A stretch of 64,000 bases of DNA from an uncultured Thermoplasmatales archaeon (lineage in GTDB: Archaea > Thermoplasmatota > E2 > DHVEG-1). This document shows, piece by piece, positions 1 to 64,000 of the stretch. Made by a program: the position numbers and the translations under genes. The stretch covers positions 882-64,881 of the forward strand of contig CAZGIV010000001.1 of assembly GCA_964526175.1 (NCBI GenBank). The letters are read 5' to 3'. Position 1 is the first letter of the stretch. Each line of letters starts with the position of its first letter. The notes beneath the pieces were generated by a model. It ran no database searches and was not told the DNA's origin. It saw only the letters and a program-made list of their open reading frames with translations.

Positions 1-25
1 TCAACGGTTACCCATTGGTGTCGCG

Positions 26-532
26 TTGATTTCTGGTGCTTCTATCCAAATCCCAATTTTAGTTGAAATCAGAACCAGAGAGACCGATCATGGTGGGAAA
101 TCGGTCACCGTCTTCAAAGATATTGACCCATCCGAATATAAAGTGAAGATGCCAAAGATGCCTCCACCACCATCAAGACAGGAGGCAAAACCAGCGCAGA
201 AACCAGGAAATATCCAAAAGAATGTCACAGAGAAGGCAATAATGGTCAATCGGGTAGCAAAAAGACTTGGTTGGGTAAGTACTGATGATCCTGATGAGAC
301 CATAAAATTCCTTAGTGTAGAAGCAGAGGAAATGAAAGAGAATGTCTACAAGTATCTTGAGTCACTTGCACAACTCGGTGGTAACTTCTGTCATGAGGAA
401 AAACCAACCTGTCTGCAATGTCCAATGGCAAATGGCTGTCAATATCATATGTCTCATAATAAAAAGTCACGACATCAACTGCAGAAACAGGGGCTAGGGT
501 TATTTAAAAGAGATAAACAAAGGACCGTATGA
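26..532 (+). CDS. Probable 3' part of a longer gene: C-terminal endonuclease III/HhH-GPD-type [4Fe-4S] cluster loop (FCL) domain. The reading frame stays open back to position 2, so the true start is probably upstream of the window.
   Basis: C-terminal 85 aa match the EndoIII tail: VNRVAKRLGW...L...GNFC-HEEKPT-C-LQ-C-PMANG-C (C-x6-C-x2-C-x5-C). There are no stop codons between nt 2 and the TTG at 26. The preceding segment is Pro/Lys-rich and no HhH hairpin is seen. Confidence 0.35.
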   Translation: MISGASIQIPILVEIRTRETDHGGKSVTVFKDIDPSEYKVKMPKMPPPPSRQEAKPAQKPGNIQKNVTEKAIMVNRVAKRLGWVSTDDPDETIKFLSVEAEEMKENVYKYLESLAQLGGNFCHEEKPTCLQCPMANGCQYHMSHNKKSRHQLQKQGLGLFKRDKQRTV

Positions 533-1623
533 AAAAAAATACATGGTGGCTCTTCATCACCTGCATGCTTGTAGTAGTCGTTCTGTTATCTGGTTGTGAA
601 ATAATATATCCACCAGTCACCTACGAAGCTTCTCCAACTAGAATCAGCTATGATATTTCCTACGGATATCGAGTAAATAGTACTGGTAGGGGATTGTACG
701 AGATTACTTACTTTTGTGATACCCCTGAAGTTCTCATGGGATCTATTACGTATACGCTTCTCTATAATGATGAATACCAAACAAGAACCCTGTTGAATAA
801 TACCGTCATTCACTGGAACATTTCGAGTAAAGATGAAAAAACGTTTGAATTAGGAATAACGACACAGGTTGAAGCAGAAAGTTTTTTAGTCGCTGATCTG
901 AACGGAGAGGGTGCGTTAACAATTGGACAGATCAATGAGAGGTACCCTGAAATAATCAATCAATATACACGATTACAAGCCAATGAAACGATACGTTTTA
1001 TAGATCCCTACGATCCAGATATAACCACAATTGCTAATGAAGTTCTTTTAAACGCAAAGACGAACAATTCTTTTCTGTTAGCAAAATCATTGTTTTCCTG
1101 GCTGAAACAACATAATCAATACCAAACCCACCCTGATGAGAAAGTAGTACAATCAGCAGCGGTGACCTTAAGCAAAAAACAAGGGGATTGCGATGACCTC
1201 TCATTTCTTTACATTTCGCTTTGTAGAGCTCTTGGAATTCCTGCACGATTCATACAGGGATATCTATTAACAGAAAACATTGATGGATCTATCACTGCGG
1301 TTGCTCATGCATGGGTTGAGGTGTTTGTCGGTGGAACAGGCAGCCTTAACGGATGGATTCCTATAGAATGTGCTTGTTGTTCAAATTCTCTTAAGACCGA
1401 CGTCGATCAGAATTTTGGTCTTGAAAGTGCATTCCATCTGCGATTATTTACCGATGACGGGAGTAATGAATCGCTTGCATCCTCGCTTTCTGGAATCTCC
1501 TATATTTCATACTCACCTGATATAACCATTTCGCTTCAACCGTTTGTTGATATCCGTAACTATCAAGATCTTGAATCGAAAAAACTCGTCATTACAGAAA
1601 ATAACATACGGCATTACGAATAA
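529..1623 (+). CDS. Secreted or membrane-anchored transglutaminase-like cysteine protease fold protein
   Basis: N-terminal hydrophobic signal/TM (WWLFITCMLVVVVLLSGC). Transglutaminase-like core is present: QGDCDDLSFLYISLCRALGIPARF (catalytic Cys), then HAWVEVF (His) and a downstream Asp. Many N-x-S/T sequons. Confidence 0.6.
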   Translation: MKKNTWWLFITCMLVVVVLLSGCEIIYPPVTYEASPTRISYDISYGYRVNSTGRGLYEITYFCDTPEVLMGSITYTLLYNDEYQTRTLLNNTVIHWNISSKDEKTFELGITTQVEAESFLVADLNGEGALTIGQINERYPEIINQYTRLQANETIRFIDPYDPDITTIANEVLLNAKTNNSFLLAKSLFSWLKQHNQYQTHPDEKVVQSAAVTLSKKQGDCDDLSFLYISLCRALGIPARFIQGYLLTENIDGSITAVAHAWVEVFVGGTGSLNGWIPIECACCSNSLKTDVDQNFGLESAFHLRLFTDDGSNESLASSLSGISYISYSPDITISLQPFVDIRNYQDLESKKLVITENNIRHYE

Positions 1624-1667
1624 ATCTCAAAAACAAAAACATTATTTCTCAGTACGGGTTTCAGACA

Positions 1668-2327
1668 ATGCGTGGTTGTGATTTTTTGGTCGATGACGAA
1701 ACCGCAGAAGAATTTACCGTATACATGAAAAAATTCATGGATATGTACATTTTTCTTTCAAAAATCGTAAAAAATCATACAATAGCATCACACCCAATCA
1801 TTCTTGACCTTGGTTGCGGACCAGGATTACTTTCCATTGAAATACTAAAACAGATTACAGATGCTATAGTAATTGGTGTGGACCCACTGATAAAGATGTT
1901 ATCATTAGCAAGAGATAACAGAGATAGGTCTGGTGTTCAAATATTCGAACCCGTCCTTGGCCTCTCAGAAAAAATCCCTTTGAAAGATAGAAGTATCGAT
2001 ACAATTGTAAGTCGATTTAGTCTACCATACTGGAAACATCCAGAGGATAGTTTTTTGGAAATACACCGTGTGTTAAAACTAAATGGGAAAATCATAGTCG
2101 AAGCATTAAATCGGGATTTCCCGAAATGGAAACTCTTCTGTATTCGCATTGGTATGTTGCTCAATCGTGCGGGACGAGATGTTACCAAGTATCACGTTGA
2201 TGCCTATAAATCAGCACATACGCAGGAAGAAGTAGAGATGTTTCTTAAAAAATCAGGCTTTGTTATTGTTAATAAAGAAGGGAAGAAAAACGAATGGAAA
2301 TTTATCATGGTTGCCGAGAAAAAATAG
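1668..2327 (+). CDS. Class I SAM-dependent methyltransferase
   Basis: Motif I ILDLGCGPGLLS, post-I GVDP, motif II DTIVSRFSLPYW, motif III LKLNGKIIV. The real start may be the internal Met (MKKFMDMY). Confidence 0.6.
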   Translation: MRGCDFLVDDETAEEFTVYMKKFMDMYIFLSKIVKNHTIASHPIILDLGCGPGLLSIEILKQITDAIVIGVDPLIKMLSLARDNRDRSGVQIFEPVLGLSEKIPLKDRSIDTIVSRFSLPYWKHPEDSFLEIHRVLKLNGKIIVEALNRDFPKWKLFCIRIGMLLNRAGRDVTKYHVDAYKSAHTQEEVEMFLKKSGFVIVNKEGKKNEWKFIMVAEKK

Positions 2328-2376
2328 TCTTTTATTTATAATTATTACTATTATATATTATATTATTATATTTTAT

Positions 2377-2393
2377 ACAAAAGGTATAAATAG
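2377..2393 (+). promoter_or_regulatory. Archaeal BRE/TATA promoter element (aaaaGGTATAAATAG) about 30 nt upstream of the ATG at 2422
   Basis: Purine-rich BRE followed by the TATA box GTATAAAT at the expected distance from the start codon, in an AT-rich intergenic region. Confidence 0.45.
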
Positions 2394-2421
2394 TTTACAA
2401 ATGTAATATTTCAATAGATAT

Positions 2422-3735
2422 ATGAAAATCGATTCAAAAATAAAAATTCGCTCAAAGAAACTACTAGCAGTAAGTATAATTCTTATTTGTAGTTTACCTC
2501 TATCTTCTTTAGTAGGGACCAGTGTAAAAAGCCTTGAAAGTAATAAAAATAATGCACCTCTGAATATAGGAGAACAAGATCTTTATCTTCTCCGCGTCGA
2601 ACATTATTTATATGTCAATGCTTCAGATGATGTCGGGATTTTTCATATAAGATTTTCATTTCCACCAGATTATGCATATCAAGTTCCTTTGCTGTTAGAG
2701 CTCAACAATGATAGCACTCCGTTAGCAATAGTACATTATGATATCGAAAATGATACGTTACCACCAAATAAAATTATTAATTTTACTTTAAGCCCAATGA
2801 AAAAAGGCGACAGCGTTTTACTCCATTTCTCCTGTTGGGTTCTTTTGAAAAATCATGATTTCAGTGATCTCCCAGCCTATGTGAAAATCCCAAAAAAATA
2901 TCAATTACCAGAAGACACGAAACTATGGCTAGTCTCTACCAAAGAAGTTCAGCTCCATAGTCTCCTTATTCGAAATAAAGCACAACAATTACATGGATTG
3001 AGTGATAATCTTATTCGATATGCTGGTAGAATCGCACCTTTTATCAAAAACCATAGATATGTTTTCTTTGTCTTTGGACTACGAACCGGGTTGTTACTCT
3101 CTCAAGACGCACGAACAACGTTACTGATTAACGGAGAGAATGTTGGAAGATCCCACCTGGCATGTGCCTTTTTTAGAACATACCATATTCCAGCACGAGT
3201 TTTGCTTGTGAATAATGATCAAGGATTCTGGACACAAATGCATTACATGGTCGAATATTATTGTCCAGGATATGGATGGGTACTGCTGGAAACAACCAAA
3301 GGAATATCACCATACGCGACCTACCATCAGGTGATAAACAGAGTGTGTTACCCACAAGATGAGGAAGACACGAAAAATGACTATATTTTTCCGTTTATGA
3401 CTGGAGAAGAACGATGGTTATGGATAGATACTGAGTATGTTTTTCCCTATTATGTCGATTGTACTACTGGAAGCAAGAGTCAAATGTTCACTGAAATGCA
3501 CGTCTCCACAGATCAAATGATCGCAGATTATGCGTTTGTGTTGACTCAGATGGTGTTTCGTCAATATCAAGGATTTCTAGGGAGGAACTTTAGTAGTGAA
3601 AACCAAGAGCATTTCCAAAATGCCATTATGTATCAACAACAAGCGATCCTTACGTTAAAACAATCTCAGGACCTTGATGGCTACCTTACCTTTCTGAATA
3701 TGGCATACGATGAATATCAAGATATCCATAGGTAA
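2422..3735 (+). CDS. Secreted transglutaminase-like superfamily protein, paralog of the 529-1623 gene
   Basis: N-terminal signal peptide (LLAVSIILICSLPLSSLVG). Core GRSHLACAFFRTYHIPARVLLV...GWVLLE resembles the transglutaminase Cys/His core. A BRE/TATA promoter lies 30 nt upstream. Confidence 0.5.
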   Translation: MKIDSKIKIRSKKLLAVSIILICSLPLSSLVGTSVKSLESNKNNAPLNIGEQDLYLLRVEHYLYVNASDDVGIFHIRFSFPPDYAYQVPLLLELNNDSTPLAIVHYDIENDTLPPNKIINFTLSPMKKGDSVLLHFSCWVLLKNHDFSDLPAYVKIPKKYQLPEDTKLWLVSTKEVQLHSLLIRNKAQQLHGLSDNLIRYAGRIAPFIKNHRYVFFVFGLRTGLLLSQDARTTLLINGENVGRSHLACAFFRTYHIPARVLLVNNDQGFWTQMHYMVEYYCPGYGWVLLETTKGISPYATYHQVINRVCYPQDEEDTKNDYIFPFMTGEERWLWIDTEYVFPYYVDCTTGSKSQMFTEMHVSTDQMIADYAFVLTQMVFRQYQGFLGRNFSSENQEHFQNAIMYQQQAILTLKQSQDLDGYLTFLNMAYDEYQDIHR

Positions 3736-3913
3736 AAATTTTTTAATACTCGCCAATTAAAAACCCGAACGCATAATGTCTCTGTCGTTTCTCAGAAAAA
3801 CTAGGTTTTTTCGTTTGGCTATCTTTTACCTGTGTTTGTTTTTTGATATGCTTCTTTGCCATAGTGATTGTCTCCTATGATTTGTTGTTGTCAAGAGTAT
3901 ATATAAAGATACG

Positions 3914-4726
3914 GTGGGAGAATGTCAAAATGGAAAATACAATTCATCATTACATTTATTAGTCTCTGAAAGTATTGACATGCCCATGGTCGAAAATGAA
4001 CAGAAGCGAAAAAAAACACCACGACCGTTGCGGTCATATTTCTTCCCACTTATTTCTTCGATTATTTTTATCGTAGGACTCATTCCAGTAATGGTGGTGT
4101 TCTTTTTACTCCATCGTTTTTTCCATTATTTTGCGTTTAGTACATTTTGGCATTTTCTCCTACTGCCACTAATTGTTTATCTTGGAGCAATTCTTTTAAT
4201 CCTCTCTGAGCTCTATATCACCGGTGGTATCATACGGCTTTTCCAGATCACCTACCAACCAGGAACCCATGAGTATTCATTTAGAAATAAAAATACCAGC
4301 AAATGGACACTGATCTGTGTTCTATATACTCCCTTTAGAAAATTCCTTGAAATATTTCCTCTCGGCCGGATAAAACAATCTTATTTAAAACTTCTTGGTA
4401 TGAAAATCGGAAAAAACTCACTTGTTGGAGGCGTAATCAAAGACCCCTGTCTTACAGAATTTGGAAATAATGTTACCATGGGAGAATATGCAATCATCTA
4501 TGGTCATATTCACAACATGCAATTTGAGACTATTTTCATGGATAAAATACGGGTAGGTAACAATTGTGTGATCGGTGCCGGAGCCATCATTATGCCAGGA
4601 GCGATTCTTGAAGATGATGTCATTGTTGCAGCTGGTGCTGTAGTTACCAAAGGTCAATTACTAATAAAAGGTAAAACATATGGTGGAATACCCGCAAAGG
4701 AACTGACGAAAAAGGCCATGGAGTAA
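3914..4726 (+). CDS. Membrane-anchored hexapeptide-repeat (left-handed beta-helix) acyl/acetyltransferase
   Basis: N-terminal TM helices (FFPLISSIIFIVGLIPVMVVFFLL..., LLLPLIVYLGAILLILSELYI). C-terminal hexapeptide repeats: IGKNSLVGGVI...VGNNCVIGAGAIIMPGAILEDDVIVAAGAVV. The start is possibly at the internal MPMVENEQ. Confidence 0.55.
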   Translation: MGECQNGKYNSSLHLLVSESIDMPMVENEQKRKKTPRPLRSYFFPLISSIIFIVGLIPVMVVFFLLHRFFHYFAFSTFWHFLLLPLIVYLGAILLILSELYITGGIIRLFQITYQPGTHEYSFRNKNTSKWTLICVLYTPFRKFLEIFPLGRIKQSYLKLLGMKIGKNSLVGGVIKDPCLTEFGNNVTMGEYAIIYGHIHNMQFETIFMDKIRVGNNCVIGAGAIIMPGAILEDDVIVAAGAVVTKGQLLIKGKTYGGIPAKELTKKAME

Positions 4727-4777
4727 ATATTTAAATACATAACGTTTATATATTATTCTAATAAAAGGGGATATAAT

Positions 4778-5617
4778 ATGAAAAAAATAATAATACTTTC
4801 AATAGCGGCATTACTTTTTATTTCGCCGTTCGTAGCAGCTTCAACTATGACCACCCCACAGAAAACACAATCTCAAGGCCCAATAACAAGTGCAACAACA
4901 GACTTCACTCATACTGTTTTTATCGAAGAAGGAACGACGACCTGGTGCCCAAGCTGTCCAAATGCTGCAGAGGCGTTATATTCTTTATATAATTCCTCAG
5001 AATATCCCTTCTATTTTGTTGCGTTGGTATTGAATCAAAACCCGCTCGCACAAAATCGTTTTTGGGGACATTATCGAGGAACGGCGATTCCGACTATCTT
5101 TTTTGATGGTGGATTCAACCAAACAGTTGGCTCAGGAACAACTCCACAACAAACTGAGCAGATTTATCGTCCATTCATTGAAGGAGCTGGTGCAAGAGTA
5201 GCTCATCCCTTAGAACTGACCACGAATGTAACCGGTCATGGAGACGCAACGTTGGATATTACAGTAACAGTGAAAAACACTGGTTCCAAACCATATTTTG
5301 GATATGTCAGATCATACGTAACAGAGATAATCTCACGATGGACAAACTATCATGGAGACCCCTACCATTTCGGGTTCCTTGATTATGCGATAAAAAAAGT
5401 CGTGTTCCTTGCTCCACAAAAATCACGAACCTATACCATGACCTGGGATGGTGCAGCCCAACATGGAAATCTCACGTTCCTAGATATTACTGACAACAAC
5501 ATTATGGTGATAACAACCGTCGCTCACTGGCTACCTCATCTTGTCACTAAAGTCGAATACATTGGGACACATTTTGCGTTCTATATTGATCAAACCGCCG
5601 GAGCAACCGTAGAATAA
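4778..5617 (+). CDS. Secreted thioredoxin-fold protein with a WCPSCP redox motif
   Basis: Signal peptide (MKKIIILSIAALLFISPFVAAS), Thr-rich linker, thioredoxin-like CxxC (TWCPSCP). An SD-like aaaGGGGatataatATG precedes the start. Confidence 0.5.
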   Translation: MKKIIILSIAALLFISPFVAASTMTTPQKTQSQGPITSATTDFTHTVFIEEGTTTWCPSCPNAAEALYSLYNSSEYPFYFVALVLNQNPLAQNRFWGHYRGTAIPTIFFDGGFNQTVGSGTTPQQTEQIYRPFIEGAGARVAHPLELTTNVTGHGDATLDITVTVKNTGSKPYFGYVRSYVTEIISRWTNYHGDPYHFGFLDYAIKKVVFLAPQKSRTYTMTWDGAAQHGNLTFLDITDNNIMVITTVAHWLPHLVTKVEYIGTHFAFYIDQTAGATVE

Positions 5618-5736
5618 ACCAGGATGTTAACTGACGACTATAAGAATGCATTTTATCAATAGAAATAGCAGGGAATATATTTATAATCCATCTTTATTTT
5701 TGCCTATATACGAGTAGCTAGAATCCCGGTGAAATT

Positions 5737-6465
5737 ATGAGTATAGACCGATATAGAAGACAAACCCTAGTTGAGGAGTTAGGTCAGAAAGGTCAAGAAC
5801 TTCTAGCTAAAAAACATGCGATTGTCATTGGCGCTGGAGGACTAGGGAGCAACAGTGCAAATCTGCTTGTACGCATGGGCATCGGAAATATTGATATTAT
5901 TGATGACGACATCGTTGATATCACCAATCTTCATCGAACATCAGTGTTTTCAGAACATGATATTGGTAAGTCTAAAGCATTGATTGTTCAGGAGAAACTA
6001 CAACCAGTAAACACAATGGTACATGTGAAAGGAATTAACCAGAAAGTAACATCAGAAAACATTGATTCTCTCGTACGACACGCTGACGTGATAATTGATG
6101 GTACTGACAATATACCTCTTCGTTTACTTATCAACAAGGTATCAATACAATACAAAACACCATGGGTTTACGCAGGAGTGTATGGAACGGTTGGAATGGT
6201 GATGGGGATTCTTCCAAAAAAGACACCATGCTTCCAGTGCATCACCCAGGACACCCTGGATTTAAGTGCTCATGAGATACCGGTGCTTGGCAGTCTTCCA
6301 GCAACGATTGCAGCAATCCAAAGCAACGAGACAATAAAAGTACTTCTTGGGAGACAACCGTCTGGATTAATCATCTACGATGTATGGAATCAATGTTTTG
6401 ACACGCTGGATATTAAAAGAAACCCTAACTGTCCAATGTGTGGAAAAAAGAATAAAATGAATTAA
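5737..6465 (+). CDS. ThiF/MoeB/HesA-family E1-like adenylyltransferase with a C-terminal Zn ribbon
   Basis: VIGAGGLGSNSANLLVRMGIGNIDIIDDDIVDITNLHRT is the Rossmann/ATP motif of the ThiF/MoeB/E1 family. C-terminal CFQC...CPMC. The stop codon overlaps the start of the next gene (TAATG). Confidence 0.7.
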   Translation: MSIDRYRRQTLVEELGQKGQELLAKKHAIVIGAGGLGSNSANLLVRMGIGNIDIIDDDIVDITNLHRTSVFSEHDIGKSKALIVQEKLQPVNTMVHVKGINQKVTSENIDSLVRHADVIIDGTDNIPLRLLINKVSIQYKTPWVYAGVYGTVGMVMGILPKKTPCFQCITQDTLDLSAHEIPVLGSLPATIAAIQSNETIKVLLGRQPSGLIIYDVWNQCFDTLDIKRNPNCPMCGKKNKMN

Positions 6466-6731
6466 TGAAAAGAACGAATTCTATGAAAATAACCGTAAGA
6501 TTATTTGGACGATACAAAGACATCGCCGGTAAAGAAAAGATACACCTCGATATCACCGACGGTAACACCCTACGAGACGTTGTTGATGTTTTTGTGAGAC
6601 AATACCCGATGGTAGCAATAGATAAAAGTAGGATGATGATAACAAAAAACAAAATGTATGCTTCATTCGAAACCACTATTACTGAAGAAGACGAGATTAC
6701 TCTATCTCCGCCCGTGGTGTCTGGTGGATAA
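6465..6731 (+). CDS. ThiS/MoaD-like beta-grasp protein ending in Gly-Gly (small archaeal modifier protein or sulfur-carrier type)
   Basis: 88 aa, C-terminal ...PPVVSGG-stop. Translationally coupled to the upstream E1-like gene by a one-nucleotide TAATG overlap. Confidence 0.55.
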   Translation: MKRTNSMKITVRLFGRYKDIAGKEKIHLDITDGNTLRDVVDVFVRQYPMVAIDKSRMMITKNKMYASFETTITEEDEITLSPPVVSGG

Positions 6732-6736
6732 ACTTC

Positions 6737-7996
6737 ATGAAAAAGAATCAGTATTTAACAATGGGAATTTTCTTTTTTCTGCTTTTCCTCTTTACCACAT
6801 CGGTTGTGGCAGAAAATCAAGTGATAGTAGATTTTTATTATTCTGAGACCTGTGGTTCCTGTAAACCAGCGATTGCAATTATTAATAATATAACAGAGTA
6901 CTACGCGGAGAATTACATAGGAAAAGTAATCATCCAAAAAAAAGAGGTCAGCTCAAATGCAACCAACCGCAATGAAATGTATGCCAGAAAACTTAGCTTC
7001 CCCTCTGTGATAATCAACAACGAAACAAAAATCCCTAAAGCGAATATTACATACGAAAATATGGTAATCGTCATTGATGGATACATTACGGAGCTTGGTA
7101 TTGACCAACCATTTAATGAAATGATTCTGTATCTACCCATCATTGGAAGAGTCGATCTTTCCAGCCTCTCTTTACCAGTTCTAACGATTGTGCTTGGTGG
7201 ACTAGATAGCTTTAATCCTTGTTCCTTTTTTATCCTGATCTTTCTTCTGAACCTCTTATTATATCTGCGTTCAAAACGACGGATGTTACTGGTTGGCTGT
7301 ATTTTCATCTTCGTCTCAGGGTTTTTCTATTTCCTGTTTATGTTTGTCATGTTTAATATGCTGTTAATCACAGCTACGTATGTTAGTATAATTTCTTTTA
7401 TCGCAGGATTCATCGCACTTGCGATTGGTATTGTTAATATCAAAGACTTCTTTTTATTCAAAAAAGGACCTAGTTTGAGTATCCCTGAAGAAAAACGAGC
7501 GTTGACATTCAAGAGAATGCGAAACCTTGTGAAAGCACCGTCACTTTTCGCAATGCTTGGTGGAACGATCTTTCTTGCGGTTACCGTCAATTTCTATGAG
7601 CTGCTGTGTACCCTTGGCTTCCCTTTGATTTTTACCAGCAGATTAACTGAATTACAGCTTCCATTAGCTCAATACTATCTGTATATCTTTTTTTACAATG
7701 TGGTGTACGTAATTCCGCTTATCATCATTTTACTTATTTTCACATTCACGTTAGGGACCTTGAAGCTATCTGAATGGCAAGGCAAGAGACTGAAACTGCT
7801 CTCAGGGATAATGATCTTCTCGTTTGGATTATTTTTCATTATTGACTATCAGCTATTAGAAAATGTAACAACTCCAATCGCATTACTTGGACTAAGTATC
7901 CTCCTAACGATCGTGATTTCATATCTCTGGAAACGATATAAGAAAGAGTCAGAGGTACAACAATCAGAACAGCAATCCTCTAACGAAAACCCGTAA
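6737..7996 (+). CDS. Fusion of an N-terminal thioredoxin-like domain with a CcdA/DsbD-family transmembrane thiol-disulfide electron transporter
   Basis: Signal peptide followed by a CxxC (SETCGSCKPA). Polytopic membrane domain has two conserved TM cysteines in CcdA-like context (LGGLDSFNPCSF and ELLCTLGFPL). Confidence 0.55.
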   Translation: MKKNQYLTMGIFFFLLFLFTTSVVAENQVIVDFYYSETCGSCKPAIAIINNITEYYAENYIGKVIIQKKEVSSNATNRNEMYARKLSFPSVIINNETKIPKANITYENMVIVIDGYITELGIDQPFNEMILYLPIIGRVDLSSLSLPVLTIVLGGLDSFNPCSFFILIFLLNLLLYLRSKRRMLLVGCIFIFVSGFFYFLFMFVMFNMLLITATYVSIISFIAGFIALAIGIVNIKDFFLFKKGPSLSIPEEKRALTFKRMRNLVKAPSLFAMLGGTIFLAVTVNFYELLCTLGFPLIFTSRLTELQLPLAQYYLYIFFYNVVYVIPLIIILLIFTFTLGTLKLSEWQGKRLKLLSGIMIFSFGLFFIIDYQLLENVTTPIALLGLSILLTIVISYLWKRYKKESEVQQSEQQSSNENP

Positions 7997-8022
7997 TTTC
8001 TTCTCATCGTTAGTTACTCAAA

Positions 8023-8035
8023 TTTTTTTTATTTT
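8023..8035 (+). terminator. Oligo-T tract (T8 then ATTTT), an archaeal-type intrinsic terminator after the gene ending at 7996
   Basis: A T-run lies immediately downstream of the stop codon in a convergent intergenic region. The minus-strand gene ending at 8184 has its own T-run (A-run on the plus strand near 8140-8155). Confidence 0.35.
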
Positions 8036-8183
8036 AAAGACATACGACGCAGAGTATAGGTCGATATCTTACTTCGATAGAAAAAAACCATACTATTAAC
8101 TTACAAAGTTTCCCTATACAAAAATTTATTTGTTTTTGTAAAAATATAAAAAAGGGAAAAGAGAAGAAGAAGAGAGCGTATTT

Positions 8184-8906
8184 CTAAAGGTCCCCAGGAA
8201 ATGCTCCAGTTAACAAAGCGTACTCCTCGAAGTCTTCTACCCAGTCAAACTCTTTGTCAACATCGCTTTCAGAAATTTTCTTGGCATGCTCAGTAAAATG
8301 TTTTTCTTGCTCTTCGATTAATTTTTCCAGAGGAGCAAACCGTTTTGCTTTCACGACAGGATAGAAAAGAACTGAATCGGCTCCTTCCAGACTGCGTATT
8401 TTCTCCCGAACGAATTTATTCACGGTTTCCGGAGAGTCAGCACCGACATTCATCACAAGGTCTTCATCCCCTAAAGAATAGGAGATATAGATGGGGAAAA
8501 GATTGAACGAATATTTGTAGTCAATTAAATAATTATAGATCGATTTGTAATTTCTAGGATGAGTGTAGATACGAATCACATATCGATGAATGGTTGCTGG
8601 TTTCTTCTTGGGTATTGGGAAAAAAACGGGTTTCATAAGCGAGACAGTACTTGTGTGGTGACACTCTGAACATTTTGAGAGATCCTCAACAAGGAAATGC
8701 GCGATGTCATCTGGATCTTTGACTTCGAAAACAACAGCGACGCTCATCATTCCTTCTGCTTGCGTTGCATACAACGGTGTAATATATTTTGTTGTTTCTT
8801 CTTTCATGATATTGTTTTCTACATAGTTCCATATTTTGCTGAGATCGCTTCTTGGGGATAACCTTACAATTATCATCATAGAATATTCCTCCAAATATAA
8901 CCACAA
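8184..8906 (-). CDS. Stand-alone protein with two tandem Lrp/AsnC-type RAM (ligand-binding) domains, no HTH, and an acidic C-terminus
   Basis: Two segments each fit the RAM consensus, but only weakly: VIRIYTHPRN...LFPIYISYSLGDEDLVMNVGADSPETVNKFVREKIRSLEGADSVLFYPVV, and the earlier ...MSVAVVFEVKDPDDIAHFLVEDLSK.... No DNA-binding helix-turn-helix is seen. Confidence 0.3.
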   Translation of the reverse strand: MWLYLEEYSMMIIVRLSPRSDLSKIWNYVENNIMKEETTKYITPLYATQAEGMMSVAVVFEVKDPDDIAHFLVEDLSKCSECHHTSTVSLMKPVFFPIPKKKPATIHRYVIRIYTHPRNYKSIYNYLIDYKYSFNLFPIYISYSLGDEDLVMNVGADSPETVNKFVREKIRSLEGADSVLFYPVVKAKRFAPLEKLIEEQEKHFTEHAKKISESDVDKEFDWVEDFEEYALLTGAFPGDL

Positions 8907-8980
8907 ATTAATTTGAAACCGGTATAAGGGGTTATACTATAAATATCTTTGTAAAAATCTAATCTGTTTTTTCTTAAGAG

Positions 8981-9385
8981 TTACCGGTTCTTTTTAGGAG
9001 AAACAACGATTGATTTTCCACTTTTATTAACTGTTTTCGTTGCGAGGATATCTATGCCAATATGAGCAGCATTTTTAATGAGAATCTGCCCACATTTGAC
9101 AGGAGCCTCAATCGTTGTTTTTTGTAGTTCTTTTAACAAAGAAAAAATTTTTTCTTTAGGGACCGGCTGAGAGCTTTTCACACTCACCAGTGGCCATTCA
9201 CCATGCTTTAAGAGCAACGATGTCGTCAGCAATCGCCTCGGATCAAAAACCTCATTTCTTGCGTATTCCACCCCTTTTTTACATTTATTACCTTTTAAAG
9301 TTTCTACCTGTGTTCCATCTGAACGAACCAAAATTTTGCATCCTAATGGACACACAATACAGGTAATTTCTCTCTCAGTGGTCAC
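8981..9385 (-). CDS. DUF1667-family small Cys-rich protein, third gene of the GlpA-like oxidoreductase operon
   Basis: MTTEREITCIVCPLGCKILV...GNKCKKGVEYA...LLTTSLLLKHGEWPLVSVKSSQPVPKEKIF...EAPVKCGQ matches the conserved DUF1667 pattern. Start overlaps the upstream gene. Confidence 0.5.
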   Translation of the reverse strand: MTTEREITCIVCPLGCKILVRSDGTQVETLKGNKCKKGVEYARNEVFDPRRLLTTSLLLKHGEWPLVSVKSSQPVPKEKIFSLLKELQKTTIEAPVKCGQILIKNAAHIGIDILATKTVNKSGKSIVVSPKKNR

Positions 9386-10643
9386 TAATAATCACCTCGA
9401 TATTTTTACCAGACGTTATTACATCCTCTGGAATAGGAACATCAACGCTGATTAGATTCACTGGATTTATCCATGGGAGTTTTTTCTTCATCAGTTCTCT
9501 TGACCCTGAAAGTACTCGGAGTACCGCAACGTTACTTGGTCGCTGAACTCGTAATGTGAAACGTACGATACCGCCTTCGTTCACCTCTTGAGGAACAACG
9601 GATCTCACCGAAGCCCCAGCAATGACGTTCACACCGTGTGGTTTGGTTTTTCGGATGGCTGTGTTATGCGTTTGGACAACACGTATCGCTGCGTATCCTC
9701 CAGCTCGCTTTGCATCGACAGCTAGCATATCTACTGTGTCATAGACCTGAAGACTGTTTCCACAAGCAAATACACCAGGTAGCGTTGTCTCCAACCATTG
9801 ATTAACGACCGGTCCACCGGTACGATCATCAATTTCAATTCCAACCCTCTTTGCAAGTTCATTCTCTGGAATAAGACCAAGTGAGAGAAGAAGAGTATCA
9901 CACGAAATTTGTTTTTCAGTACCTGGAATTGGTATCCTTTGGTCATCAACCTGCTGGATAGTCACATGTTCTACACGTTCATTTCCCCCGATAGAAGTAA
10001 TAGTATGATTCAGAAAGAGCGGGATACCGTAATCATCTAAACATTGAACAATGTTTCTTGGTAGACCACTTGCATAAGGTAAGAGCTCTGCAACTGCTAA
10101 CACGTTTGCGTCTTCCAAAGTTAGTCGTCTTGCCATGATGAGTCCAACATCACCAGACCCAAGGATAACGATATTTTTCCCAGGCATGATATTATATAGG
10201 TTGATCAATGCCTGTGCTACACCGGCGGTATAGATACCGCTGGGTCGTGTACCAGGGATAAGTGCATGCCATCTTGTTTTTTCACGACAACCAGTTGCAA
10301 GAACAATAGCTCCTGCTCTGATTGTATATATATCTTTTTTATTAACAGCGATGATTTCTAAGTTCTTCTCAAATCGTAATACCATGGTTTCGGTCATGAA
10401 CCGTATTGCTTGCTGCATTCCCTTCTGGATATAGTTCTCGGCGTATTCGGGTCCAGTCATTGAAGTTCCTGTTTCCTCGACTCCAAACCCATCATGAATG
10501 CATTGTGGGAGAATACCACCAAGCCAACTATTTCTGTCTAGGACAAGAACACTTTCTGCCCCATGTTGTTTAGCAGATACAGCAGCGGCAAGACCTGCAG
10601 GTCCACCACCTATCACAACAACATCGAATCGCTCATTTATCAT
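9375..10643 (-). CDS. FAD/NAD(P)-binding pyridine-nucleotide-disulfide-type oxidoreductase, middle gene of the GlpA-like set
   Basis: N-terminal VVVIGGGPAGLAAAV dinucleotide fold. Second Rossmann ILGSGDVGLIMARRL. Overlaps both neighbouring genes. Confidence 0.55.
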   Translation of the reverse strand: MINERFDVVVIGGGPAGLAAAVSAKQHGAESVLVLDRNSWLGGILPQCIHDGFGVEETGTSMTGPEYAENYIQKGMQQAIRFMTETMVLRFEKNLEIIAVNKKDIYTIRAGAIVLATGCREKTRWHALIPGTRPSGIYTAGVAQALINLYNIMPGKNIVILGSGDVGLIMARRLTLEDANVLAVAELLPYASGLPRNIVQCLDDYGIPLFLNHTITSIGGNERVEHVTIQQVDDQRIPIPGTEKQISCDTLLLSLGLIPENELAKRVGIEIDDRTGGPVVNQWLETTLPGVFACGNSLQVYDTVDMLAVDAKRAGGYAAIRVVQTHNTAIRKTKPHGVNVIAGASVRSVVPQEVNEGGIVRFTLRVQRPSNVAVLRVLSGSRELMKKKLPWINPVNLISVDVPIPEDVITSGKNIEVIISDH

Positions 10644-12123
10644 TTGTATCCGTCCGAGTGTTACCTGTGAAGAGATTTGAGTTCGGTGAATGCATTTTTA
10701 ATTTTGTTACATCCATGTGAAATTGTTCGATCATAATCCTAGTAATATGTTGAGTACAAAAACCGCCTTGGCATCGTCCCATTCCTGCTCGACACCGATA
10801 TTTTACTGCAGAAAGGGTCTGCGCCCCCAATGGGTTTGAAAGCGCCTCAATGACTTCAGCCTCAGTTACATGTTCACATCGGCATATAATTCTTCCCCAT
10901 CGCTCGTCCTTTTTAATCAAAATGGATTGTTGTTCTACAGACAGCTCAGAGAATCGTGTTCTTCTCACTTTTTTTGGTTTGTAATTCTTTTTTTGTTCTA
11001 ATTTAATATGCTGAGAAATCATCGTTGTGACTTCTTTTGCAATAGCAGGGGCTGCCGTCAAGCCAGGTGATTCAATACCTAATAGGTGTATCAAATTAGG
11101 GTTTTGTTTGCTTTCTTCAATCCTAAAATCCATCCATCCCCCTGATTCGGGGGGCGCAAGTTTACAACGAATTCCTGAATAGGCATTGATAACCCCGTTT
11201 TCGGGTAACACGGGTATAATTTCTTTTGCTTCTTTAAGCAACGTCTTCATCTTTTCCCTAGTGGTTCGCTTATCCTCTGGGTCATCGATAAACTCTGCGC
11301 TGGGACCAAGGAGAATGTTTCCCTCGATGGTCGGGGTGATGTGAACACCCAAGACACCTAGTTCTTTTACCGGTACTGGATAAATCATCGAAGTGACCAG
11401 TGAACCATAATTCTTATCCAGGACCAGATACTCGCCTCGACAAGGATACACCTGGAAATCTGGTTTGTCTATAAAAGAAAAAATCTTTCTACAATTTAGA
11501 CCAGCGGCATTAACGACAACATCTGCCTGAAAGGCACCTCGGTTTGTCCCTATTAAAAAACGATTGTCATGTTGTTGCTTTAGACTGTTGACGGTTGTCT
11601 TAAGCAGAAATTTTATTCCATTTTCTGCAGCATGCTCAGCAAGTGCTATCGTGAGCTGATACGGGAGGACGATACCTGCAGTTGGTACCCATAATGCTGC
11701 AACGCAGGAAACATTCTGTTCTTTCTTTTTTACTTCGGATCCATCGACGATCTTTAGACCGGGTACACCGTTTTGAAGACCAATGTTTCTCAAACGTTCG
11801 AGTTCTTTGATTTCATTGTCGTTTTTCGCTATTACAAATTTTCCAATCCGTTTCAATGGAACTCCTAGTTCGTTTGTCAGTGTGGAGAACATGGTGTTCC
11901 CTTCAACACAAAAACGAGCTTTAAGAGATTGAGGCGGAGAATTAATACCGCTGTGGATAACACCGCTGTTTGCTTTACTGGTACCAGATGTAACATCGGT
12001 TCCTGCTTCAAAAACTACCGCATTTATCCTATACTTCGAAAGATTCCATGCGAGAGCTGAACCGATGACGCCACCGCCAATGATAGCAACCTGAAAATGT
12101 TTCATTTGCTGGAGAACAACCAT
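10633..12123 (-). CDS. GlpA-like FAD-dependent oxidoreductase (anaerobic glycerol-3-phosphate or 2-hydroxyacid dehydrogenase-like) with a C-terminal BFD-like [2Fe-2S] domain
   Basis: N-terminal VAIIGGGVIGSALAWNL FAD fold. C-terminal CRCEHVTEAEV...CRAGMGRCQGGFC (BFD-like 2Fe-2S). Confidence 0.55.
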   Translation of the reverse strand: MVVLQQMKHFQVAIIGGGVIGSALAWNLSKYRINAVVFEAGTDVTSGTSKANSGVIHSGINSPPQSLKARFCVEGNTMFSTLTNELGVPLKRIGKFVIAKNDNEIKELERLRNIGLQNGVPGLKIVDGSEVKKKEQNVSCVAALWVPTAGIVLPYQLTIALAEHAAENGIKFLLKTTVNSLKQQHDNRFLIGTNRGAFQADVVVNAAGLNCRKIFSFIDKPDFQVYPCRGEYLVLDKNYGSLVTSMIYPVPVKELGVLGVHITPTIEGNILLGPSAEFIDDPEDKRTTREKMKTLLKEAKEIIPVLPENGVINAYSGIRCKLAPPESGGWMDFRIEESKQNPNLIHLLGIESPGLTAAPAIAKEVTTMISQHIKLEQKKNYKPKKVRRTRFSELSVEQQSILIKKDERWGRIICRCEHVTEAEVIEALSNPLGAQTLSAVKYRCRAGMGRCQGGFCTQHITRIMIEQFHMDVTKLKMHSPNSNLFTGNTRTDTNDK

Positions 12124-12206
12124 GAATTATTTAAATATATTAGGCATAGAGTTTTTGAGGTACCAACTCCTTTTATGAAAGGAATGATAACTCAAAATAC
12201 TAAACG

Positions 12207-13475
12207 GTGAATTCCATGCATGTCGACATTCCATATGGGGAAGAAAAAGTCAAAGTGCATATCCCTGAACCGTATGAAATACTAGTTCCAAAAAAAGTGA
12301 AAATTAAAAACCAAAATGAAATTATTACGCAAGCGTTGAAACATCCTATCGGGAAAAAATCTTTTGAGGAATTTACTACAAACGCGAAGCGATTACTTGT
12401 CATCGTAAACGATGCGACACGACCAACCCCCACCGCTAAAATCCTTGAATCTATCTTCCCGGTTCTTTCCAATCACCCTGATGTTAAGTTCCTTGTTGCA
12501 ACAGGTGTCCATCGAGCCCCTACTCCTGAAGAATATCGGTTTATCTTTGGCAAGTTCTATGATACGTTCAAAGACCGGATATCTGCACATAACGCACGAA
12601 AAGAAGCTGATATGAAATATCTCGGGCGGTCAACGAATGGAACAGAGATGTATATCAACAAGATGGTCTCTGAGAGTGGAGCCGTTCTAGTAATTGGGAG
12701 TGTTGAACCCCATTATTTCGCAGGTTACACAGGCGGAAGAAAATCGTTTCTCCCTGGCGTCGCTTCCTATCGAACCATAGAGATGAACCATAAACTCGCT
12801 TTAAGTTCCCATGCATGTTCTCTTGCCTTGGAGGGCAATCCGGTTCATGAGGACATGGTAGATGCGATGAATGTGCTAAAGGATGTCGATGTTTTTTCCA
12901 TCCAAACAGTCCTAACGGGAGATCATAAAATCTATGCGGTGACCACCGGTGATTTACTGAAATCATTTGACGAAGCTATTCGCTATGCAAACGAGGTGTT
13001 TTGTGTTCCATTAGAAAAAAAAGGAAATATTGTCATAACGGTCGCCCCATATCCTATGGATATCGATCTCTATCAATCTCAAAAAGCGTTAGACAATGGG
13101 AAATTAGCGCTGGAAGACGATGGCATCATTCTGCTTGTATCAAAATGTCGGATGGGCGTAGGAGAAGAAGCATTTTTAGATCTTCTCTGCAAAGCAGGGA
13201 CACCACAAGAGGTACTAAAGATACTTGATGATGAATACAAACTTGGATACCATAAAGCTGCGAAAATGGCGCAGATTGGTGCACATGCTCATATGTGGGC
13301 TGTTACCGATCTTGATGATAATATTGTAAAAAAAGCGATGTTGAAGCCGTACCGAAACATACAGGAAGCAGTGGATGATGCGGTTAAAACCATAAAAGCA
13401 AAAGGGAGACAACCAAGAGTTGTAATAATGCCTTCCGGTAGCCTAACTATTCCATTCATAAAAGGAGGAAAATAA
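12207..13475 (+). CDS. larA: LarA-family (DUF2088) nickel-pincer-nucleotide-dependent 2-hydroxyacid (lactate) racemase-like protein
   Basis: About 420 aa. N-terminal ...IPYGEEKVKV.... Conserved VATGVHRAPTPEE and VEPHYFAGYTGGRKSFLPG...NH motifs recalled from LarA. No larBCE genes in the window. Confidence 0.45.
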   Translation: MNSMHVDIPYGEEKVKVHIPEPYEILVPKKVKIKNQNEIITQALKHPIGKKSFEEFTTNAKRLLVIVNDATRPTPTAKILESIFPVLSNHPDVKFLVATGVHRAPTPEEYRFIFGKFYDTFKDRISAHNARKEADMKYLGRSTNGTEMYINKMVSESGAVLVIGSVEPHYFAGYTGGRKSFLPGVASYRTIEMNHKLALSSHACSLALEGNPVHEDMVDAMNVLKDVDVFSIQTVLTGDHKIYAVTTGDLLKSFDEAIRYANEVFCVPLEKKGNIVITVAPYPMDIDLYQSQKALDNGKLALEDDGIILLVSKCRMGVGEEAFLDLLCKAGTPQEVLKILDDEYKLGYHKAAKMAQIGAHAHMWAVTDLDDNIVKKAMLKPYRNIQEAVDDAVKTIKAKGRQPRVVIMPSGSLTIPFIKGGK

Positions 13476-14684
13476 ATGGATTTCACATGGACTGAGGAGC
13501 AAGAACTTTGGAGGAAGACGGTACGGGAGTTCGCTCAGAAAAAGATTACACCCAAGGTTCGAGAGACTGATACCAATAAAAAAATCCCTGAACAGCTCAT
13601 TAAAGATATGGCACAGCTAGGATTACTTGCTCCGACCGTTTCAAAAGAATATGGGGGAGCTGATATTGATTGGACGATGGCATGTATCGCTGCGGAGGAG
13701 CTCGGACGTGCAGATATTAGCCTTGCCATTCCTGTACTATACCTCGTTGAATCAGCATGGGGCTATATCTTCAGTCGATATGGGACGCCTGAAGCAAAAG
13801 CGGAGTATCTCCCGCGAATAACATCTGGTGATGCGTTTTGTGGCATCGCGGTCACAGAAGCTCAGGGAGGTTCAGATATCGTTGGTGCGACCAAAACACA
13901 AGCTGAGAAAAAAGATGACCACTGGGTGTTAAATGGGGAGAAGATGTTTATTAGCGGTGTCTCTGAGTCAAAAAACTGGGGTGGTGTTCACCTAACCCTC
14001 GCTTGGACTGAGAAATCCAAAGGCCATAAAGGTTTTTCTTTCTTCGCAGTACCATTGAAAGATACCCCAGGTATTGAACCAACATTGTTAGAAGACATGG
14101 GGCGCATGGGTATCTCTACTGGTGGTTTTTCCATGGACGATGTAAAACTACCAAATCAGTATCTGATCGGAGAACAGAATAAAGGTTTTTATTACGCCAT
14201 GGATGGGTTCAATGCCGCTCGTGTTCTTATTGGTGCTACGTGTGTTGGTGCTGCAGAGGCAGCACTCGAACTTGGGAAAGACCACATCAAAACACGGAGG
14301 TCTTTCAGTCGTCCTCTTGCCACGTTTGAGGGGATACAATTTCCCTTGGTAGAGCACTATTGTAATATTGAAAGTGTGAAACTCCTTGCGTATAAAGCTG
14401 CATGGACAATGGATAAGATGTACAAGGAAAGCAAATGTACTCACCACGATGTTGCGCTTGCAGCAGCGATGTGTAAGCTTCTTGCCCCCATTCATGCATT
14501 CGATGTGATGAATGAGGTAGCGGACTGGCTTGGAGCTACAGGATATACCAAGGAGTATCCCATCGAGATGGGCATAAGGGGCGTCAGATCATATTCTATT
14601 GGTGCCGAGGGTACTATGAATATCATGAGAATCATTATCGCAAGAGAACTCTTAGGGAAAGAGTTTCTACCATACAAACAATGA
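13476..14684 (+). CDS. Acyl-CoA dehydrogenase family flavoprotein
   Basis: N-terminal MDFTWTEEQELWRKTVREFA..., the central FAD/substrate domain, and the C-terminal ...GVRSYSIGAEGTMNIMRIIIARELLG are typical of the ACAD fold. Confidence 0.7.
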   Translation: MDFTWTEEQELWRKTVREFAQKKITPKVRETDTNKKIPEQLIKDMAQLGLLAPTVSKEYGGADIDWTMACIAAEELGRADISLAIPVLYLVESAWGYIFSRYGTPEAKAEYLPRITSGDAFCGIAVTEAQGGSDIVGATKTQAEKKDDHWVLNGEKMFISGVSESKNWGGVHLTLAWTEKSKGHKGFSFFAVPLKDTPGIEPTLLEDMGRMGISTGGFSMDDVKLPNQYLIGEQNKGFYYAMDGFNAARVLIGATCVGAAEAALELGKDHIKTRRSFSRPLATFEGIQFPLVEHYCNIESVKLLAYKAAWTMDKMYKESKCTHHDVALAAAMCKLLAPIHAFDVMNEVADWLGATGYTKEYPIEMGIRGVRSYSIGAEGTMNIMRIIIARELLGKEFLPYKQ

Positions 14685-14723
14685 GTGCCATCGATGTCGG
14701 TCTATTAGAAAAGTGAGCATTTA

Positions 14724-14900
14724 TTATTGTTTAACATACATCGTTTGAATGTTGACAAATTCTTTTATTCCATGATGAGATAGCTCCCGACCATATCCTG
14801 AGTTTTTAATCCCTCCGAAAGGTACCCGGGGATTAGATTTTACGATCTCATTGACAAACACGCCACCAGATTGAATGCTTTTTGCTAGGTCCTTGCCTTG
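14724..14900 (-). pseudogene. Remnant of an aldehyde dehydrogenase gene (C-terminal ~58 codons only)
   Basis: Minus-strand translation gives ...AKSIQSGGVFVNEIVKSNPRVPFGGIKNSGYGRELSHHGIKEFVNIQTMYVKQ-stop. This is the canonical ALDH C-terminus (PFGG-x-K-x-SG-x-GRE). The frame is closed by an upstream TGA and no N-terminal ALDH sequence follows. Confidence 0.55.
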
Positions 14901-15170
14901 TCAGACCTCTTTTGATATCAATCTACGTTAAAACATCAAGGAAGAAGTATCAGTAACGGAAAAGTCATCTATATAACCGTAGATACTCCTGCAACACGTA
15001 TGTGGAGTATGATATTGTTTACCATAACAGAGCGTTCAGTATTTCGTCATTTTTTTGATTTTATTGAACATGGCAGTAGAGAAATTAATTGTCAAATGTT
15101 CAACGGAATATAGATAGAAAAACCTATAGAATAAAAATTCATATCAGGGTCACAGAAAAGGTGAAACCAG

Positions 15171-16031
15171 ATGAATAAGACGCGTATAGAAACCGGTATT
15201 ATCACACTTATTAAGAAAGCAGAAACGGAGTTACCAAAGGATGTTATAACGGCGTTGAAACATGCTTACGAAGTCGAGGAGGGTATTGCAAAAATACAGA
15301 TTGAAACTATACTGAAAACTGTAGAGTTAGCAAAAAAATCAGGACGCCCGATGTGCCAGGATACCGGTACTCAAACGTTCTTTGTACGTGTTGGTAATGA
15401 TTCCCCATTCATTACTACAATAAAAAAACTGATAATCGATGGTGTGAAGCAAGCCACCCTTGAGATTCCTCTCCGCCCAAACACGGTTGATCCCTTTACG
15501 GGAAAAAATCATGGGGATAACACCGGTGATGGTATTCCCTCTATTACGTGGGATATTTATGAAGGAAACGAGATACAAATAACGGCTCTTCCCAAAGGCG
15601 GTGGGAGTGAAAATATGAGTAAACTGGGAATGCTAAAACCTGGCGTTGGTATCGAAGGAGTTAAGAAATTTGTCGTTGACGAAATGATCAAAGCAGGAGG
15701 GAACCCCTGCCCACCGACCGTAGTTGGCATTGGTATCGGTGGTGGTGCTGATGTCTCAATGAAGCTTGCGAAAACAGCTCTTCTTAGACCGATTGGGAAA
15801 CGGCATCAGGAACAAATCATTGCTGACATCGAAAGAGAATTAATTGAAAGAATAAACAAAAGCGGTATCGGCCCAATGGGCTTGGGGGGAAAAACTACCG
15901 TCCTTGACGTCCACATTGAAAAAGCACATCGACATCCAGCAAGCCTCCCTGTTGGAATTGCAGTACAATGTTGGGCTGATCGACGTTCAACCATGGTGAT
16001 TCATGCCGATGGAACTTGGGAGGTGCAATAA
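15171..16031 (+). CDS. fumA: Class I (Fe-S) fumarate hydratase / tartrate dehydratase alpha subunit
   Basis: Signature MCQDTGTQTFF. Length and arrangement match the alpha subunit followed by the beta subunit. SD aaaaGGTGAaaccagATG. Confidence 0.7.
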   Translation: MNKTRIETGIITLIKKAETELPKDVITALKHAYEVEEGIAKIQIETILKTVELAKKSGRPMCQDTGTQTFFVRVGNDSPFITTIKKLIIDGVKQATLEIPLRPNTVDPFTGKNHGDNTGDGIPSITWDIYEGNEIQITALPKGGGSENMSKLGMLKPGVGIEGVKKFVVDEMIKAGGNPCPPTVVGIGIGGGADVSMKLAKTALLRPIGKRHQEQIIADIERELIERINKSGIGPMGLGGKTTVLDVHIEKAHRHPASLPVGIAVQCWADRRSTMVIHADGTWEVQ

Positions 16032-16577
16032 ATGGAATATCATCTTACTATACCGGTCTCATCTGAAACCATAAAAAAATTACATATTGGGGACATTATC
16101 TATATCACAGGGAATATTTTCACTGCACGGGACGAAGCTCATAAAACCTTACTTGAGAAAGAAAAAAACACGCTCCCGTTCAACCCCTCAGAGATGGCAC
16201 TGTATCATTGTGGACCACTTATGAAAAAAATAAAGAACGGTTGGCAGGTTGTCTCAGCTGGACCTACTACAAGTGGGAGGATGGAGCTCTTCGAAGATAA
16301 GTTTATAGAAAAATTTGGGGTAAATATTATTATCGGAAAGGGGGGCATGGGCGAAAGAACCATGAAGGCATTACAGAAGTACAGTGCGGTCTACACCACG
16401 TACACTGGAGGTGCAGGTGCTTTAGCAGCGGAACTCATCGAAGAAACACCAATGGTGTATTGGCTTGAAGAATTCGGGATGCCAGAAGCAGTCTGGATTT
16501 TTAAAGTAAAAGATTTCGGCCCACTCATCGTTGCTATGGATGCCTATGGGAAATCACTATATAGACAACCGGAATAG
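16032..16577 (+). CDS. fumB: Class I fumarate hydratase beta subunit
   Basis: Immediately follows fumA with a one-nt spacer. Conserved ...IIIGKGGMGERT...YTGGAGALAAE... beta-region features. Confidence 0.65.
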   Translation: MEYHLTIPVSSETIKKLHIGDIIYITGNIFTARDEAHKTLLEKEKNTLPFNPSEMALYHCGPLMKKIKNGWQVVSAGPTTSGRMELFEDKFIEKFGVNIIIGKGGMGERTMKALQKYSAVYTTYTGGAGALAAELIEETPMVYWLEEFGMPEAVWIFKVKDFGPLIVAMDAYGKSLYRQPE

Positions 16578-16592
16578 GCACAATTTGGGATA

Positions 16593-16820
16593 TTAATGTT
16601 CTATTTCAAATGATATTTTCATTTCAGCGCGGTACAACGCCAATGTATCATTTTCTATCTTTACATCAAATTTTGTGACCTCTGCTCGTCGTATCTTTCG
16701 TACGGTTTTTGTTGCTTCGATTACGGCGTTTTTTGCTGCGTCTGAAAAGCTTTTTGATGATGTGCCAATAATATCTATTATCTTATATACGACCATTTTA
16801 TAAAGCTCCTTTGTAATCAA
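16593..16820 (-). CDS. Dodecin (small flavin-binding/storage protein). The likely true start is the internal Met, giving a 67-aa product (16593-16796).
   Basis: ...MVVYKIIDIIGTSSKSFSDAAKNAVIEATKTVRKIRRAEVTKFDVKIENDTLALYRAEMKISFEIEH matches the dodecin consensus (KVIE..G.S..S...A...A...A.KT.R.I.W.EV...). Confidence 0.55.
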   Translation of the reverse strand: MITKELYKMVVYKIIDIIGTSSKSFSDAAKNAVIEATKTVRKIRRAEVTKFDVKIENDTLALYRAEMKISFEIEH

Positions 16821-16962
16821 TAGGTTTTGTACCCTACTTAACCTTTTTTATCCTGACGCATTTTTGATGTAAAACAGGTTGTGTTAGAAATATCAATGAT
16901 TCAGCTAAAATAAATAATTCACACATTAAAGAAAGGGTGATGTGGCAAATAAAACTGATCTA

Positions 16963-17397
16963 CTATTTCTTCTTTTTTTCCGCGTCTTCTATTTCTTTTT
17001 TTACCCAAGGTTCAACTTGCGTTCCATGGAAAAGGTGTGGTAACTCTTCGTTAATTTTTGAGGGTTTCACCACCATGATCCACCCTTTCCCATAAGGACT
17101 TTTATTAATCAATGTGCAATCATCTTCAAGTTCGTTATTTATCTTAACGATCTGACCAGAGATAGGCGAGACAAATTTCCCTACCCATTTGGCGGATTGG
17201 ATCTTTCCACAGGTCTCTCCTTGTGTAACCTCATCACCTTCAAAGGGGAGATCAATATAAGTAGTATCCCCTGCGCTCTTTTGATAGAAATCGTTCATTC
17301 CTATACGCGCAGTGCCATCAGATTCCATTCGTACCCATGCATGTTCCTTATGATAATAAAGCTCTTCTGGAAAGGTATACCCTTTAATTTCATTCAT
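16963..17397 (-). CDS. gcvH: Glycine-cleavage H-protein family lipoyl-carrier protein (GcvH-like), not linked to gcvT/gcvP in this window
   Basis: ...YHKEHAWVRMESDGTARIGMNDFYQKSAGDTTYIDLPFEGDEVTQGETCGKIQSAKWVGKFVSPISGQIVKINNEL...TLINKSPYGKGWIMVV matches the H-protein fold, including the lipoyl-lysine position (..QSAK..). Confidence 0.65.
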   Translation of the reverse strand: MNEIKGYTFPEELYYHKEHAWVRMESDGTARIGMNDFYQKSAGDTTYIDLPFEGDEVTQGETCGKIQSAKWVGKFVSPISGQIVKINNELEDDCTLINKSPYGKGWIMVVKPSKINEELPHLFHGTQVEPWVKKEIEDAEKKKK

Positions 17398-17470
17398 AGT
17401 TCTCAGGCCTCCATTTTTCTTCTCAGATTATCTTAAATTAATTCTATACCAATCTTCTGGTTTTTTTTTA

Positions 17471-17893
17471 TCATTTCAGTATCTTCAATGCTTCTTCCAT
17501 AAGATGTTTCGAATCAATGACTTTAATACTTGGACTATCAGTTGCATCAGCTAAAATTTTTTCAGCTTCGCTCTTTACTTCTTCAGGAGCAAGGAGTAGA
17601 ATTGGTATATTATGAATAATACCAGGGGTTAACAATTCTTTCAGAGAATTTGTAACCGTTGGATGAGGAGATACTTTATGAAAATATCCCACAATAAGGT
17701 CAATTTCGTCTGCCACCGAAATATAGGCAATGTATTTTCCTCGACCATCAGCCTTGTTACCAATCGGTAACGTTCTGTAACCTCTACATACAAGTTTAGT
17801 TAAAAACTCAGGGTCTGTTCCTTCCAAATATGCAATTGTTTTCATAATCTCCTCCGTAAGTCTACGAGTTTCATAAACAAAATGTTTTTCCAT
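17471..17893 (-). CDS. Hypothetical protein downstream of and co-oriented with sucCD
   Basis: A 140-aa ORF with no motif I can assign. The start is possibly at MKTIAYLEG. Confidence 0.3.
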   Translation of the reverse strand: MEKHFVYETRRLTEEIMKTIAYLEGTDPEFLTKLVCRGYRTLPIGNKADGRGKYIAYISVADEIDLIVGYFHKVSPHPTVTNSLKELLTPGIIHNIPILLLAPEEVKSEAEKILADATDSPSIKVIDSKHLMEEALKILK

Positions 17894-18057
17894 TATAAAA
17901 GATTATGCTTAATATTTCTTTTTCTGAAGAGAAGTTGTCGGGTATTTACCTTAGAAAAAAATTTTATCTCTTAGATATAAAATGAATATCCAATATATTA
18001 TATACAATATGTTGATAACAAACTACTTTCAAGAGCATACTTTATGAAATTCTATGA

Positions 18058-18927
18058 TTAACTATATTTCTCAACAAGATCAGCGATCTCCGTAGGAAAT
18101 CGAGCGAGTTTCACCCCTGCCTTTTCAAACGCTTTTATCTTTGACTCTGCGGTTCCTTTTCCACGGGCGATAATTGCACCAGCATGACCCATTCGTTTCC
18201 CAGGAGGAGCGGTTCTTCCGGCAATAAACGCAAATACGGGTTTGTTGATATGTTGGGTGATATACTCAGCTGCATCCTCCTCAGCAGTACCACCAATTTC
18301 ACCAACAAGGACTATGGCTTTGGTCTCTTTATCTGTTTCAAACGCTTCTAAGGCATCGATGAACGTAGTTCCAATAATCGGGTCACCACCAAGCCCAACA
18401 CAAGTACTCTGACCAATCTTTTGCTCGCTTAGCGAGTTCACAATCTCATACGTTAACGTACCTGATCGACTCGCGACACCGACATGACCTTTGATAAAAA
18501 TACCGCTGGGAAGGATACCGACTTTTACGTTCTTCCCCGGACTTGCAATCCCTGGACAATTCGGACCTATTATGACAGCATTATTATATTTCCCATAATG
18601 GATAAACTCCATGGCGTCATGGAAAGGAATATTCTCAGTAATCACGACAATTGTTTTTATACCTGCGTCAAGTGCTTCAAAAACAGCATCCTTGGCAAAT
18701 CGGGCTGGGACTAGCACTAACGATGTATTCGCATGAGTCGTTGTAACTGCATCTCCCATGGTATTAAAAATCGGAACGCCATGGACCGCCTCCCTATGTT
18801 TTCCTGGGGTGACCCCTGCGACAACCTTAGTTCCAAAACGAAGCATTTCCCCGATATGAAACTGACCTTGATGACCAGTTGCGCCTTGAACAACTACTTG
18901 TGTTTTTCCATCTATAAAAATCGACAT
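18058..18927 (-). CDS. sucD: Succinyl-CoA synthetase (ADP/GDP-forming) alpha subunit
   Basis: CoA-binding N-terminus MSIFIDGKTQVVVQGATGHQG. Conserved ...GPNCPGI... and the phosphohistidine region ...GHAGAII. Confidence 0.8.
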   Translation of the reverse strand: MSIFIDGKTQVVVQGATGHQGQFHIGEMLRFGTKVVAGVTPGKHREAVHGVPIFNTMGDAVTTTHANTSLVLVPARFAKDAVFEALDAGIKTIVVITENIPFHDAMEFIHYGKYNNAVIIGPNCPGIASPGKNVKVGILPSGIFIKGHVGVASRSGTLTYEIVNSLSEQKIGQSTCVGLGGDPIIGTTFIDALEAFETDKETKAIVLVGEIGGTAEEDAAEYITQHINKPVFAFIAGRTAPPGKRMGHAGAIIARGKGTAESKIKAFEKAGVKLARFPTEIADLVEKYS

Positions 18928-18931
18928 ATCT

Positions 18932-20056
18932 TCATCTCCCCGCTAAATCAGATGATCGCTTCGCAGCAATCTGAAGGGTCTCCGCAGTGATCAACCCAGC
19001 ATCCTTCAATATATCTTTTGCAATCTCTTCATTACATCCTTTGATACGAGTAATGACCGGACAGTGAATGCCTTCCTGAGAAATAACAGCACTAACTCCT
19101 TTTGCTACCGTATCGCATTTTGTAATGCCACCGAATAGGTTCAACAAAATCACCTTTGGTTTTGCTTTCTTCATCAATTCAAACGCTTGTTTGACCTTCT
19201 CGGGGTCATCAGTACCCCCTAAATCAAGGAATACGCCTCCCTTTCCCTTGTAATGGGTGAGAGCATCTAGTGTCGCCATCGTCAATCCCGCGCCATTCGC
19301 GATTACGCCAATGTTTCCCTCAAGTTGAATAAATGCGATGCCTTTTTCTTTTGCTTCCTGCTCCAACACCGTTAAATCCTCATGCTCAGCGATGACATCA
19401 GGATGTCGATACAATGCATCGTCGTTTATGATCATCTTTGCATCCAAGGCAATTACCTGTCCATTCGTTGAAATGACAAGGGGGTTAATCTCGACAAGTT
19501 CACAATCATAGTCTCGGAATAGTTTGTAGAGTTTCGAGATAATTTGTCCTATCTTTTTTTCTTCGTCAGTTTCAAGTTTAAGTTTGGGGAGAATCCCTCG
19601 GATGTGGAACGATTGAATGCCAATGAGTGGATTAATCCATTCTTTAAAAATAAGGTCATCAGCAACACTTTCGATATCCATACCGCCTTTACCACTCATC
19701 ATGAGCAAGGGCATCCGCTGAGAACGATCCAAGGTGATACTTAGATACAACTCTTTTCGGACTCCAATTTTTTCCTCAACAAGAATCTTTCGAACAGGGA
19801 ATCCTCCAATCTTCAACTTAAGAATTTGCGATAAGACCTCTTTTGCTTTTTCTTTGGCCTCAACCAGTTGTATCCCACCAGCTTTTCCCCTACCCCCAAC
19901 AGGAACTTGTGCCTTGAAAACACAGGGATACGTAAGACTAGAGAGATCATTTTCTTTCTCAATTAACTTACTTTTCGGAACTGAAATTCCAACCTTTTCA
20001 AAAAATTGCTTCCCCTGATACTCAAAAAGTTTCATAATAAAGGCATGCAAGTTCAA
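18932..20056 (-). CDS. sucC: Succinyl-CoA synthetase beta subunit (ATP-grasp)
   Basis: MNLHAFIMKLFEYQGKQFFEKVGISVP... ATP-grasp N-terminus. Lies 4 nt upstream of sucD in the same orientation. Confidence 0.75.
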   Translation of the reverse strand: MNLHAFIMKLFEYQGKQFFEKVGISVPKSKLIEKENDLSSLTYPCVFKAQVPVGGRGKAGGIQLVEAKEKAKEVLSQILKLKIGGFPVRKILVEEKIGVRKELYLSITLDRSQRMPLLMMSGKGGMDIESVADDLIFKEWINPLIGIQSFHIRGILPKLKLETDEEKKIGQIISKLYKLFRDYDCELVEINPLVISTNGQVIALDAKMIINDDALYRHPDVIAEHEDLTVLEQEAKEKGIAFIQLEGNIGVIANGAGLTMATLDALTHYKGKGGVFLDLGGTDDPEKVKQAFELMKKAKPKVILLNLFGGITKCDTVAKGVSAVISQEGIHCPVITRIKGCNEEIAKDILKDAGLITAETLQIAAKRSSDLAGR

Positions 20057-21141
20057 ATATTTAAGAGCTTTTTAATCCAAAAATCACATCCAACAATCTT
20101 ATGAGTAATCGGAGCAAACTTAAAATCTTTGATATAGACTAAAGTATTAAGCCCGTATGTTCGAATAATTGGATCTTGAGCAATCCATCGATTCTCTTTT
20201 AAAATCTGCATGATCTTCATCATATCGGTCTTGTAATCATCATAATTTTGATACACTGAAATCATGACTGCTTCAAACATTCTGCATGAAAAAAAAACAG
20301 TTGAATCACTCATTAAAAATTCTGCTTCATTGTTTTCAATATGAGGAGGATTGCGAGGATCAAAACGAATATGATAAAAAGCCAATATTTCAAAACCAAG
20401 TTTTTTGAGATTTGGGAGATAAATTTTTCCGACTAAATCACGGTCTTCAAAACCACGCCGCAAACGCGAGACCGTGTGTCGTGAAACACCGATTTCTCTT
20501 CCGATGTCACTATCAGACATTTCTGGATAACTTACCATCATACAAAACACATTTTTTTCCGTATCTGAAACAGTGATATTACCGGTATGAAGGAAGTTTA
20601 AACGTTTTTCAGTTTCGATCTCATCAACTGATAGCCCGAAATTTTTTCGAAGCAACGGTGCAAAATCAAAAAACCGATAAATCTTGCTGATATCAAAGGG
20701 GAATACCACCATGACAGGGTATTGTTCTTCTAATAATCCTCTGCTACCAAAGGTCTGTGTTCGGATATCATTAATACGACCGACTGTTGCATAATCATGT
20801 GAAAAACTAAGGGAAAAACCTTTGTCTTGTTCACCTACTGAAAAAAAGATTTCTTCAAAAATTTCTATAGTTTTTCCGGTAATTTCTATTCTTTCCTGGA
20901 GTGGAATTAACGGACTAAAGTTTGTATAGATCACGACAATCATCTGACAGTTGATATTTTGAAGATGAGGAATAATGAGTTTTCGTATGAGTCCATCTTT
21001 TTTTAATCGATGTCGTATTGAGGTTACGGTCGAATGTTTTAGGTCTAATTTTTCAGACAGTTCTTTGTCCGTAAGTTGGGGATAGCTTACGATACCGTAA
21101 AGCATTGTTTTTTCTTTTGAAGTTAATTCATACTTCTTCAT
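20053..21141 (-). CDS. Transcriptional regulator with two tandem winged-helix HTH modules (internally duplicated)
   Basis: Two similar segments: ...YGIVSYPQLTDKELSEKLDLKHSTVTSIRHRLKKDGLIRK... and ...CMMVSYPEMSDSDIGREIGVSRHTVSRLRRGFEDRDLVGK.... Divergently oriented from the 21.4-52.5 kb array. Confidence 0.4.
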   Translation of the reverse strand: MKKYELTSKEKTMLYGIVSYPQLTDKELSEKLDLKHSTVTSIRHRLKKDGLIRKLIIPHLQNINCQMIVVIYTNFSPLIPLQERIEITGKTIEIFEEIFFSVGEQDKGFSLSFSHDYATVGRINDIRTQTFGSRGLLEEQYPVMVVFPFDISKIYRFFDFAPLLRKNFGLSVDEIETEKRLNFLHTGNITVSDTEKNVFCMMVSYPEMSDSDIGREIGVSRHTVSRLRRGFEDRDLVGKIYLPNLKKLGFEILAFYHIRFDPRNPPHIENNEAEFLMSDSTVFFSCRMFEAVMISVYQNYDDYKTDMMKIMQILKENRWIAQDPIIRTYGLNTLVYIKDFKFAPITHKIVGCDFWIKKLLNI

Positions 21142-21447
21142 TTGATTAATAAGAAGGCAAATTTGTATATAAAACTTATTATCATTTAATTAAAAGAAAA
21201 ATTAATAATTGATAATATGTTAAAAAAATTTTATTAATTTGACCTAAAACATAAATATTGGCGTAATCTTTAGAATTATGATAATACGTCAAAAACGTTA
21301 TAACGGACGACTTCTATATGAATTCTTAATTGTGGGTCGAGGTTTGTTGTCAAATGGCAGTAAACGCCATAAACAGGGATCCAATAAAAAAATCAAACTA
21401 TTTCAAGAATGGAATAATTATTTTTTTTATTTTATGGGGAAGGCACC

Positions 21448-22221
21448 ATGAATAAAAGTCGTCAAATTGTTATTGAGAAGCCTAAAAACAATACAAAAAA
21501 ATCAAAAAATGGAAAATTAAAAACTGGGGAAGTTGAAGTTTTTATTATGGGTAAAAGCTACAAAGTTCCGGCGGGCCTTACAATTATGAAAGCATTAGAA
21601 TTTGCTGGCTATCGATTTATCCGTGGCTGTGGTTGTCGTGCAGGGTTCTGTGGTGCATGCTCTACGGTGTATCGTATCGAGGATGAACAGAAACTAGGAT
21701 TTGATCTTGCCTGCCAGAAAGTTGTTGAAGATAAAATGTATCTTGTTCAACTCCCGTTTGTCCCCGCCTCAAAAGCAGAATATGATATCGAAAAACTTGA
21801 ACCGTCGGACATAACACTTATCACGATGTACCCAGAAATTGCTCGTTGTGTATCATGTAACACGTGTACAAAATCATGCCCTCAGGATATCGAAGTGATG
21901 AAATATATTCAATGTGCCATCAGAGGAGATATTGCCAAATGTGCTGAGATCTCATTTGATTGTATTCAATGTGGACTTTGTGCGATGAGATGTCCTGCGG
22001 ATATAAAACATTACCATGTCTCCCAACTCGCTCGACGCCTTCGCGGGAAATATATTGATCCAAAATCAAATAATCTTGCAAAACGGCTAAAGGAAATAGA
22101 AGATAGAAAATACGATAATGAAATTGATGGGCTTATAAAAATGGAGAAAAAAGAAATCACAGAGTTATACAAAAAACGTAAAATAGAAGCTGAAGAAGCA
22201 GTAGCTCAGGGGGGAGACTAA
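21448..22221 (+). CDS. frdB: Succinate dehydrogenase/fumarate reductase iron-sulfur subunit-like protein, lacking a CCG thiol-oxidation domain
   Basis: 2Fe-2S motif CGCRAGFCGACS. 4Fe-4S/3Fe-4S motifs CVSCNTCTKSCP and CIQCGLCAMRCP. SD GGGGAAGG precedes the start. Confidence 0.6.
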   Translation: MNKSRQIVIEKPKNNTKKSKNGKLKTGEVEVFIMGKSYKVPAGLTIMKALEFAGYRFIRGCGCRAGFCGACSTVYRIEDEQKLGFDLACQKVVEDKMYLVQLPFVPASKAEYDIEKLEPSDITLITMYPEIARCVSCNTCTKSCPQDIEVMKYIQCAIRGDIAKCAEISFDCIQCGLCAMRCPADIKHYHVSQLARRLRGKYIDPKSNNLAKRLKEIEDRKYDNEIDGLIKMEKKEITELYKKRKIEAEEAVAQGGD

Positions 22222-22223
22222 TC

Positions 22224-23870
22224 ATGAAATTAATTGATGGGTACCCGGAGTACATGTTAAAATCGATTGCCCTTGTCGAACAAAAACGAAAACGGAATAT
22301 GTCACATCCAGTAAAACCAATGAGTATGAAGGAACGGGAGGAAAATCTCTCAAAATACCATCCTGATTATATGGATGGAACACGAAGGAAACTCAGATTG
22401 GGTGCTGATAAAGGCAAAGAGTTCTATAATGGTATAGCTGATCTTTTAGAAGCAAGACTAGTACTGAATGCAAATGACGTTGATCTCAGTAAAATCGATT
22501 ATGATGTTGATATATTAATTATTGGGGGTGGCGGTGCTGGAACTGTTGCTGCTTTGTTTGCATATGAATCTGGCATTGCATGTGATAAAATTTTAATTGT
22601 GACAAAGCTTCGTCATGGTGATGCAAATTCGATGATGGCTCAAGGCGGGATTCAGGCAGCAGATCGACCGCAGGATAGTCCTGCCCTTCATTATCTTGAT
22701 ATTTATGGCGGTGGCCATTTTACCAATAAACCTGAGCTAGCAAGGGCACTTGCACTAGACGCACCAGGGATTATCAAATGGCATGAAGAACTTGGAGTTA
22801 TGTATGATCGTCAAGATGACGGTGAATTTCAGGAGCTATCTGGTGGTGGGACCTGTCGGAACCGTATGCATAGCGCTAAGGATTACACAGGCATGGAACT
22901 GTTACGAAATATTCGAGACAATGCGAGAAATCTTGAATTACCAGTTCTTGAGTTCTGCCCTATTGTCGAGCTGCTAATGGATAACAAAGGAAAGGTTGCA
23001 GGTGGTGTTGCCTTCAACCTTGAAACTTTTGAATATTATGTGATTCGTGCAAAAGCAACAATCCTTGCCACCGGTGGATCCGGTCGTCTGCATTTATCAA
23101 ACTACCCAACCACGAACCATTATGGTGCCACAGGTGATGGGCTTGTTATGGCGTATCATGTAGGAGCAAACCTTCGCGATCTTGATACCATCCAGATTCA
23201 TCCGACTGGTGATGCATACCCCGAGCCGATCGTTGGAATTCTATCCACAGAAAAAATCAGAGGACTCGGCGCTATCCCGGTCAATGCTAATGGTGACCCA
23301 TTTGTATTCCCCTTGGAGCCTCGTGATGTAGAATCAGCTGCCTTTATTAAAGAATGCAAAGAAGGCCATGGAATAATCACTCCAACCGGCATGCCCGGTG
23401 TTTGGCTTGACACCCCTATGATAGATATCATACATGGTGAGGGAACCTGTGCATTAAAATTATCTGGTGAAGTACGGAAATTCAAACGATTTGATATCGA
23501 CATGGCAAAACATCCCATTCTTGTGTACCCCACGCTTCATTATCAGAATGGCGGCGTTGAAATCAACGAAAAAACTGAGACAAAAATCCCTGGTCTTTTT
23601 GCTGCGGGTGAGGTGACGGGAGGAGTCCATGGTAAAAACAGATTGATGGGGAATTCTCTTCTTGATTACAACGTGTTTGGTCGTCGGGCAGGTATCTATG
23701 CTGCAAAATATGTTAAAAAAGTAAAAATTGGGAAATTAACACTTAGTCATTTAGATAAATACAAAAAAATGATTGAACAAGCAGGTATTGATTCGAAAAA
23801 AACTGCGCCTATTCTTCTTCCTGAATATCGGGGTGAAAAAGCAATCTCTCGCGCACTCGATATCTTCTGA
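22224..23870 (+). CDS. frdA: Fumarate reductase/succinate dehydrogenase flavoprotein subunit (thiol:fumarate reductase TfrA-like)
   Basis: FAD fold DILIIGGGGAGTVAAL. RHGDANSMMAQGGIQA (covalent-FAD His-region analogue). HPTG and LHYQNGGVEIN motifs. Confidence 0.65.
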   Translation: MKLIDGYPEYMLKSIALVEQKRKRNMSHPVKPMSMKEREENLSKYHPDYMDGTRRKLRLGADKGKEFYNGIADLLEARLVLNANDVDLSKIDYDVDILIIGGGGAGTVAALFAYESGIACDKILIVTKLRHGDANSMMAQGGIQAADRPQDSPALHYLDIYGGGHFTNKPELARALALDAPGIIKWHEELGVMYDRQDDGEFQELSGGGTCRNRMHSAKDYTGMELLRNIRDNARNLELPVLEFCPIVELLMDNKGKVAGGVAFNLETFEYYVIRAKATILATGGSGRLHLSNYPTTNHYGATGDGLVMAYHVGANLRDLDTIQIHPTGDAYPEPIVGILSTEKIRGLGAIPVNANGDPFVFPLEPRDVESAAFIKECKEGHGIITPTGMPGVWLDTPMIDIIHGEGTCALKLSGEVRKFKRFDIDMAKHPILVYPTLHYQNGGVEINEKTETKIPGLFAAGEVTGGVHGKNRLMGNSLLDYNVFGRRAGIYAAKYVKKVKIGKLTLSHLDKYKKMIEQAGIDSKKTAPILLPEYRGEKAISRALDIF

Positions 23871-23879
23871 GGTTCTCAT

Positions 23880-24134
23880 ATGATAGAAGTAAATGAAGAT
23901 TGGTGTAAAGGCTGCAACATCTGCATTGAACGATGCCCTGTTGCAGCATTAGAAGAATCAGACACATTAAATAAAAGAGGGATACGCCCACCGAAATTAA
24001 AAAAAGTTAATGAATGTAATGATTGTCGTCTCTGTGAACTCCTTTGCCCTGACATGGCAATCATGGTAGTTCGTGGAGAAAAAAAGAAACAGCAAAAAAA
24101 GAGTTTATTACGACCAGTTGGAGGACGAAGGTAA
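23880..24134 (+). CDS. korD: 2-oxoacid:ferredoxin oxidoreductase delta subunit (2x[4Fe-4S] ferredoxin)
   Basis: CKGCNICIERCP and CNDCRLCELLCP. Immediately precedes the alpha/beta/gamma subunits. Confidence 0.65.
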   Translation: MIEVNEDWCKGCNICIERCPVAALEESDTLNKRGIRPPKLKKVNECNDCRLCELLCPDMAIMVVRGEKKKQQKKSLLRPVGGRR

Positions 24135-25316
24135 ATGATCTATAAACGAGATCCGATACGAATACGTGGTGTCTTAGGTAATAACAAACAATTTATTCTT
24201 GGTGATATGGCCTGTGTCTATGGCGGTATCCTTGCCGGATGTTCATTTTTTGGGGGGTACCCAATAACGCCTGCATCAGAAATCGCTGAGGGAATGGCTC
24301 GATTGCTTCCACGCGTTGGAGGAACATATATCCAAATGGAAGATGAAATTGGAAGTATCGCTGCAGTCATTGGAGCGTCATGGGGTGGCTCAAAATCTAT
24401 GACCGCGACATCAGGTCCTGGTTTTTCACTCATGATGGAAAACTATGGGTATGCAGTGATGACCGAAACCCCCTGTGTTATTGTAAATGTGCAAAGAACT
24501 GGACCATCAACGGGACAACCGACGCTTGGCGCTCAGGGTGATATGATGCAAGTTCGATGGGGAACCCATGGAGACATTGAGGCAATAGCTCTTGCCCCCA
24601 GTACTGTTCAAGAATGCTTAGATTTCACCATTGAAGCGTTTAACCTTGCAGAAAAATATCGCAATCCTGTCTGCGTCATGACTGACGGAGAAGTCGGTCA
24701 TCTGAGAGAACGAATAATCATCCCAGATGAAAAAGATCTAAAGATAGTGAATCGACATCCCGCAACAATCGATAAGAAGAAGTTCATTCCGTTCAGTGAG
24801 TCACAAACCCGAAAAAGCAAGGTGCCTGATTTTCCTACCTTTGGAACCGGGTACCGAACGTATGTGACTGGACTGACTCATAATGAAAAAGGATTCCCAG
24901 CAACAGATAAACAAAAAGATCATGAGAAACTCATTAAAAGAATTACCTCAAAAATATCTGATGACATAGAGAAACTTACCATGGTTGAAAAAACTAATTT
25001 AGAGGATGCAAACATCGCATTTGTCACCTATGGTGCTTCAGCACGACCTGCAGAAACTGCAATGGAACTCGGTAGGCAGAAGGGAATCAAAGTTGGATTG
25101 CTCCGTCTGAAAATGGTCTGGCCGTTTCCAGAAAAAGTCATCCATAAACTCGCAAAAGATGTTGATACCATCATTGTTCCAGAGATGAATCTTGGACAGA
25201 TTGTTCATCCTGTTCGAGAAGCTGCTTGTGGACAATGTGAGGTTATCAGTGCACCAAAAGTCGGTGGAGAAATCCATCTCCCCGATGAATTATTGCAATA
25301 CTTAGGGGGAAAATAA
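24135..25316 (+). CDS. korA: 2-oxoacid (2-oxoglutarate/pyruvate):ferredoxin oxidoreductase alpha subunit
   Basis: ...GDMACVYGGILAGCSFFGGYPITPASEI... is the typical OFOR alpha N-terminus. Contiguous with delta and beta. Confidence 0.7.
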   Translation: MIYKRDPIRIRGVLGNNKQFILGDMACVYGGILAGCSFFGGYPITPASEIAEGMARLLPRVGGTYIQMEDEIGSIAAVIGASWGGSKSMTATSGPGFSLMMENYGYAVMTETPCVIVNVQRTGPSTGQPTLGAQGDMMQVRWGTHGDIEAIALAPSTVQECLDFTIEAFNLAEKYRNPVCVMTDGEVGHLRERIIIPDEKDLKIVNRHPATIDKKKFIPFSESQTRKSKVPDFPTFGTGYRTYVTGLTHNEKGFPATDKQKDHEKLIKRITSKISDDIEKLTMVEKTNLEDANIAFVTYGASARPAETAMELGRQKGIKVGLLRLKMVWPFPEKVIHKLAKDVDTIIVPEMNLGQIVHPVREAACGQCEVISAPKVGGEIHLPDELLQYLGGK

Positions 25317-25317
25317 C

Positions 25318-26205
25318 ATGGTTGAAATGAAAAACGCTGAGGATCTAAATAAAAAATTTCTCCGCGATGGCATGTGGCCAACAATATTTTGTAATGGATG
25401 CGGTGACGGGGTTGTCTTAGAATACACTTTATGGGCGCTTGAAGAACTGGGTTGGGACATGGACAAGGTAGTGTTTGCCTCTGGTATCGGATGTTCCTCA
25501 CGGTTACCAGGGTACATCAACGCCGATGGATTACATACCACCCATGGAAGGGCGCTTGCATTTGCCACAGGGATAAAGGCAGCAAACCCTGAACTCAAAC
25601 TTATTATTTTTACAGGAGATGGTGACTGCGCAGGGATCGGAGGGAACCATTTCATCCATGCGGCACGACGAAATATCGACATGACCGTCATTATGATCAA
25701 TAATTTTATTTATGGAATGACCGGGGGACAACTCTCACCGACGACACCGCTGGGAAGTATAGCGACAACCGCACCCCACGGGAATATCGAACCACCGTTT
25801 GATATCTGTAATTTAGCAAAAGCATTAGGAGCAAATTATGTTGCCCGCTGGACAGTTACTCATCCATATCAACCAATTAAATCAGTGAAAGCTGCCCTTG
25901 AGAAAAAAGGATTTTCCCTTGTTGAATTCCTTGCTCCATGCCCGACGGCGTATGGGCGAAGAAACAAATTAGGTGATATCCAGAAACTCTGGGAATGGTA
26001 TGATAACAACACGATTTTAATTGAGGATTATGAACGAATAATGAATTATGGTACTGATGAGGAGAAAAAACAAATGCGTCATATGTTTCCTATCGGGGTG
26101 TTCCAAGATTTTGATAAACCAGGGTTTTTTGAGGAATATGGAAAACTTGTGAATCGACTCATGGATTCTTCTTCCAGAAAAGAAAAGGTGGTGGTGCAAG
26201 AATGA
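25318..26205 (+). CDS. korB: 2-oxoacid:ferredoxin oxidoreductase beta subunit (TPP-binding)
   Basis: ...FCNGCGDG..., GIGCSSRLPGY, and GDGDCAGIGGNHF (TPP/Mg and [4Fe-4S] ligands). Confidence 0.7.
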   Translation: MVEMKNAEDLNKKFLRDGMWPTIFCNGCGDGVVLEYTLWALEELGWDMDKVVFASGIGCSSRLPGYINADGLHTTHGRALAFATGIKAANPELKLIIFTGDGDCAGIGGNHFIHAARRNIDMTVIMINNFIYGMTGGQLSPTTPLGSIATTAPHGNIEPPFDICNLAKALGANYVARWTVTHPYQPIKSVKAALEKKGFSLVEFLAPCPTAYGRRNKLGDIQKLWEWYDNNTILIEDYERIMNYGTDEEKKQMRHMFPIGVFQDFDKPGFFEEYGKLVNRLMDSSSRKEKVVVQE

Positions 26206-26744
26206 AGAAAGAAATCCGAATCTGTGGTTTTGGTGGTCAGGGTGTTATTTTAGCTGGTTTTATCATTGGAAAAGCAGCAACGGTATTCATGGATTATAAT
26301 GCAGTACAAAGTCAATCCTATGGCCCAGAGGCCCGGGGAGGCGCGGCTCGCTCTGAAGTGATCATTTCTGATGAAAAAATCGGTTACCCACGTCCAATAA
26401 GCGTTGATGTGTTCGTCGCCATGTCCCAGGAGTCATTTGATGCATATCGCAATGATATCCGGGATGATACTCGTATCGTGATTGATCCTGAGCTAGTGAC
26501 GAAACATAATATTGGCCGACCCGTCTACAAAGTACATGCACAGCAAATCGCTGAGAAACTCGGTAACAAAATTGTGACCAATATCGTGATGGTCGGAGCA
26601 GCAACAAGCATCATTGATTTATTGGAGCCTGAAGCAGTGAAAAAGGCTGTCATCGACAGTGTCCCAAGTAGGTTTAAAGAAATGAATGTCATGGCATTTG
26701 AAAAGGGATTAGAGGCAGGGAACAATGCCCTCAAAGAAAAATAA
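26202..26744 (+). CDS. korC: 2-oxoacid:ferredoxin oxidoreductase gamma subunit
   Basis: ICGFGGQGVILAGFIIG is the gamma-subunit signature. Overlaps korB by 4 nt. Confidence 0.7.
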   Translation: MKKEIRICGFGGQGVILAGFIIGKAATVFMDYNAVQSQSYGPEARGGAARSEVIISDEKIGYPRPISVDVFVAMSQESFDAYRNDIRDDTRIVIDPELVTKHNIGRPVYKVHAQQIAEKLGNKIVTNIVMVGAATSIIDLLEPEAVKKAVIDSVPSRFKEMNVMAFEKGLEAGNNALKEK

Positions 26745-29700
26745 TCAAAAAATGGATCATGATTTAGGGATACCCCTTTGCGATGATTATTTCTTCGATG
26801 AACCAGAAGCAATCGAACAAGAAGAAAAAATGCCTGAGCCAGCCAGTACTATCCAAAAAATCTCAGAGGTTGTAACACGGAAGAAAAAACGGATTATCTA
26901 CGGGGATGTACTCATTGTTGGAGCGGGAATCTCAGGAATGCAATCCGCTCTGGATATCGCAGACAAAGGATACAAAGTCGTTATCATTGATAAAACATCT
27001 ACGATCGGCGGGGCGATGGTAAAACTTGATAAAACATTTCCCACGAATGACTGCTCGATTTGTACCGCTGCCCCAAAAATGGTTGAGCTCGCTCGTCATC
27101 CAAATATTGAACTTATTACCTATGCTGAGATGAATAAACTTGTTGGTAAAAAAGGTGACTTTACCGCACAGATCTGGAAAAAAAGTAAATATGTTGACCC
27201 GGATAAGTGCACGGGATGCGGTGATTGCGCCGAAGTCTGTCCCGTTGAAATCATAAGTCCGTTTGATGAAAAAATATCGACACGAAAAGCTGTCTACATT
27301 GAATTTCCACAAGCAGTTCCAATCGTGTATACGGTCGATATCGAAAAGTGCGTTGGTTGTGGTTCTTGCGACAGGGTCTGCGAACCAGCAGCGATTAGTT
27401 TTTTAGAAAAATCAGAAGAAATTGAAGTTCATGCAGGAAGCATTATCATCGCGACCGGTTTTGAGGTCTTTGAACCAACAGAAATTCGAAAAGAATACGG
27501 ATACGGGAAATACGAAAACGTCCTCACCGCAATGCAAATCGAACGACTGCTTTCTTCGTTTGGACCAACCAGTGGTAAGGTCCTACGTCCCTCAGATTAT
27601 AAAAAACCAAAAAAAATCGGATGGATTCAATGTGTCGGCTCACGAAGCGAACAACAAGGGTACCCATATTGTTCACGTGTGTGCTGCATGTACGCAACCA
27701 AGGAAGCATCCATTGTCAAAGAATCAAATCCAGAGATAAACATCACTATTTATTATATGGATATCCGTGCCTATGGAAAGGATTTTCAACAATACTATGA
27801 TCATGCGAAAAAACTTGGAGTCAAATATGTTCGTGGACGACCATCCTCAGTATATGAGAATAAGAATAAGAGTCTGATAGTACGGTATAAGGATACCCTC
27901 ACAGGAAAAATCAAAGAGGATACGGTTGATCTGTTAGTCTTATCAACATCCATTATTCCTGCGAAAGGAAATAAGAAACTTGCAGAAATCATTGGCTTAG
28001 AAGTCGATGAAAATGGTTTTTTCAAACAGGAGTCTCTCCTTGAGAACCCAGTAGAATCCTCTAAAGAAGGCGTGTATCTGGCAGGATGTATCCAAGGACC
28101 AAAAGATATCCCGGATAGTGTTTCCATGGCCAGTGGGGCTGCTGCAAAAGCGGTTGCTCCGATTAAAGATCGACAACGACATATCGGCAAGGAATTTCCT
28201 CCTGAAAAAGACATTTCCAAAGAAGAGCCACGCATTGGTGTATTTGTGTGTCATTGTGGGAAAAACATTGCTGGGTATCTCGATGTTGAGAAAGTCACTG
28301 AGGAAGTAAAAAAACTTCCGAATGTTACTCATGCTGAACATGTCATGTTTGCCTGTTCACAGGATAGCGGTAAAAAAATCAAAGCTCTCATCAAAGAAAA
28401 AAACCTGAATCGTATTATTGTTGCAGCGTGCTCACCCCGGACCCATGGAGGGTTATTCCAAGATACCTTACTTGAAGCAGGGTTGAATAAATATTTGTTT
28501 GAAATGGCGAACATTCGAAATCAATGCTCATGGGTTCATTCGGATGATTGGGAGAAAGCAACCATAAAAGCTATTGATTTAGTAAAAGCATCTGTCGCAA
28601 AAGTATCTCTTCTTGAACCTCTCAGTGAGGAAGAGTTTTCCATTCTTCCAAGTGTGCTTGTCATCGGCGGGGGAATTTCAGGGATGAAAGCAGCACTGGC
28701 ACTTGCTGAGATGAATGTGAAATCCTATCTTATTGAACGAGAAAAAGAACTCGGTGGCCGCCTCAAACAACTCAATACGATGTTTCCTACAGATAAAAAA
28801 GCCCAGGACATCATCGATCCGTTAATTAAAAAAGTCACGACGAATAAATTGATAACGGTAATGACGGGTGCCGAGCTTGTTAGCATTGAAGGATTTATCG
28901 GGAATTATAAAGGGACAATTAAACAGAAAGGAAAAAAGAAACAGCTTGGCATTGGAACAATTATTGTCGCAACCGGTTTTCGAGAAATTGATCTTAAAGG
29001 AGAATATCAACATAAAATAAATGAAAATATTTTATCTCAGACAGAGCTTGAGGAAAAAATTAAAAAAGGGACATTGAAAAAACCCAAAAATGTCGTCATC
29101 ATCAATTGCGCAGGAGCAATGGATGAACAACGACCGTATTGTTGCCGTATTGGGTGTGGAGTTGCGATTAAAAACGCAAAAGTAATTAGTGAAAAGTACC
29201 CCGGCTCAAAAATCTATCTCTTATATCGTGACATGAGGGTGTTTGGGAAAGAGGAAGAAGAATATTATTCGAACGTTATTAAAAATCATCATGTGACGGT
29301 TATTCGCTATCCCGGTGAGAAAAAACCAGAGGTTATTCTTGATAAAAAAGATCCGAAAAAGGGTCCGATGAAGATTAAAGTCTATGATGATATCCTTGAA
29401 GAGGAGCTGACGCTTCCTGCAGATCTCGTTGTTCTTACCGTGAACACTGAAGGTGAGGTGCTGACAGAGTCGCTGAAGAACATGCTGAAGATACCAGCTG
29501 ATTCCGCAGGATTCTTTTTAGAGGCCCATGCAAAAATCCGTCCGTTGGATTTCGCAACCGATGGGATTTACCTTTGCGGAGCGGCCCATTACCCGAAGAA
29601 TCTCGTTGATTCTATTGCTCAAGCAGAAGGTGCTGCATCCCGTGCAGCAATCCCGATTATGCAGGAGAAAATGAAAGGAGAAGGCCAAGTTGCAGAAGTC

Positions 29701-29940
29701 AATGAAGAGTTGTGTAGTGGCTGTAAGACCTGTGAACAACTGTGTGCCTATTCTGCCATTGAGATAAAACCACGGCAGAATGACCCTGAACATTTTGTTG
29801 CTACGGTAAATAAAGCACTTTGTAAGGGATGCGGCTCATGCGCAGGAGCGTGCCCGTCCGGTGCGATCGAACAGAAAGGGTTCCGGAGTAAACAAATCCA
29901 AGTCATGCTTGAAGCACTCCTTGGGGCAGGTAAAAAATGA
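26725..29940 (+). CDS. hdrA: Tandem double-HdrA fusion: an N-terminal HdrA-like FAD/ferredoxin module lacking the CHCG N-domain, joined to a complete canonical HdrA. The start may be the Met at 26752, just after the korC stop.
   Basis: First FAD fold VLIVGAGISGMQSALDIADKGY with inserted ferredoxins CTGCGDCAEVCP and CVGCGSCDRVCEP plus YCSRVCCMYA. Then the canonical HdrA N-domain RIGVFVCHCGKNI...ACSPRTH...ANIRNQCSWVH. Second FAD fold VLVIGGGISGMKAALALAEMN. C-terminal CSGCKTCEQLC...CKGCGSCAGACPSGAI. Confidence 0.7.
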   Translation: MPSKKNNQKMDHDLGIPLCDDYFFDEPEAIEQEEKMPEPASTIQKISEVVTRKKKRIIYGDVLIVGAGISGMQSALDIADKGYKVVIIDKTSTIGGAMVKLDKTFPTNDCSICTAAPKMVELARHPNIELITYAEMNKLVGKKGDFTAQIWKKSKYVDPDKCTGCGDCAEVCPVEIISPFDEKISTRKAVYIEFPQAVPIVYTVDIEKCVGCGSCDRVCEPAAISFLEKSEEIEVHAGSIIIATGFEVFEPTEIRKEYGYGKYENVLTAMQIERLLSSFGPTSGKVLRPSDYKKPKKIGWIQCVGSRSEQQGYPYCSRVCCMYATKEASIVKESNPEINITIYYMDIRAYGKDFQQYYDHAKKLGVKYVRGRPSSVYENKNKSLIVRYKDTLTGKIKEDTVDLLVLSTSIIPAKGNKKLAEIIGLEVDENGFFKQESLLENPVESSKEGVYLAGCIQGPKDIPDSVSMASGAAAKAVAPIKDRQRHIGKEFPPEKDISKEEPRIGVFVCHCGKNIAGYLDVEKVTEEVKKLPNVTHAEHVMFACSQDSGKKIKALIKEKNLNRIIVAACSPRTHGGLFQDTLLEAGLNKYLFEMANIRNQCSWVHSDDWEKATIKAIDLVKASVAKVSLLEPLSEEEFSILPSVLVIGGGISGMKAALALAEMNVKSYLIEREKELGGRLKQLNTMFPTDKKAQDIIDPLIKKVTTNKLITVMTGAELVSIEGFIGNYKGTIKQKGKKKQLGIGTIIVATGFREIDLKGEYQHKINENILSQTELEEKIKKGTLKKPKNVVIINCAGAMDEQRPYCCRIGCGVAIKNAKVISEKYPGSKIYLLYRDMRVFGKEEEEYYSNVIKNHHVTVIRYPGEKKPEVILDKKDPKKGPMKIKVYDDILEEELTLPADLVVLTVNTEGEVLTESLKNMLKIPADSAGFFLEAHAKIRPLDFATDGIYLCGAAHYPKNLVDSIAQAEGAASRAAIPIMQEKMKGEGQVAEVNEELCSGCKTCEQLCAYSAIEIKPRQNDPEHFVATVNKALCKGCGSCAGACPSGAIEQKGFRSKQIQVMLEALLGAGKK

Positions 29941-30362
29941 AGAAGAAAATTGAGAAAAACAAAAAGTTTAGTAAGATCGTATTCAAAAAAGGAGGCCTTG
30001 CCAAGGAAGTTGAAGACCTCTGTGGAGAAAATCTGTTCGGGTGCTACCAATGCGGAACATGCTCCGCGGGATGTCCCTTTGTTGATGACATGGATCTCGC
30101 ACCCGATGAAGTCATCCGATATGTTGTTCTTGATCGGTCAGAGGTCCTGAGTTCAAAGACCATTTGGTTGTGTTCCTCATGTTTCACCTGTGCTGAACGA
30201 TGTCCACGTGACATTAATATTACAAAAATTATGGAGGCACTTCGTCAGATAATTCTTCGAAAAAAAATTGATCAGAGTAATCCAATAAAAATATCAAAAA
30301 AAGAGCGAGAATCTATTCCTCAGCTCGCCTTTGTAAGCTTGTTTAGAAAAAATGTTGGATAA
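29937..30362 (+). CDS. hdrC: Heterodisulfide reductase subunit C-like (2x[4Fe-4S])
   Basis: CYQCGTCSAGCP...CSSCFTCAERCP. Overlaps the hdrA stop by 4 nt. Confidence 0.7.
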   Translation: MKKKIEKNKKFSKIVFKKGGLAKEVEDLCGENLFGCYQCGTCSAGCPFVDDMDLAPDEVIRYVVLDRSEVLSSKTIWLCSSCFTCAERCPRDINITKIMEALRQIILRKKIDQSNPIKISKKERESIPQLAFVSLFRKNVG

Positions 30363-30376
30363 AAGAACAATAAAAA

Positions 30377-31282
30377 GTGAGTAGCATGAAACTGCTCTAT
30401 TACCCCGGATGTACCCTAAAAACCTCTGCAAAAAACCTTGAGAAGACAGCAATCGAAGTCACCAAGGCTCTTGGTCATGAACTAGTGGAAATGAAAGATT
30501 GGAATTGTTGTGGCGTAGTCGCTTCACTTACTAGCGATGATCTGATGCGTCACCTTGCCCCCTTACGGAATTTAATTCACGTGGAGGACGAAGGGGAAAA
30601 CAAGGTAATAACACTGTGTGATATGTGTTGTAACACATTAAAACAAACAAATCTTCGTGTGAAAGAAAAACCTGAGGACCTCAAGACGCTTAATGCGTTT
30701 ATGGACCGGGAGAATGACTATAAAGGAACTGTTTCCGTGCTTCACTTTCTTGAATTTCTCCGAGATGAAATCGGATTTGCCACGTTGAAAAAAAAGGTAA
30801 AAAATCCTTTAAAAGGGATAAAAATAATGCCCTATTACGGGTGCATGCTACTTCGTCCACGGGAAGTAAGTATCGATGACCCAGAAGAACCAACAATTCT
30901 CAGTGACCTGCTCAGATCCCTTGGCGCTGAGACTGTCGATAATCCGTTTAAAATAGAATGTTGTGGGTCGTACAATACCGTTGAGCAAAAAGAAATTGTT
31001 TCCCGAAGAGCACATCGAATCACAAGCTTTGCACTCGACCAAGGTGCTGATGCCATCGTACTCTCCTGTCCGTTATGCCGGTTTAATCTTGACATGAGAG
31101 GAAAAGAAGCAGAGAAACTTTTCAAGGGATACAAACAAATACCGGTCTATTATTACACCCAACTAATCGCAGTTTCATTAGGGCTTGACCATAGTGTCTA
31201 TGGTTTCGACCAGCATGTGGTTGATCCAACTCTATTGTTGAAAAAAAAGGGGATTTTAGAGAGTAGAAGGATAAAAATCTAA
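30377..31282 (+). CDS. hdrB: Heterodisulfide reductase subunit B-like (two CCG domains)
   Basis: LLYYPGCTLKTSAK...NCCGVV and ...ECCGSYN... are CCG-domain signatures. Confidence 0.7.
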   Translation: MSSMKLLYYPGCTLKTSAKNLEKTAIEVTKALGHELVEMKDWNCCGVVASLTSDDLMRHLAPLRNLIHVEDEGENKVITLCDMCCNTLKQTNLRVKEKPEDLKTLNAFMDRENDYKGTVSVLHFLEFLRDEIGFATLKKKVKNPLKGIKIMPYYGCMLLRPREVSIDDPEEPTILSDLLRSLGAETVDNPFKIECCGSYNTVEQKEIVSRRAHRITSFALDQGADAIVLSCPLCRFNLDMRGKEAEKLFKGYKQIPVYYYTQLIAVSLGLDHSVYGFDQHVVDPTLLLKKKGILESRRIKI

Positions 31283-31289
31283 AAAAAAC

Positions 31290-32309
31290 ATGGTGAATGG
31301 TATGAGTAAAGAAGAAAAGAAATCTCAATCAAAAGAAACAAAGAAATTACAGCTTGCGTTTTATTGGGCAGCGAGTTGCGGGGGATGCGAAATTGCGGTG
31401 CTCGATATTAATGAAAAAATTCTTGATGTCATCGCAATTGCAGACATCCTCTTTTGGCCGGTTGCGATAGATACAAAATACAAAGACGTCGAAGCAATGG
31501 CAGATAAAAGCATTGACGTCTGTTTCTTTAATGGTGCGATTCGAACAACAGAACAAGAACATCTTGCCAACCTCCTTAGGAAAAAAGCAAAGGTGCTCGT
31601 TGCGTTTGGCGCCTGTGCAGTCAACGGGGGCATCCCTGGTCTTGCCAATGTAGCAAACAGAGAGGAAGTATTCAAGGTCGCTTATCTCGATAACCCTTCG
31701 ACAGAGAATCCAAAGAAAATCACTCCGAAAACATCTGTGAAAGTCAAGGAAGGAACATTGACTCTTCCTGAATTTTATGACACGGTAAAAAGTCTCAATC
31801 AAGTAGTTGATGTTGATTACTATCTGACTGGTTGTCCACCAACACCGGATATGATTATGACTGCTGTCGGTGCAATTGTTGAAAATAAACTTCCACCAAA
31901 AGGTTCGATTATTGCTCCCTTGAAATCGGTATGCGATGAATGTCGGTTTGAAAAATCTGAAAAGAAAATCAAGCAAATCAAACGAGTCTATGAACTCGAA
32001 AAATTCGAGGAGAAATGCCTGCTTGAACAAGGAGTCATCTGCATGGGACCTGCCACACGAGGTGGATGTAGTGCACGCTGTTTAGATGCCAATATGCCCT
32101 GCACCGGATGCGGTGGCCCAACACCTAATTCTCTTGACCAAGGAGCAAAAATGATCTCAGCACTTGCCTCGATTCTTGGGTTGGAAGGTGAAGAAAAAAT
32201 GAGCGATGAAGAGGTTGATAAATTGATTGATCAAGTCGTTGATGTCACGGGAACGTTTTATAAGTATACGTTACCAACCTCTCTTATTAACCGGAAGGTG
32301 ATAAAATGA
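31290..32309 (+). CDS. mvhG: [NiFe] hydrogenase small subunit (F420-non-reducing Mvh-type, MvhG-like)
   Basis: AASCGGCEIAVLDINEKILD is the proximal-cluster motif. C-terminal Cys clusters. Precedes the large-subunit gene with a 4-nt overlap. Confidence 0.65.
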   Translation: MVNGMSKEEKKSQSKETKKLQLAFYWAASCGGCEIAVLDINEKILDVIAIADILFWPVAIDTKYKDVEAMADKSIDVCFFNGAIRTTEQEHLANLLRKKAKVLVAFGACAVNGGIPGLANVANREEVFKVAYLDNPSTENPKKITPKTSVKVKEGTLTLPEFYDTVKSLNQVVDVDYYLTGCPPTPDMIMTAVGAIVENKLPPKGSIIAPLKSVCDECRFEKSEKKIKQIKRVYELEKFEEKCLLEQGVICMGPATRGGCSARCLDANMPCTGCGGPTPNSLDQGAKMISALASILGLEGEEKMSDEEVDKLIDQVVDVTGTFYKYTLPTSLINRKVIK

Positions 32310-33763
32310 AAACAATAACAATTGATCCAATCACACGATTGGAAGGACATGGAAAGATCAGTATCTTCCTTAATGACGAAGGAGATGTTGAAAATGCCTA
32401 TCTTCAGATCCCGGAGCTTCGGGGGTTTGAGCGGTTTTCCCAAGGACGCCGCGCAGAGGATATGCCTCAGATAACCTCTCGAATCTGCGGGGTGTGCCCT
32501 GTCGCTCATCATTTTGCTGCAACAAAAGCTCTTGATGCAGCATTTCATGTTGATCCACCCTCCGCGGCAAAGAAACTCCGAGAATTAATGTATGCCGGAT
32601 ATTTTATCTATGATCATATCCTTCATTTCTACTACTTGGGCGGACCAGATTTCGTTGTTGGACCGGATGCACCACCAGCGAAACGTAATATTATCGGTGT
32701 TATTGAGAAAGCAGGGGTAGAAATCGGAAAAGAAGTCATAAAACATCGCGCGTACGGCCAGAAAATAACAGCCATCCTTGGAGGAAAAGCGACCCATCCT
32801 GTGTGTGGTCTTCCTGGTGGTGTATCAAAATCACTGTCAAAGGAGGAAGTAAAAGACATTGAGACGATGGCAAAATCCTGTGTTGAATTCGCTAAGTTTT
32901 CCTTAAAATTATTTGATGATATCGTACTGAAAAACAAAACCTATGTTGATTTAATTCTCAGTGACCCGTATCAACTTGCGACCTACAACATGGGAATGGT
33001 CGATAAAAACAACAAAATCAATTTCTATGACGGAACCGTGCGGGTCACCGACCAAAAAGGAAAAGAGATCGTAAGATTCAACCCAGAAGAATACACTAAA
33101 CATATCGTTGAACATGTTGAAGAATGGAGTTATATAAAATTCCCCTATCTTAAGAAAATCGGATGGAAAGGCTTTATCGATGGAAAAGACAGCGGCATTT
33201 ATCGCGTTGGCCCGCTTGGTCGTTTGAACGCTTCTGAGGGAATGGCAACACCGCTTGCAGATAAGGAGTACAAAAAAATGTTTGAGACTCTTGGCGGAAA
33301 GGCAGTGAACTCAACGCTAGCGTTTCACTGGGCACGGCTCATTGAACTACTCTATGCAACGGAGCGATCTATGGAGCTGATTCAGGATCCTGAAATCACA
33401 TCGGATAAGATCCGTAACCCAGTTGGCGAACCAGGGGAAGGGGTTGGTATTGTGGAAGCAGCCCGTGGAACCCTTATTCATCATTACAAGCTTGATAAAA
33501 AAGGGTTAATCGAAAAAGCAAACCTTATTGTTGCTACCACGAACAACGCAGGTGCCATTAACATGTCGGTCAGAAACGCAGCAAAGGGAGTAATTAAGAA
33601 AGGAAACGTGAGTAACGGTATCCTCAACATGGTGGAAATGGCGTTCCGTGCCTATGATCCTTGCTTTGCGTGTGCAACCCATACACTTCCTGGTGGAATG
33701 CCCCTTGAAGTCAACATCTATGACCATAAGAAAAGTTTGTATAAGACATTTAAAAGGATGTAG
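32306..33763 (+). CDS. mvhA: [NiFe] hydrogenase large subunit (MvhA-like)
   Basis: N-terminal RLEGHGKI. RICGVCPVAHHFAA. C-terminal DPCFACATH Ni-binding motif. Confidence 0.75.
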   Translation: MKTITIDPITRLEGHGKISIFLNDEGDVENAYLQIPELRGFERFSQGRRAEDMPQITSRICGVCPVAHHFAATKALDAAFHVDPPSAAKKLRELMYAGYFIYDHILHFYYLGGPDFVVGPDAPPAKRNIIGVIEKAGVEIGKEVIKHRAYGQKITAILGGKATHPVCGLPGGVSKSLSKEEVKDIETMAKSCVEFAKFSLKLFDDIVLKNKTYVDLILSDPYQLATYNMGMVDKNNKINFYDGTVRVTDQKGKEIVRFNPEEYTKHIVEHVEEWSYIKFPYLKKIGWKGFIDGKDSGIYRVGPLGRLNASEGMATPLADKEYKKMFETLGGKAVNSTLAFHWARLIELLYATERSMELIQDPEITSDKIRNPVGEPGEGVGIVEAARGTLIHHYKLDKKGLIEKANLIVATTNNAGAINMSVRNAAKGVIKKGNVSNGILNMVEMAFRAYDPCFACATHTLPGGMPLEVNIYDHKKSLYKTFKRM

Positions 33764-33775
33764 AGGAAAACAGAG

Positions 33776-34267
33776 ATGAAGACCATTGTCTTAGGGATCG
33801 GAAATCCAATTCTTCGTGATGATGGGGCCGGGATTCATGTTGCCCATCAGCTGAAACACTACATAACAGACCAAAAAGTTACCATTGACGAGGCATACAC
33901 CGGTGGGATGAATCTTCTTGATATGATGATTGGCTACGACAAAGCAATTCTTATCGATACCGTCAACATTGCAGATGCAAAGAATGGTGAAGTAAAACGA
34001 TTGACGCTTCAGAACTCCAGTGCTACGTGTCACTCCTGCAATCCCCATGACGTCTCTCTTCAGGAAGCCCTCAGACTTGCAGAAAAACTTGGTGAAAAGA
34101 ATATTCCAAAGGAGATTATCGTAATTGGTATTGTTGTAAAAGAAATACCGATTCAGTTTGGGGAACAATTAAGTAAAAACATCCAAGCGGCAGTACCAAA
34201 AGCTGTTGAAATGACATTACTTGAATTAAAAAAAATCCAACGAAGGAGGAAAAAAGAACTAACATAA
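33776..34267 (+). CDS. Hydrogenase maturation endopeptidase (HycI/HybD/FrhD family)
   Basis: MKTIVLGIGNPILRDDGAGIHVA is the N-terminal signature of the family. Confidence 0.65.
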   Translation: MKTIVLGIGNPILRDDGAGIHVAHQLKHYITDQKVTIDEAYTGGMNLLDMMIGYDKAILIDTVNIADAKNGEVKRLTLQNSSATCHSCNPHDVSLQEALRLAEKLGEKNIPKEIIVIGIVVKEIPIQFGEQLSKNIQAAVPKAVEMTLLELKKIQRRRKKELT

Positions 34268-34291
34268 AAAAATTTGAGGTGAGCACAGAAG

Positions 34292-34723
34292 ATGAAAAAA
34301 GAATTTGAACCAAACATCATAGGCTTTCTCTGTAACTGGTGTAGTTATGCAGGAGCAGACCTTGCAGGAACCAGTCGACTGAAATACCCTTCGAATATTA
34401 AATCGATTCGGGTCATGTGTTCAGGTAGAGTCGACCCTATCTTTATTCTGGAAGCGTTAAAAAAAGGTGCTGATGGTGTTCTTGTCGCAGGATGTCATCC
34501 CGGAGATTGTCATTATCAATCAGGTAATTATAAGACAAATCGGCGAATAAAACTATTAAAGAAACTTCTTGGGGAACTCGGGGTTGAACCCGAGCGAGTA
34601 CGTTTTGAATATATCTCAGCATCAGAAGGACAGAAATTCGCTCAAGTTGTCACTGATTTTGTTGCTGAGTTAAAAAAACTTGGACCAAATCCAATTAAGG
34701 AAGAAACATGCATATCGATATAA
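34292..34723 (+). CDS. mvhD: MvhD-like hydrogenase/Hdr-associated [2Fe-2S] subunit
   Basis: IGFLCNWCSYAGADLAGTSR...IRVMCSGRVDP...GCHPGDCHY is the MvhD/FlpD signature. Confidence 0.7.
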   Translation: MKKEFEPNIIGFLCNWCSYAGADLAGTSRLKYPSNIKSIRVMCSGRVDPIFILEALKKGADGVLVAGCHPGDCHYQSGNYKTNRRIKLLKKLLGELGVEPERVRFEYISASEGQKFAQVVTDFVAELKKLGPNPIKEETCISI

Positions 34724-36138
34724 AAAAATTACAAGAAATTGTTGGGGTAGAAAACGTTCGTGATAATATCGCTGATCGCTATGTCTATGCTTCTGATGCC
34801 TCTGTTCACCGTCATCTCCCTGACATTGTTGTAAGACCAAGCACTATCGAAGAAGTCCAACATATTCTTCGCTATGCGAACGACAATAAAATCCCTGTTG
34901 TTCCCCGAGGGGCAGGATCAGGGATGTCCGGACAGACCGTCCCAATTGCAGGTGGCATTGTTCTTGATATGAAGCGAATGAACAGAATTATCGAGATACG
35001 ACCAGAAGATGTTCTCTGTAAAGTAGAACCCGGTGTGATTAACGATGAGTTAAACCGGGTGCTCAAGCCATCTGGGTTTTTCTTTCCTCCGACACCATCC
35101 TCAGGAATGATTTGTACAATCGGAGGAATGATTGGTACAAACGCGTCAGGAAACCGCTCGGTGAAATACGGTGCAACTCGCGATGCTATCTTAGGGATGA
35201 AAGTTGTTCTTGCAAACGGTGAACTCGTGACCCTTGGCTCAAATACCAGGGTTGATTCATCAGGTTATCAACTCGCCAAACTCATGGTTGGCTCCGAAGG
35301 GACGCTAGGGATTGTCGTAGAAGCGACATTATTAATATCTCCGATACCGAAATACCGGGCGATGGGAGTAGCGAATTTTTCAAGCCTTGAAGACGCAGGA
35401 CGAATGATCTCAGATACAATTGCATCAGGTATCACTCCATCCATGCTTGAACTTATGGACAATGTCGCAATCACTGCGGTGAATAACGCTCAGCATCTCG
35501 GCTTACCAGATGTTGCAGCGATCGTCATCTTTGAATGCAATGGAATGGTCAAAGAAGCAGTAGACCATGAGATGAAACGGATTTCAGAAATATGTGAAAA
35601 GCATCAGGGAACTGGAGTGAAGATAAGTGACGATCCAAAAGAGATGAAACGGATTTATGAAGGAAGACAGAAGTTGTTCCCTTCCCTTTCCCGCTACGGG
35701 GAAGGCATGGTGTCCACTGCTCTTGCAGATGATATGGCGGTCCCTATGTCAAAAATTGCTGATGCAGTTCATGAAATTCACGAGATTGCGAAACGTAATA
35801 ATGTTGTGATGAGCGCGTACGGTCATTGTGGAGCAGGATTGATTCATACAAAAATTTTGATGGATACTAATAAAAAATCCCAGTGGCAGGATGCAAAAAA
35901 AGCAGTAAAAGAAGTCTATGAGTACATCCAGGCACTCGGGGGGACCACCTCTGGTGAACATGGAATAGGGATTTCAAAAGCACCATCTTGGAAAGAAGAA
36001 AAAAAAGATTCATTAGCATTAATGAAAGCCATTAAAAAAACATTTGACCCAAATAACATCCTGAATCCTCAAAAACTTATGGATGCACCAGAAGACTGGT
36101 TGACAGCAACACCACTTCGTTATCACATGTCCGCCTAA
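34708..36138 (+). CDS. glcD: FAD-linked oxidase (GlcD/D-lactate dehydrogenase-like, PCMH-type FAD-binding)
   Basis: ...PVVPRGAGSGMSGQTVPIAGGIVLDMKRMNRIIE... is the FAD-binding PCMH domain. C-terminal GlcD-like domain. Paired with an HdrD-like CCG protein downstream. Confidence 0.65.
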   Translation: MHIDIKKLQEIVGVENVRDNIADRYVYASDASVHRHLPDIVVRPSTIEEVQHILRYANDNKIPVVPRGAGSGMSGQTVPIAGGIVLDMKRMNRIIEIRPEDVLCKVEPGVINDELNRVLKPSGFFFPPTPSSGMICTIGGMIGTNASGNRSVKYGATRDAILGMKVVLANGELVTLGSNTRVDSSGYQLAKLMVGSEGTLGIVVEATLLISPIPKYRAMGVANFSSLEDAGRMISDTIASGITPSMLELMDNVAITAVNNAQHLGLPDVAAIVIFECNGMVKEAVDHEMKRISEICEKHQGTGVKISDDPKEMKRIYEGRQKLFPSLSRYGEGMVSTALADDMAVPMSKIADAVHEIHEIAKRNNVVMSAYGHCGAGLIHTKILMDTNKKSQWQDAKKAVKEVYEYIQALGGTTSGEHGIGISKAPSWKEEKKDSLALMKAIKKTFDPNNILNPQKLMDAPEDWLTATPLRYHMSA

Positions 36139-36163
36139 ACGATCTTGTTATGAGGGAGTAATT

Positions 36164-37267
36164 GTGACAACAACAAAGAAAACATCTCATCTTCAAAAAC
36201 ATGAACAAGAAATGAACGTATGCATCAGATGCGCGTATTGTTTTGAACAATGTCCCGTTATCAGAGAAGTGCAATGGGATACTGAAGGCGCTCGTGGGAA
36301 AGTGATTCTTGCCTATGGGATTCTGACTGGTGAAATTGAACCGTCTCAGTATATCGCTGACAAGCTGTTCCGGTGCACATTCTGCCGTGATTGTTTAGAG
36401 CGATGTCCGTCAAAAGTGAAGATCCTTGAAATTATTTCCTCCGCTCGGGCGGACATGGTAGAAGCAGGATTTGCTTCTGATATACAAAATCATGTTGTTC
36501 AGAACATTCATACCACCGGGAATATCTATGGCGACAAAGAGGTCGTTTCACAAGAACGAGAAGGAAAAACTCCCTTGTTCATTGGATGTCAATATCTCGG
36601 ACGACCCAATAAAACAAAAAAATACATTAAAATCTTAGAGGAAATCGGAATCTCTCCTGTTGTGAAAAAGGAAGTGTGCTGCGGATACCCTCTAGAAGTC
36701 CTTGGGTTCAAAAAAGAGTTTACCATCCATAAAGAGCAATTCCAGAAATCTTTCCCATTTAAAGAAGCGATGACATTATGCCCAACATGCACCATATTTT
36801 TACACGAAGGACATAACATTAACGCGAAACATGTTCTACAGGTAATCAGCGAAAAAATCCCTTCTGCACACCTGAATATGAAAGTGACCTATCATGATCC
36901 CTGTGATTTTTCACGAGGGTTAAAACTTATTGAAGAACCACGAAAGATACTCAAAAAACTTGGTGTTGACGTTGTTGAGATGGAGACAAATAAGCAAAAT
37001 TCCCGGTGTTGTGGTGGAGGAGGCGGCATCCTCATGTCTGATCAATCTCTTTCAAATGATATTGCAAAAAAACGAATTCATGAAGCCTTGGACACCGGGA
37101 CAGAAATCCTTGTAACTTCCTGTCCAACGTGTGAACAGGTCCTTAAAAAAGCTGCTCAGGAAATCGGTGAAGCAGAAGGGAAGACAATGATCATTCGCAG
37201 CATTGAAGATATCATCTGGCAAGGAATTCAGGAGGCGAAAAAAAGTGCTGAAGCTACTAAAGCTTGA
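36164..37267 (+). CDS. HdrD/GlcF-like Fe-S oxidoreductase (two ferredoxin-type 4Fe-4S motifs plus two CCG domains)
   Basis: CIRCAYCFEQCP and CTFCRDCLERCP, followed by ...CCGYP... and ...CCGGGGGILM... (CCG domains). Confidence 0.65.
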   Translation: MTTTKKTSHLQKHEQEMNVCIRCAYCFEQCPVIREVQWDTEGARGKVILAYGILTGEIEPSQYIADKLFRCTFCRDCLERCPSKVKILEIISSARADMVEAGFASDIQNHVVQNIHTTGNIYGDKEVVSQEREGKTPLFIGCQYLGRPNKTKKYIKILEEIGISPVVKKEVCCGYPLEVLGFKKEFTIHKEQFQKSFPFKEAMTLCPTCTIFLHEGHNINAKHVLQVISEKIPSAHLNMKVTYHDPCDFSRGLKLIEEPRKILKKLGVDVVEMETNKQNSRCCGGGGGILMSDQSLSNDIAKKRIHEALDTGTEILVTSCPTCEQVLKKAAQEIGEAEGKTMIIRSIEDIIWQGIQEAKKSAEATKA

Positions 37268-38306
37268 TCATCTTCAAGGCCAGCAATCCATGCTTATTTT
37301 CCATGCACTCGCGCGTCTCGGGTTCGAAGGACTAGTACTAGTGTCTCCAGATATACCGTTAGCATCGATAGGATATTTCCAGGATGCAGAAAAAGAAATT
37401 GATCTTGCAGCCTGTAAAAAACTAGGGATTCCAGTGATGCGGCGGGAAGTTGGTGGTGGAGCAACCTATCTTGATCATAACCAAGTATTTTATCAACTGA
37501 TTTGGCGAAAGGGACACCTGGCGTTCCCAACTCGGGTAAAAGACATCTTCTCCGTGCTCTCACAACCAGTATGTGATACGTACCATGACTTCGGCATTGA
37601 AACACACTTCAGAGCAGAAAATGACATCATCACAAAAAACCAGCGGAAGATTGCTGGTGAAGGCGGTGGAGATATAGGCGAAAACATAGTGTTTGTTGGC
37701 GGTATTCTTCTGGATTTTGATTTTTCAACGATGAGTAAAATCCTTAAAGTTCCTGATGAAAAATTCAGGGATAAAATCTATAAAAGCATGGAAGAAAACC
37801 TTACGACGATGAAACGAGAATTAGGATACTTACCTGCTCGAGAGGAGGTAGTAACTTCTCTGGTTACAAATTTTGAACACCTTCTTGGGCCTTTGCAACC
37901 GATGATTCTTACCTCAGATGTTTTTGATAAAATGATCGAGCTTGAGCAACTATTCACCTCTGATAGATTCTTGTTTAAAAAAACCCCACGAATCCCTAAC
38001 GGTGTTAAAATCCGCGAAGGAGTCGAACTGCTCTATAGCACCTATAAAGCACGAGGAGGGTTAATTCGAACGTCCCAGGAGATTAAAGATAATATGATCC
38101 AAACAATAGGAATCTCAGGTGATTTTCAGTTCTATCCTAAATCAGAGCTGAGTGGATTGGAACAAAACCTTCAACAAACCAAACGAAAAGAACACGAATT
38201 GATTTCCAAAGTTGAGGATTTCTATCATGAAAACAAAATAGAAAGCCCAGGAGTAGAACCTGAGGATGTTTCTGATGCAATCATGGAGGCAAAAAAAAAT
38301 GATTGA
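37245..38306 (+). CDS. lplA: Lipoate-protein ligase A-like enzyme (BPL/LplA/LipB catalytic domain plus C-terminal domain). Probable GTG start at 37245 with a GGAGG SD, which overlaps the upstream gene.
   Basis: Catalytic motifs MRREVGGGATYLDHNQVF (RRxxGGGAVxHD-type) and KNQRKIAGEGGGDIGENIVFVGGILLDFD (lysine motif RK-x-AG). Confidence 0.65.
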   Translation: MLKLLKLDHLQGQQSMLIFHALARLGFEGLVLVSPDIPLASIGYFQDAEKEIDLAACKKLGIPVMRREVGGGATYLDHNQVFYQLIWRKGHLAFPTRVKDIFSVLSQPVCDTYHDFGIETHFRAENDIITKNQRKIAGEGGGDIGENIVFVGGILLDFDFSTMSKILKVPDEKFRDKIYKSMEENLTTMKRELGYLPAREEVVTSLVTNFEHLLGPLQPMILTSDVFDKMIELEQLFTSDRFLFKKTPRIPNGVKIREGVELLYSTYKARGGLIRTSQEIKDNMIQTIGISGDFQFYPKSELSGLEQNLQQTKRKEHELISKVEDFYHENKIESPGVEPEDVSDAIMEAKKND

Positions 38307-38787
38307 TTCAAAAAAATTAGATCCGAATTTTAAATATGAAGTATCTGCAGAAATTGGTGGAACAAATATTAATCGATGTTTCGCCTGTGGAACCTGTACC
38401 GCAGGATGCCCCGTCCGTGAGATTGATGAAAAATATAATCCACGAAAAATCATCCACATGGTATTGCTTGGGATGAGAGAACGTGTATTAAAAAGTGATT
38501 TCATCTGGCTCTGTTCTACCTGTTACACTTGTTATGATCGATGCCCGCAGGATGTACAATTAACCAGCATTATGACCGCATTAAAAAACATCGCGGCGCG
38601 TGAGGGATATATCCATCCGTCCTTTAAGGAACAAAACCGTCTTGTAAGCACCTTTGGACGATTATATGAAGTCGAAGATTTTGATAATAAAAAACGAGAG
38701 AAACTAGGTCTACCCCCTATACAAAAGACATTTGAAGATCTCACAAAACTTATGCATGATATGCTACCAAAAGAGGTGACGAAATGA
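38299..38787 (+). CDS. hdrC: Heterodisulfide reductase subunit C-like
   Basis: CFACGTCTAGCP...CSTCYTCYDRCP. The likely start is ATG 38299 (SD GGAGG 8 nt upstream), overlapping the lplA-like stop by 8 nt. The ORF track begins at 38266. Confidence 0.65.
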   Translation: MIDSKKLDPNFKYEVSAEIGGTNINRCFACGTCTAGCPVREIDEKYNPRKIIHMVLLGMRERVLKSDFIWLCSTCYTCYDRCPQDVQLTSIMTALKNIAAREGYIHPSFKEQNRLVSTFGRLYEVEDFDNKKREKLGLPPIQKTFEDLTKLMHDMLPKEVTK

Positions 38788-39665
38788 GATATGCACTATT
38801 CCTTGGATGTACAATCCCGGTTCGAGGGCAGAACTATGAACTGTCAGCACGTGAGGTTGCAAAAAAACTTGACATTGATTTTCTTGATGTCCCAGAATTC
38901 TCCTGCTGCGGGTTTCCCGTAAAATCATCCAATTATGAGGCGTCATTATTAATTGCAGCACGGAATTTAGCGATCGCTGCTGAAAAAAAAGAAAAAATCT
39001 GTACGTTATGTAACGCATGCACCTCGGTTCTGACTGAGGCGAATAAGGAATTGACAAAAAATAAAGAACTCAGAGAAAAAATCAACAAGGAACTTGCAAC
39101 AGTTGATAAAGAATTCAAACCAGGAGTCGAAATTAAACATTTCTCACGGATTCTTTATGAGGACATCGGCATGGATGCCATTCGAGAAAAAATTAAAACA
39201 GATCTGAGCAAACTCAGTATGTCGATTCATTACGGGTGCCATTACCTCAGACCCTCAGAATTATATGATTGTTTCGATGATGCAGAAAACCCATCGACGG
39301 TCGAAAACCTTGTGGCAGTGACGGGAGCCGCAGTCGTTGATTATAAAAACAAGTTAGATTGTTGTGGAGGAGCGATTCTTGGTGTAGAAGAAGACATCGC
39401 GTTGTCCATGGCGAAACAGAAACTCGATCATATCACCGCAAACAAGGTTGATGCATTAGTCACCATTTGTCCGTTTTGTTCAATTATGTATGAGGATAAC
39501 CAGAAGAAAATTGAAACAAAATTCAATGTGAATTATAACCTGCCGGTGTTGTATTATCCACAGGTACTTGGTCTTGCGTTAGGAGTTGATCCAAAACAAC
39601 TCGGGTTCCGACTCAATAAAGTTCGACCAACAGCAATTCTTGAAAAACTCGGGGTGACCCTGTAA
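38784..39665 (+). CDS. hdrB: Heterodisulfide reductase subunit B-like
   Basis: ALFLGCTIPVRGQNYE...SCCGFP...CCGGAILG is the CCG signature. Overlaps hdrC by 4 nt. Confidence 0.7.
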   Translation: MRYALFLGCTIPVRGQNYELSAREVAKKLDIDFLDVPEFSCCGFPVKSSNYEASLLIAARNLAIAAEKKEKICTLCNACTSVLTEANKELTKNKELREKINKELATVDKEFKPGVEIKHFSRILYEDIGMDAIREKIKTDLSKLSMSIHYGCHYLRPSELYDCFDDAENPSTVENLVAVTGAAVVDYKNKLDCCGGAILGVEEDIALSMAKQKLDHITANKVDALVTICPFCSIMYEDNQKKIETKFNVNYNLPVLYYPQVLGLALGVDPKQLGFRLNKVRPTAILEKLGVTL

Positions 39666-42600
39666 TGAAAAACTCTTCGAAATCTGGTAAAATAGGCTCA
39701 GTTCTCGTAGTTGGCGGCGGTATTGGAGGCATGCAAGCTGCCCTTGATCTCGCTGACTCCGGGTTTAAAACCTATCTGTTAGAGGAAAAACCAGCGATTG
39801 GTGGAGTCATGGCCCAACTCGATAAAACATTTCCAACCAATGATTGTTCTATGTGCATTCTTTCCCCGAAACTCGTAGATGTGGGCCGACACCCAAATAT
39901 CGATTTAATTACATATGCTGATTTGCAAGAAATCACAGGGAACAGCGGGAATTTTCAAGTGAAAATTCGTAAGAAAGCAAGTTATGTAGACTCTGAGAAA
40001 TGCACAGGGTGCGGTGAATGTGCAGAAGTCTGCCCGGTAGTTCTTGAGTCTGAGTTTGATGAAGGCTTATCCGATCGTCATGCAATCTATAAAATGTATC
40101 CTCAAGCTATTCCTAATGTCTTTACTATTGATAAAATCGGGATCCCGCCGTGCATGAATGCATGTCCGGCGAATGTGAATGTTCAGGGATACGTTGCATT
40201 GATTCGGGAGGGAAAATTCCAGGAAGCCGCGGATCTTATCCGTGAACGTAATCCATTCCCGGGAGTCTGCGGAAGGATTTGTACCCACGTCTGCGAGGAG
40301 AACTGTAATCGGAAGGAAATTGATGAAGCAGTCGCTGTTCGAGCCTTGAAACGATTTGCTGTTGATTATGAACGGCTCCATGGCCGTAAAGAGACAAAGA
40401 AAAAGAAAAAACAGGTTGAATTACGTGGACAAAACCGTAAAATAGCAGTAATCGGCTCTGGTCCTGCTGGGTTAACGGTTGCATATGATCTTGCGAGAAT
40501 GGGGTATCACCCAACTGTTTTTGAGGCACTCTCACAAGCAGGGGGAATGCTTCGGGTTGGTGTTCCGAATTATCGTTTACCACCAGAAGTCCTTGATTAT
40601 GATATTAAAATAATTCAGGAGGAAGGAGTAGAAATTCGAACGAATACTCCGATAGGTCCTGATCTGACGTTAAATGATTTACATAATGCAGGATATGAAG
40701 CTGTTTTTATTGCGATTGGGACGCATAAAAGCAAGAAACTCGGGATCGATGGTGAAGAATTAGATGGTGTTGTGCACGCAGCAGGATTCTTGCATGATCT
40801 GGGAAGTGGAAAAAAGGTTGATTACGAGGGAAAAATTGTTGCGGTTATCGGCGGAGGAAATGTTGCGATTGATTCGGTCCGAACCGCACTCCGACTGGGA
40901 GCAAAAACAGCATTTGTTATTTATCGTCGTTCTCGTACTGAAATTCCTGCGAATAAAGAGGAATTAGAAGAATGCGAGCGTGAAGGTATTTCGTTCTATT
41001 ATCTAGCTGCACCAACAAAAATCCTGGGTAAAAAAGGGAAGGTAACTGGGTTAGAATGTGTCCGAATGAAACTTGGTGAGCCTGATGATACTGGTCGGAG
41101 ACAAGCCATACCAATAGAAGGCTCAACGTTTACTCTTGATGCTGATGTGGTGATCTCAGCAATTGGCCAAGCACCGCTCTTATCCCCGCTTGCGGAAGCG
41201 GAAGTTGAGTTAGGGTTAAACAAAGAAGGTATCGTTTCTGTTCCTATTCAGAACCTTGAATTAGAAGGCGTCTATGGTTTCACCGCTTTTCTACGTGCCC
41301 TTAGCATGGGTCAGAAAATCGAAATTGGGAAAAAAGTTATTGTTGTCGGAGGGGGAAACGTTGCAATTGATGTTGCTCGGTCAGCACGACGTATCGGAGC
41401 AAAGGAAATCCACCTCATGTGCGTTGAATCCCATGAGGAGATGCCTGCATTTGATTATGAAATTGAAGAAGCAGAACAAGAAGGAATCATTATTCATACG
41501 AGACGGATGCCAAAACGAATCATCGGAGTCGGTGGTCGTGCAATTGGCGTCGAAACCCTCCAGTGTACGTCTGTGTTTGATGAAAAAGGGCGGTTTAACC
41601 CTCAGATCCGACCAAATACTGAATCAGTTATTGAAGCAGATACCATCATCGTTGCTATCGGTCAGGAAGTTGACTATACACTTCTAAAAGCAGCAGATGG
41701 TGTCCTGGTCACAAAACGTGGGTTACTCCAAGTCGATAATTTAACGTATCAAACGAATATCCCCTGGATTTTTGCTGCTGGTGATGCAGTGGTTGGACCA
41801 GGGCTTGTCATTGAAGCAATCGCGCAGGGCCATGAGGCAGCAATCTCCATTGATCGACATCTCAATGGGGAAGAACTATATGAGGGAAGACCCGGAAAAG
41901 AACATATTGTAGCCCCGAAACCTGATAAAAAATTTGAAAAAAAACCTCGGGTGACAATCCCTAAACTTGATGTTGAGAAACGTGTCGAATCTTTTGAAGA
42001 AGTAGAACTTCCGTTAACAGAGGAACAGGCTCGTCTAGAAGCTCAACGGTGTTTAAGTTGTAATTTCTGCTCAATTTGTAAACAATGTGTTGAAGCATGT
42101 GAAGCAGACGCAATCGATCATGATATGAGTGAAAAAATCATTGAACTGAATGTTGGATCAGTGATTTTTGCACCAGGATATGAATTATTTGATGCAACAT
42201 TGAAAAGCGAATATGGGTATGGACGATATAGAAACGTGCTCACATCACTTGAGTTTGAACGAATCCTGTCTGCATCAGGACCATACGCTGGCCATGTGGT
42301 CCGACCGTCTGACCAGAAAGAACCACGAAAAATAGCGTGGATACAATGCGTTGGATCACGTGATAACGCTTGTGGGAAAAATTATTGTTCATCGGTCTGT
42401 TGTACATACGCGATTAAAGAAGCAGTCATAGCAAAAGAACACGCACCCAACATTCAACCAACCATTTTTTATATGGATATGCGCACCTACGGGAAAGGCT
42501 TTGAATCATACTATAATCGCGCGGAAAAAGAATACGGTGTCAGATTTGTCCGATGTCGTATCTCCTCAGTCGAAGAGGATAAAAAAACCAAGAATCTCTC

Positions 42601-44632
42601 AATCAAATATGAAACAGAGGAAGGAACCCTGAAAAAAGAGGACTTTGACCTGGTGATTCTCTCGGTTGGTTTTACCTCCAAAGAGACCATGAAGGATTTA
42701 GCAAAAAAAGTAGGGATATCCCTTAATGAGTTTGGGTTTTGTCAAACCCCTGAGTTTGAACCGCTTGATACCGCACGTCGAGGTGTGTTTGTTTGTGGTG
42801 CTTTTTCAGGTCCAAAAGATATCCCTGAAACAGTCATGGAAGCATCAGGTGCTGCAGCAAAAGCAAGTAGTGTGATCGCTTCAGAACGAAACACGCTTGT
42901 TGAAAAGAAAGAATACCCGCTCGAGCGAGATGTCTCCGGCGAAGACCCAAGGATTGGGGTGTTCATTTGTCATTGTGGGATAAACATTGGAGCATATGTG
43001 AATGTTGAATCAGTGGTTGATTACGTAAAATCGCTGCCAAATGTGATGTATGCTGAAGAGAACCTCTACACATGCTCAGAGGATACGCAACGCAAGATTA
43101 TAGAAAAAATTAAGGAACATAAGTTAAACAGAGTCATTGTTGCTTCGTGTACTCCGCGGACCCATGAACCATTATTCCAAGAAACAATTCGGGAAGCAGG
43201 ATTAAATCCTCATCTTTTTGAGATGGCAAACATCCGAGATCAGTGCTCCTGGGTGCATATGAAGGAGCCAAAAGAGGCAACAGAGAAAGCAAAAGGGATT
43301 GTGAGAATGGCAGTCTCAAAAGCGCGCCTGCTTGAACCGATACAGACGATTGAATTGAATGTGACGCAGAAAGCATTAGTAATTGGTGGTGGACTTGCTG
43401 GGATGATAGCAGCACTCACAATTGCTGACCAAGGCTTTGAAGTGTTCCTTGTTGAAAAAGAAAAAGAACTGGGGGGCAATCTTCAGAATATTTCATGGAC
43501 TCTTGAGGATCATGATGTCAGGCCATACATGAGATCAATCGTTGAAAAAGTAGAGAAACACCCAAAAATCAAGGTGTTTAAAAAAGCAACGGTCGATAAG
43601 GTCGATGGATATGTTGGGAATTATACGACAACGCTGAAGAATGGTGCGACAAAAGTCAAAATTGAACATGGTATAATCATTGTCGCAACAGGAGCCGAAG
43701 AGTATAAACCAACAGAATATTTGTATGGGAAAAACAATCATGTCATGACACAGTTAGAGCTCGAGAAACATCTTGCTACTGGTACCGGGTTTGGCAAAAA
43801 TACTATTGTGATGATTCAATGTGTCGGTTCCCGGGAAGAAAACCGACCGTATTGTAGTAGAATCTGTTGCACTGATGCGATTAAAAATGCGTTGAAAATT
43901 AAAGAACGGCACCCAGATACAGAAATTTTCATTTTATATCGTGATATGCGAACCTATGCGTTCCGGGAAACATACTATGAGAAAGCACGTGACAAGGGTG
44001 TTCTTTTTATTCGTTTTGATAAAGATCAGAAACCAATAGTGAAAAAAGGAAAAGATGGTCTGGAAATCGAAACACGAGATATCATCCTTGGAGAAAAACT
44101 GTTGATTCATGCGGATTATCTGATTCTGAGCTCTGCGATTATTCCTGCAACGGATAATGAGCAGCTGGCAAAAAAACTGAAGGTTCCTCTGAATGAAGAT
44201 GGATTCTTTTTAGAGGCGCATGTGAAACTTCGACCTGTTGATTTTGCAACAGAAGGTATTTTCCTAACCGGTATGGCACATTCTCCAAAATCGATTACGG
44301 AAACAATTGCGCAATCCTATGGCGCAGCAGCTCGAGCGTTAACGATCATTTCGAAAGATAAATATTACACGGATGCACCCATCGCATGCGTCAGTGAAGA
44401 CCTGTGTAGTGGTTGTGGTGTCTGTGAGAAGATATGTCCATATAATGCGATAGAGATGGTTGCTGTTTCCAAGGATGGAAAAGAGGGGAGAGTGTCCCGT
44501 GTTATTGAAGCAGTATGTAAGGGTTGTGGGAGTTGTATTGCAGCGTGTCCGTCAGGTGCGATAGATCAGAAAGGATTCAAGCGGGAGCAAATCATTTCTA
44601 TGGTTGATGCAGCGGCAGAACAGGGTACATAA
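39665..44632 (+). CDS. hdrA: Giant HdrA fusion (1655 aa): an N-terminal HdrA-like FAD/ferredoxin module containing an inserted GltD/NfnB-like NAD(P)H-binding module, followed by a complete canonical HdrA
   Basis: VLVVGGGIGGMQAALDLADSGF...DKTFPTNDCSMC...CTGCGECAEVCP. GltD-like N-domain ...CPANVNVQGYVALI...NPFPGVCGRICTHVCEENC.... Rossmann folds KIAVIGSGPAGLTVAYDLARMGY and VIGGGNVAIDSVRTALRLGAK. Then ...YCSSVCCTYA.... Canonical N-domain RIGVFICHCGINI...CTPRTH...ANIRDQCSWVH. ALVIGGGLAGMIAALTIADQGF. C-terminal CSGCGVCEKICP...CKGCGSCIAACPSGAI. Confidence 0.7.
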   Translation: MKNSSKSGKIGSVLVVGGGIGGMQAALDLADSGFKTYLLEEKPAIGGVMAQLDKTFPTNDCSMCILSPKLVDVGRHPNIDLITYADLQEITGNSGNFQVKIRKKASYVDSEKCTGCGECAEVCPVVLESEFDEGLSDRHAIYKMYPQAIPNVFTIDKIGIPPCMNACPANVNVQGYVALIREGKFQEAADLIRERNPFPGVCGRICTHVCEENCNRKEIDEAVAVRALKRFAVDYERLHGRKETKKKKKQVELRGQNRKIAVIGSGPAGLTVAYDLARMGYHPTVFEALSQAGGMLRVGVPNYRLPPEVLDYDIKIIQEEGVEIRTNTPIGPDLTLNDLHNAGYEAVFIAIGTHKSKKLGIDGEELDGVVHAAGFLHDLGSGKKVDYEGKIVAVIGGGNVAIDSVRTALRLGAKTAFVIYRRSRTEIPANKEELEECEREGISFYYLAAPTKILGKKGKVTGLECVRMKLGEPDDTGRRQAIPIEGSTFTLDADVVISAIGQAPLLSPLAEAEVELGLNKEGIVSVPIQNLELEGVYGFTAFLRALSMGQKIEIGKKVIVVGGGNVAIDVARSARRIGAKEIHLMCVESHEEMPAFDYEIEEAEQEGIIIHTRRMPKRIIGVGGRAIGVETLQCTSVFDEKGRFNPQIRPNTESVIEADTIIVAIGQEVDYTLLKAADGVLVTKRGLLQVDNLTYQTNIPWIFAAGDAVVGPGLVIEAIAQGHEAAISIDRHLNGEELYEGRPGKEHIVAPKPDKKFEKKPRVTIPKLDVEKRVESFEEVELPLTEEQARLEAQRCLSCNFCSICKQCVEACEADAIDHDMSEKIIELNVGSVIFAPGYELFDATLKSEYGYGRYRNVLTSLEFERILSASGPYAGHVVRPSDQKEPRKIAWIQCVGSRDNACGKNYCSSVCCTYAIKEAVIAKEHAPNIQPTIFYMDMRTYGKGFESYYNRAEKEYGVRFVRCRISSVEEDKKTKNLSIKYETEEGTLKKEDFDLVILSVGFTSKETMKDLAKKVGISLNEFGFCQTPEFEPLDTARRGVFVCGAFSGPKDIPETVMEASGAAAKASSVIASERNTLVEKKEYPLERDVSGEDPRIGVFICHCGINIGAYVNVESVVDYVKSLPNVMYAEENLYTCSEDTQRKIIEKIKEHKLNRVIVASCTPRTHEPLFQETIREAGLNPHLFEMANIRDQCSWVHMKEPKEATEKAKGIVRMAVSKARLLEPIQTIELNVTQKALVIGGGLAGMIAALTIADQGFEVFLVEKEKELGGNLQNISWTLEDHDVRPYMRSIVEKVEKHPKIKVFKKATVDKVDGYVGNYTTTLKNGATKVKIEHGIIIVATGAEEYKPTEYLYGKNNHVMTQLELEKHLATGTGFGKNTIVMIQCVGSREENRPYCSRICCTDAIKNALKIKERHPDTEIFILYRDMRTYAFRETYYEKARDKGVLFIRFDKDQKPIVKKGKDGLEIETRDIILGEKLLIHADYLILSSAIIPATDNEQLAKKLKVPLNEDGFFLEAHVKLRPVDFATEGIFLTGMAHSPKSITETIAQSYGAAARALTIISKDKYYTDAPIACVSEDLCSGCGVCEKICPYNAIEMVAVSKDGKEGRVSRVIEAVCKGCGSCIAACPSGAIDQKGFKREQIISMVDAAAEQGT
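42251..42654 (+). repeat. Gene-conversion tract shared with the paralogous hdrA at 50095-50498. The core 42395-42654 is 100% identical at nucleotide level. A ~58-nt divergent patch at 42337-42394 interrupts it.
   Basis: Direct comparison of the two copies: 260 consecutive identical nucleotides, flanked by only protein-level similarity. The encoded peptides are identical (...CCTYAIKEAVIAKEHAPNIQPTIFYMDMRTYGKGFESYYNRAEKEYGVRFVRCRISSVEEDKKTKNLSIKYETEEGTLKKEDFDLV). Confidence 0.8.
43163..43293 (+). repeat. Second gene-conversion tract: 131 nt identical to 51007-51137 in the paralogous giant hdrA
   Basis: Identical nucleotide string encoding ...HEPLFQETIREAGLNPHLFEMANIRDQCSWVHMKEPKEATEKAK in both genes. 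Flanks differ. Confidence 0.8.
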
Positions 44633-44701
44633 AAAAAAAATATATGCGTCTCATAGTTCTACATGCATGACATAATGGGGTGCTGAGCGGATGGCGAAGG
44701 T

Positions 44702-45130
44702 ATGACTGAGCGATTTGAACCATCGATTCTTGCATTTTTGTGTAACTGGTGCAGTTATGCAGGAGCAGATCTTGCTGGTACTAGCCGGATGCAGTACCCG
44801 ACGAATGTGAAAATAATTCGGGTGATGTGCTCTGGTCGGGTGAATCCTTCCTTTGTGTTAAATGCGATGCAGAGTGGTATTGATGGTGTTATTATTGGAG
44901 GATGTCATCCAGGGGAATGTCACTACAACCAGGGGAATTATCTCACACGACGTCGTATTACTCTGCTCAAACTGCTCCTAGAATACGTCGGGATTGACCC
45001 TCGTCGTGTTCAAATGACCTGGGTGTCTGCTTCCGAAGGTGGTAAATTTGCTGAGGTGATGAAAAAGGTTACTGAGGAGATTCGAAAGCTTGGTCCCATT
45101 CAGCAAATAAAAAGGAGTAATGAATGGTAG
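44702..45130 (+). CDS. mvhD: MvhD-like [2Fe-2S] subunit (second copy)
   Basis: ILAFLCNWCSYAGADLAGTSR...IRVMCSGRVNP...GCHPGECHY. Confidence 0.7.
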   Translation: MTERFEPSILAFLCNWCSYAGADLAGTSRMQYPTNVKIIRVMCSGRVNPSFVLNAMQSGIDGVIIGGCHPGECHYNQGNYLTRRRITLLKLLLEYVGIDPRRVQMTWVSASEGGKFAEVMKKVTEEIRKLGPIQQIKRSNEW

Positions 45131-46077
45131 AGATTTCGCAAATTCAAGCAGAAGCAAGAAAAATTTTTGATACCTATGACGTGCAATATATTTTAGGGTA
45201 TTCAAACGAATCGTTCGGGATTCAGCCTGTACCGTTTTTTGCGAAAAAGAAACCGGATGTCAACCATCTTATTTTCTCTCCGTTTTGTGTGAATAATCTT
45301 ACGATGTATCTGAAAAATTATGAGGGAAATGAAAAAATTGGTATTGTCGTGAAAGGTTGTGATAGCCGCTCATTAATCCAATTAATTATAGAAAAGAGGA
45401 TACCTCGTGAAAATCTTGTCATTATTGGAATCTCTTGCGGTGGCGTTATCGATCAGAAAAAATTTCAAACCAAGTTCCCCGATGTTATCGGCTCAGTAGA
45501 TGTTGTAGAAAAAGATGACCTGTTTATTTTCACCATTGCTGGAAAGAAGCATCAGGTTTCAAAGAAAGAAGTTCTGTTAGAGAAATGCATCCATTGTGAG
45601 TACCCTACTCCGTTGCTGTATGATGTTCTTCTGGGAGAAAAAAAACAGCCTTTTAAATCGGAGAGTTATTCTGATGTGAAACAAATTGAGGCAAAATCCC
45701 TTCAGGAGAAATGGAATTTTTGGGAAAAACAGTTTAGTCGTTGTATCCGATGTTATGCGTGTCGAAATATCTGTCCAGTCTGTTTTTGTAAAGAGTGTTC
45801 AGCTGAGCAGTTAAACCCGCAATGGCTGAGACGGTCAGTAACAATTTCAGAAAACACGGTATGGCATTTGACAAGAGCGTTACATGTTGCTGGACGCTGT
45901 ACAGGATGTGGTGAATGCGAACGCGTTTGTCCAATGAGTATCCCATTAATGTTGCTCAATAAGAAAATGCTCAAAGAGGTAAAAGATTTATTTGAGTATA
46001 CGCCAGGAATATCTGTTGATGCTAAACCTCTTCTCGCTGCCTATAAACCCGATGACCCAGAGGATTGTATCATTTAG
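45124..46077 (+). CDS. FrhB/FdhB-family-like Fe-S (flavo)protein
   Basis: The N-terminal region (...KIGIVVKGCDSRSLIQLI...ISCGGVIDQ...) resembles the FrhB-type fold. C-terminal Cys clusters CIRCYACRNICPVCFC and CTGCGECERVCP. The call rests on recalled family features only. Confidence 0.35.
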   Translation: MVEISQIQAEARKIFDTYDVQYILGYSNESFGIQPVPFFAKKKPDVNHLIFSPFCVNNLTMYLKNYEGNEKIGIVVKGCDSRSLIQLIIEKRIPRENLVIIGISCGGVIDQKKFQTKFPDVIGSVDVVEKDDLFIFTIAGKKHQVSKKEVLLEKCIHCEYPTPLLYDVLLGEKKQPFKSESYSDVKQIEAKSLQEKWNFWEKQFSRCIRCYACRNICPVCFCKECSAEQLNPQWLRRSVTISENTVWHLTRALHVAGRCTGCGECERVCPMSIPLMLLNKKMLKEVKDLFEYTPGISVDAKPLLAAYKPDDPEDCII

Positions 46078-46085
46078 GTGAATGA

Positions 46086-47108
46086 ATGAAAAGCTATACG
46101 ATAAAAAAAGATAAAGTATCTGATTTTATTTCACATCTGATAAAGAAGAATATTGTCTGGGGGCCAGTAAAGCAAGACGATACCATTATCTATAAACAAA
46201 TCAACACACCTCAGGAGATAACCCTTGATTTTTTAAAGGTAAAAATACCACCGAAAACAATTGTTTTTCCTCAAACAGAGACGTTAGTACGCTTTCATAA
46301 AGAAAAAGACGTCACGACTGAGACACCATCACCCGAAAAAAAGGACGCCATTATCTTTGGAGTTAGACCCTGCGACGCAAAAAGCTTCCTTCTTTTTGAT
46401 GCAGTGTTCAAAGGTGATTGCGAAGACCCGTTTTATTGCTCAAAAAGAGCTACGACAATTTTGATTGGTCTAACATGTATAAACCCACCAATGAATTGTT
46501 TTTGTTCAAGCGTTGGAGGAAACCCTGATGATCCAAGCGGGCTTGACATTCTCCTCACTGATATGACAGATTCATATTATATGGAGATTATTACTGAACG
46601 AGGAGAACACCTCCTAAAGGATTTTATCGGACGTACAGAAGCAACTCAACAAGATACGAAAAAGAGAGACACCATCTGTACGCAAGCCAAAAAAAGTATC
46701 AAACGTCAGGTTTCTGTTGAACGTATCGATTCAATTCTTGATGCAATCTTTGACTCGCCATACTGGGAAACCATAGCACAACGATGCATTGGATGTGGAA
46801 TCTGTACGTTTCTATGCCCAACCTGTCATTGTTTCGACATCCAGGATGAATCATCACAAAACAAAGGGGCACGTGTTCGCATCTGGGACTCCTGTATGTT
46901 CTCAGAATACTCGTGCCATGCCTCTGGGTATAACCCACGAGCGACACAAATGAACCGAGTGCGAAATCGGATCTATCATAAATTTAATTATCTTCTTAAA
47001 AACAATCAGGTTCTAGGTTGTGTAGGATGCGGAAGGTGTATTGACGAATGCCCTGTTCATATTGATATTGTAGAAATTATCAAGAATGCACGGGGGGTGA
47101 AACAGTAA
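46086..47108 (+). CDS. Sulfhydrogenase/anaerobic sulfite reductase beta (HydB/AsrA-like) Fe-S subunit
   Basis: CIGCGICTFLCPTCHCFD and CVGCGRCIDECPVH. Paralog of the minus-strand gene 55411-56451. Confidence 0.55.
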   Translation: MKSYTIKKDKVSDFISHLIKKNIVWGPVKQDDTIIYKQINTPQEITLDFLKVKIPPKTIVFPQTETLVRFHKEKDVTTETPSPEKKDAIIFGVRPCDAKSFLLFDAVFKGDCEDPFYCSKRATTILIGLTCINPPMNCFCSSVGGNPDDPSGLDILLTDMTDSYYMEIITERGEHLLKDFIGRTEATQQDTKKRDTICTQAKKSIKRQVSVERIDSILDAIFDSPYWETIAQRCIGCGICTFLCPTCHCFDIQDESSQNKGARVRIWDSCMFSEYSCHASGYNPRATQMNRVRNRIYHKFNYLLKNNQVLGCVGCGRCIDECPVHIDIVEIIKNARGVKQ

Positions 47109-47941
47109 AAAACCCGTACCTACCTCTCCCGGCAACCATTGAACATATCGTTGAAGAAGTTGGTGGGCAACGAGCGATTAAAACATTCCGGTTAGTTTTT
47201 ACAAATGTAAAAAACAAGCAGGAGTTTGCCTTTCGTCCAGGTCAATGTGTCATGGTTGGTCTTTTAGGAATCGGAGAATGTATGTTTGCGATCTCATCGT
47301 CTCCGACAAAGAAAGAGTTTGTTGAAATAAGTGTCATGAGACATGGGAAAGTTACCAATGCATTGCATAATTGTAAACCAGGGGATTCTGTTGGAATCCG
47401 CGGCCCCTATGGCAATGGCTTTCCTGTTGACAACTGGAGGGGAAAAAACCTCGTATTTATCGGTGGAGGAATCGGCCAAGCACCACTCCGGCCAGTCATT
47501 CAATATGTGATTAATAATCGAAAACAGTATGGAACTATCGATATTTTTTATGGTGCAAGAACCTCGCAAGAGCTTTGTTATAAAAATGAATTTATTGAAT
47601 TAGAAAAACATACTGATTTAAACGTTCATCTCTCAGTTGACAGCGAAGAAAAAGAATGGAAGGGGTTCACAGGGTTTGTTCCTGAAAATCTTAGAAGGAT
47701 AAAACCAGCAGCAAAAAACAGTATTGCAATTACCTGTGGCCCTCCTATAATGATTAAAATCGTTATCGATAATCTCATTCACCTTGGTTTTCCTGAGACG
47801 AATATTTTTACCACGTTGGAAATGAGGATGAAATGCGGTATCGGGAAATGCGGCCGATGTAATGTTGGTCCATTGTATGTCTGTAAGGACGGACCAGTGT
47901 TTTCCTATGATCAATTACACCATATCAAGGGAGAACGATGA
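47105..47941 (+). CDS. Sulfhydrogenase gamma / AsrB / PyrK-like FAD-NAD(P)H oxidoreductase subunit with a C-terminal [2Fe-2S]. The 5' boundary is unresolved: the conserved N-terminus has no canonical start codon.
   Basis: Homology to the paralog (MKNEYQFYPAIIKKIVKE...) begins at (V)KNPYLPLPATIEHIVEEV, encoded from 47105. The codon there is GTA and overlaps the upstream TAA stop. There is no in-frame ATG/GTG/TTG until Met 47252. NAD/FAD motifs GGGIGQAPLRPV. C-terminal CGIGKCGRCNVGPLYVCKDGPVF. Confidence 0.5.
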   Translation, partial: VKNPYLPLPATIEHIVEEVGGQRAIKTFRLVFTNVKNKQEFAFRPGQCVMVGLLGIGECMFAISSSPTKKEFVEISVMRHGKVTNALHNCKPGDSVGIRGPYGNGFPVDNWRGKNLVFIGGGIGQAPLRPVIQYVINNRKQYGTIDIFYGARTSQELCYKNEFIELEKHTDLNVHLSVDSEEKEWKGFTGFVPENLRRIKPAAKNSIAITCGPPIMIKIVIDNLIHLGFPETNIFTTLEMRMKCGIGKCGRCNVGPLYVCKDGPVFSYDQLHHIKGER

Positions 47942-50900
47942 ACGAATCTCAACGAAATGCCAACGGAAAAAAACCTGTGGAAAAACCATCTAAGGTCGTT
48001 TCACAAGTACTTGTCGTCGGGGGCGGGATTTCCGGCATCCAAAGTGCTCTTGATTTAGCGAATTCGGGTTTTAAAGTATATCTTGTTGAAAAGAAGCCAA
48101 GTATTGGGGGAGTCATGGCGCAACTGGATAAAACATTTCCTACCAATGATTGTTCCATGTGCATTCTTTCTCCTAAGCTTGTTGAATCTGGACGACATCC
48201 GAATATTGAAATATTAACAGGTTCAAATGTCGAGCAGGTGAACGGACAAGCAGGTCATTTTCAGGTCACCATACGAAAACACTCCCGGTTTGTAGATATT
48301 GAAAAATGTAAAAGTTGTGGGGATTGTCGTGATGTGTGCCCGGTCATTCAGTCGAATGTGTTTGAAGAAAAGTTGTGTAACCGGAATGCAATCTATCAAT
48401 TGTTTCCTCAGGCAAACCCAAGTGCATATGTGATTGAAAAACAAGGGGTTTCTCCGTGTCGGATAGCTTGCCCAGCTGGACTAAATGCGCATGCATTCAT
48501 CGCGCTTGCATCACAAGAAAAATACGCAGAAGCATATGAACTTATCAAAGAGACCATACCGCTCCCAGGTTCACTTGGTAGAATCTGCTATCATCCTTGT
48601 GAAACTGAATGCAACCGAAAAGATATCGAAGAACCACTCTCCATATGTCGGATTAGACGATTTATTGCTGATTACATGTATGAACATCCAGAGACACTTT
48701 CTGACTATCAAAAAAATAAAAACGAAAAACAACTAGAAAGAAATCAAAAAGGAAGGGGCAACGATCAGAAGGTGGCAATAGTAGGTTCTGGTCCTGCTGG
48801 TATTACTGCTGCGTATGACCTCTCCAAATTAGGATATAAACCTACTATTTTCGAAGCAGAAAAATACAATGGAGGAATGCTCCACTACGGAGTACCAGAC
48901 TACCGACTCCCAAAAGAATATCTTCATAAAGAAATCGACCTCCTCTGTCAAGATCAGCAAATTGAGCTAAAAAACAATCAAAAACTCGGCAGAGACTTCA
49001 CCTTACAAGACCTAAAAAAACAAGGATATAAAGCAATCTTCCTTGCCATCGGTGCTCATAAAAGCCGTAGTGCAGGAATCGAAGGTTGCACTGGAACCGA
49101 CACCTGTGCCCTCGAAGGAGTCGAATATCTCAAGCAACTCAATCGAAATATGATCACCCTAGATTACTTCAAAGGAAAAAAAATCCTTATAATCGGCGGT
49201 GGAAACGTTGCGATGGATTCCGCACGAACCGCCCGGCGACTCGGAGGAAACGTTACTGTCGTCTATAGACGAACCATCAAAGAAATGCCCGCGCACCAGG
49301 AAGAAATCAACCAAGCGGAAGAAGAAGGTATCGAGTTTATCTTTCTTACCGCTCCAACACAACTTCAAAAAAGAGAAAAAGAAACATGTCTCCAGTGCGT
49401 GCGAATGGAACTCGGGGAACCAGATGCTTCTGGACGACGTCGTCCTAAAAAAATTCCAGAATCAGAATTTGACATTTCATGCGATTTTACTATCTTTGCC
49501 ATCGGACAGGAACTTGACACAAAACTCATGGAAGAAAACAAAATTGATATTGGCGAAAACAGGTTCATCAAGGTTGACCCTATCACCTTGCTAACATCAC
49601 AAGACGGGGTCTTTGCTGGTGGAGACGCCGTCACCGGACCAGCATCAGCAGTTGAAGCTATTGCTGCAGGTCACCAAGCCGCGATCTCCATCGACCGCTA
49701 CCTCCACGATGAAGATCAGAAAAAAGGACGAGAACCTCAACCACAAAAGAAAGCTGATATTCCGAAACAAACAATCCATATCCATTCCTCCAGAGAAACT
49801 CCCCTTTTTTTATCCCCTGAAGAACGGATAAAATCCTTTGTCGAAATCGATCAAGGATTCACCAAAGAACAATTCCAACGCGAAGTAAAACGATGCCTCA
49901 ATTGCGCAGGATGCTGCGAATGCTTCCAATGTGTTCAGCATTGTGAACCTGATGCCATTGATCATACTATGAAAGATAAAACAATAACCTTAGATGTCGG
50001 ATCGATTATTCTTTCTCCAGGTTTCGATGAATTTCAACCTGAAATAAAACGGGAGTACGGTTATCGTCGTTTTCCAAATGTTATCACAAGTATCGAGTTT
50101 GAACGAATCCTGTCTGCATCAGGACCATACGCTGGTCATGTGGTCCGACCGTCTGACCAGAAAGAACCACGAAAAATAGCATGGATACAATGTGTCGGAT
50201 CAAGAGATGTGAAATTGAATAAAAATTATTGTTCATCAGTCTGTTGTACATACGCGATTAAAGAAGCAGTCATAGCAAAAGAACACGCACCCAACATTCA
50301 ACCAACCATTTTTTATATGGATATGCGCACCTACGGGAAAGGCTTTGAATCATACTATAATCGCGCGGAAAAAGAATACGGTGTCAGATTTGTCCGATGT
50401 CGTATCTCCTCAGTCGAAGAGGATAAAAAAACCAAGAATCTCTCAATCAAATATGAAACAGAGGAAGGAACCCTGAAAAAAGAGGACTTTGACCTGGTTG
50501 TGTTATCTGTCGGCCTTAGTTCCCCTGATGATGCTGAAAGTCTTTCCACTGTTTTTGGGGTTAAACTCAATCAGTATAATTTTGCTTCAACAACCTCATT
50601 CGAACCATTCCATACCACCACATCAGGTATTTATGTCGCTGGAGCGTTTTCCGGTCCGAAGGATATTCCCGAGACAGTCACCCAAGCGAGTGGCGCAGCA
50701 GCTTTAGCATCCGCTCTTCTTTCAAAAGCCAGAGGGGATTGTGTGACAGTGAAACAATATCCTCCATTAAAAGACGTACAATATTCAACACCCCGAGTTG
50801 GTGTGTTCATTTGCCACTGTGGAAGCAACATTGGAGGGTTCCTTGATGTCTCTTCGATTACTGAATATTCAAAAAACCTTCCTTTTGTCGTCTATGCGGA

Positions 50901-52473
50901 AAATAACTTATTTACTTGTTCTCAGGATACACAGACCCATATCAAGGACATCATTAATGAGTATGATATTAACCGGGTCGTTGTTGCTTCATGTACACCA
51001 CGAACTCATGAACCATTATTCCAAGAAACAATTCGGGAAGCAGGATTAAATCCTCATCTTTTTGAGATGGCAAACATCCGAGATCAGTGCTCCTGGGTGC
51101 ATATGAAGGAGCCAAAAGAGGCAACAGAGAAAGCAAAGGATCTTCTTCGAATGGCGGTTTCAAAAGCAGCATTATTACAACCGTTACCAATCGTAACACT
51201 GCCCGTGAATCAAAATGCGTTGGTGATCGGTGGTGGACTTACTGGATTAATCGCTTCAGTCAAGTTAGCTGAAGAAGGTTTCCCCGTGTATTTAGTTGAG
51301 AAAGAAAAAGAACTTGGTGGGAACCTCCGACATATTTATTCGACAATTAATGGAGGAGATGTACAATCATTCCTTCATAATTTAATTCAGAAAGTTAAGG
51401 ATAATTCCCACATTCATGTTTTCACAGACACACAAATCGATTCTCTCAACGGCTATGTCGGCAATTTTACAACCGTTATTAAGAATAGGAATGATACCAA
51501 GGAATTGCACCATGGAATTATCCTAGTAGCAACCGGTGCACAAGAATATCAGCCCTCTGAGTATCTTTATGGCAAAGATACACGAGTCCTTACGCAACGT
51601 GAATTTGAACAACTGTTGACAAAAAAAGAAGTTCCTGTACAAAAACCAGAAACCATTGTGATGATTCAATGCGTTGGCTCCCGAGATGAGCAACGACCGT
51701 ATTGTAGTAGAATCTGTTGTACAGAGGCAATAAAGAACGCATTAAATTACTCAGATCAAAACAAAAACGCTGCTATTTACGTGTTATATCAAGATATCCG
51801 GACATATGGGTTCAGAGAGGAATATTATCAAAAGGCACGAGAAAAAGGGATTGTCTTTCTTCATTATACCCCTGAGAAAAAACCAATCGTGCAGAATACG
51901 AATGGAAAGCTAACGATACGTATATACGATGTTATTTTAGGTGAGGATGTTCTCATTGACGCTGATTATTTGGTGTTAAGCACAGGAATAATTCCCCTGC
52001 CCGAGAATCAGTTGTTATCAAAGCTTCTTAAAGTTCCATTGAATGAAGATGGATTCTTCTTAGAAGCACATGTGAAACTCCGACCAGTGGATTTTGCAAC
52101 GGATGGGATCTTTCTTGCGGGTTTTGCGCATTCTCCAATGTTTATTGAAGAAAGTATTGCACAAGCCTGCGCTGCTGTCTCTCGTGCTTGTACGATTTTA
52201 AGTAAAGAATCACTGAAGCTTCCTGGAACAATCGCTAAGGTCAATGAAGAGCGATGTGCCGGTTGTGGGTTATGCGAACAGGTTTGTGTCTACAAGGCCA
52301 TTGAACTGGTAAAAAAGAAGATAAAAGGTAAAGAGCAGTTAGTCGCGATCGTCAATGAGGGGATATGTAAAGGGTGCGGGGTATGTGCAGGTGCCTGTTT
52401 TTCAGGAGCAATCACCCATAGAGGGTATAAAGATGAACAAATCCTTGCTATGATACACTCAATGGAAAAATAA
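47938..52473 (+). CDS. hdrA: Second giant HdrA-GltD fusion (1511 aa). It has the same architecture as 39665-44632 and carries two tracts converted against that gene.
   Basis: VLVVGGGISGIQSALDLANSGF...NDCSMC.... GltD-like KVAIVGSGPAGITAAYDLSKLGY and IIGGGNVAMDSARTARRLGG. ...YCSSVCCTYA.... N-domain RVGVFICHCGSNI...CTPRTH...ANIRDQCSWVH. ALVIGGGLTGLIASVKLAEEGF. C-terminal CAGCGLCEQVC...CKGCGVCAGACFSGAI. Confidence 0.7.
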   Translation: MNESQRNANGKKPVEKPSKVVSQVLVVGGGISGIQSALDLANSGFKVYLVEKKPSIGGVMAQLDKTFPTNDCSMCILSPKLVESGRHPNIEILTGSNVEQVNGQAGHFQVTIRKHSRFVDIEKCKSCGDCRDVCPVIQSNVFEEKLCNRNAIYQLFPQANPSAYVIEKQGVSPCRIACPAGLNAHAFIALASQEKYAEAYELIKETIPLPGSLGRICYHPCETECNRKDIEEPLSICRIRRFIADYMYEHPETLSDYQKNKNEKQLERNQKGRGNDQKVAIVGSGPAGITAAYDLSKLGYKPTIFEAEKYNGGMLHYGVPDYRLPKEYLHKEIDLLCQDQQIELKNNQKLGRDFTLQDLKKQGYKAIFLAIGAHKSRSAGIEGCTGTDTCALEGVEYLKQLNRNMITLDYFKGKKILIIGGGNVAMDSARTARRLGGNVTVVYRRTIKEMPAHQEEINQAEEEGIEFIFLTAPTQLQKREKETCLQCVRMELGEPDASGRRRPKKIPESEFDISCDFTIFAIGQELDTKLMEENKIDIGENRFIKVDPITLLTSQDGVFAGGDAVTGPASAVEAIAAGHQAAISIDRYLHDEDQKKGREPQPQKKADIPKQTIHIHSSRETPLFLSPEERIKSFVEIDQGFTKEQFQREVKRCLNCAGCCECFQCVQHCEPDAIDHTMKDKTITLDVGSIILSPGFDEFQPEIKREYGYRRFPNVITSIEFERILSASGPYAGHVVRPSDQKEPRKIAWIQCVGSRDVKLNKNYCSSVCCTYAIKEAVIAKEHAPNIQPTIFYMDMRTYGKGFESYYNRAEKEYGVRFVRCRISSVEEDKKTKNLSIKYETEEGTLKKEDFDLVVLSVGLSSPDDAESLSTVFGVKLNQYNFASTTSFEPFHTTTSGIYVAGAFSGPKDIPETVTQASGAAALASALLSKARGDCVTVKQYPPLKDVQYSTPRVGVFICHCGSNIGGFLDVSSITEYSKNLPFVVYAENNLFTCSQDTQTHIKDIINEYDINRVVVASCTPRTHEPLFQETIREAGLNPHLFEMANIRDQCSWVHMKEPKEATEKAKDLLRMAVSKAALLQPLPIVTLPVNQNALVIGGGLTGLIASVKLAEEGFPVYLVEKEKELGGNLRHIYSTINGGDVQSFLHNLIQKVKDNSHIHVFTDTQIDSLNGYVGNFTTVIKNRNDTKELHHGIILVATGAQEYQPSEYLYGKDTRVLTQREFEQLLTKKEVPVQKPETIVMIQCVGSRDEQRPYCSRICCTEAIKNALNYSDQNKNAAIYVLYQDIRTYGFREEYYQKAREKGIVFLHYTPEKKPIVQNTNGKLTIRIYDVILGEDVLIDADYLVLSTGIIPLPENQLLSKLLKVPLNEDGFFLEAHVKLRPVDFATDGIFLAGFAHSPMFIEESIAQACAAVSRACTILSKESLKLPGTIAKVNEERCAGCGLCEQVCVYKAIELVKKKIKGKEQLVAIVNEGICKGCGVCAGACFSGAITHRGYKDEQILAMIHSMEK

Positions 52474-52483
52474 TATCCTCTTT

Positions 52484-53782
52484 TTAATGTGTTGAACAGG
52501 AGATACATGGGTCGTATGCGCGAACAAGCATTTCACATTTCAGTTTGATTTCTTCAACTGGTTCATCAAGCATTGTACCTAAAAACTCATGCATATCTTT
52601 CTCAACGTTGTTTGCATTGTGTGCTGTTGGAGGAACGAGGTCCGCTTTTCGTATGATACCATTGTTATCTAGTACATAACTATGGTAGAGGCTTCCTCGT
52701 GGTGCCTCAGTGATTGCAGCACCAAATCCTGCGCGACATCCGATGTCCCAATGTTCTTCTTTGAGGGGGACGCGATCGATGATGTCTATAGATTCGTCGA
52801 TACTATCAACGAGTTCGATGGCACGTGCAAGATGTGAGACGAATGGATTGTAATTAGGGAATTTCACCCCACTTTTCTTTGCTGCCTCCTTCGCATCCGA
52901 TGAAAGTTGCCCAAAGTTCAAGTTCACTCTGGGAAGAGGCCCAACCATGAATGAACCTTTTGTTTTCAATTGAGAGTGAAGCGCTGTCGAATAAGGGACT
53001 TGTTTTTCAGAAATATAGTCACGGTATTCAGACTCATGAATGTTTAATCCTTCTGTGGATCGTAAACGACCGATGTTTATGGCATATGATTTTGGATTAG
53101 AAATCGCGATGTGCTCACATTTACGAACAAATTGAGGTATTTTTAATTTGGAGAAAAGATCTACGGTCTCAAACGCATCATTTTTTGCTTCAACCAAACG
53201 TTTACGTATTGCCTGGAGTTTGTTTTTGTTTGGTAGAGCAGTAAATCCTCCGACGACAGCAGTCACAGGGTGTACCGCCCGGCCACCAATCAAATCAGAG
53301 AGGTCATTTCCAAGTTTTTTCAGTTTGAGTCCTCTTTTTATGACATCCAGATGATCCTTCGTCATCGCAAGAGTACTCTCATAGCCGAGAAGATCAGGAA
53401 GTGAAAGGAAATACATGCTAAGCACATGACTTTGAATGTGCGCACTGAGTGCAAGTAGTTTTCGTAAATCCTTTGTTTGCTCACTTGGTTCTAAGCCTAT
53501 CGCATTTTCCACAGCTCGTAACGCAGTGATTTGATGAGCAACAGGACAAATACCGCATAGACGAGAGGTTAACTCCATCATTTCCGTATAACGTCGTCCA
53601 ATAAGGAAAGCTTCAAAGAATCGCGGTGGCTCATGTATTCGAAATTGTAAATCCTGTATCTTTCCTTCTTTTGAAATACTTATATTTAAAGCACCCCGTC
53701 CTTCCACTCGGGCGATGTAGTTCACTTCGATTGTTTTTGTTTTCGGTGTAGATTCTTTAAGGGTCATAGAATTTTCGGTCAT
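52484..53782 (-). CDS. [NiFe] hydrogenase large (alpha) subunit, group 3b/sulfhydrogenase-like
   Basis: ...ARVEGRGALNI..., RLCGICPVAHQITA, C-terminal DPCISCSTH. Last gene of the minus-strand beta-gamma-delta-alpha operon. Confidence 0.7.
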   Translation of the reverse strand: MTENSMTLKESTPKTKTIEVNYIARVEGRGALNISISKEGKIQDLQFRIHEPPRFFEAFLIGRRYTEMMELTSRLCGICPVAHQITALRAVENAIGLEPSEQTKDLRKLLALSAHIQSHVLSMYFLSLPDLLGYESTLAMTKDHLDVIKRGLKLKKLGNDLSDLIGGRAVHPVTAVVGGFTALPNKNKLQAIRKRLVEAKNDAFETVDLFSKLKIPQFVRKCEHIAISNPKSYAINIGRLRSTEGLNIHESEYRDYISEKQVPYSTALHSQLKTKGSFMVGPLPRVNLNFGQLSSDAKEAAKKSGVKFPNYNPFVSHLARAIELVDSIDESIDIIDRVPLKEEHWDIGCRAGFGAAITEAPRGSLYHSYVLDNNGIIRKADLVPPTAHNANNVEKDMHEFLGTMLDEPVEEIKLKCEMLVRAYDPCISCSTH

Positions 53783-54544
53783 TTAATGTCCTGCCTCCTT
53801 GCGAAAATCTGCAGTCATCCCAGCATATTTCCTGAACTTGCGTTGTATGTCATCTTCGTGAACTCCTATTTCTTTAAAGATAGCAGCGAGTGCAGCAGCA
53901 TTTGGATTGCTCATTGGTCCATAACAGCCCTCGCATTCTCTACCAAGAGACGGACATATCGCACCGCATCCTGCGCTTGTCACAGGTCCCATACACGGTA
54001 TTTTTTTACTTGTTATGAGACATTCATTATCTCTAAATTTACACTCAACGCAGACCGGATGTTGACGGAGGCGTGGTCTGATGTTGAGCAGCGATGCTTT
54101 CACAAACTCAAGGATGGTGTTACGATGAGGAGGACAGCCTCTCAACTCGGTATCCACTTTTATATATTCTCCGATTCCCATCACTTTCATTGAATGAATC
54201 GTTGATGTATCCGGATATACTCTATTTTCTGCTTCCATCTGTGGAATCCAATTTCGAATGGAAGGAATGCACCCGGCTATTGCACAGTCACCGAATGCCA
54301 CAACAATCTTGGATTTTTTCCGTATCTGCTTGATTTCTTCAATTTCTTCAGGTGTTGAAATCCCACCCTCGACAAGGCTGATATCCCATGGCCCGTCAAT
54401 GTTGTCACGTTTCACCATCATCCAGTAGGTGATGTCAATCACATCAAGAAGTTTTAGAAAAACGTCTTCTAAATGCAAGAGTTCTAATTGACATCCTGCG
54501 CATCCGGTGAACTTGAAGATTCCAACTTTTGGTTTCGTGCTCAT
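53783..54544 (-). CDS. [NiFe] hydrogenase small (delta) subunit, group 3-like
   Basis: FKFTGCAGCQLELLHL is the proximal-cluster motif. Multiple C-terminal Cys ligands. Abuts the large-subunit gene with no gap. Confidence 0.6.
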   Translation of the reverse strand: MSTKPKVGIFKFTGCAGCQLELLHLEDVFLKLLDVIDITYWMMVKRDNIDGPWDISLVEGGISTPEEIEEIKQIRKKSKIVVAFGDCAIAGCIPSIRNWIPQMEAENRVYPDTSTIHSMKVMGIGEYIKVDTELRGCPPHRNTILEFVKASLLNIRPRLRQHPVCVECKFRDNECLITSKKIPCMGPVTSAGCGAICPSLGRECEGCYGPMSNPNAAALAAIFKEIGVHEDDIQRKFRKYAGMTADFRKEAGH

Positions 54545-54561
54545 AGTGTTATTTCAACCTC

Positions 54562-55392
54562 TTATAAAGGACGGATAAACGGACGTATCTCATCGTAGTT
54601 GAATACTGGCCCATCTTTACAGACGTACTTTGAGCCTATCTGGCAATGTCCACATTTGCCAAAACCGCATTTCATGCGACGTTCGAGTGAAAGAAAAATT
54701 TGATTATCTTTAAATCCAATCGTCTCCAAACATTTTGTCGCGTATCGCATCATGATTTCCGGACCGCAAATGAGAGCAACTGAGTTATGTGGTCGAGTCT
54801 TCATACTTGGAAAACAAGAAGTAACTAAACCAACTTTACACTCCCACCGTGAACCAAGAGAAAGAGAATCGACGGTTAAATCAAACCTGGAATTTTTTAT
54901 TTCACGCCATCGTCCAAATTCATATTTAAAGACCATATCATCAGGAGTTCGAGAGCCATAAATGATTTCAAGATGACCATACTGATTCCTATTTTTATTC
55001 ACATGATCAATAACTCCTCGAAGAGGAGGAAGCCCAATTCCACCTGCTATAAGTAAAATATCTTTTCCTTTCATTTCTTCTAAAGGCCAGCCTATACCAT
55101 AGGGACCACGTACGCCTAGAATATCTCCTTCTTTACGATTAAAAATTGAGTTTGTGACATTTCCGACGTTACGAATGGTTGTTGAAAAAGTCCCATCGTC
55201 TTCTATTTTTGAAATAGATAATGCTGCTTCTCCGACTCCTATGATTCCGATCATCATAAATTGACCGGGGACACAAGTAAATTCCTTTTGTTTCTCTTTA
55301 TCAACATAAGCAAGCGTATATGTAGCAGTGTTTACGGTTTCTTTAACAATTTTTTTAATAATTGCTGGATAAAATTGATATTCATTTTTCAT
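54562..55392 (-). CDS. Sulfhydrogenase gamma / AsrB-like FAD-NAD(P)H subunit with [2Fe-2S]
   Basis: LIAGGIGLPPLRGVI. C-terminal CGFGKCGHCQIGSKYVCKDGPVF. N-terminus MKNEYQFYPAII.... Confidence 0.6.
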   Translation of the reverse strand: MKNEYQFYPAIIKKIVKETVNTATYTLAYVDKEKQKEFTCVPGQFMMIGIIGVGEAALSISKIEDDGTFSTTIRNVGNVTNSIFNRKEGDILGVRGPYGIGWPLEEMKGKDILLIAGGIGLPPLRGVIDHVNKNRNQYGHLEIIYGSRTPDDMVFKYEFGRWREIKNSRFDLTVDSLSLGSRWECKVGLVTSCFPSMKTRPHNSVALICGPEIMMRYATKCLETIGFKDNQIFLSLERRMKCGFGKCGHCQIGSKYVCKDGPVFNYDEIRPFIRPL

Positions 55393-55410
55393 GGTTGCCT
55401 GTTGTATAGG

Positions 55411-56451
55411 TTAATCCCCCCTTATGATTTTTGCAACTTGGGTGATGTCAATTTTTGAGGGACAGATACGAATACAACGTCCACATCCAACGCAACTTGA
55501 ATTTATTCCACCAGCTGCAGCGCCAAATTTACAGAGCATCCAATGGCGTATTCTATCTTTTCGATCACTACGGAAGTTCCCATGCATGGCAACTTCGCCG
55601 TACTCTAGGAGTTGGCAAGAGTCAAGTTCTCGAATCCGTGTCCCTTCTTTAAGACCAATATCGATAGTATCATACAAATCATAACAATAACACGTTGGAC
55701 AGACCAAAGAACAAGAACCACAGGAAAGGCATGGATATGAGCCAGCAACGCCGCCTCGTTCTCCTAAATCGACCCATACTTCATGATTAAGACTCTCAGA
55801 TGCGATGCGAGGTAGCCAAGAAGTATTCATGTGTTTCTTGAATTTTTTCTCCGTCAATTTCAATCGTCTTTCTTTTTCTATCATATCAGATTCTGTTGCA
55901 TGTTCAAGAACATTGTTACCAAGAAGTTTTTTTCCATCCTCCGTTCCAATCTCTACAAGATATTTTGTTCCGATATCCGTTAGGAGCAAATCATATCCTT
56001 CCGTTAGAAAAGGACCCGCCCCAAGGGAGAAACAAAAACAGTTTTCTTGGGGTTCAACACAATTCAGAGCAATAATTTTTGTATTTTTCCTTCTTTTTTG
56101 GTAATAGATATCTGAGAAATCCCCGGAAAAAAATTTATCTAATCGCAGGATTCCATGGACATCACAGGGATGAATGCCTATAAGAATAATTTTTTCTTCG
56201 TGATTAATTTCCTTTGTAGAAAATGTGTGATCATTTTTGGAAAATGAAAAGAGTTGGTCTTTTGGAGGGTGAAAGAATTTTTTGGGGGGTAAAACGGTAG
56301 AGTGGTAATCAAGATGAAGTTGATCAATGGAACTGATTTCATCAAATGTTGATTCATAACCTGGTTTTGTCGGGCCGATGATTTTGTATTCTTTTGGTAA
56401 GTTTTTTAAGAAAAGATTCATATCTTTTTTTCCGATAACGAACGCGTTCAT
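55411..56451 (-). CDS. Sulfhydrogenase beta / AsrA-like Fe-S subunit
   Basis: CLSCGSCSLVCPTCYCYD and CVGCGRCIRICP. First gene of the four-gene hydrogenase operon. Confidence 0.6.
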   Translation of the reverse strand: MNAFVIGKKDMNLFLKNLPKEYKIIGPTKPGYESTFDEISSIDQLHLDYHSTVLPPKKFFHPPKDQLFSFSKNDHTFSTKEINHEEKIILIGIHPCDVHGILRLDKFFSGDFSDIYYQKRRKNTKIIALNCVEPQENCFCFSLGAGPFLTEGYDLLLTDIGTKYLVEIGTEDGKKLLGNNVLEHATESDMIEKERRLKLTEKKFKKHMNTSWLPRIASESLNHEVWVDLGERGGVAGSYPCLSCGSCSLVCPTCYCYDLYDTIDIGLKEGTRIRELDSCQLLEYGEVAMHGNFRSDRKDRIRHWMLCKFGAAAGGINSSCVGCGRCIRICPSKIDITQVAKIIRGD

Positions 56452-56642
56452 GACGATCCTTTTTTCCTATAACAAAGGGCGAACCATAATCTATCTTAAG
56501 TACTTTAATGTATTTATTCAATCGTGTATTTTACAGTGGTGAAAGGAAAAATTATTTTTAAATTATAGAGGATTATTAGGTTGTTTTTATTGATAAGTTT
56601 AAATATGATATATGGATAAACGATGTGCAGAAAAGCTAGAAA

Positions 56643-56667
56643 AGTATATATAGTTAACGATTGTTAA
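56643..56667 (+). promoter_or_regulatory. Promoter of the hdrCBA operon: TATA-like AGTATATATAG, followed by a perfect inverted repeat TTAAC-gatt-GTTAA between the TATA box and the start codon (candidate operator)
   Basis: TATA ~40 nt upstream of ATG 56689. The inverted repeat sits at 56654-56667. SD GGAAGGGAG at 56676-56684. Confidence 0.4.
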
Positions 56668-56688
56668 TTTAATTGGAAGGGAGATTTA

Positions 56689-57216
56689 ATGAGCATCATC
56701 GATTTAACATCAATGGGAGCGTCACAGTCAGACCTCAGAAACGAAATCAATAATCGATTATCGAAACTACAGGATGAGATCTCAGAGTACTGTTATCAAT
56801 GCGCGAAATGCACCTCTGGATGCGAAGCCCATAAACTACTGGAATTAGAGCCACATAAAATAGTTGCACTTCTGAAAAGAGGCTTGATTAATGAACTTGT
56901 TAACAGTGATGTCATCTGGACATGCATGACTTGTTTGAAATGCAGGGAGCGATGCCCACAACGAGTTGCTCCTGTTGAAGTCCTCTTCGCACTGAAAAAC
57001 ATGGCAGTCGCCAGCGGGAAACAAATTCCTGGGAAATACACTGCAATGCTCCAATCCATTCTTACTATGGGTCTCATCCAGGACATTCAGCAAATTTCGA
57101 CCAGAAGTAACACAACGGTGAAACGAGAAGACCTTAATCTTCCACCCCTTTCAAAACCTGTTGACGCTACGAAATTTCAAGCAGGAATAATGAAAATCGC
57201 TATGGAGAAGATTTAG
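56689..57216 (+). CDS. hdrC: Heterodisulfide reductase subunit C-like (third copy)
   Basis: CYQCAKCTSGCE...CMTCLKCRERCP. Confidence 0.7.
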   Translation: MSIIDLTSMGASQSDLRNEINNRLSKLQDEISEYCYQCAKCTSGCEAHKLLELEPHKIVALLKRGLINELVNSDVIWTCMTCLKCRERCPQRVAPVEVLFALKNMAVASGKQIPGKYTAMLQSILTMGLIQDIQQISTRSNTTVKREDLNLPPLSKPVDATKFQAGIMKIAMEKI

Positions 57217-57221
57217 ACATC

Positions 57222-58103
57222 ATGAAGAAAAAATACGCATTGTTCCCCGGTTGTCTGATGCCTACTGAGCAATATGCCTATGAACTCTCCATACGAGAAA
57301 CCCTACCGCTTCTTGGTGTGGACCTAGTTGATGTAGAAGGATTCTCTTGCTGTGGAGAACCTATGAAAAGTGTCAATCAACTGCTGACGCTTTATCTTTC
57401 TGCACGAAATCTTGCAATCGCAGAGAAACACCATCTCGATCTGTTTGCCCCATGCGCGATGTGTCATATGTCACTAAGCGAAACCCACTATATCCTCCAA
57501 AAAAATCCATCCATGAAAGAACGTGTCAATAGCATGCTTGCTGCAGAAGGACTCAGTTATACAGGTACTGGGCAGATTGTCCATACCGTCGATTTATTAC
57601 ATGATCACATTGGTATTGAAACGATCAAACAGCATGTGAAGAAACCATTAACTAATCTGAAAATCGCTGCTCATTACGGTTGCCACCTCATCCGTCCGAG
57701 CGAAATCGGACGGCCAGTGAATTCAGAAGACCCACAGAAGATTGAAAAACTGCTTAAAGCATTCGGTGCAGAACCGGTTCAGGATTATCCACAGAAACTT
57801 GATTGCTGCGGAGCACCTCTCCTTGCGAATCTCCCGGAGTCGGCGCTCACAAAAACCGGGCAGAAACTCCAAGCCATTCAAGAGCAAGGAATCCAAGCTC
57901 TTGTAGACGTATGCCCCTGGTGTCATAAGATGTTTGACAGCAAGCAAACCAAGGCAGGGGAAACCGTTGCTGCAAAGCTAGACATCCCTGTAGTGTATCT
58001 GACACAACTTCTTGGTTTGGCACTTGGTCTGAATGCCGATAAACTTGGATTACACTTGAATCTAAGTCCTGTGGAAAAACTTGGGCTCAAGGAGGGAAAG
58101 TAA
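57222..58103 (+). CDS. hdrB: Heterodisulfide reductase subunit B-like (third copy)
   Basis: ALFPGCLMPTEQYAYE...SCCGEP...CCGAPLL. Confidence 0.7.
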   Translation: MKKKYALFPGCLMPTEQYAYELSIRETLPLLGVDLVDVEGFSCCGEPMKSVNQLLTLYLSARNLAIAEKHHLDLFAPCAMCHMSLSETHYILQKNPSMKERVNSMLAAEGLSYTGTGQIVHTVDLLHDHIGIETIKQHVKKPLTNLKIAAHYGCHLIRPSEIGRPVNSEDPQKIEKLLKAFGAEPVQDYPQKLDCCGAPLLANLPESALTKTGQKLQAIQEQGIQALVDVCPWCHKMFDSKQTKAGETVAAKLDIPVVYLTQLLGLALGLNADKLGLHLNLSPVEKLGLKEGK

Positions 58104-58107
58104 GCAC

Positions 58108-60102
58108 ATGCGACGAATCGGTGTGTTTGTTTGCTATTGTGGTATCAACATTGCTCAAATGGTTGATGTCGAAGCAGTCACGGAATATGCGAAAACACTT
58201 GATAGTGTTGCTGTTGCAAAACAATACAAGTATATGTGCTCGGATGTGGGTGCGACATTAATTAAGGATACCATTAAACAACATTCCCTTGATGCTGTTG
58301 TGATTGCAGCGTGTTCTCCGCGTATGCATGAGCAAACGTTTCAGCGGGTGGTACGCGATGGTGGGTTGAATCCCTATCTTTTAGAGATCGTGAATATCCG
58401 GGAACAATGCTCCTGGTCTCACAGTGACAGGGAAAAGGCAACAGAGAAAACAAAATCCCTTATCAGAAGCGCGGTCTCAAAAGCGAAGTTACTCGAACCG
58501 TTACAGTCTTCGACGATTACTATCATCCCTGAAGCAGTTGTGATTGGTGGTGGGATTGCAGGTATTCAAACATCCCTGGATCTGGCCAATGCTGGGTTCA
58601 AAGTACATCTAGTTGAGCGAACACCGAGCATCGGTGGACATATGGCACAGCTGGATAAGACATTCCCCACGCTGGATTGTTCCTCGTGTATTCTAACACC
58701 GAAGATGATGGAGGTTGCGAATCATGAAAACATTGAGCTGTTCACATACGCAGAAGTTACAGGTGTACAGGGGAGCATTGGGAACTATACGGTGAAAATC
58801 CGTAAGAAACCACGATACATCGATATGGAAAAATGCACCGGATGTGGTGATTGCGCATCTGCTTGTCGTTTAAAAGACCGGATAACCAGTGAGTTTAATC
58901 AAGGCATGGGGAAACGTGGAGCTGTCTACATGCCGTTCCCACAGGCAGTACCATTGAAGTACTGTATTGATGCATCAACATGTTTATTCCTAACACGAGG
59001 GAAATGCGGGGATGAACCTCTCTGTAAAAAAGCCTGTGCGCAGGGTGCTATTGATTTTGATCAGAAAGAGGAAATCGTGGAGCGGAAGGTAGGTGTACTC
59101 ATTATCGCTACGGGGTATGACCTACTCAACCCAGCACGTGTATATGAGTACGGATATAAGACTTCACCTGATGTGATTACGACCCTTGAACTTGAACGAT
59201 TGATTAGTTCATCTGGGCCTACAGTAGGAGAGATTCTCCGACCGTCCAATCAGCAGAAACCAAAGAGTGTTACCTTCATCCTCTGTGTTGGATCAAGGGA
59301 TGAAACACAGTGTACCTGGTGCTGTCGCATTGGGTGTATGAGTGCGTTAAAACACGTGTACCTGCTTCGAGAGAAACTTGGTGAGGATGTAGAAGTTAAC
59401 ATTTGTTATCAGGATGTGCGTTCCTACGGGAAAGGGTACGAGGAGTTCTACCGCACGGTTCGTGGGTTACAGGTAAATATGTTCCGTGGTCGTCCCTCTG
59501 AAGTTCGAGCCATGAACGATCATCTGAAAATTGATGTTTTTGACACTATAACGAACAAGCTGTTTGAAATTAAAACAGATCTAGTGGTGCTAGTGCCGGC
59601 GATAACGCCGCAGGCGGATACTCCAGAGTTTGCTCGTCTGCTTCGTTTGACGTTAAGTGGTGACGGATTCTTCCTTGAGGCTCATCCGAAGCTTAGACCG
59701 ATGGATACGTTTGTTGGTGGGGTTTTTATCGCAGGATGTTGTCAAGGCCCGAAGGATATACAGGATACGGTATCCCAGGCGAGTGGTGCCGCGGCTCGTG
59801 CCGCAACAATCCTATCAAAACCCACACTCCAAGCTGAACCGAATGTTGCTTTTATTGATGAGGAATTCTGCAGTGGGTGCGGGTTGTGTCTTTCTGTCTG
59901 TCCCTATAATGCAATTGAACGAGTGGAGGAAGAAATCAACGGGAAGCTCATCGTTCATGCGAAGATCAATGAAGGGTTGTGCCAGGGATGTGGTGCATGT
60001 GTTAGTACATGCCCAAGTAGGGCGATTCAGCAGCGAGGGTTTAAGGATACACAGCTTCTATCCATGATTGATGAAATCGCAGTAAATAAACAGACGGATT
60101 GA
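58108..60102 (+). CDS. hdrA: Canonical-length HdrA (about 665 aa). The likely start is ATG 58108 with SD AAGGAGGGA. The ORF track begins at 58081, inside the SD and the hdrB 3' end.
   Basis: MRRIGVFVCYCGINI...ACSPRMH...VNIREQCSWSH N-domain. VVIGGGIAGIQTSLDLANAGF. CTGCGDCASAC. ...WCCRIGCMSA.... C-terminal CSGCGLCLSVCP...CQGCGACVSTCPSRAI. Confidence 0.75.
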   Translation: MRRIGVFVCYCGINIAQMVDVEAVTEYAKTLDSVAVAKQYKYMCSDVGATLIKDTIKQHSLDAVVIAACSPRMHEQTFQRVVRDGGLNPYLLEIVNIREQCSWSHSDREKATEKTKSLIRSAVSKAKLLEPLQSSTITIIPEAVVIGGGIAGIQTSLDLANAGFKVHLVERTPSIGGHMAQLDKTFPTLDCSSCILTPKMMEVANHENIELFTYAEVTGVQGSIGNYTVKIRKKPRYIDMEKCTGCGDCASACRLKDRITSEFNQGMGKRGAVYMPFPQAVPLKYCIDASTCLFLTRGKCGDEPLCKKACAQGAIDFDQKEEIVERKVGVLIIATGYDLLNPARVYEYGYKTSPDVITTLELERLISSSGPTVGEILRPSNQQKPKSVTFILCVGSRDETQCTWCCRIGCMSALKHVYLLREKLGEDVEVNICYQDVRSYGKGYEEFYRTVRGLQVNMFRGRPSEVRAMNDHLKIDVFDTITNKLFEIKTDLVVLVPAITPQADTPEFARLLRLTLSGDGFFLEAHPKLRPMDTFVGGVFIAGCCQGPKDIQDTVSQASGAAARAATILSKPTLQAEPNVAFIDEEFCSGCGLCLSVCPYNAIERVEEEINGKLIVHAKINEGLCQGCGACVSTCPSRAIQQRGFKDTQLLSMIDEIAVNKQTD

Positions 60103-60147
60103 ACAGCAACTCAGAAGGATATACAATATTGATAGGAGGATGATTAT

Positions 60148-60543
60148 ATGGATATGGAAATTACGTTTCCTGGTGGAAAAAAAGTCGATGCGTCATACAA
60201 GGGATTTACGATAAAAACCGATCAGCCAGTTGACGAAGGCGGCCAGGGTTCTGCCCCTGAGCCGTTCTCCTTGTTTCTGGCCTCGATCGGAACATGCGTG
60301 GGGATTTATGTGCTCAGTTTCTGTCAGAGAAACGAGATCCCGACACCTGACATGAAACTGGTGCTTTCATTTGAAAAAGATCTGGTAACACATATGATTG
60401 AGAACATTCATATTAACATGTTTCTTCCAAAGGAGTTTCCAGAGAAATACAGGAATGCGGTGATGAAAACAGCAGAGGCATGCGCAGTGAAACGTCATTT
60501 GGAGAAACCACCAAAATTCACTATCTCGGTTTCGAAATTATAG
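60148..60543 (+). CDS. OsmC/Ohr-family peroxiredoxin-like protein
   Basis: ...GGQGSAPEPFSLFLASIGTCVGIYVLSFC... with the two conserved Cys of the OsmC fold. SD ATAGGAGGA. Confidence 0.55.
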   Translation: MDMEITFPGGKKVDASYKGFTIKTDQPVDEGGQGSAPEPFSLFLASIGTCVGIYVLSFCQRNEIPTPDMKLVLSFEKDLVTHMIENIHINMFLPKEFPEKYRNAVMKTAEACAVKRHLEKPPKFTISVSKL

Positions 60544-60577
60544 TCAGTATGTTTATTTATCTGTTTTCTATTGCCAG

Positions 60578-61858
60578 GTGAGGGAGAACATGACCGTAAC
60601 TTTAGTGATCGGGACGCAATGGGGCGATGAAGGGAAAGGAAAAGTTGTTGACTACTACTCAAAGAACGCGGATTACGTGGTACGATTCCAGGGCGGTAAC
60701 AATGCAGGACATACCATCAAAGTCGGGGAGGAAGTCTACAAACTCCATGTTGTCCCTTCTGGCGTCATCCAAGGGAAAACCGGTGTCATCGGGAATGGCG
60801 TTGTCATAGACCCAGAGATTCTTCTTACTGAAATCGATGAACTCATAAACCGGGGAATCAAACCACACCTTTTAATTAGTGAGCGAGCAAACATCATCAT
60901 GCCCTATCATAAAATTCTGGATGGAGCCGAAGAACAGTATCTTGGTGATAAAAAAATAGGGACCACAAAGCGTGGCATCGGACCTTGTTATAGCGACAAG
61001 GTGGCACGCAACGGAATCAGAGCAATCGATCTCACAGATAAGGAAAGATTGCGTAAGTTATTGGAACGTATCCTTCCGATCAAACAAAAAATGATCGACA
61101 TCTATGATATTAAAACCAAATTTGATGAAAAAGAAATCCTTGAAACCTACAGCGCCTATGGCGCTCGATTACAGGAATACATCACAACCACTCATGTTGA
61201 GCTTAATAACGCGATACAGAAAAAGAAACAGATTCTGCTTGAAGGCGCGCAGGGTACTATGCTCGATGTTGATTTCGGTACCTACCCGTATACAACATCT
61301 TCAAATACCATCGCAGGTGGATCGACAACTGGTGTTGGTATTGGACCAAAACATATTGATGAAATCATAGGAATCGTTAAGGCATATACCACAAGGGTTG
61401 GTGAAGGACCACTCCCAACAGAGCTTCTTGATAAGACAGGACAACATCTGCAACAAATCGGCCATGAATATGGAACAACAACGAGCAGACCACGTCGATG
61501 CGGCTGGCTTGACCTAGTTGTCGTGAAACATGCTTGTATGATTTCTGGGATTACGAAACTTGCGATTACGAAACTTGATGTGCTAAATGGGTTATCACAA
61601 GTCTACATATGCACACAATATCAACTTGAGGGAAAAAGAATCGATTACATCCCCGCAAACATCGATGTTTTTACAGCCTGTAAACCTGTGTATAAAGAAT
61701 TTAAAGGTTGGGAGACCATAGACCAAAATACCAAAACCTTTGAAGAACTCCCGAAAGAAGCACAAACATACCTTAAATTCATCGAAAAAGAGGCTGGTGT
61801 ACCTATCAGTCTTGTCTCAATCGGGCCAGGAAGAACCGAGACGATTGAAGTCCCTTAA
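60578..61858 (+). CDS. purA: Adenylosuccinate synthetase
   Basis: N-terminal VIGTQWGDEGKGK P-loop. ...GGNNAGHT.... GIGP/TTTSRPRRCGWLD motifs. Confidence 0.85.
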   Translation: MRENMTVTLVIGTQWGDEGKGKVVDYYSKNADYVVRFQGGNNAGHTIKVGEEVYKLHVVPSGVIQGKTGVIGNGVVIDPEILLTEIDELINRGIKPHLLISERANIIMPYHKILDGAEEQYLGDKKIGTTKRGIGPCYSDKVARNGIRAIDLTDKERLRKLLERILPIKQKMIDIYDIKTKFDEKEILETYSAYGARLQEYITTTHVELNNAIQKKKQILLEGAQGTMLDVDFGTYPYTTSSNTIAGGSTTGVGIGPKHIDEIIGIVKAYTTRVGEGPLPTELLDKTGQHLQQIGHEYGTTTSRPRRCGWLDLVVVKHACMISGITKLAITKLDVLNGLSQVYICTQYQLEGKRIDYIPANIDVFTACKPVYKEFKGWETIDQNTKTFEELPKEAQTYLKFIEKEAGVPISLVSIGPGRTETIEVP

Positions 61859-62094
61859 ATAAGCTCTTTTACAGCAAATGCAGTCTGAATCCACCGTAGA
61901 TAAGAGTTACATGCTGCTCTCAGAGAACTGATATCATCGGATTTAATGGTGACCTCAAGGGTTTTCTCATGAACAGAAAAAGTAACATTTGATTTCGGAA
62001 TCTTATGCTGTATCTCCGGTGAAAGTGATTGAGCAATGATACGCGCATCTTTTCCTGAAGGAAAATCGATGAGGAATCTTACTTGGTTCGTCAT
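61855..62094 (-). CDS. pcc1: KEOPS complex subunit Pcc1-like small protein (exosome/RNA-polymerase superoperon member)
   Basis: 79 aa. ...KDARIIAQSL.PE......EVTIKSDDISSLRAACNSYLRWI... fits the Pcc1 pattern. Its ATG overlaps the rpoP stop (ATGA). Its stop overlaps the purA stop on the opposite strand (TTAA). Confidence 0.45.
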   Translation of the reverse strand: MTNQVRFLIDFPSGKDARIIAQSLSPEIQHKIPKSNVTFSVHEKTLEVTIKSDDISSLRAACNSYLRWIQTAFAVKELI

Positions 62095-62231
62095 ACGCTT
62101 TTAATGCGTTTTGCTACCGTCGGCCGTTCCTTATAAAAGACCTTGCTACCGCAGTATGGACATTGCATCCCGATGTTTTTCACATCGAACTGTACCGCTT
62201 TTTTACACAAACCACATTTATACCGGGTCAC
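62091..62231 (-). CDS. rpoP: DNA-directed RNA polymerase subunit P (RpoP / Rpb12 homolog), a 46-aa zinc ribbon absent from the ORF track
   Basis: Minus-strand translation from GTG 62231 (SD GGAGG 7 nt upstream) gives VTRYKCGLCKKAVQFDVKNIGMQCPYCGSKVFYKERPTVAKRIKSV-stop. This is the C-x2-C...C-x2-C RpoP pattern. The GTG start overlaps the L37ae stop (GTGA). Confidence 0.7.
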   Translation of the reverse strand: MTRYKCGLCKKAVQFDVKNIGMQCPYCGSKVFYKERPTVAKRIKSV

Positions 62232-62509
62232 GGTGATTCCTCCTCAGCAGGGAGCCCTTTGAGGATTTTCTCAGCAGCCACACCAGAAGGCGTTGAGGGA
62301 AGGTATGCACCACCAGCAAAGACATTTCCGCATTTCTTGCATTCCCAGATACTAGTGCTTGTGCGTTTCACCGCTTTCTGACCGCACCGTGGGCAGGCAT
62401 GTCGGAGTTTCTGCTGGCTTTCAACCTCACGAATCATGGTTCGTGATTTCACACCGTATCGTTCTGCGAAGCGACCGGATGTGCCGACTTTCTTGGTTCG
62501 TTTTGACAT
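62228..62509 (-). CDS. rpl37ae: Ribosomal protein L37Ae (C4 zinc ribbon). The start is probably at the internal Met MSKRTKKVG (62509), not the track's 62563.
   Basis: MSKRTKKVGTSGRFAERYG...CPRCGQKAVKRTSTSIWECKKCGNVFAGGAY is the L37ae signature. Using 62509 avoids overlap with rrp42. Confidence 0.8.
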   Translation of the reverse strand: MSKRTKKVGTSGRFAERYGVKSRTMIREVESQQKLRHACPRCGQKAVKRTSTSIWECKKCGNVFAGGAYLPSTPSGVAAEKILKGLPAEEESP

Positions 62510-62510
62510 G

Positions 62511-63314
62511 TTATTTCCCTGTACTTTGATATAATTTCTTCCGTATTTCTTGCCCGTTATCAAGAGCTCCTTTTATAACTTTTTGTATCTCCTCCCTAGT
62601 AAAGCTTCCGGAAAGCCCTTTCTGCATCGCTCGAATATCACCGTTATGGTCTGTTGCGACTGTTAAACGGGCATCGGCGATGATCTCTTCATCAAAACAG
62701 GAGTCAAAGAGCACATAATCGTTGATTTTCACGGCGGTGCAAGAAATCGGTGGCTCTGACATTGGTAAGGGGAAATCTTCCTTTGGATATCCCTCAGGAA
62801 GCTCCTTTTCAAATCGCTTTGCAGGGATAACGGTTGTTGACAACGCAGCAAGAGCACCCAGGGATGCTGCATCAAAAAGATTTCCATCGTAATCAAGGAC
62901 ATGGATATCGATGAAGACAATCCAGACTTTCTCACCGGCTGTGACGACTAATTTTTCGACATCCACAACCTGGGATTCTCGAACACCTCTATCGACAACT
63001 CTGGCAAGCTCAATAGCGTTTTCTCGAGGAGGACCGGACTCAAAATCAGGTGAAGCAAGAGGAATAAGTTCAGCAGCGGTGCTTAAGACACCCATATTGG
63101 GAGAATCATCGAAAGGTTCACCAAGACCAATTTTGATACCAACAAGGACCTGGGTATTTCCAATTTTTACCCGCGCGGATCCTTCTGCCTTGTTGACGAC
63201 CTTTGTCTCAATCTCGATATTCCGATACTGATCAAAGTTACGGCCGTCTATACGTTTACCCTGTTCAGCAAGTTTTGTGATATAATCACGTTTGATAACT
63301 GGAACAATGGTCAT
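62511..63314 (-). CDS. rrp42: Exosome complex RNase PH-like subunit Rrp42
   Basis: RNase PH-like domain, co-operonic with Rrp41 and L37ae. Start overlaps the rrp41 stop. Confidence 0.65.
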
Positions 63315-64000
63315 TCTTGCACCTCCGCTGCAACAGACTGATACTTATGCATAATAGCTTTCTTCTGAATTTCTGACACGGTGTGACATCCTTTCACTGC
63401 AAGATCAAATGCTTGATTAAACTCATCAACGGTAAGATGACCATCCATTTGCAATAAAAGGACTTCTCCAGTTCTTGGCGAAATTGAAATCGGGAGATCA
63501 GCATCACCAAAGTTATCCTCTTCTTTTCCAAGATCAAGGACCACCTGACCATTTATTTTCCCTGCAGCACAGGCGACCGGGATGTCACGCATAGGGATGC
63601 CGGCATCAACCAATGCAACAGCAGCAGCAGTCAACCCAGCACAACGAGTTCCAGCCTCTGCATCAAGCACCTCGATGTTCACATCGATGCTCGCTCGAGG
63701 GAACTGCTCTGTGAGGATCACTTTCTCCAATGCCTCTGATATGACTTTCGAGATCTCGACGCTACGTCGGTCTGGGCCGGGACGTTTTCGATCCTCAACA
63801 CTAAACGCAGCCATATTATATCGTGCTTGCACAATTGCTCTGAGAGGATTCTGTGTATGTCGTGGAACAGCTTCACGAGGACCGTAGACCGCTGCGAGGA
63901 CCTTATTGCCACCCCATTCGAGGTAACAGGAACCATCTGCACGATGAAGCACACCGGCCTCGATTTTAACTTTACGTAAATCGTGCGGGCCTCTTCCATC
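63311..64000 (-). CDS. rrp41: Exosome complex exonuclease Rrp41 (RNase PH domain). The 5' end is truncated by the window edge.
   Basis: ...[43 protein letters not shown]... is the Rrp41 N-terminal consensus. The reading frame continues past position 64000. Confidence 0.7.

Follow-up and report, generated by a model that had tools for sequence, protein, structure and literature searches.

A GlcD/HdrD-type hydroxyacid dehydrogenase pair in a conserved module with a LarA-type racemase and lipoylation genes

In Desulfovibrio, glcD and the gene for a CCG iron-sulfur protein encode the two-subunit D-lactate dehydrogenase of sulfate reducers. CCG domains are also known from enzymes that do not reduce disulfides (GlcF, GlpC and SdhE). 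Archaeal HdrD/GlcD pairs have been proposed for Bathyarchaeia, Methanomethylicia, Korarchaeia and Archaeoglobus (PMC6421429, PMC10667645, PMC3949148), and electron transfer from lactate to heterodisulfide via GlcD/HdrD is already a common hypothesis in metagenomics. A lipoyl protein as carrier has a precedent in LbpA of the sHdr system (PMC6067878), where lipoamide has been proposed as the electron-accepting dithiol/disulfide (PMC6067878, PMC10332631), and a role for GcvH has been speculated upon for Culexarchaeia (PMC9723716). Finally, COG0277 and COG0247 have been listed, and left uninterpreted, as neighbours of several LarA groups (PMC7583248). Here we examine an archaeal GlcD/HdrD pair (34708-37267) within a 64-kb stretch of DNA from an uncultured Thermoplasmatota archaeon, henceforth referred to as the window, whose module partners suggest an electron acceptor for enzymes of this type in organisms without methanogenesis.

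The dehydrogenase pair and its Hdr/Mvh surroundings

The first gene of the pair (34708-36138, forward strand) encodes a 476-aa protein which its Pfam domains (FAD_binding_4, 5.9e-48; FAD-oxidase_C, 4.6e-60), PDB match and conserved residues assign to the GlcD/LctD family of FAD- and metal-dependent D-2-hydroxyacid dehydrogenase subunits. Among solved structures it is closest to LctD from the Ldh/Etf complex of Acetobacterium (7qh2_C, 9.6e-80), with mouse LDHD and a glycolate oxidase (9qgz) also among the best matches. The active site is intact, i.e., the catalytic and metal residues R320, H373, H380, E417 and H418 are all kept. Two clade-specific, invariant residues, K382 and Y371, occupy the places of Asn443 and Tyr432 of human D2HGDH, which bind the distal carboxylate. 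At the D2HGDH Lys401 and Thr390 positions stand A340 (i.e., the Lys equivalent is missing) and the large hydrophobic F324, both as in D-lactate dehydrogenases.

The second gene (36164-37267, forward strand) encodes a 367-aa iron-sulfur subunit of the HdrD/GlcF type, in which Pfam detects two CCG domains and a 4Fe-4S dicluster domain (Fer4_8). Its 18 cysteines include two ferredoxin-type [4Fe-4S] motifs (CX2CX2CX3C, at residues 20-30 and 71-81) and two complete CCG sets (C142/C172/C173/C206/C209 and C247/C282/C283/C320/C323). In the PDB it matches HdrB and HdrC, while its best NCBIfam match, TfrB, falls short of the cut-off (146 vs. 385 bits). At four loci GlcD and HdrD are naturally fused into a single protein of 831-913 aa. 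As a whole, the pair is supported as an NAD-independent dehydrogenase for D-2-hydroxyacids with two subunits, of the type that combines GlcD with a CCG iron-sulfur protein.

Upstream in the same gene string, and on the same strand, lie genes for the alpha, beta and gamma subunits of a 2-oxoacid:ferredoxin oxidoreductase (24135-26744; Pfam). The alpha subunit scores above the NCBIfam 2-oxoacid:acceptor oxidoreductase cut-off, and the subunits score nearer to 2-oxoglutarate-type models than to PorA. Pfam further identifies, within 24135-34267 (forward strand), a 1071-aa HdrA-like protein, HdrC, HdrB, MvhG, MvhA and a HycI protease. The reading frame of an MvhD-type [2Fe-2S] electron-transfer protein (34292-34723, forward strand; FlpD, 3.7e-58) shares 16 nt with the start of GlcD, and that of a lipoate-protein ligase shares 23 nt with the end of HdrD. 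This is followed on the forward strand by a second Hdr module (Pfam), comprising an HdrC-like protein (38299-38787; NCBIfam HdrC 125.7 bits, cut-off 160), an HdrB-like protein (38784-39665; HdrB 278.8 bits, cut-off 345) and a 1655-aa fusion of HdrA with a GltD/NfnB-like part (39665-44632). Every HdrB/HdrC copy in the window falls below the NCBIfam cut-offs for the methanogen CoB-CoM Hdr families, the window contains no methanogenesis genes, and no etf genes are present. The order GlcD-HdrD-(LplA)-HdrC-HdrB-large HdrA fusion is kept at four loci, and the window's gene order at GlcD/HdrD recurs on six independent metagenome contigs.

A preliminary description of this DNA had recognised an FAD oxidase of the GlcD/D-lactate dehydrogenase family and an HdrD/GlcF-type protein with two 4Fe-4S and two CCG domains, placed inside an Hdr/Mvh array. 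The coordinates proved exact, the domains, active site and cysteine map bear out the family assignments, and the flanking genes agree with the placement.

A module with a racemase, lipoylation genes and fumarase

The window also encodes, as noted previously, a LarA-family nickel-pincer racemase (12207-13475, forward strand; 422 aa; Lar_N, 1.1e-56, and LarA_C), whose signature is malate-racemase-like. Its closest PDB entry is Mar2 (6d6z, 4.1e-64, vs. 1.9e-44 for LarA), and among NCBIfam models LarAH6 scores 381 bits (below its cut-off of 500) vs. 287 bits for LarA. Residues D69, R72, H102, H169, K179, H195 and K293 are kept. The specificity sites read HYF / Q-K / G-Y-H-K350 and are Mar2-type at two of three (the Q preceding the catalytic Lys, and K350), the remaining loop being H-Y-F vs. 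H-Y-K in Mar2; equivalents of the lactate-type V297 and W358 are missing. In a Desulfobacterota subclade, racemase and GlcD both switch jointly to lactate-type residues. Neither larB, larC and larE nor a lactate permease was found within the window.

Several genes of C4-dicarboxylate metabolism lie around the racemase gene, along with an acyl-CoA dehydrogenase gene (13476-14684, forward strand; N, M and C parts of Acyl-CoA_dh in Pfam), which begins right after the LarA stop and stays beside LarA in the closest relatives (four loci). The latter gene is followed on the same strand by class I fumarate hydratase alpha (15171-16031; Fumerase, 8.1e-98) and beta (16032-16577; Fumerase_C), and a fumarase lies within or beside the GlcD/HdrD/LarA cluster at five loci. 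Pfam further identifies SucD and SucC (18058-20056, reverse strand), a TrmB-family regulator (within 18058-23870) and Fe-S and flavoprotein subunits resembling those of fumarate reductase/succinate dehydrogenase (21448-23870, forward strand); the 18058-23870 layout is repeated in three of the closest relatives. A C4 context is seen in three lineages, namely in the window, at locus L007 of a sigma-54-bearing bacterium (citrate lyase, Ldh_1) and at locus L018 (SucCD, fumarase, Ldh_1).

The ligase gene (37245-38306, forward strand) encodes a 353-aa protein with an LplA catalytic domain (LplA-B_cat, 3.1e-33) and an LplB-like C-terminal domain (Lip_prot_lig_C). It lies below the cut-off of every NCBIfam ligase model, matches 6jom in the PDB and retains K135, the lysine in its RKIAG motif. 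Orthologues adjoin GlcD/HdrD at six loci as well as in Desulfobacterota. A 144-aa GcvH-like lipoyl carrier protein (16963-17397, reverse strand; Pfam GCV_H) is encoded 17 kb from GlcD/HdrD, on the opposite strand. Its gcvH score of 124.2 is barely above the NCBIfam cut-off of 115.85, and its lipoyl-Lys, K70, lies in S-A-K-W-V-G-K, which the alignment generalises to a clade motif SxKW(V/L)GK. Neither the window nor those loci whose genes were inspected contained gcvT or gcvP. Since part of this clade occurs only in GcvH-LplA-radical SAM clusters without a CCG gene, the carrier could be a general lipoylation or relay protein. The preliminary description had passed over both the ligase and the GcvH-like gene.

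We compared the neighbours of GlcD at 32 related genome loci with those at 48 control loci carrying a distant, canonical-type GlcD (group D, at most 40% identity). LarA was found beside GlcD at 14/32 related loci vs. 1/48 controls (Fisher p = 3.5e-6), and the most enriched neighbour after it was MvhD (12/32 vs. 0/48), while LplA was near GlcD at 6/32 vs. 0/48. For GcvH the overall difference was not significant (4/32 vs. 1/48), with 0/16 in the closest GlcD group. A second, reciprocal census started from the GcvH-like protein alone and covered 22 loci (8 kb or longer, GcvH identity 60% or higher). LarA was present at 14 of these loci, GlcD at 12 and HdrD at 9, and GlcD began 16-3490 bp from GcvH.

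Orthologues with 64-76% identity occur in the sigma-54-bearing bacterium (L007), a WOR-3 bacterium (L009) and another archaeon (L011), with LarA, GcvH, LplA and fumarase alongside in differing gene orders. At these three loci, and at many metagenome loci, GcvH-like orthologues lie beside LarA, GlcD and HdrD. Two Desulfobacterota loci (L036 and L052) have the order GlcD / HdrD-like / GcvH / second HdrD-like / NarI-type membrane protein / LplA. By contrast, a Desulfobacterales variant combines GlcD and LarA with a polyferredoxin-MvhD fusion in HdrD's place, and has neither a CCG protein nor GcvH; electron output can therefore be by iron-sulfur wiring alone. The GlcD/HdrD pair is part of a conserved, horizontally exchanged module, which in other Archaea and Bacteria also comprises a LarA-type racemase, a dedicated GcvH-like protein, LplA, MvhD/Hdr proteins and, often, class I fumarase. 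In the window this module is split, with GlcD-HdrD-LplA in the Hdr/Mvh operon and LarA, fumarase and GcvH 17-22 kb upstream. The previously suggested link of LarA to GlcD/HdrD is borne out by relatives from several phyla, in which the two genes adjoin.

Substrate and electron acceptor

Because of the malate-type LarA signature, the pocket Lys and the fumarase, succinyl-CoA synthetase and fumarate reductase genes, D-malate appears a more likely substrate than D-lactate, which is also possible. The preliminary description had proposed oxidation of lactate or another 2-hydroxyacid, with electrons passed to a disulfide acceptor. A D-2-hydroxyacid dehydrogenase is what we find, with lactate not the best candidate. 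As to the acceptor, LplA and GcvH suggest a lipoyl disulfide and thus offer a concrete alternative to the heterodisulfide; one of the CoM-S-S-CoB type is not indicated here, because all HdrB/HdrC copies lie below the methanogen cut-offs.

We therefore consider a malate-type hydroxyacid dehydrogenase module with protein-bound lipoamide as dithiol/disulfide partner, a reading about equally likely to hold or to fail. Gene content, residues and synteny serve here as the grounds for inferring its substrate, the redox role of the lipoyl protein and which way electrons run. Fumarase would make or consume L-malate, and the racemase would interconvert L- and D-malate, a step needed because GlcD-family enzymes, to our knowledge, take D-isomers only. 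The dehydrogenase would interconvert D-malate and oxaloacetate, exchanging electrons between FAD, two [4Fe-4S] clusters and the CCG site (an HdrB-like non-cubane cluster), which in turn would exchange them with the GcvH-like protein, lipoylated by the co-encoded ligase, at the dithiol/disulfide of its lipoyl arm. The carrier would then connect with the adjacent HdrBC/HdrA modules, which have ties to Mvh hydrogenase as well as to NAD(P)H sites of the GltD-like kind, so that protein-bound lipoamide might hold the role of CoM-S-S-CoB in methanogens. The direction could be either reductive (from H2 to ferredoxin and oxaloacetate) or, on the model of Ldh/Etf, oxidative (malate and reduced ferredoxin yielding H2 or NAD(P)H). 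Hydroxyacid oxidation has a potential of about -170 to -190 mV. Lipoamide lies at -290 mV (PMC6067878), so that electron transfer from hydroxyacid to lipoamide would be uphill, which counts against the lipoamide reading. Further points against the reading as a whole are the patchy adjacency of GcvH, the GcvH-clade members without a CCG gene, the Desulfobacterales variant, the CCG domains of enzymes that leave disulfides alone, the D-lactate dehydrogenase-like A340 and F324, and the H-Y-F loop of LarA.

One alternative dispenses with a thiol shuttle altogether. GlcD/HdrD might dock via MvhD and iron-sulfur clusters onto HdrA, like MvhAG or FdhAB, with the hydroxyacid/oxoacid couple as high-potential bifurcation partner and LplA/GcvH employed in routine lipoylation, for glycine cleavage or as a lipoyl relay, and adjacent for unrelated reasons. 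This is consistent with the MvhD-GlcD overlap, the enrichment of MvhD, the Desulfobacterales variant, the clade members accompanied only by LplA and a radical SAM gene, and the above-threshold gcvH score. We nevertheless think it rather unlikely, given that GcvH and LplA turn up repeatedly with GlcD/HdrD in different phyla and with the gene order rearranged, that GcvH is sandwiched by two CCG proteins in Desulfobacterota, that gcvT/gcvP adjoin none of the GcvH copies examined, that the clade has its own lipoyl-Lys motif, and that both CCG Cys sets are fully kept, which a pure electron wire would not need.

Alternatively, D-lactate (or L-lactate via LarA) could be oxidised by GlcD/HdrD with a disulfide of the CoM-S-S-CoB kind, or another of low molecular weight, as acceptor, followed by HdrABC/Mvh. 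The nearest solved relatives of the FAD subunit are indeed lactate dehydrogenases (LctD, LDHD), the D2HGDH Thr390 and Lys401 positions are hydrophobic and small as in D-LDH, such routes have been published for the archaeal groups named above, and the racemase signature is lactate-type in the Desulfobacterota module. Yet the Mar2-type Q-K and HK of the window's LarA, without the lactate-type residues, the invariant K382, the C4-dicarboxylate neighbours in place of a lactate permease, and the low HdrB/HdrC scores in a window free of methanogenesis genes all argue otherwise, and the conserved LplA and GcvH genes are left unexplained; we regard this route as unlikely. That the pair is simply a glycolate oxidase/dehydrogenase (GlcD plus GlcF), as the automatic JGI annotation has it ('glycolate oxidase') and in keeping with TIGR00387 glcD as top NCBIfam match and with the FAD plus CCG iron-sulfur architecture, is highly improbable, given that both subunits score below cut-off (GlcD 404.6 vs. 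567.9, GlcF 75.4 vs. 333), there is no GlcE gene, a conserved racemase would be pointless for an achiral substrate, and canonical-type GlcD loci nearly lack LarA and have neither LplA nor MvhD.

Comparison with known systems

With the D-lactate dehydrogenase of sulfate reducers and the archaeal HdrD/GlcD pairs, our locus has in common a GlcD-family FAD subunit followed by a two-CCG Fe-S protein, a proposed thiol/disulfide acceptor and hosts that include non-methanogens. It differs in the addition of a malate-racemase-like LarA, a lipoate ligase and a GcvH-like carrier, in the clade-specific pocket K382, in a C4-dicarboxylate context instead of lactate permease, pta and ack, and in protein-bound lipoamide as the acceptor suggested by this context. 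The sHdr system (LbpA, sLpl(AB); PMC6067878, PMC10332631) likewise links CCG Hdr-like proteins to a GcvH-like lipoyl protein with its own lipoate ligase. In the window, however, the DsrE, TusA and rhodanese sulfur-transferase genes are missing, of the two Cys that are a hallmark of LbpA the carrier is missing the N-terminal one, the partner is a hydroxyacid dehydrogenase, and the host archaeon is an anaerobe of sediments that has Mvh hydrogenase.

LctBCD, the Ldh/Etf complex of Acetobacterium woodii (PDB 7qh2), contains the nearest solved relative of our FAD subunit, LctD, and both systems would couple a hydroxyacid oxidation at roughly -190 mV to reduced ferredoxin, although coupling here would proceed through Hdr-type components (the flavin of HdrA, CCG subunits, a GltD-like domain for NAD(P)H and Mvh hydrogenase) and not through an electron-transferring flavoprotein. 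The LarA homologue keeps all catalytic and cofactor-binding residues of Mar2 (LarAH6) from Thermoanaerobacterium thermosaccharolyticum (PDB 6d6z; PMC7583248), together with the Gln before the catalytic Lys and the Lys351 equivalent, while its loop after the catalytic His is Y-F instead of Y-K and its LarAH6 score is below cut-off. Finally, methanogen TfrAB with MvhADG-HdrABC resembles our system in that TfrB is the top NCBIfam match of the CCG subunit and in a C4-dicarboxylate reduction step that would draw on a thiol pool regenerated by Hdr/Mvh. By contrast, the TfrB score is well short of its threshold, the partner flavoprotein is GlcD-type and not SdhA-type, and the thiol would be a lipoyl protein in place of CoM-SH plus CoB-SH.

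A dehydrogenase pair within an Hdr/Mvh gene string

The preliminary description placed an FAD-linked oxidase next to an HdrD/GlcF-type protein inside an Hdr/Mvh array, and the ORF list and Pfam searches bear this out: two plus-strand ORFs lie at exactly 34708-36138 (476 aa; FAD_binding_4, 5.9e-48; FAD-oxidase_C, 4.6e-60) and 36164-37267 (367 aa; a 4Fe-4S dicluster domain and two CCG domains), within a plus-strand gene string at 24135-52473. This string opens with the three subunits of a 2-oxoacid:ferredoxin oxidoreductase, followed by a 1071-aa HdrA-like protein with HdrC and HdrB, and then by MvhG, MvhA, a HycI protease and MvhD on the 5' side of the GlcD-like gene. The GlcD-like, HdrD-like and lipoate-protein ligase genes occupy its middle; 3' of the ligase come HdrC, HdrB and a 1655-aa HdrA/GltD-like fusion, then MvhD, two Fe-S proteins and a DHODB-type flavoprotein, and finally a 1511-aa HdrA/GltD-like fusion. 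MvhD overlaps the start codon of the GlcD-like gene by 16 nt, and the ligase gene overlaps the stop codon of the HdrD-like gene by 23 nt. The same order was found on six other metagenome contigs, and close homologues are labelled Thermoplasmata or Thermoplasmatota archaeon. A promoter and terminator scan of 23500-40000, of a kind that does not cover archaeal promoters, gave 33 and 16 predictions (33.2 and 14.0 in shuffled sequence) and carries no information here.

That the pair is a dehydrogenase is near certain. Among solved structures, LctD from the lactate dehydrogenase/Etf complex of Acetobacterium is closest to the GlcD-like protein (9.6e-80), with a glycolate oxidase, mouse LDHD and human D-2-hydroxyglutarate dehydrogenase (D2HGDH) also among its nearest relatives. 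The D2HGDH ligands of the metal and of the lactate moiety (R386, H434, H441, E475 and H476) correspond to R320, H373, H380, E417 and H418, all five invariant across 101 homologues. The HdrD-like protein matched HdrB and HdrC chains; its 18 cysteines make up two ferredoxin-type [4Fe-4S] motifs (CX2CX2CX3C; C20-C30 and C71-C81) and two full five-Cys CCG sets (C142/172/173/206/209 and C247/282/283/320/323), i.e., the motif complement of methanogen HdrD. No HdrE/NarI-like cytochrome b partner was found beside the pair or among window ORFs of at least 110 aa, and no methanogenesis genes occur in the 64-kb window. All HdrB and HdrC copies of the window score under the NCBIfam cut-offs for CoB-CoM Hdr, which agrees with a thiol substrate other than CoM/CoB. 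For the pair itself NCBIfam gave neither a substrate for the FAD subunit nor a family for the CCG subunit, every score being below its cut-off.

The GlcD-like protein also carries a C-terminal extension (residues 459-472; window positions 36082-36123) typical of module-linked GlcD clades and absent from canonical GlcD, LctD, LDHD and D2HGDH. W464, T468, R471 and Y472 are invariant within it, and R471-Y472 are also present in the 45-52% class. The extension may serve to dock the CCG subunit, or it could reach the active site.

Further redox genes accompany the pair. The 1655-aa and 1511-aa proteins (39665-44632 and 47938-52473, plus strand) join HdrA-like segments to a GltD/NfnB-like segment (Fer4_20 and Pyr_redox_2) and C-terminal ferredoxin domains, and the 1071-aa protein (26725-29940, plus strand) is a double HdrA-like protein; all three are very large flavoproteins of many domains and point to Hdr modules linked to NAD(P)H. 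A related locus from another archaeon (L011) encodes a 1726-aa version of the large fusion that includes MvhD as well. Inside the Hdr operon, the Fe-S and DHODB-type subunit pair at 45124-47941 (plus strand) is paralogous to subunits of a four-subunit sulfhydrogenase-like [NiFe] hydrogenase (52484-56451, minus strand), and a third HdrC-HdrB-HdrA set followed by OsmC lies at 56689-60543. The region at 2422-7996 (plus strand), which encodes two transglutaminase-core proteins, a hexapeptide transferase, a ThiF-family E1-like protein and two weakly thioredoxin/redoxin-like proteins, has no evident tie to the module.

Substrate of the racemase and the dehydrogenase

The LarA-family gene proposed at 12207-13475 is real. 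Its product matched the malate racemase Mar2 best among solved structures (4.1e-64; lactate racemase, 1.9e-44), and its best NCBIfam model was the LarAH6 malate racemase (381, cut-off 500), with LarA scoring 287 (cut-off 460). The catalytic D72, H108, H174 and K298 (L. plantarum numbering) are present as D69, H102, H169 and K293, and the cofactor-binding R75, K184 and H200 as R72, K179 and H195. Three specificity sites have been defined by Desguin et al. (PMC7583248). At these sites the window protein and all ~30 module LarAs have H-Y-F in the specificity loop (H-Y-K in Mar2, H-F-F in LarA), Q before the catalytic Lys (Q292 in the window; Q in Mar2, V in LarA) and G-(Y/W)-H-K at the third site (K350 in the window; K351 in Mar2, W358 in LarA). 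In place of the lactate-racemase residues F175-F176, V297 and W358 the window protein has Y-F, Q292 and K350, and of the Mar2 residues Y172-K173, Q293 and K351 the last two are matched within Q-K and H-K350, the loop being Y-F rather than Y-K. Among the ORFs of the 64-kb window we found no larB, larC or larE, nor was a lactate permease found there.

Divergent from the racemase gene, across an intergenic gap of 84 bp, lies a three-gene set (8981-12123, minus strand). It encodes a 496-aa FAD oxidoreductase of DAO type that carries a BFD-like [2Fe-2S] domain, a 422-aa Pyr_redox_2 protein and a DUF1667 protein, and an AsnC-type regulator gene adjoins it. We take this set to resemble anaerobic glycerol-3-phosphate dehydrogenase-like or proline dehydrogenase-like clusters.

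For the dehydrogenase, substrate preference was judged by alignment to solved structures, with 101 GlcD homologues aligned with LctD, LDHD and D2HGDH. The distal carboxylate in D2HGDH is held by T390, K401, Y432 and N443 (PMC7801405), which in the window's clade are F324, A340, Y371 and K382. Every member (38/38) of the two GlcD classes paired with a Mar-like racemase has K382 and Y371, and canonical GlcD has N and F at these positions. A Desulfobacterota subclade in which the racemase bears lactate-type residues (H-F/M-Y, S-K, D-Q-W) has a dehydrogenase with Q/N and F, i.e., as judged from the alignments, racemase and dehydrogenase covary across subclades. The surrounding genes provide a C4 context: fumarase, SucCD, a fumarate reductase/succinate dehydrogenase-like pair and a 2-oxoglutarate-type oxidoreductase in the window, citrate lyase and Ldh_1 in a bacterial locus (L007), and SucCD, fumarase and Ldh_1 in a Cloacimonadota locus.

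Taken together, the racemase signature, the pocket residues, their covariation and the C4 gene context make D-malate, or a similar dicarboxylate, a likelier substrate of the window's clade than D-lactate. We put malate itself at roughly an even chance, with caution because the equivalent of K401 is missing (A340) and the racemase loop is Y-F. Fumarase gives L-malate and GlcD-family enzymes are D-specific, which would provide a rationale for the racemase.

The preliminary description had instead suggested that the pair might oxidise lactate, or another 2-hydroxyacid, and pass electrons to a disulfide acceptor on a possible lactate-to-heterodisulfide route, with LarA as the racemase and bifurcation by the Hdr modules. 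This reading, the standard hypothesis in the literature, is possible, and its enzyme type, Hdr context and LarA link all stand; however, lactate and heterodisulfide are probably wrong as substrate and acceptor, since lactate sits poorly with the signature of the racemase, with the Lys in the dehydrogenase pocket and with the C4 surroundings, the HdrB/C scores lie below the cut-offs, and a lipoate ligase and a GcvH-like protein are left without explanation. A D-2-hydroxyglutarate dehydrogenase would suit the upstream oxidoreductase of 2-oxoglutarate type but is unlikely, as A340 stands in place of Lys401 and no Hgr-type signature is seen in the racemase. The automatic annotation as glycolate oxidase was rejected on scores (TIGR00387 GlcD, 404.6 with a cut-off of 567.9; NF008434 GlcF, 75.4 with a cut-off of 333), on the lack of GlcE (i.e., of a second FAD_binding_4 gene adjoining the pair) and because a racemase is pointless for an achiral substrate.

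Lipoate ligase, GcvH-like protein and their neighbourhoods

Two genes overlooked in the preliminary description bear on the acceptor. Directly 3' of the HdrD-like gene, 37245-38306 encodes an LplA-type lipoate-protein ligase with catalytic and LplB-like domains, and a GcvH-like lipoyl protein gene (16963-17397, minus strand) lies between SucCD and fumarase, 3.5 kb from LarA. The lipoyl-Lys is kept in the GcvH-like proteins (K70 in the window copy) and aligns with that of solved GcvH structures, in a clade-specific motif S-x-K-W-(V/L)-G-K that differs from the canonical ESVK(A/S); the E. coli GcvH outgroup in the alignment (A2) serves only to illustrate the canonical motif. The window protein is barely above the NCBIfam gcvH threshold (TIGR00527; 124.2 vs 115.85), and GcvT/GcvP domains were detected neither in the 64-kb window nor among the called genes of three more distant loci (L007, L009 and L011). 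With LplA inside the Hdr operon and the GcvH-like gene in the same window, the genetic linkage known from the sHdr-LbpA system is present, and it recurs in relatives. Of the two strictly conserved Cys residues that mark LbpA, the N-terminal one is absent (the only Cys residues precede the lipoyl-Lys or lie at EDDC, and they vary within the clade), and no sulfur-transferase domains (DsrE, TusA, rhodanese) occur among window ORFs; on these two grounds a sulfur-oxidising sHdr system was rejected.

Two small minus-strand ORFs flank the GcvH-like gene. A 75-aa ORF directly 3' of it (16593-16820) encodes dodecin, a small flavin-binding protein (NCBIfam, 57 and 55 bits, below cut-offs), and a 140-aa ORF between SucD and the GcvH-like gene (17471-17893) has no Pfam or NCBIfam match and is kept at the same position in the closest relatives (96% in L093, 68% in L096).

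We compared neighbourhoods in two censuses. In the first, an alignment scan of species-representative genomes seeded with GlcD gave 80 loci (82% to 36% identity), in which neighbours were found by tblastn with the window's own proteins. At identities of at least 41% (n=32) versus lower (n=48), LarA was nearby in 14 versus 1 (p = 3.5e-6), MvhD in 12 versus 0 and LplA in 6 versus 0; the difference for GcvH (4/32 vs 1/48) was not significant, and its adjacency to GlcD is thus frequent and not universal. In the second, a metagenome scan seeded with GcvH-like proteins only gave 22 loci (at least 8 kb, at least 60% GcvH identity), with LarA in 14, GlcD in 12 and HdrD in 9; the start of GlcD lay 16-3490 bp from GcvH, usually with LarA alone in between.

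The closest relatives (L093-L095, L103) keep the layout of the window, with Frd, SucCD, GcvH facing fumarase, acyl-CoA dehydrogenase and LarA. Three loci with more distant GlcD-like orthologues (68-76% identity) arrange the genes differently. In L007, from a bacterium with sigma-54 regulators, we found citrate lyase, two Ldh_1-family dehydrogenases, LarA, GlcD, fumarase alpha and beta, an HdrD-like protein, LplA, a CMD protein and GcvH, with no HdrABC near the module; L009 (WOR-3 bacterium) runs HdrC, HdrB, HdrA-MvhD, MvhG, MvhA, GcvH, LarA, GlcD and HdrD-like; and in L011 GcvH lies directly 5' of GlcD-HdrD-LplA-HdrC-HdrB-HdrA/GltD. In four loci GlcD and HdrD are fused into a single protein of 831-913 aa (L127, 12066-14567; L130, 11908-14403; L139, 11743-14247; L145, 11700-14441), whose GlcD-like part is 46-49% identical to the window protein and stands directly 3' of the GcvH-like and LarA genes. 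A 138-aa ORF 3' of HdrD in a further locus (L018) is not GcvH-like.

In Desulfobacterota (L036, 9989-16797; L052, 6338-15600) the order is LarA, a multihaem cytochrome c-NarI fusion, GlcD, HdrD-like, GcvH, a second HdrD-like protein, a NarI-type membrane protein and LplA. The lipoyl protein here stands between two CCG proteins, of which the second is HdrD/DsrK-like, and the membrane protein is NarI/HdrE/DsrM-like; it looks as though a soluble dehydrogenase and a quinone-linked CCG complex in the membrane use the same lipoyl carrier in this version. Overall, co-location of a CCG-type hydroxyacid dehydrogenase, LplA, a distinct GcvH-like carrier and the racemase spans Thermoplasmatota, WOR-3, Cloacimonadota and Desulfobacterota, and a module that includes LarA is well supported. 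Archaeal and bacterial copies of its proteins are 52-73% identical and gene orders vary, which fits a unit exchanged between lineages and held together by selection.

One alternative is direct Fe-S wiring via MvhD, with LplA and GcvH unrelated to the pair. It draws on the incomplete adjacency of GcvH and on a Desulfobacterales variant (9995-13697 of L072, from Desulfamplus magnetovallimortis; also L020-L023, L026 and L042) in which a 323-aa polyferredoxin-MvhD fusion and LarA come after GlcD (62-64% identity to the window protein), with no HdrD-like CCG protein or GcvH in these loci; a GntR/FCD regulator and an Na+/H+ exchanger-like gene lie downstream. We consider such wiring unlikely, and the L072 variant, sitting in a cultured organism, is open to experiment.

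A more distant subgroup of the GcvH clade (52-59% identity) comprises L157 (9995-12645) and about a dozen similar loci (L143, L146, L151, L152, L156, L158, L160, L162, L165, L167, L168 and L170), where a different ligase (27-30% identity) lies 3' of GcvH. In L157, the sole such locus examined by Pfam, a radical SAM gene follows LplA and neither CCG nor GlcD genes lie close by; the genes probably form a cluster that assembles a lipoyl protein on its own. GcvH-LplA-radical SAM clusters of this kind, which have no CCG genes, are a caveat for a lipoyl-carrier role and give it no support. Such a role for the GcvH-like protein, as read from sequence, has a chance that we judge to approach even at best.

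Proposed electron flow and relation to known systems

On the observed gene content, conserved catalytic residues, cluster ligands and synteny we build the following scheme. Electrons would travel between the hydroxyacid/oxoacid couple and the CCG site by way of FAD and the two [4Fe-4S] clusters. At the CCG site they would be exchanged with the dithiol/disulfide of the lipoyl group on the GcvH-like carrier, which HdrB/C-type subunits in the adjacent modules would use as well. The relevant E0' values are about -170 mV for oxaloacetate/malate, about -190 mV for pyruvate/lactate, -320 mV for NAD(P)H, -414 mV for H2 and about -450 to -500 mV for ferredoxin. That of lipoamide is -290 mV (PMC6067878). 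In the reductive direction, H2 would be bifurcated by Mvh/Hdr to ferredoxin and lipoamide, and dihydrolipoamide would then reduce oxaloacetate, all steps being downhill; this would supply a reductive C4 branch toward succinyl-CoA and 2-oxoglutarate, which also needs reduced ferredoxin and matches the genes of the window. In the oxidative direction, the climb to lipoamide would be comparable to that faced by a malate or lactate dehydrogenase that uses NAD, and it would have to be pulled by a downstream confurcation that draws on reduced ferredoxin and yields H2 or NAD(P)H, by analogy with Ldh/Etf; the HdrA/GltD fusions would fit this, and in Desulfobacterota a quinone-reducing HdrDE-like complex could be the source of the pull.

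We thus propose, tentatively and as a possibility suggested by sequence comparison, that GcvH-bound lipoamide may be the physiological dithiol/disulfide substrate of HdrD/HdrB-type CCG enzymes in non-methanogens, linking a racemase-fed D-malate/oxaloacetate (or D-lactate/pyruvate) dehydrogenase to Hdr/Mvh bifurcation. Among uncultured anaerobes that lack coenzymes M and B as well as MCR, HdrD/GlcD pairs and Hdr-like complexes are widespread, and genome papers repeatedly leave the disulfide of such complexes unnamed (e.g., PMC10667645, PMC9723716). If true, the lipoyl reading would answer what Hdr reduces in these organisms: the module names a concrete candidate, protein-bound lipoamide, and turns the open question into a four-protein experiment. 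The in vivo function of malate racemases is likewise an open question (PMC7583248), for which the module suggests an answer: they would connect fumarase, the source of L-malate, with an NAD-independent dehydrogenase that is D-specific and can be coupled to electron bifurcation. Should the lipoyl link prove wrong, what is left is one more case of the known HdrD/GlcD pair.

Parts of the module have precedents. HdrD/GlcD pairs and two-subunit D-lactate dehydrogenases are already known; in sulfur oxidisers, lipoate-binding proteins and ligases of their own accompany Hdr-like complexes (PMC6067878); a brief remark on Culexarchaeia suggested that GcvH might serve HdrB as a disulfide carrier (PMC9723716); and COG0277 and COG0247 neighbours of LarA homologues were tabulated without interpretation (PMC7583248). 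Full-text literature searches returned no description of a GlcD/HdrD-LplA-GcvH-LarA module and no related account of GcvH together with HdrD, and a Thermoprofundales paper (PMC9585477) nowhere mentions Hdr, Mvh, lactate, GlcD or lipo-. With methanogen HdrDE the window protein shares the cluster motifs, but the HdrE partner gene is not in the window (a NarI-like gene is present in the Desulfobacterota version). The sHdr-LbpA system has the linkage of CCG protein, lipoyl protein and ligase in common with the module, which differs in having neither the LbpA N-terminal Cys nor sulfur-transferase genes. The glycine cleavage H protein shares the lipoyl-Lys and the family score, although in the window and in L007, L009 and L011 the gene is unaccompanied by GcvT and GcvP, and Mar2/LarAH6 shares Q-K and H-K350, with Y-K in the loop against Y-F in the window. 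Because the pairs and lipoate-linked Hdr are known and no description of the full combination was found, we rate the module as a new form of a known system.

Follow-up and report, generated by a model that had tools for sequence, protein, structure and literature searches.

A lipoate-protein ligase of Hdr-like operons and its putative lipoyl carrier in non-methanogenic anaerobes

The window analyzed here, a stretch of 64,000 nucleotides, encodes a lipoate-protein ligase homolog, LplX, in the midst of Hdr-like genes. We propose that LplX is a dedicated ligase acting with a dedicated lipoyl carrier, a GcvH-like protein of a K-W-x-G subfamily (K-W GcvH), whose dithiol/disulfide would be handled by Hdr-type sites; from the comparative evidence we put the probability of this reading at about 0.55. 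What is demonstrated below is which genes these are and that they are intact, that LplX and K-W GcvH form distinct clades, and that the linkage is conserved. A published description of a system combining LplX, a lipoyl carrier and Hdr proteins was not found.

The LplX gene and its neighbors

The genes surrounding LplX are arranged in the order GlcD-HdrD-LplX-HdrC-HdrB-giant HdrA-MvhD (Table 1). The open reading frame of the ligase (37203/37245-38306, forward strand) is intact, and its likely start is the GTG at 37245, which is preceded by an AGGAGG sequence 10 nt upstream and yields the same first residue as in the homologs. This start overlaps the stop of the HdrD-like gene (37265-37267) by 23 nt, and the probable start of hdrC, the ATG at 38299 following a GGAGG sequence, overlaps the stop of LplX as ATGATTGA. 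LplX thus shares nucleotides with its neighbor at either end, as an earlier note on this DNA had stated, and is translationally coupled to the HdrD-like gene upstream and to hdrC downstream.

Table 1. Features of the window discussed in the text, with the profile matches on which their annotation rests.
Feature	Position	Strand	Remarks
GcvH-like lipoyl carrier, K-W-x-G subfamily (predicted)	16963..17397	-	GCV_H 1.7e-37; lipoyl lysine K70
Paralogous HdrA-like (1071 aa), HdrC, HdrB set upstream	26725..31282	+	Pfam; opens the same gene string
MvhG-like small subunit	31290-32309	+	Oxidored_q6
MvhA-like [NiFe] large subunit	32306-33763	+	NiFeSe_Hases
HycI-type maturation protease	33776-34267	+	HycI
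MvhD (FlpD) directly upstream of GlcD	34292..34723	+	FlpD 3.7e-58
GlcD-type FAD-linked 2-hydroxyacid (D-lactate/glycolate) dehydrogenase	34708..36138	+	FAD_binding_4 + FAD-oxidase_C
HdrD-like	36164..37267	+	two [4Fe-4S] ferredoxin motifs and two CCG domains; partner of GlcD
LplX	37245..38306	+	predicted lipoate (or octanoate)-protein ligase, an Lpl(AB)-type fusion; separate, strongly conserved group of orthologs
HdrC-like ferredoxin subunit	38299..38787	+	Fer4 dicluster Pfam; ORF opens 38266, probable start 38299
HdrB-like catalytic subunit	38784..39665	+	CCG 2e-26; two intact CCG motifs
Giant HdrA, 1655 aa	39665..44632	+	Pfam; inserted Fer4_20/Pyr_redox_2 (GltD/NfnB-like, NAD(P)H-type) module
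MvhD (FlpD) downstream of giant HdrA	44702..45130	+	FlpD 3e-57
OsmC-family protein after third HdrCBA set	60148..60543	+	OsmC 7.1e-14

By profile and by fold, LplX belongs to the LplA/LplB lipoate-protein ligase superfamily (PF21948 / PF03099). It matches the Pfam family LplA-B_cat (E=2.8e-33, 116 bits), and the top Foldseek matches of its AlphaFold model are lipoate-protein ligases throughout, the best being Thermoplasma acidophilum LplA (3R07_A, E=4e-20, TM 0.82). The catalytic domain is modeled with a pLDDT of ~70-95 and the C-terminal domain poorly (pLDDT <50). Profile support for the latter is likewise marginal, with 23.2 bits for Lip_prot_lig_C (Pfam cut-off 24) and, on residues 266-349, 58.5 bits for the NCBIfam LplB small subunit NF053749 (cut-off 65). 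Nevertheless, PDB 3R07_C matches this region (E=1.2e-10), and we consider the accessory LplB-type domain, which is needed for adenylation, to be present despite the sub-cut-off profile score. LplX carries the motifs VMRREVGGGATYLD and NQRKIAGEGGG, and residues R66, R67, G70-72, D77, N126, D127 and K135 are conserved to at least 97% in 75 homologs. In alignments with the enzymes from T. acidophilum and M. hyopneumoniae, K135 falls on the catalytic lysine (the equivalent of E. coli K133). By sequence, LplX is a complete two-domain LplA/LplB-type ligase in which no catalytic motif is missing, and its ligase activity is inferred; this fits the earlier description of a complete LplA-type ligase between the HdrD-like and HdrC genes.

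Several of the neighboring proteins are recognized by Pfam and fall below the cut-offs of more specific models. The HdrD-like protein matches CCG (4.8e-24) and Fer4_8, with TfrB as its top NCBIfam match (sub-cut-off). GlcD scores 404.6 bits on TIGR00387 (cut-off 567.9), HdrC 125.5 bits on TIGR03290 (cut-off 160) and HdrB 278.8 bits on TIGR03288 (cut-off 345.15). HdrB and the HdrD-like protein each have both Cx(n)CCGx(m)CxxC motifs (PF02754) intact, the two expected of a catalytic subunit. When the remaining large open reading frames of the window were compared with Pfam, no GcvT, GcvP, E2/lipoyl-domain, LipA, radical-SAM or Mcr protein came up, which bears out the claim that gcvT, gcvP and mcr do not occur in the window. 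Similarly, tblastn with E2 lipoyl domains as queries gave no match in the window, genes for lipS1, lipS2 or lipT were not present in it, and DsrE, TusA or rhodanese proteins were not found in the 64 kb by Pfam.

Conservation of LplX and of its linkage

LplX members, which are 48-93% identical, occur in Thermoplasmatota, Promethearchaeota (Asgard), WOR-3, Stahlbacteria, Zixibacteria, Aerophobetes, Syntrophaceae and Syntrophomonadaceae, and the orthologs span at least ten phyla. Between archaea and bacteria the identity is 59-65%, which is unusually high and exceeds that of the neighboring HdrB (50-54%) and GlcD (33-47%). Some 99 near-invariant positions are peculiar to LplX, and identity to structurally solved LplA proteins is only 16-26%. 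The earlier note had made its proposal depend on the ligase falling outside the housekeeping clade. We place it outside, because its orthologs are 48-93% identical to one another and identity is only 30% between LplX and the second, more canonical Lpl(AB) ligase encoded in locus L015, and because it scores 122 bits on the housekeeping equivalog TIGR00545 (cut-off 280, not met). Judged from these comparisons, LplX is a tight orthologous group and not a generic ligase. In L015 the second ligase lies directly after the operon, and in this locus only it is followed by a gene of the geranylgeranyl-reductase family (LipT-like); It is therefore possible that LplX is not the sole ligase, or not the one that carries out the modification.

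Related loci (~90, from genomes that are phylogenetically non-independent) were collected with LplX-specific peptide patterns as seeds, and 46 of them have at least 3 kb on both sides of LplX. Placement of the ligase in the operon, the other point on which the proposal had been made to depend, is conserved in this set: a CCG-type (HdrB/HdrD) or GlcD gene lies beside LplX in 38 of the 46 loci, with a CCG protein within 3 kb in 32 and GlcD within 5 kb in 33. A GcvH-like gene is found within 10 kb in 18/46; in several loci it directly adjoins LplX or completes the operon, and in the window and most WOR-3 loci it does not lie within 10 kb. The remaining eight loci have LplX without Hdr or GlcD; in Syntrophaceae it then lies among HAD/MBL/methyltransferase genes, and in one Acidobacteriota MAG it is part of an oxidative-stress operon.

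The linkage to Hdr/GlcD survives many gene orders, rearrangements and fusions across at least ten phyla. The order is LplX-HdrC-HdrB-HdrA-GcvH in Promethearchaeota and Thermoplasmata, HdrC-HdrB-LplX-HdrA in SG8-52-3, GlcD-LplX-HdrCBA-MvhGA in WOR-3, GntR-GlcD-HdrD-GcvH-HdrD'-NarI-like-LplX in Syntrophaceae, and [GlcD-HdrD fusion]-LplX-HdrC-HdrB-HdrA/MvhD-GcvH in Stahlbacteria, with GcvH-LplX-[GlcD-HdrD fusion] as a minimal module. A giant HdrA (1478-1884 aa) follows LplX-HdrC-HdrB in L001, L002, L013, L015 and L088, the genes for MvhG, MvhA and the HycI-type protease are conserved neighbors in 13-15 related loci, and the paralogous HdrA-like/HdrC/HdrB set occupies the same position in L007, L008 and L011. 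The HdrB next to LplX in other genomes is 49-98% identical to the window HdrB at 38784, compared to 28-41% for the two other HdrB paralogs of the window; by this measure it is the specific ortholog. A LarA lactate racemase and GntR/FCD regulators are also seen near the GlcD/CCG pair.

The putative lipoyl carrier and alternative explanations

The GcvH-family gene that had been noted some 20 kb from LplX indeed encodes a putative lipoyl carrier, with K70 in the context QSAKW and scores above the cut-offs of TIGR00527 (124.2 bits; cut-off 115.85) and NF002270. Over its full length it is 63-73% identical to the Hdr/LplX-linked GcvH of five loci (L001, L013, L015, L017 and L018), whose genes lie within LplX-Hdr operons or close them. 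In contrast to canonical GcvH, which has K-(A/S/T)-x-S-D at the lipoyl lysine and no C-terminal extension, all 26 full-length linked GcvH proteins aligned, as well as that of the window, have K-W and a C-terminal extension. The neighborhood of the window gene is syntenic with L086, in which OsmC-GcvH closes an Hdr/hydrogenase cluster. The only cysteines, C63 and C93, are internal and not conserved in the clade; a terminal cysteine is lacking. We infer that this seemingly orphan GcvH may be the substrate of LplX and the redox partner of the CCG sites.

In the mechanism we propose, LplX would have been inherited together with CCG-type modules (HdrC-HdrB-HdrA or HdrD-like), usually with GlcD and often with Mvh hydrogenase, and the K-W-x-G carrier would be its second co-inherited partner; the window GcvH would be the dedicated carrier of LplX, displaced by ~20 kb through rearrangement. 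LplX would adenylate lipoate (or octanoate) and transfer it to K70, and the CCG sites (non-cubane Fe-S) in HdrB and in the HdrD-like protein may act on the resulting dithiolane/dithiol arm as their substrate. The carrier would then do what CoM-S-S-CoB does for methanogens, DsrC for sulfate reducers and LbpA for sulfur oxidizers, and could link GlcD (lactate/pyruvate), Mvh (H2) and the giant HdrA with its NAD(P)H-type insert to one another and, through the bifurcating flavin of HdrA, to ferredoxin. All catalytic steps and the direction of electron flow are inferred, without biochemical or expression evidence. The earlier note suggested that these modules could handle the disulfide of a lipoylated carrier rather than CoM-S-S-CoB; the ligase clade, its placement and the linked GcvH support this, though only on comparative grounds.

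At the standard potentials (E0') of lipoamide (~-290 mV), CoM-S-S-CoB (~-140 mV) and lactate/pyruvate (~-190 mV), the first lies far below the second and below the third, and therefore a simple scheme in which lactate reduces the lipoyl group, or in which electrons from H2 are bifurcated to ferredoxin and the lipoyl group, leaves little energetic margin. Confurcation by the complex, or a tuned potential of the carrier, may be the way out. In an Asgard archaeon the thiol/disulfide partner of MvhADG-HdrABC has been drawn as an unknown 'XSH/X-S-S-X', and lipoate uptake from partner organisms is predicted (PMC7015854). That the lipoate of K-W GcvH is this unidentified carrier for the MvhADG-HdrABC/GlcD-HdrD complexes of non-methanogenic anaerobes (Thermoplasmatota, Asgard, WOR-3, Stahlbacteria, Syntrophaceae) remains a tentative idea, plausible but somewhat short of an even chance.

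Could LplX simply be a general lipoate-salvage ligase, with no functional meaning to its place in Hdr operons? No feature of an active ligase is missing from it, some members lie outside Hdr clusters and lipoate import is predicted in related archaea (PMC7015854). We nevertheless regard this as the least probable account, given that at least ten phyla retain the linkage despite rearrangements and gene fusions, that LplX co-varies with a specific HdrB ortholog and a specific GcvH subfamily, and that it is better conserved than the neighboring HdrB and GlcD. Harder to set aside, though still unlikely, is that K-W GcvH is the H-protein of a glycine cleavage/synthase system encoded elsewhere, with LplX as its ligase. 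The Hdr, HdrD-GlcD and thioredoxin modules would then replace the missing L-protein (dihydrolipoamide dehydrogenase), reducing the lipoyl arm or oxidizing it again and passing electrons to H2, pyruvate, quinone or NAD(P), so that the carrier would not be free-standing; its disulfide would still be acted on by Hdr sites. The arrangement GcvH-LplX-thioredoxin-thioredoxin reductase of L073 speaks for this, as it recalls the thioredoxin-linked atypical L-protein of Eubacterium acidaminophilum, and 10 loci have a class-V aminotransferase in the vicinity of LplX. Moreover, these lineages have been described as amino-acid fermenters (PMC7015854), and since the window GcvH passes the NCBI equivalog cut-offs and the rest of the genome was not searched, a true role in glycine cleavage is not excluded. 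However, the canonical K-(A/S/T)-x-S-D beside the lipoyl lysine is replaced by K-W-x-G, gcvT and gcvP are missing from the window, and the recurrent neighbor families and Pfam-annotated contexts of the related loci examined contained no gcvT, gcvP, E2 or lipA near LplX/GcvH.

Two further explanations retain a lipoyl carrier next to Hdr proteins and assign it another task. Hdr and GlcD might keep the carrier reduced and so feed the OsmC/Ohr-type or peroxiredoxin-type peroxidases of strict anaerobes as a lipoyl-dependent defense against peroxide, a role we hold to be improbable. Lipoylated proteins serve as electron donors to Ohr/OsmC peroxidases, and the OsmC protein that follows the third HdrCBA set of the window is, tentatively, a possible consumer of the reduced carrier. 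OsmC genes also adjoin K-W GcvH in L086 and L091, lie within the LplX-Hdr operon in L088/L089 and follow HdrA in L002. LplX closes an operon of PerR-like, peroxiredoxin, superoxide-reductase, rubrerythrin and flavodiiron genes in L056 (read from the sequences, no Pfam run), and L060 and L076 have a peroxiredoxin, a PerR-like gene and thioredoxin nearby. The S. aureus carrier GcvH-L is described as promoting oxidative-stress resistance (PMC12440151). But OsmC turned up in no more than a handful of archaeal loci, and the dominant partners across phyla are the energy-metabolism genes GlcD, Hdr and Mvh. We give less credence still to sulfur handling by an anaerobic relative of sHdr, in which the carrier would bind sulfane sulfur that the Hdr-like module oxidizes or reduces. 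Apart from the sHdr-LbpA-sLpl(AB) precedent (PMC6067878), this could draw on DsrE-DsrF-DsrH-like genes between LplX and GcvH in L004, DsrE-TusA next to MvhD-HdrA near GcvH in L090, and a rhodanese near the L002 operon; yet sulfur-transferase genes are rare among the ~90 loci and were not found in the window (DsrE, TusA, rhodanese), the sHdr gene order is absent, and the window GcvH has neither of the two LbpA-defining cysteines, which its clade does not conserve either.

Implications and comparison with known systems

Hdr-like complexes are widespread in non-methanogenic anaerobes, including Asgard relatives of eukaryotes, and their thiol/disulfide substrate is unknown. A conserved operon with its own lipoyl carrier and ligase offers a specific, clonable candidate for 'X-S-S-X', and the substrate question therefore becomes directly testable. 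If a lipoyl carrier is indeed what these Hdr sites act on, it would join CoM-S-S-CoB and DsrC as a third general solution, coupling lactate, H2, NAD(P)H and ferredoxin via flavin-based bifurcation or confurcation. The 'atypical' role of lipoate would then reach beyond sulfur oxidizers into the way fermenting and syntrophic anaerobes conserve energy, and the modeling of hydrogen and lactate turnover in sediments and digesters would change.

In methanogens, MvhADG-HdrABC reduces CoM-S-S-CoB by flavin-based electron bifurcation (cited in PMC9239135). The window has the same HdrA/B/C and MvhA/G/D subunits, and the two CCG motifs of its HdrB are intact. It differs in the 1655-aa fusion HdrA, the ligase gene within the operon and the proposed protein-bound lipoyl disulfide as substrate; a methanogen-type CoB-CoM HdrABC was rejected, as HdrB and HdrC score below the equivalog cut-offs and the window has no mcr genes. 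The GlcD/HdrD pair resembles Dld-II/GlcD + CCG D-lactate dehydrogenases such as DVU3027-3028 of Desulfovibrio vulgaris, in which an FAD_binding_4/FAD-oxidase_C subunit is likewise paired or fused with a protein containing a 4Fe-4S dicluster and two CCG domains (PMC4481167). The pair with LplX has a lipoyl carrier and its ligase as flanking genes, partners that the paper on the Desulfovibrio enzyme does not describe (PMC4481167). For LplX itself, the closest solved fold is the bipartite LplA-LplB of T. acidophilum (PDB 2ART, 3R07), with which it has the LKVPDEKFRDKI motif in common and an LplB-like accessory domain; in LplX both parts are fused, and identity is only ~20-26%. That a GcvH-like lipoyl protein could serve as a soluble two-electron carrier has been speculated before for another organism. 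The idea is the same, but an Act complex and a dihydrolipoamide dehydrogenase of the classical kind were the partners envisaged for that carrier, without Hdr, a dedicated ligase clade or comparative support.

The sHdr-LbpA-sLpl(AB) systems of sulfur-oxidizing bacteria and archaea (PMC6067878; PMC10332631) are also among the closest known counterparts, and the parallel drawn in the earlier note holds in part. LbpA has a conserved lipoyl lysine and two conserved cysteines, one near each terminus, and has been proposed to bind sulfane sulfur (PMC6067878). The window carrier lacks these defining cysteines and has the K-W-x-G signature; the sHdr core hdrC1-hdrB1-hdrA-hyp-hdrC2-hdrB2 with DsrE/TusA/rhodanese does not occur in the window, and neither do lipS1, lipS2 and lipT. 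In addition, the organisms with LplX are strict anaerobes (fermenters or syntrophs) rather than sulfur oxidizers, and LplX is accompanied by GlcD, by Mvh hydrogenase and by an HdrA of the bifurcation type that carries an NAD(P)H-type insert. In the absence of the LbpA cysteines and the sHdr gene order, we rejected membership of the window system in this group and regard it as an analogue. Common to both are an Hdr-like complex genetically tied to a GcvH-homologous lipoate-binding protein, a dedicated LplA-family ligase separate from the housekeeping ligases and, in a few relatives, occasional DsrE/TusA-type genes near LplX/GcvH.

The ligase gene and its surroundings

The ligase open reading frame is intact, with AGGAGG 10 nt upstream of its start. 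As the earlier note had stated, it is overlapped on both sides: its start overlaps the stop of the gene for the HdrD-like protein by 23 nt, and the probable start of hdrC (ATG 38299) overlaps its stop. The protein matches Pfam LplA-B_cat (2.8e-33), has a C-terminal domain of the LplB type and retains the RRxxGGGxxxxD motif, the ND pair and the catalytic lysine. The best superposition of its model is with the Thermoplasma acidophilum LplA. Every feature required of an active ligase appears to be present; activity itself is inferred, without experiment.

The window DNA is archaeal (G+C approximately 41%); at 62-64 kb it has genes for subunits of the exosome and for ribosomal protein L37Ae. The nearest relative in public data, as measured by ligase identity (93%), is the Thermoplasmatota MAG DATLAF010000182, whose contig has the same gene order and encodes GlcD (FAD-linked 2-hydroxyacid dehydrogenase) and HdrB proteins 99 and 98% identical to those of the window. 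From ~26.7 to 52.5 kb the genes form a co-directional string, encoding an HdrA-like protein (1071 aa), HdrC and HdrB; MvhG-like and MvhA-like proteins, a HycI-type protease and MvhD; the GlcD-type FAD dehydrogenase, the HdrD-like protein and the ligase; a further HdrC, HdrB, HdrA (1655 aa) and MvhD; and FrhB-like, Fe-S and NAD-binding proteins followed by a second giant HdrA. Scans for promoters and terminators inside the operon, by methods made for bacteria, did not outperform shuffled controls. The second giant HdrA and a third HdrCBA set are separated by a second [NiFe] hydrogenase cluster, which is encoded on the opposite strand. Pfam confirms the large and small subunits of this cluster; the presence of NAD-binding/FeS and Fer4_22-type subunits is an inference that rests on their sequences and on a matching cluster beside OsmC-GcvH in the related locus L091.

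No GcvT, GcvP, E2, LipA, radical-SAM or Mcr proteins are encoded within the 64-kb window, in line with the absence of gcvT, gcvP and mcr reported in the earlier note, which was right in every detail that could be checked. The possibility that giant HdrA or another part of the window conceals a lipoyl domain was considered and rejected, as tblastn with E2 lipoyl domains was empty and Pfam gave no Biotin_lipoyl match.

The Fer4_20/Pyr_redox_2 insert of the first giant HdrA suggests a putative NAD(P)H-linked bifurcation. The two giant hdrA genes share a 300-nt patch with 96% nucleotide identity, and the remaining shared segments detected between them are 71-81% identical; this difference points to gene conversion between the paralogues or to a chimeric assembly.

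Coordinates of features in the window and in related loci (L numbers)
Feature	Location	Coordinates	Strand	Remarks
LarA-type lactate racemase	window	12207-13475	+
GcvH	window	16963-17397	-	complete; lipoyl lysine K70
140-aa ORF	window	17471-17893	-	between sucD and gcvH; function unassigned
Regulator	window	20053-21141	-	362 aa; two TrmB/MarR-like HTH regions; heads sucC-sucD-ORF140-gcvH string
Ligase (LplX)	window	37245-38306		GTG start, TGA stop
HdrB	window	38784-39665		orthologue of LplX-adjacent HdrBs elsewhere
Giant HdrA 1	window	39665-44632		1655 aa; inserted Fer4_20/Pyr_redox_2 (GltD/NfnB-like) module, shown by Pfam
Giant HdrA 2	window	47938-52473		1511 aa; HdrA resemblance judged from sequence only
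Shared hdrA patch	window	42377-42676, 50221-50520		300 nt
Second [NiFe] hydrogenase cluster	window	52484-56451	-
OsmC family	window	60148-60543		after third HdrCBA set
OsmC family	L086	7481-7942
OsmC family	L091	2380-2820
OsmC family	L088	2637-3098
OsmC family	L002	15817-16251
Lpl(AB)-DUF116 fusion	L015	17780-20393		groundwater archaeal MAG; directly after LplX-Hdr operon; range given for fusion and flavoprotein gene behind it
Fusion ending in lysine-less GcvH-like domain	L018	19370-20296		N-terminal part cysteine-rich
Apparent oxidative-stress operon	L056	5158-11056		Acidobacteriota MAG; LplX last
GcvH-LplX-thioredoxin-thioredoxin reductase	L073	514-3408		Zixibacteria MAG

Distribution and genomic context of LplX

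A protein search covering 5.8 billion proteins returned 3146 matches to the ligase, the best 120 of which all match it along the full length with 64-93% identity; the named sources among these 120 are Thermoplasmatota, Promethearchaeota, one Euryarchaeota MAG and one unclassified bacterium. We refer to the orthologous group as LplX. LplX-specific peptide patterns served as seeds for a scan of genomes, one for each species; 92 relatives resulted and 80 loci were retained, from genomes that do not represent independent samples. The LplX proteins of these loci are 48-93% identical to that of the window and all derive from MAGs, assigned to Thermoplasmatota, Promethearchaeota, WOR-3, Stahlbacteria, TA06, Zixibacteria, Aerophobetes, Acidobacteriota, Syntrophaceae/Thermodesulfobacteriota and Syntrophomonadaceae. 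No cultured host was found among the named LplX homologues, including those from a search started from the most divergent member.

Across 75 aligned sequences, conservation reaches at least 97% at 99 of the 353 positions. LplX is 16-26% identical to solved ligases, scores 122 bits on the housekeeping equivalog TIGR00545 (cut-off 280 bits), and shares only 30% identity with a second, more canonical ligase, the Lpl(AB)-DUF116 fusion, whose gene comes immediately after the same operon in L015. Judged by these comparisons, LplX is a separate and very conserved orthologous group. Candidate clade-specific cysteines were dropped: C57 and C110, invariant in a 10-sequence alignment, are not conserved in the 75 sequences. 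The fusion gene of L015 is followed by one for a geranylgeranyl-reductase-family flavoprotein, reminiscent of LipT of the sLpl(AB)-LipS1/S2 pathway.

Open reading frames were called in all loci and labeled by BLASTP to the window proteins (E below 1e-6), so that divergent partners may be missed. Neighbors were counted over the 46 loci in which LplX has at least 3 kb of sequence on either side. The co-occurrence of the ligase with hdr clusters, raised in the earlier note, is borne out: a CCG protein (HdrB or HdrD-like) within 3 kb or GlcD within 5 kb occurs in 38 of the 46 (CCG protein 32, GlcD 33), HdrA within 6 kb in 22 and GcvH within 10 kb in 18. The operon placement of LplX is conserved through quite different arrangements.

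Gene order around LplX in selected sources
Source	Gene order
Promethearchaeota CP070831; Thermoplasmata M9B1D	LplX-HdrC-HdrB-giant HdrA-GcvH
SG8-52-3	HdrC-HdrB-LplX-giant HdrA
L088/L089	HdrD-LplX-HdrC-HdrB-OsmC-giant HdrA-MvhD-GcvH
WOR-3	GlcD-LplX-HdrC-HdrB-HdrA-MvhG-MvhA, behind two-component regulator
Stahlbacteria	(GlcD-HdrD fusion)-LplX-HdrC-HdrB-(HdrA-MvhD fusion)-GcvH
Syntrophaceae	GntR-GlcD-HdrD-GcvH-HdrD'-NarI-like membrane protein-LplX
Unclassified bacterium	GlcD-HdrD-HdrD-LplX-DsrE-DsrF-DsrH-GcvH
Minimal modules	GcvH-LplX-(GlcD-HdrD fusion); GcvH-LplX-Trx-TrxR

Except in Aerophobetes, the HdrB adjacent to LplX is the orthologue of the window HdrB at 38784-39665 (49-98% identical), compared with 28-41% identity to the two other HdrB paralogues of the window. 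Between archaea and bacteria LplX is more conserved (59-65% identity) than the adjacent HdrB (50-54%) or GlcD (33-47%). Eight of the 46 loci have neither Hdr nor GlcD; most are of the Syntrophaceae type, where HAD, MBL-fold and methyltransferase genes are present and the ligase may be a second LplX paralogue. Another of the eight is an Acidobacteriota MAG (L056), in which LplX ends an oxidative-stress operon, apparently comprising a PerR-like regulator, peroxiredoxin, superoxide reductase, ferritin/rubrerythrin, flavodiiron protein and flavin reductase (assigned from the sequences, without a Pfam check).

A distinct subfamily of lipoyl carriers

The gcvH gene of the window, described in the earlier note as a carrier gene with a lipoyl lysine, is complete. 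It is co-directional with and downstream of genes for a TrmB-like regulator, sucC, sucD and a 140-aa ORF, with fumarase genes (+) adjoining. The 140-aa ORF has no Pfam or NCBIfam match and no homologue in any fetched locus.

Over all 144 residues, the window GcvH is 63-73% identical to the LplX/Hdr-linked GcvHs of L001, L013, L015, L017 and L018; identity to linked GcvHs of Syntrophaceae and other bacteria is 42-48%, and canonical GcvH structures are matched with only ~95 bits. All 26 full-length linked GcvHs and the window GcvH align at the lipoyl lysine with (E/Q)-S-x-K-W-(V/L/I)-G-(K/R), one having Q in place of the G, and share a C-terminal extension W-(L/V)-K-x-E-I. In contrast, the canonical GcvH reads E-S-(V/T)-K-(A/S)-(A/V)-S-D and ends earlier. 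Among the GcvH-like domains of the best 150 cluster representatives, drawn from 1.84 billion proteins, this K-W type accounts for 51 and the canonical K-(A/S/T) type for 35, many others being lysine-less fusion domains. By this census, the K-W GcvH is a real and sizeable subfamily, not a local quirk. The cluster representatives, P0241 (1391 aa) among them, include proteins with several GcvH-like domains that have no lipoyl lysine; in addition, numerous fusions 200-560 aa in length end in a lysine-less domain of this kind, as in L018.

The closest homologues of the window GcvH are 68-97% identical to it, and one of them, P0155, is encoded on the same contig as the LplX locus L011. On a related Thermoplasmatales contig, an Hdr/hydrogenase cluster ends in HycI-OsmC-GcvH, beyond which lie fumarase, acyl-CoA dehydrogenase, LarA and a GlpA-like gene; the window GcvH has these neighbors as well, suggesting that the 20 kb between LplX and GcvH in the window arose by rearrangement. 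On the basis of signature, similarity and context, we assign the seemingly orphan GcvH to the LplX-Hdr system.

In related loci the OsmC-family gene either immediately precedes the K-W GcvH or separates hdrB from hdrA in the LplX operon; this placement hints at a link to a lipoyl-dependent peroxidase. OsmC was rejected as a universal partner, as it is found in only a few archaeal loci.

Proposed function and comparison with known systems

The role of each part is inferred, in the absence of experiments or expression data. In the simplest model, the K-W carrier would be the co-inherited acceptor of LplX, and its lipoyl disulfide/dithiol the substrate of the CCG sites in HdrB and the HdrD-like protein. 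Both CCG motifs are kept in these proteins; in methanogen HdrB the same motifs bind the non-cubane clusters responsible for heterodisulfide cleavage (Wagner et al. 2017, cited in PMC9239135). The carrier would connect GlcD (lactate/pyruvate), Mvh hydrogenase, the NAD(P)H-type insert of giant HdrA and ferredoxin, and in Syntrophaceae also a DsrMK/HdrDE-like membrane module. LarA racemase and GntR/FCD regulators recur near LplX, and the LarA linkage is consistent with lactate as the presumed substrate of the GlcD module. LarA homologues occur near LplX in L014, L017, L063 and L032, and near GcvH in L086. The potential of lipoamide, about -290 mV, is too low for reduction by lactate alone, and lipoamide is also weak as a "high-potential" partner for bifurcation. 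At this potential, either dihydrolipoyl and reduced ferredoxin would be confurcated to H2 or NAD(P)H, or the potential of the carrier would be shifted; the direction of flow is open.

Two readings would undercut this model. LplX could be a non-catalytic subunit; its fully conserved catalytic residues make this unlikely, even with a second ligase encoded in L015. That LplX is a plain housekeeping ligase is likewise unlikely, given a linkage that is both conserved and clade-specific. Other possibilities are compatible with a lipoyl substrate of Hdr. The K-W carrier could be the H-protein of a glycine cleavage system in which Hdr replaces the L-protein; a search of the literature on Thermoprofundales and glycine cleavage found nothing. 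It is also possible that the carrier feeds OsmC/peroxiredoxin peroxidases, or that it binds sulfane sulfur like LbpA, the lipoate-binding protein of sulfur oxidizers. The two cysteines defining LbpA (PMC6067878, section 6) are absent from the window GcvH.

In the full-text literature, excluding subscription-only works such as HdrA-module reviews, no account came to light of LplA-like or GcvH genes within the GlcD/Hdr/Mvh clusters of anaerobes; what it yields are papers on sHdr-LbpA, a speculation on Pelobacter and papers in which the Hdr substrate is not named. The Pelobacter speculation, made once, was that a GcvH-like lipoyl protein carries electrons in the cytoplasm (PMC3543383). For the cultured Asgard archaeon MK-D1, the symbols XSH/X-S-S-X stand for the unknown partner of MvhADG-HdrABC, and the archaeon is predicted to take up lipoate from its partner organisms (PMC7015854). 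Should biochemistry confirm the model, a long-standing unknown would become a defined protein pair.

Among known systems, sHdr-LbpA-sLpl(AB) of sulfur oxidizers comes closest, as it too combines a dedicated ligase with an Hdr-like complex and a homologue of GcvH. The two systems differ in organisms, partner enzymes, gene order and carrier signature, and the LplX system lacks both of the defining features of sHdr-LbpA that were tested. By analogy, LplX, the K-W GcvH and Hdr would thus work like the sHdr-LbpA system without being a member of it.

Follow-up and report, generated by a model that had tools for sequence, protein, structure and literature searches.

Two paralogous hdrA-like genes of an uncultured Thermoplasmatales archaeon, referred to as A and B, share short identical tracts that very probably arose through non-reciprocal gene conversion in which A served as donor and B as acceptor. 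Comparison with related genomes points to recurrent, segment-restricted concerted evolution of these HdrA-like fusion genes in Thermoplasmatota, with repeated homogenisation of one segment throughout a clade instead of a single recent event. The window, i.e., the whole stretch of DNA analysed, comprises 64,000 nt (GCA_964526175.1, CAZGIV010000001.1:882-64881), and all positions are window coordinates; winA and winB denote its genes A and B, L- names and M11B2D denote related assemblies, and the suffix A or B denotes the paralog. The two open reading frames are present as given in the first-pass annotation, in the same orientation and 8 kb apart, at a locus holding at least four hdrA-like genes:

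38266-38787, + strand: HdrC-like gene (Pfam), in the block directly upstream of A (38266-39665)
38784-39665, + strand: HdrB-like gene with CCG domains (Pfam), directly upstream of A
39665-44632, + strand: gene A, 1655-aa HdrA-like flavo-iron-sulfur fusion protein, probable tract donor (ORF, domain matches)
44702-45130, + strand: MvhD/FlpD-like gene (Pfam), between A and B (44702-47941)
within 44702-47941, + strand: two Fe-S protein genes (Pfam), between A and B
47252-47941, + strand: PyrK/NfnA-like NAD-binding gene (Pfam), overlapping the start of B
47938-52473, + strand: gene B, 1511-aa paralog, probable acceptor and mosaic of B-type and A-type segments (ORF, domain matches)

The A-to-B gene order recurs in L004, L006, L079, L117, L128, L136, L161 and L162. 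The label "giant hdrA" originally attached to the two genes is broadly right, as gene A matches the HdrA of PDB 5ODC_A in four segments (E=2.9e-209), with homology covering the FAD/TrxR-like domain, the N-terminal domain and the ferredoxin domains as well as the CxGxRD...CSxxCC motif. The cysteine motif CVGSRDNACGKNYCSSVCC of the fusion protein aligns to CVGSRDAKVGNKYCSNVCC of 5ODC_A, and a GltD/NfnB-like insert occupies residues 160 to about 790 of gene A. Since their profile scores fall below the NCBIfam cut-offs (for gene A, 1045 bits vs. 1100 for HdrA2 and 804 vs. 1400 for HdrA; for gene B, 1016 vs. 1100 for HdrA2), both are considered HdrA-like fusions and not canonical HdrA; by likeness they would be bifurcating-type enzymes with a putative activity.

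Outside the tracts, A and B share 58.5% nucleotide and 52% amino-acid identity, silent sites are saturated, the same codon is used for 42.4% of identical degenerate amino acids (668 codons), and exact runs reach at most 26 nt. Embedded in this background are two tracts of 100% identity, both at a constant A-to-B offset of 7844, in which 42395-42654 equals 50239-50498 over 260 nt and 43163-43293 equals 51007-51137 over 131 nt; coordinates and lengths had been reported exactly right. All degenerate codons are identical in both the 260-nt tract (84/84, P ~1e-31) and the 131-nt tract (40/40, P ~1e-15), and 2000 rounds of codon-column permutation yielded no run longer than 35 nt, compared with the 260 observed. 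The tract flanks are 51-60% identical between A and B, with a third-position identity of ~0.35-0.4, and a recent segmental duplication, which had been expected to leave the flanks as similar as the tracts, is thereby ruled out. A mobile element (intein, IS or MITE) inserted in both genes was rejected as well, as the tracts align colinearly, and without any inserted sequence, with 5ODC_A residues ~354-489 and 76-119. Neither tract has a further copy in the window, where the remaining two hdrA-like genes are ~66% identical to this sequence. The identical peptides of the antisense ORFs are indeed a by-product, consisting of a 43-aa identical peptide common to both.

The first tract had been correctly recognised, but its 5′ limit was set too far downstream: its real extent is 42251-42654, with a 31-nt island inside. 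The ~58-nt divergent patch described 5′ of the 260-nt tract is likewise real (42337-42394, 16 mismatches), but its core is only this island at 42346-42376. The segments of the two genes are as follows:

42251-42345, + strand: tract 1a in A, HdrA TrxR-like domain, residues EFERILSASGPY...; 2 mismatches in 95 nt (42292, 42337)
42346-42376, + strand: unconverted island in A, spacer of the CxGxRD-x7-CSxxCC motif, "NACGK"; 15 of 31 positions mismatched to B
42377-42654, + strand: tract 1b in A, containing the exact 42395-42654; 1 mismatch in 278 nt, at 42394
42655-43162, + strand: unconverted A segment between the tracts, A-type; 56% nucleotide identity to B
43163-43293, + strand: tract 2 in A, HdrA N-terminal-domain homolog, residues 1167-1210, roughly 5ODC_A 76-119; 0 mismatches in 131 nt
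50095-50189, + strand: tract 1a in B, probable converted copy (alignment with A 42251-42345)
50190-50220, + strand: unconverted island in B, "VKLNK", probable remnant of ancestral B sequence
50221-50498, + strand: tract 1b in B, probable converted copy with A-type residues CCTYAIKEAV, FYMDMRTYGKG and RCRISSVEED
50499-51006, + strand: unconverted B segment between the tracts; 67-71% amino-acid identity to B orthologs vs. ~55% to A orthologs
51007-51137, + strand: tract 2 in B, probable converted copy with A-type sequence ETIREAGLNPHLF, identical in contig L158 too

The island holds four wholly different codons, NACG in A and VKLN in B, its spacer carries an extra Cys in A, and its B version resembles the B-type "PHINK" of L004B, L006B and L008B. 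Among B genes, the island is B-type in the window, L117, L161 and L162 and A-type in M11B2D. The middle segment of A (42655-43162) shows 76-83% amino-acid identity to A orthologs vs. 54-57% to B orthologs.

Phylogenetic relationships were assessed with NJ trees and bootstrap, treating flanks and tracts separately. The flank trees group genes by paralog type, with all B genes in one clade (bootstrap 1.0). In the tree of tract 1b (T1b), genes pair by genome (winA+winB, L117A+L117B and L161A+L161B at 1.0, L162A+L162B at 0.92), these pairs are nested in the A clade with bootstrap of 0.92-0.94, and the window pair leaves out L001A. The tract 2 (T2) tree also joins winA and winB at 1.0, and clear pairing of paralogs by genome is confined in it to the window genome, the L117 pair being weaker (0.83, then 0.28 with more taxa). 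Protein-level conservation leaves few informative sites in tract 1a (T1a) and T2, and lineage-specific homogenisation of T1a is backed by three fixed sites. As for direction, the tract residues are A-type in both copies and no B-type tract was found in A, while B-type versions, e.g., CCMYAVKEAV, FFMDMRAFGKD and RSRISNIDED, are kept in the other clade. The tract of A is 95% identical to L001A, as are its flanks, and identity between A genes of different species is 0.81 in T1b vs. 0.81-0.82 in the flanks. At all three A/B differences in the 504 nt of the blocks winB matches L001A, and at the two in tract 1a (42292, 42337) it matches L117 as well, so the changes would have arisen in A after copying; three differences in 504 nt also indicate that the conversion blocks are very young. 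The phylogeny switch at the tract, the A-type residues in both copies and the separate assemblies support the initial reading of non-reciprocal recombination. The A-to-B direction, the nature of the patch as a B remnant and the clade-wide recurrence go beyond what the single-sequence view of the first-pass annotation had shown.

In the clade with the window-type B gene, T1b is A-type in every B gene, and the T1b sequences of A and B from the same genome resemble one another more than their respective orthologs, which argues for an ancestral conversion followed by repeated re-homogenisation. Within-genome A/B identity of T1b is 1.00, 0.96, 0.92 and 0.83 in the window, L117, L161 and L162, respectively, vs. 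0.81 between genomes, and within-genome exact A/B runs reach 260, 114, 69, 50, 80 and 92 nt vs. a between-genome median of 20 nt. Both genes of L117, L161 and L162 are read through on contigs of 83-554 kb with tract identities of 83-96%, the pattern is paralleled in L117/L130, and M11B2D has a parallel tract at the same place on the evidence of contig ends, its contigs breaking inside tract 1 and sharing a 144-nt identical end. The block limits at ~42654 and the island at 42346-42376 recur in the window, L117, L161 and L162. Homogenisation of T1b is absent from the sister clade (L004, L006, L079, L128, L136), in which T1b is B-type with 64-74% identity. Conversion tracts also occur elsewhere in the gene, at 39752-39843 (L004), 43422-43484 (L008) and 43811-43863 (L160), and the conversion in L079 runs from B to A.

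These patterns could be generated by ectopic non-reciprocal homologous recombination between the hdrA-like paralogs 8 kb apart, in which short stretches of gene A would be copied into gene B and replace its own sequence. The window genome would have at least two converted blocks, 42251-42654 copied to 50095-50498 with the 31-nt island spared and 43163-43293 copied to 51007-51137. After an ancestral A-to-B conversion, tract 1b would have been re-homogenised repeatedly, the high identity of the homogenised block possibly making it a favoured substrate for further conversion, and the sharp drop in homology at the edges (~42250, the island, ~42654) may halt the tracts. Selection against converting paralog-specific parts may add to these boundaries. 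RadA-type strand exchange is assumed as the recombination machinery, from general archaeal biology.

An assembly artefact, in which repeat collapse, chimeric joining or mis-polishing would conceal a diverged copy in the real genome, is very unlikely. The window is a metagenome assembly of an organism that is uncultured and whose relatives are represented by MAGs only, and short-read assemblies break at the tracts (L158 at 42528, L160 at 43259, M11B2D inside tract 1), but a true repeat likewise gives contig breaks at tract ends, and exactly 127 nt separate the start of L158 from the end of the 260-nt repeat, in the manner of a de Bruijn graph break. This probably independent contig, from another JGI sample, shows 2 mismatches to window positions 42528-59793 (~17 kb) and reproduces the full mosaic of B, bordered at either end by B-type sequence, and it carries the two T2 copies together. 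The blocks of L117, L161 and L162, at 96%, 92% and 83% on long contigs, are non-identical and cannot be collapsed. Paralog type is as it should be in the flanks and in the middle segment alike, the B-type segment at 50499-51006 indicating that assembly did not exchange the two middle pieces, and the ~58% background identity rules out read mis-mapping between paralogs outside the tracts. Of the two explanations originally offered, recombination is retained and assembly collapse is strongly contradicted by the L158 mosaic and the non-identical parallel tracts on long contigs. The 100% identity of the tracts could be slightly overstated, e.g., through bubble popping of near-identical copies. A cluster of SNPs that separates L158 from the window at 59794-61174 reflects strain-level recombination nearby, and such recombination would be compatible with horizontal transfer from another strain, just as the 64 kb of genome visible and the presence of at least four hdrA-like genes would be with a third paralog outside the window donating to both A and B. 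Either origin is hardly probable, as the tract of A follows the A phylogeny (95% to L001A, with A-A identity of 0.81 in tract and flanks) and the other hdrA-like genes of the window are ~66% identical to the tract.

Nucleotide-level constraint, i.e., an RNA or DNA element embedded and conserved in both genes, would fit the extension of identity to every silent site, but the probability is close to nil given that the segment differs at ~19% of positions between species, the same as its flanks, and that tract positions vary among genomes; an Rfam search of the tract gave no family match. Selection deserves more weight as a possible, if rather unlikely, cause, with conversion as its means: a shared partner or pairing would keep the A/B block identical and the boundaries fixed, and the 31-nt island and flanks would be protected as paralog-specific determinants. 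It would account for boundaries that recur in four genomes despite lineage-specific homogenisation and for an island lying in the Fe-S cysteine motif spacer with an extra Cys in A, and published long-lasting concerted evolution is enriched for complex subunits (PMC6053082; PMC4632066). The A-type island in the B gene of M11B2D, however, indicates that island conversion is tolerated, the B-type T1b of the sister clade indicates that identity is not required, and tracts lie elsewhere in L004, L008 and L160 and run from B to A in L079. Together, island tolerance, sister-clade divergence and scattered tracts fit opportunistic, homology-driven conversion. That selection maintains the mosaic by holding an FAD/Fe-S core block identical, with A and B sharing a partner or pairing, is more doubtful still; if true, the island ("NACGK" with the extra Cys in A, "VKLNK" in B) would be a protected paralog-specific determinant, e.g., of cluster properties, and the conversion boundaries would provide a natural map of specificity-setting residues in these bifurcating-type enzymes.

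Gene conversion from A to B would represent a natural case of short-tract recurrent conversion in uncultured Thermoplasmatota, where culture-based recombination study is impossible, with direction, tract lengths (~0.1-0.4 kb), boundaries and turnover read directly from the sequence. Tracts of this kind cause short-read assemblies to break at predictable positions (three assemblies here), mislead hdrA-like gene trees and inflate apparent conservation, and whole-gene concerted-evolution screens miss blocks of <10% of a long gene. No new mechanism or new kind of system is revealed.

Conversion between tufA and tufB in enterobacteria and between thermosome (chaperonin) paralogs in archaea was reportedly described by Abdulkarim and Hughes in 1996 and by Archibald and Roger in 2002, respectively. 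As in these systems, ectopic conversion between paralogs, whether dispersed or adjacent, keeps the coding sequence identical in part or in full, silent sites included, but the tuf genes are homogenised over nearly their whole length. Compared with the HdrA of HdrABC-MvhAGD (PDB 5ODC and relatives), every HdrA domain is recognisable in the fusions (E=2.9e-209), the CxGxRD-x7-CSxxCC motif is present and hdrB-like, hdrC-like and mvhD-like genes adjoin, whereas the HdrA modules occur in pieces and in another order, a ~630-aa GltD/NfnB-like NAD(P)H module is inserted and the host is not a known methanogen. A published screen (PMC6053082) used the same criterion of paralogs being more alike within a genome than orthologs in several species and also concerns genes for energy-metabolism complex subunits; its seven archaeal cases are all from methanogens, hdrA is not among its 26 genes (the text contains neither "hdr" nor "heterodisulfide"), and as a whole-gene screen it would probably miss a block of <10% of a 4.5-5 kb gene. 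Domain-restricted, long-lasting gene conversion is documented for mtrA-1/mtrA-2 in Methanococcales and Methanomicrobiales (Wang et al. 2015, PMC4632066). Unlike mtrA, the present genes encode hdrA-like fusion flavoproteins of non-methanogenic Thermoplasmatota, the blocks are far shorter (~0.1-0.4 kb) and not a whole domain, one block holds a 31-nt island escaping conversion, and the time span is modest (species with 79-87% nucleotide identity in A). Both systems comprise two paralogs at a single archaeal locus, with homogenisation confined to part of the gene and divergence in the remainder. In both, the sequence of one copy replaces that of the other, the converted part clusters the paralogs by species, and the process recurs in several lineages (PMC4632066). 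The hdrA-like fusions add a new case to a phenomenon already known from mtrA and tuf.

Two long open reading frames on the + strand of the window encode hdrA-like paralogs, A and B, that share blocks of near-perfect nucleotide identity:

39665-44632, + strand: A, 1655 aa
47938-52473, + strand: B, 1511 aa
42251-42345 (B 50095-50189), + strand: tract 1a, 2 mismatches
42346-42376 (B 50190-50220), + strand: island of 31 nt, 15 mismatches
42377-42654 (B 50221-50498), + strand: tract 1b, one mismatch (position 42394)
43163-43293 (B 51007-51137), + strand: tract 2, no mismatch
26725-29940 and 58081-60102: further hdrA-like genes

Repeat finding and direct comparison at an offset of 7844 reproduce exactly the two repeats of the first-pass annotation, 42395-42654 = 50239-50498 (260 nt) and 43163-43293 = 51007-51137 (131 nt), both exact, with 100% being the assembly value and ~99% conceivable. 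Without the tracts, A and B are indeed diverged over most of their length, at 52% amino-acid and 58.5% nucleotide identity in a protein-guided codon alignment, and silent sites there are saturated, as background third-position identity is only ~0.35-0.4. In this background the same codon is used in 42.4% of 668 codons for identical, degenerate amino acids and the longest exact A/B run is 26 nt; in the 260-nt and 131-nt repeats, degenerate codons are identical in 84/84 and 40/40 cases (P ~1e-31 and ~1e-15), and no run in 2000 codon-column shuffles was longer than 35 nt. The divergent patch described 5' of the 260-nt repeat is real, but its core is the island, with four wholly different codons (NACG in A, VKLN in B), which lies inside a longer tract 1 beginning at 42251. 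Differences between A and B number 2/95 nt in tract 1a vs 1/409 nt in tracts 1b and 2, counts that do not separate their ages. The identical antisense peptide, 43 aa long, is indeed a by-product of the tracts. No third copy of the tracts occurs within the window, the other hdrA-like genes being ~66% identical there, and an Rfam scan of 39000-53000 gave no match.

A matches HdrA of HdrABC-MvhAGD (PDB 5ODC_A, E=2.9e-209) in four rearranged segments, and B matches HdrA too.

Table. Segments of A matching HdrA (5ODC_A).
A residues 14-157: HdrA 147-290
A residues 802-1019: HdrA 293-511
A residues 1093-1247: HdrA 2-156
A residues 1494-1648: HdrA 497-647

Residues 160 to ~790 of A are an inserted GltD/NfnB-like NAD(P)H module. 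As both proteins score under the NCBIfam curated cut-offs for HdrA and HdrA2, they are accurately called HdrA-like fusions. The neighbouring genes are in keeping with an Hdr-type system, with HdrC-like and HdrB-like genes upstream of A, an MvhD-like gene downstream of it, a PyrK/NfnA-like gene preceding B, and [NiFe]-hydrogenase genes downstream on the opposite strand. All four hdrA-like genes of the window lie within 34 kb that also holds these HdrB/C-like, MvhD-like and [NiFe]-hydrogenase genes. Just upstream of A, a gene resembling lipoate-protein ligase (LplA-B_cat, 37203-38306) adjoins CCG-domain genes, and a thioredoxin-reductase-like extra segment of ~140 aa in A (41114-41560) is entirely absent from B. 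Tract 1 corresponds to A residues 863-997 (~HdrA 354-489) and covers the CxGxRD-x7-CSxxCC cysteine motif, whose spacer is the island (NACGK in A, VKLNK in B); tract 2 corresponds to A residues 1167-1210 (~HdrA 76-119). Since both align colinearly with HdrA, the tracts are not insertions, and a shared insertion as their origin is ruled out.

In a scan of species-representative genomes the locus falls within uncultured Thermoplasmatota; its closest relative among them is DATLAF010000182 (L001; A at 98% aa identity), followed by Thermoplasmatales SM1-50, Thermoplasmata M11B2D and others. A metagenome scan with B, protein search and contig look-ups added further loci. Look-ups of A and B by exact sequence found no match, a near-identical B (P0001) being recovered by homology search only. 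The order A, mvhD-like, two Fe-S genes, pyrK-like, B is found in L004, L006, L079, L117/L130, L128, L136, L161 and L162. Combining L159 (94% to B) and L001 into one genome was rejected, as their tracts differ. For L136 the A and B trees conflict: its A is nearest that of L128 (0.85 nt) and its B nearest those of L006 (0.88) and L004 (0.83), which suggests replacement or transfer of B between lineages. L117 and L130 (Ga0209164_1000298 and Ga0209164_1000255; 134,730 and 158,780 nt, from one metagenome) are identical over all 21.5 kb compared, which may point to redundancy in the assembly or to duplication of a large region. L130 also carries a third, partial B-like ORF (22170-24518) without counterpart in the window, 7.6 kb downstream of B and 69% identical in amino acids to its N-terminal half. 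In L008, A consists of two overlapping ORFs that meet at an exact direct repeat of 55 nt (2813-2867, 2968-3022), owing either to misassembly or to a genuine duplication that shifts the frame.

Neighbour-joining trees of the flanks (41400-42223, 42655-43162 and 43294-44600) recover a clade of all B copies and a group of the A copies of the window, L001 and L117, both with bootstrap 1.0. For tract 1b, A and B of the window pair with bootstrap 1.0, leaving A of L001 outside, and A and B likewise pair within L117 (1.0), L161 (1.0) and L162 (0.92). These within-genome pairs are nested in the A clade (0.92-0.94), and the B copies of L004, L006, L079, L128 and L136 are separate (1.0).

Table. Diagnostic residues; both window copies carry the A-type, the other clade the B-type.
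Tract 1b: A-type CCTYAIKEAV; B-type CCMYAVKEAV
Tract 1b: A-type FYMDMRTYGKG; B-type FFMDMRAFGKD
Tract 1b: A-type RCRISSVEED; B-type RSRISNIDED
Tract 2: A-type ETIREAGLNPHLF; B-type DTIKEAGLNPYLF

Between species, A identity is 0.81 in the tract and the same in the flanks. Because both window copies carry A-type residues and A-A divergence in the tract equals that of the flanks, A is the donor and B the acceptor, and together with the phylogeny this supports the non-reciprocal recombination put forward in the first-pass annotation. Between the tracts each gene keeps its own type, which means that no pieces were swapped. A third-copy donor was considered and rejected, given that the A tract diverges between species as the A flanks do and the other window hdrA-like genes reach only ~66%.

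Comparison with orthologous loci, a check proposed at the outset, reveals parallel homogenisation of tract 1b in other lineages. Within-genome A/B identity is 1.00 in the window, 0.96 in L117, 0.92 in L161 and 0.83 in L162, vs 0.51-0.60 in the flanks, which counters a simple recent duplication with equally identical flanks. Between genomes, A/B, A/A and B/B identities are all ~0.81 in the tract, and nucleotide-level constraint was rejected on this basis. Exact-run counting on codon alignments gave longest A/B runs of 260, 114, 69, 50, 80 and 92 nt on the diagonal of the genome-by-genome matrix and a between-genome median of 20 nt; it replaced a self-megablast of all loci at >=93% identity, which missed the L117 tract, its HSPs running into diverged flanks. 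At all 3 mismatches within the window tracts (42292, 42337, 42394) B matches A of L001, so these changes arose in A after copying; since they are few and window-L001 divergence is ~5%, the last conversions were very recent. In tract 1a, 3 sites that separate the window lineage from that of L117 are common to both paralogs of each genome. An older tract 1a event common to these lineages was withdrawn: its basis, a grouping of their B copies (bootstrap 0.94), came from a region (42224-42364) that took in B-type flanks, and in the core 42275-42345 the paralogs share the 3 lineage-specific sites. The window, L117, L161 and L162 have in common the position where tract 1b ends on the right (~42654, after FDLV) and the island, which is B-type in B of all four and A-type in B of M11B2D. 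Tracts elsewhere lie at 39752-39843 in L004, 43422-43484 in L008, 43811-43863 in L160 and 42224-42364 in L079. In L079, a more distant genome (window-A coordinates), A carries B-type residues (RFPNV..SI) and matches its own B exactly over 80 + 55 nt, so that this conversion ran from B to A, opposite to the window.

Assembly collapse had been offered as the alternative source of the identity, and several results speak against it. A contig of another JGI sample, L158, corresponds to window 42528-61250 with only 2 mismatches before 59794 and carries the complete B mosaic, B-type flanks and both tract 2 copies; of the 260-nt repeat it has exactly the last 127 nt, as is characteristic of a k=127 graph broken at a true repeat. 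M11B2D contigs end within tract 1 with a 144-nt terminal repeat in common, and the start of L160 falls inside tract 2. Both genes are read through on 83-554 kb contigs in L117, L161 and L162, where the copies are similar rather than identical and thus not collapsed, and mis-polishing is impossible between 58%-identical sequences. That selection actively maintains A/B identity via a shared partner or interface appears improbable, given that the sister clade is without the homogenised block and that M11B2D tolerates a converted island.

A separate feature of the L158 comparison is that 64 of the 66 differences from the window fall in 1.4 kb (59794-61174; L158 17267-18647), with 4.6% divergence vs 0.01% over the other 17 kb. 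The segment runs from the 3' part of the hdrA-like gene 58081-60102 through an OsmC-like gene (60148-60543) into the beginning of 60578-61858 and, from its divergence pattern, looks like a strain-level recombination import.

Taken together, the data show that short blocks were copied non-reciprocally from A to B, repeatedly in several lineages, with sharp and partly shared boundaries. Exchange would take place between the two direct copies, within one chromosome or with its sister, by RadA-type homologous recombination, and may be self-reinforcing, a homogenised block being the best substrate for the next event. Low-homology edges would stop the tracts, and selection may remove conversions reaching paralog-specific parts; persistence of the island could reflect either selection or a homology barrier. 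The initial observation is thus confirmed, and its reading as gene conversion supported and extended. As a natural example the locus is well documented and matters in practice to assembly and phylogeny; the mechanism itself is not new.

Literature searches for hdrA together with gene conversion, in which coverage is incomplete and absence is not proven, returned no earlier report. The genome-wide catalogue of 26 concertedly evolving prokaryotic genes includes 7 archaeal ones, all from methanogens, and hdr is absent from it (PMC6053082). Among described cases, the nearest is the long-lasting conversion of mtrA-1/mtrA-2 in methanogens, which is restricted to a domain (PMC4632066); the present locus adds a recurrent conversion block of sub-domain size, found in hdrA-like fusion genes of Thermoplasmatota that are not methanogens.
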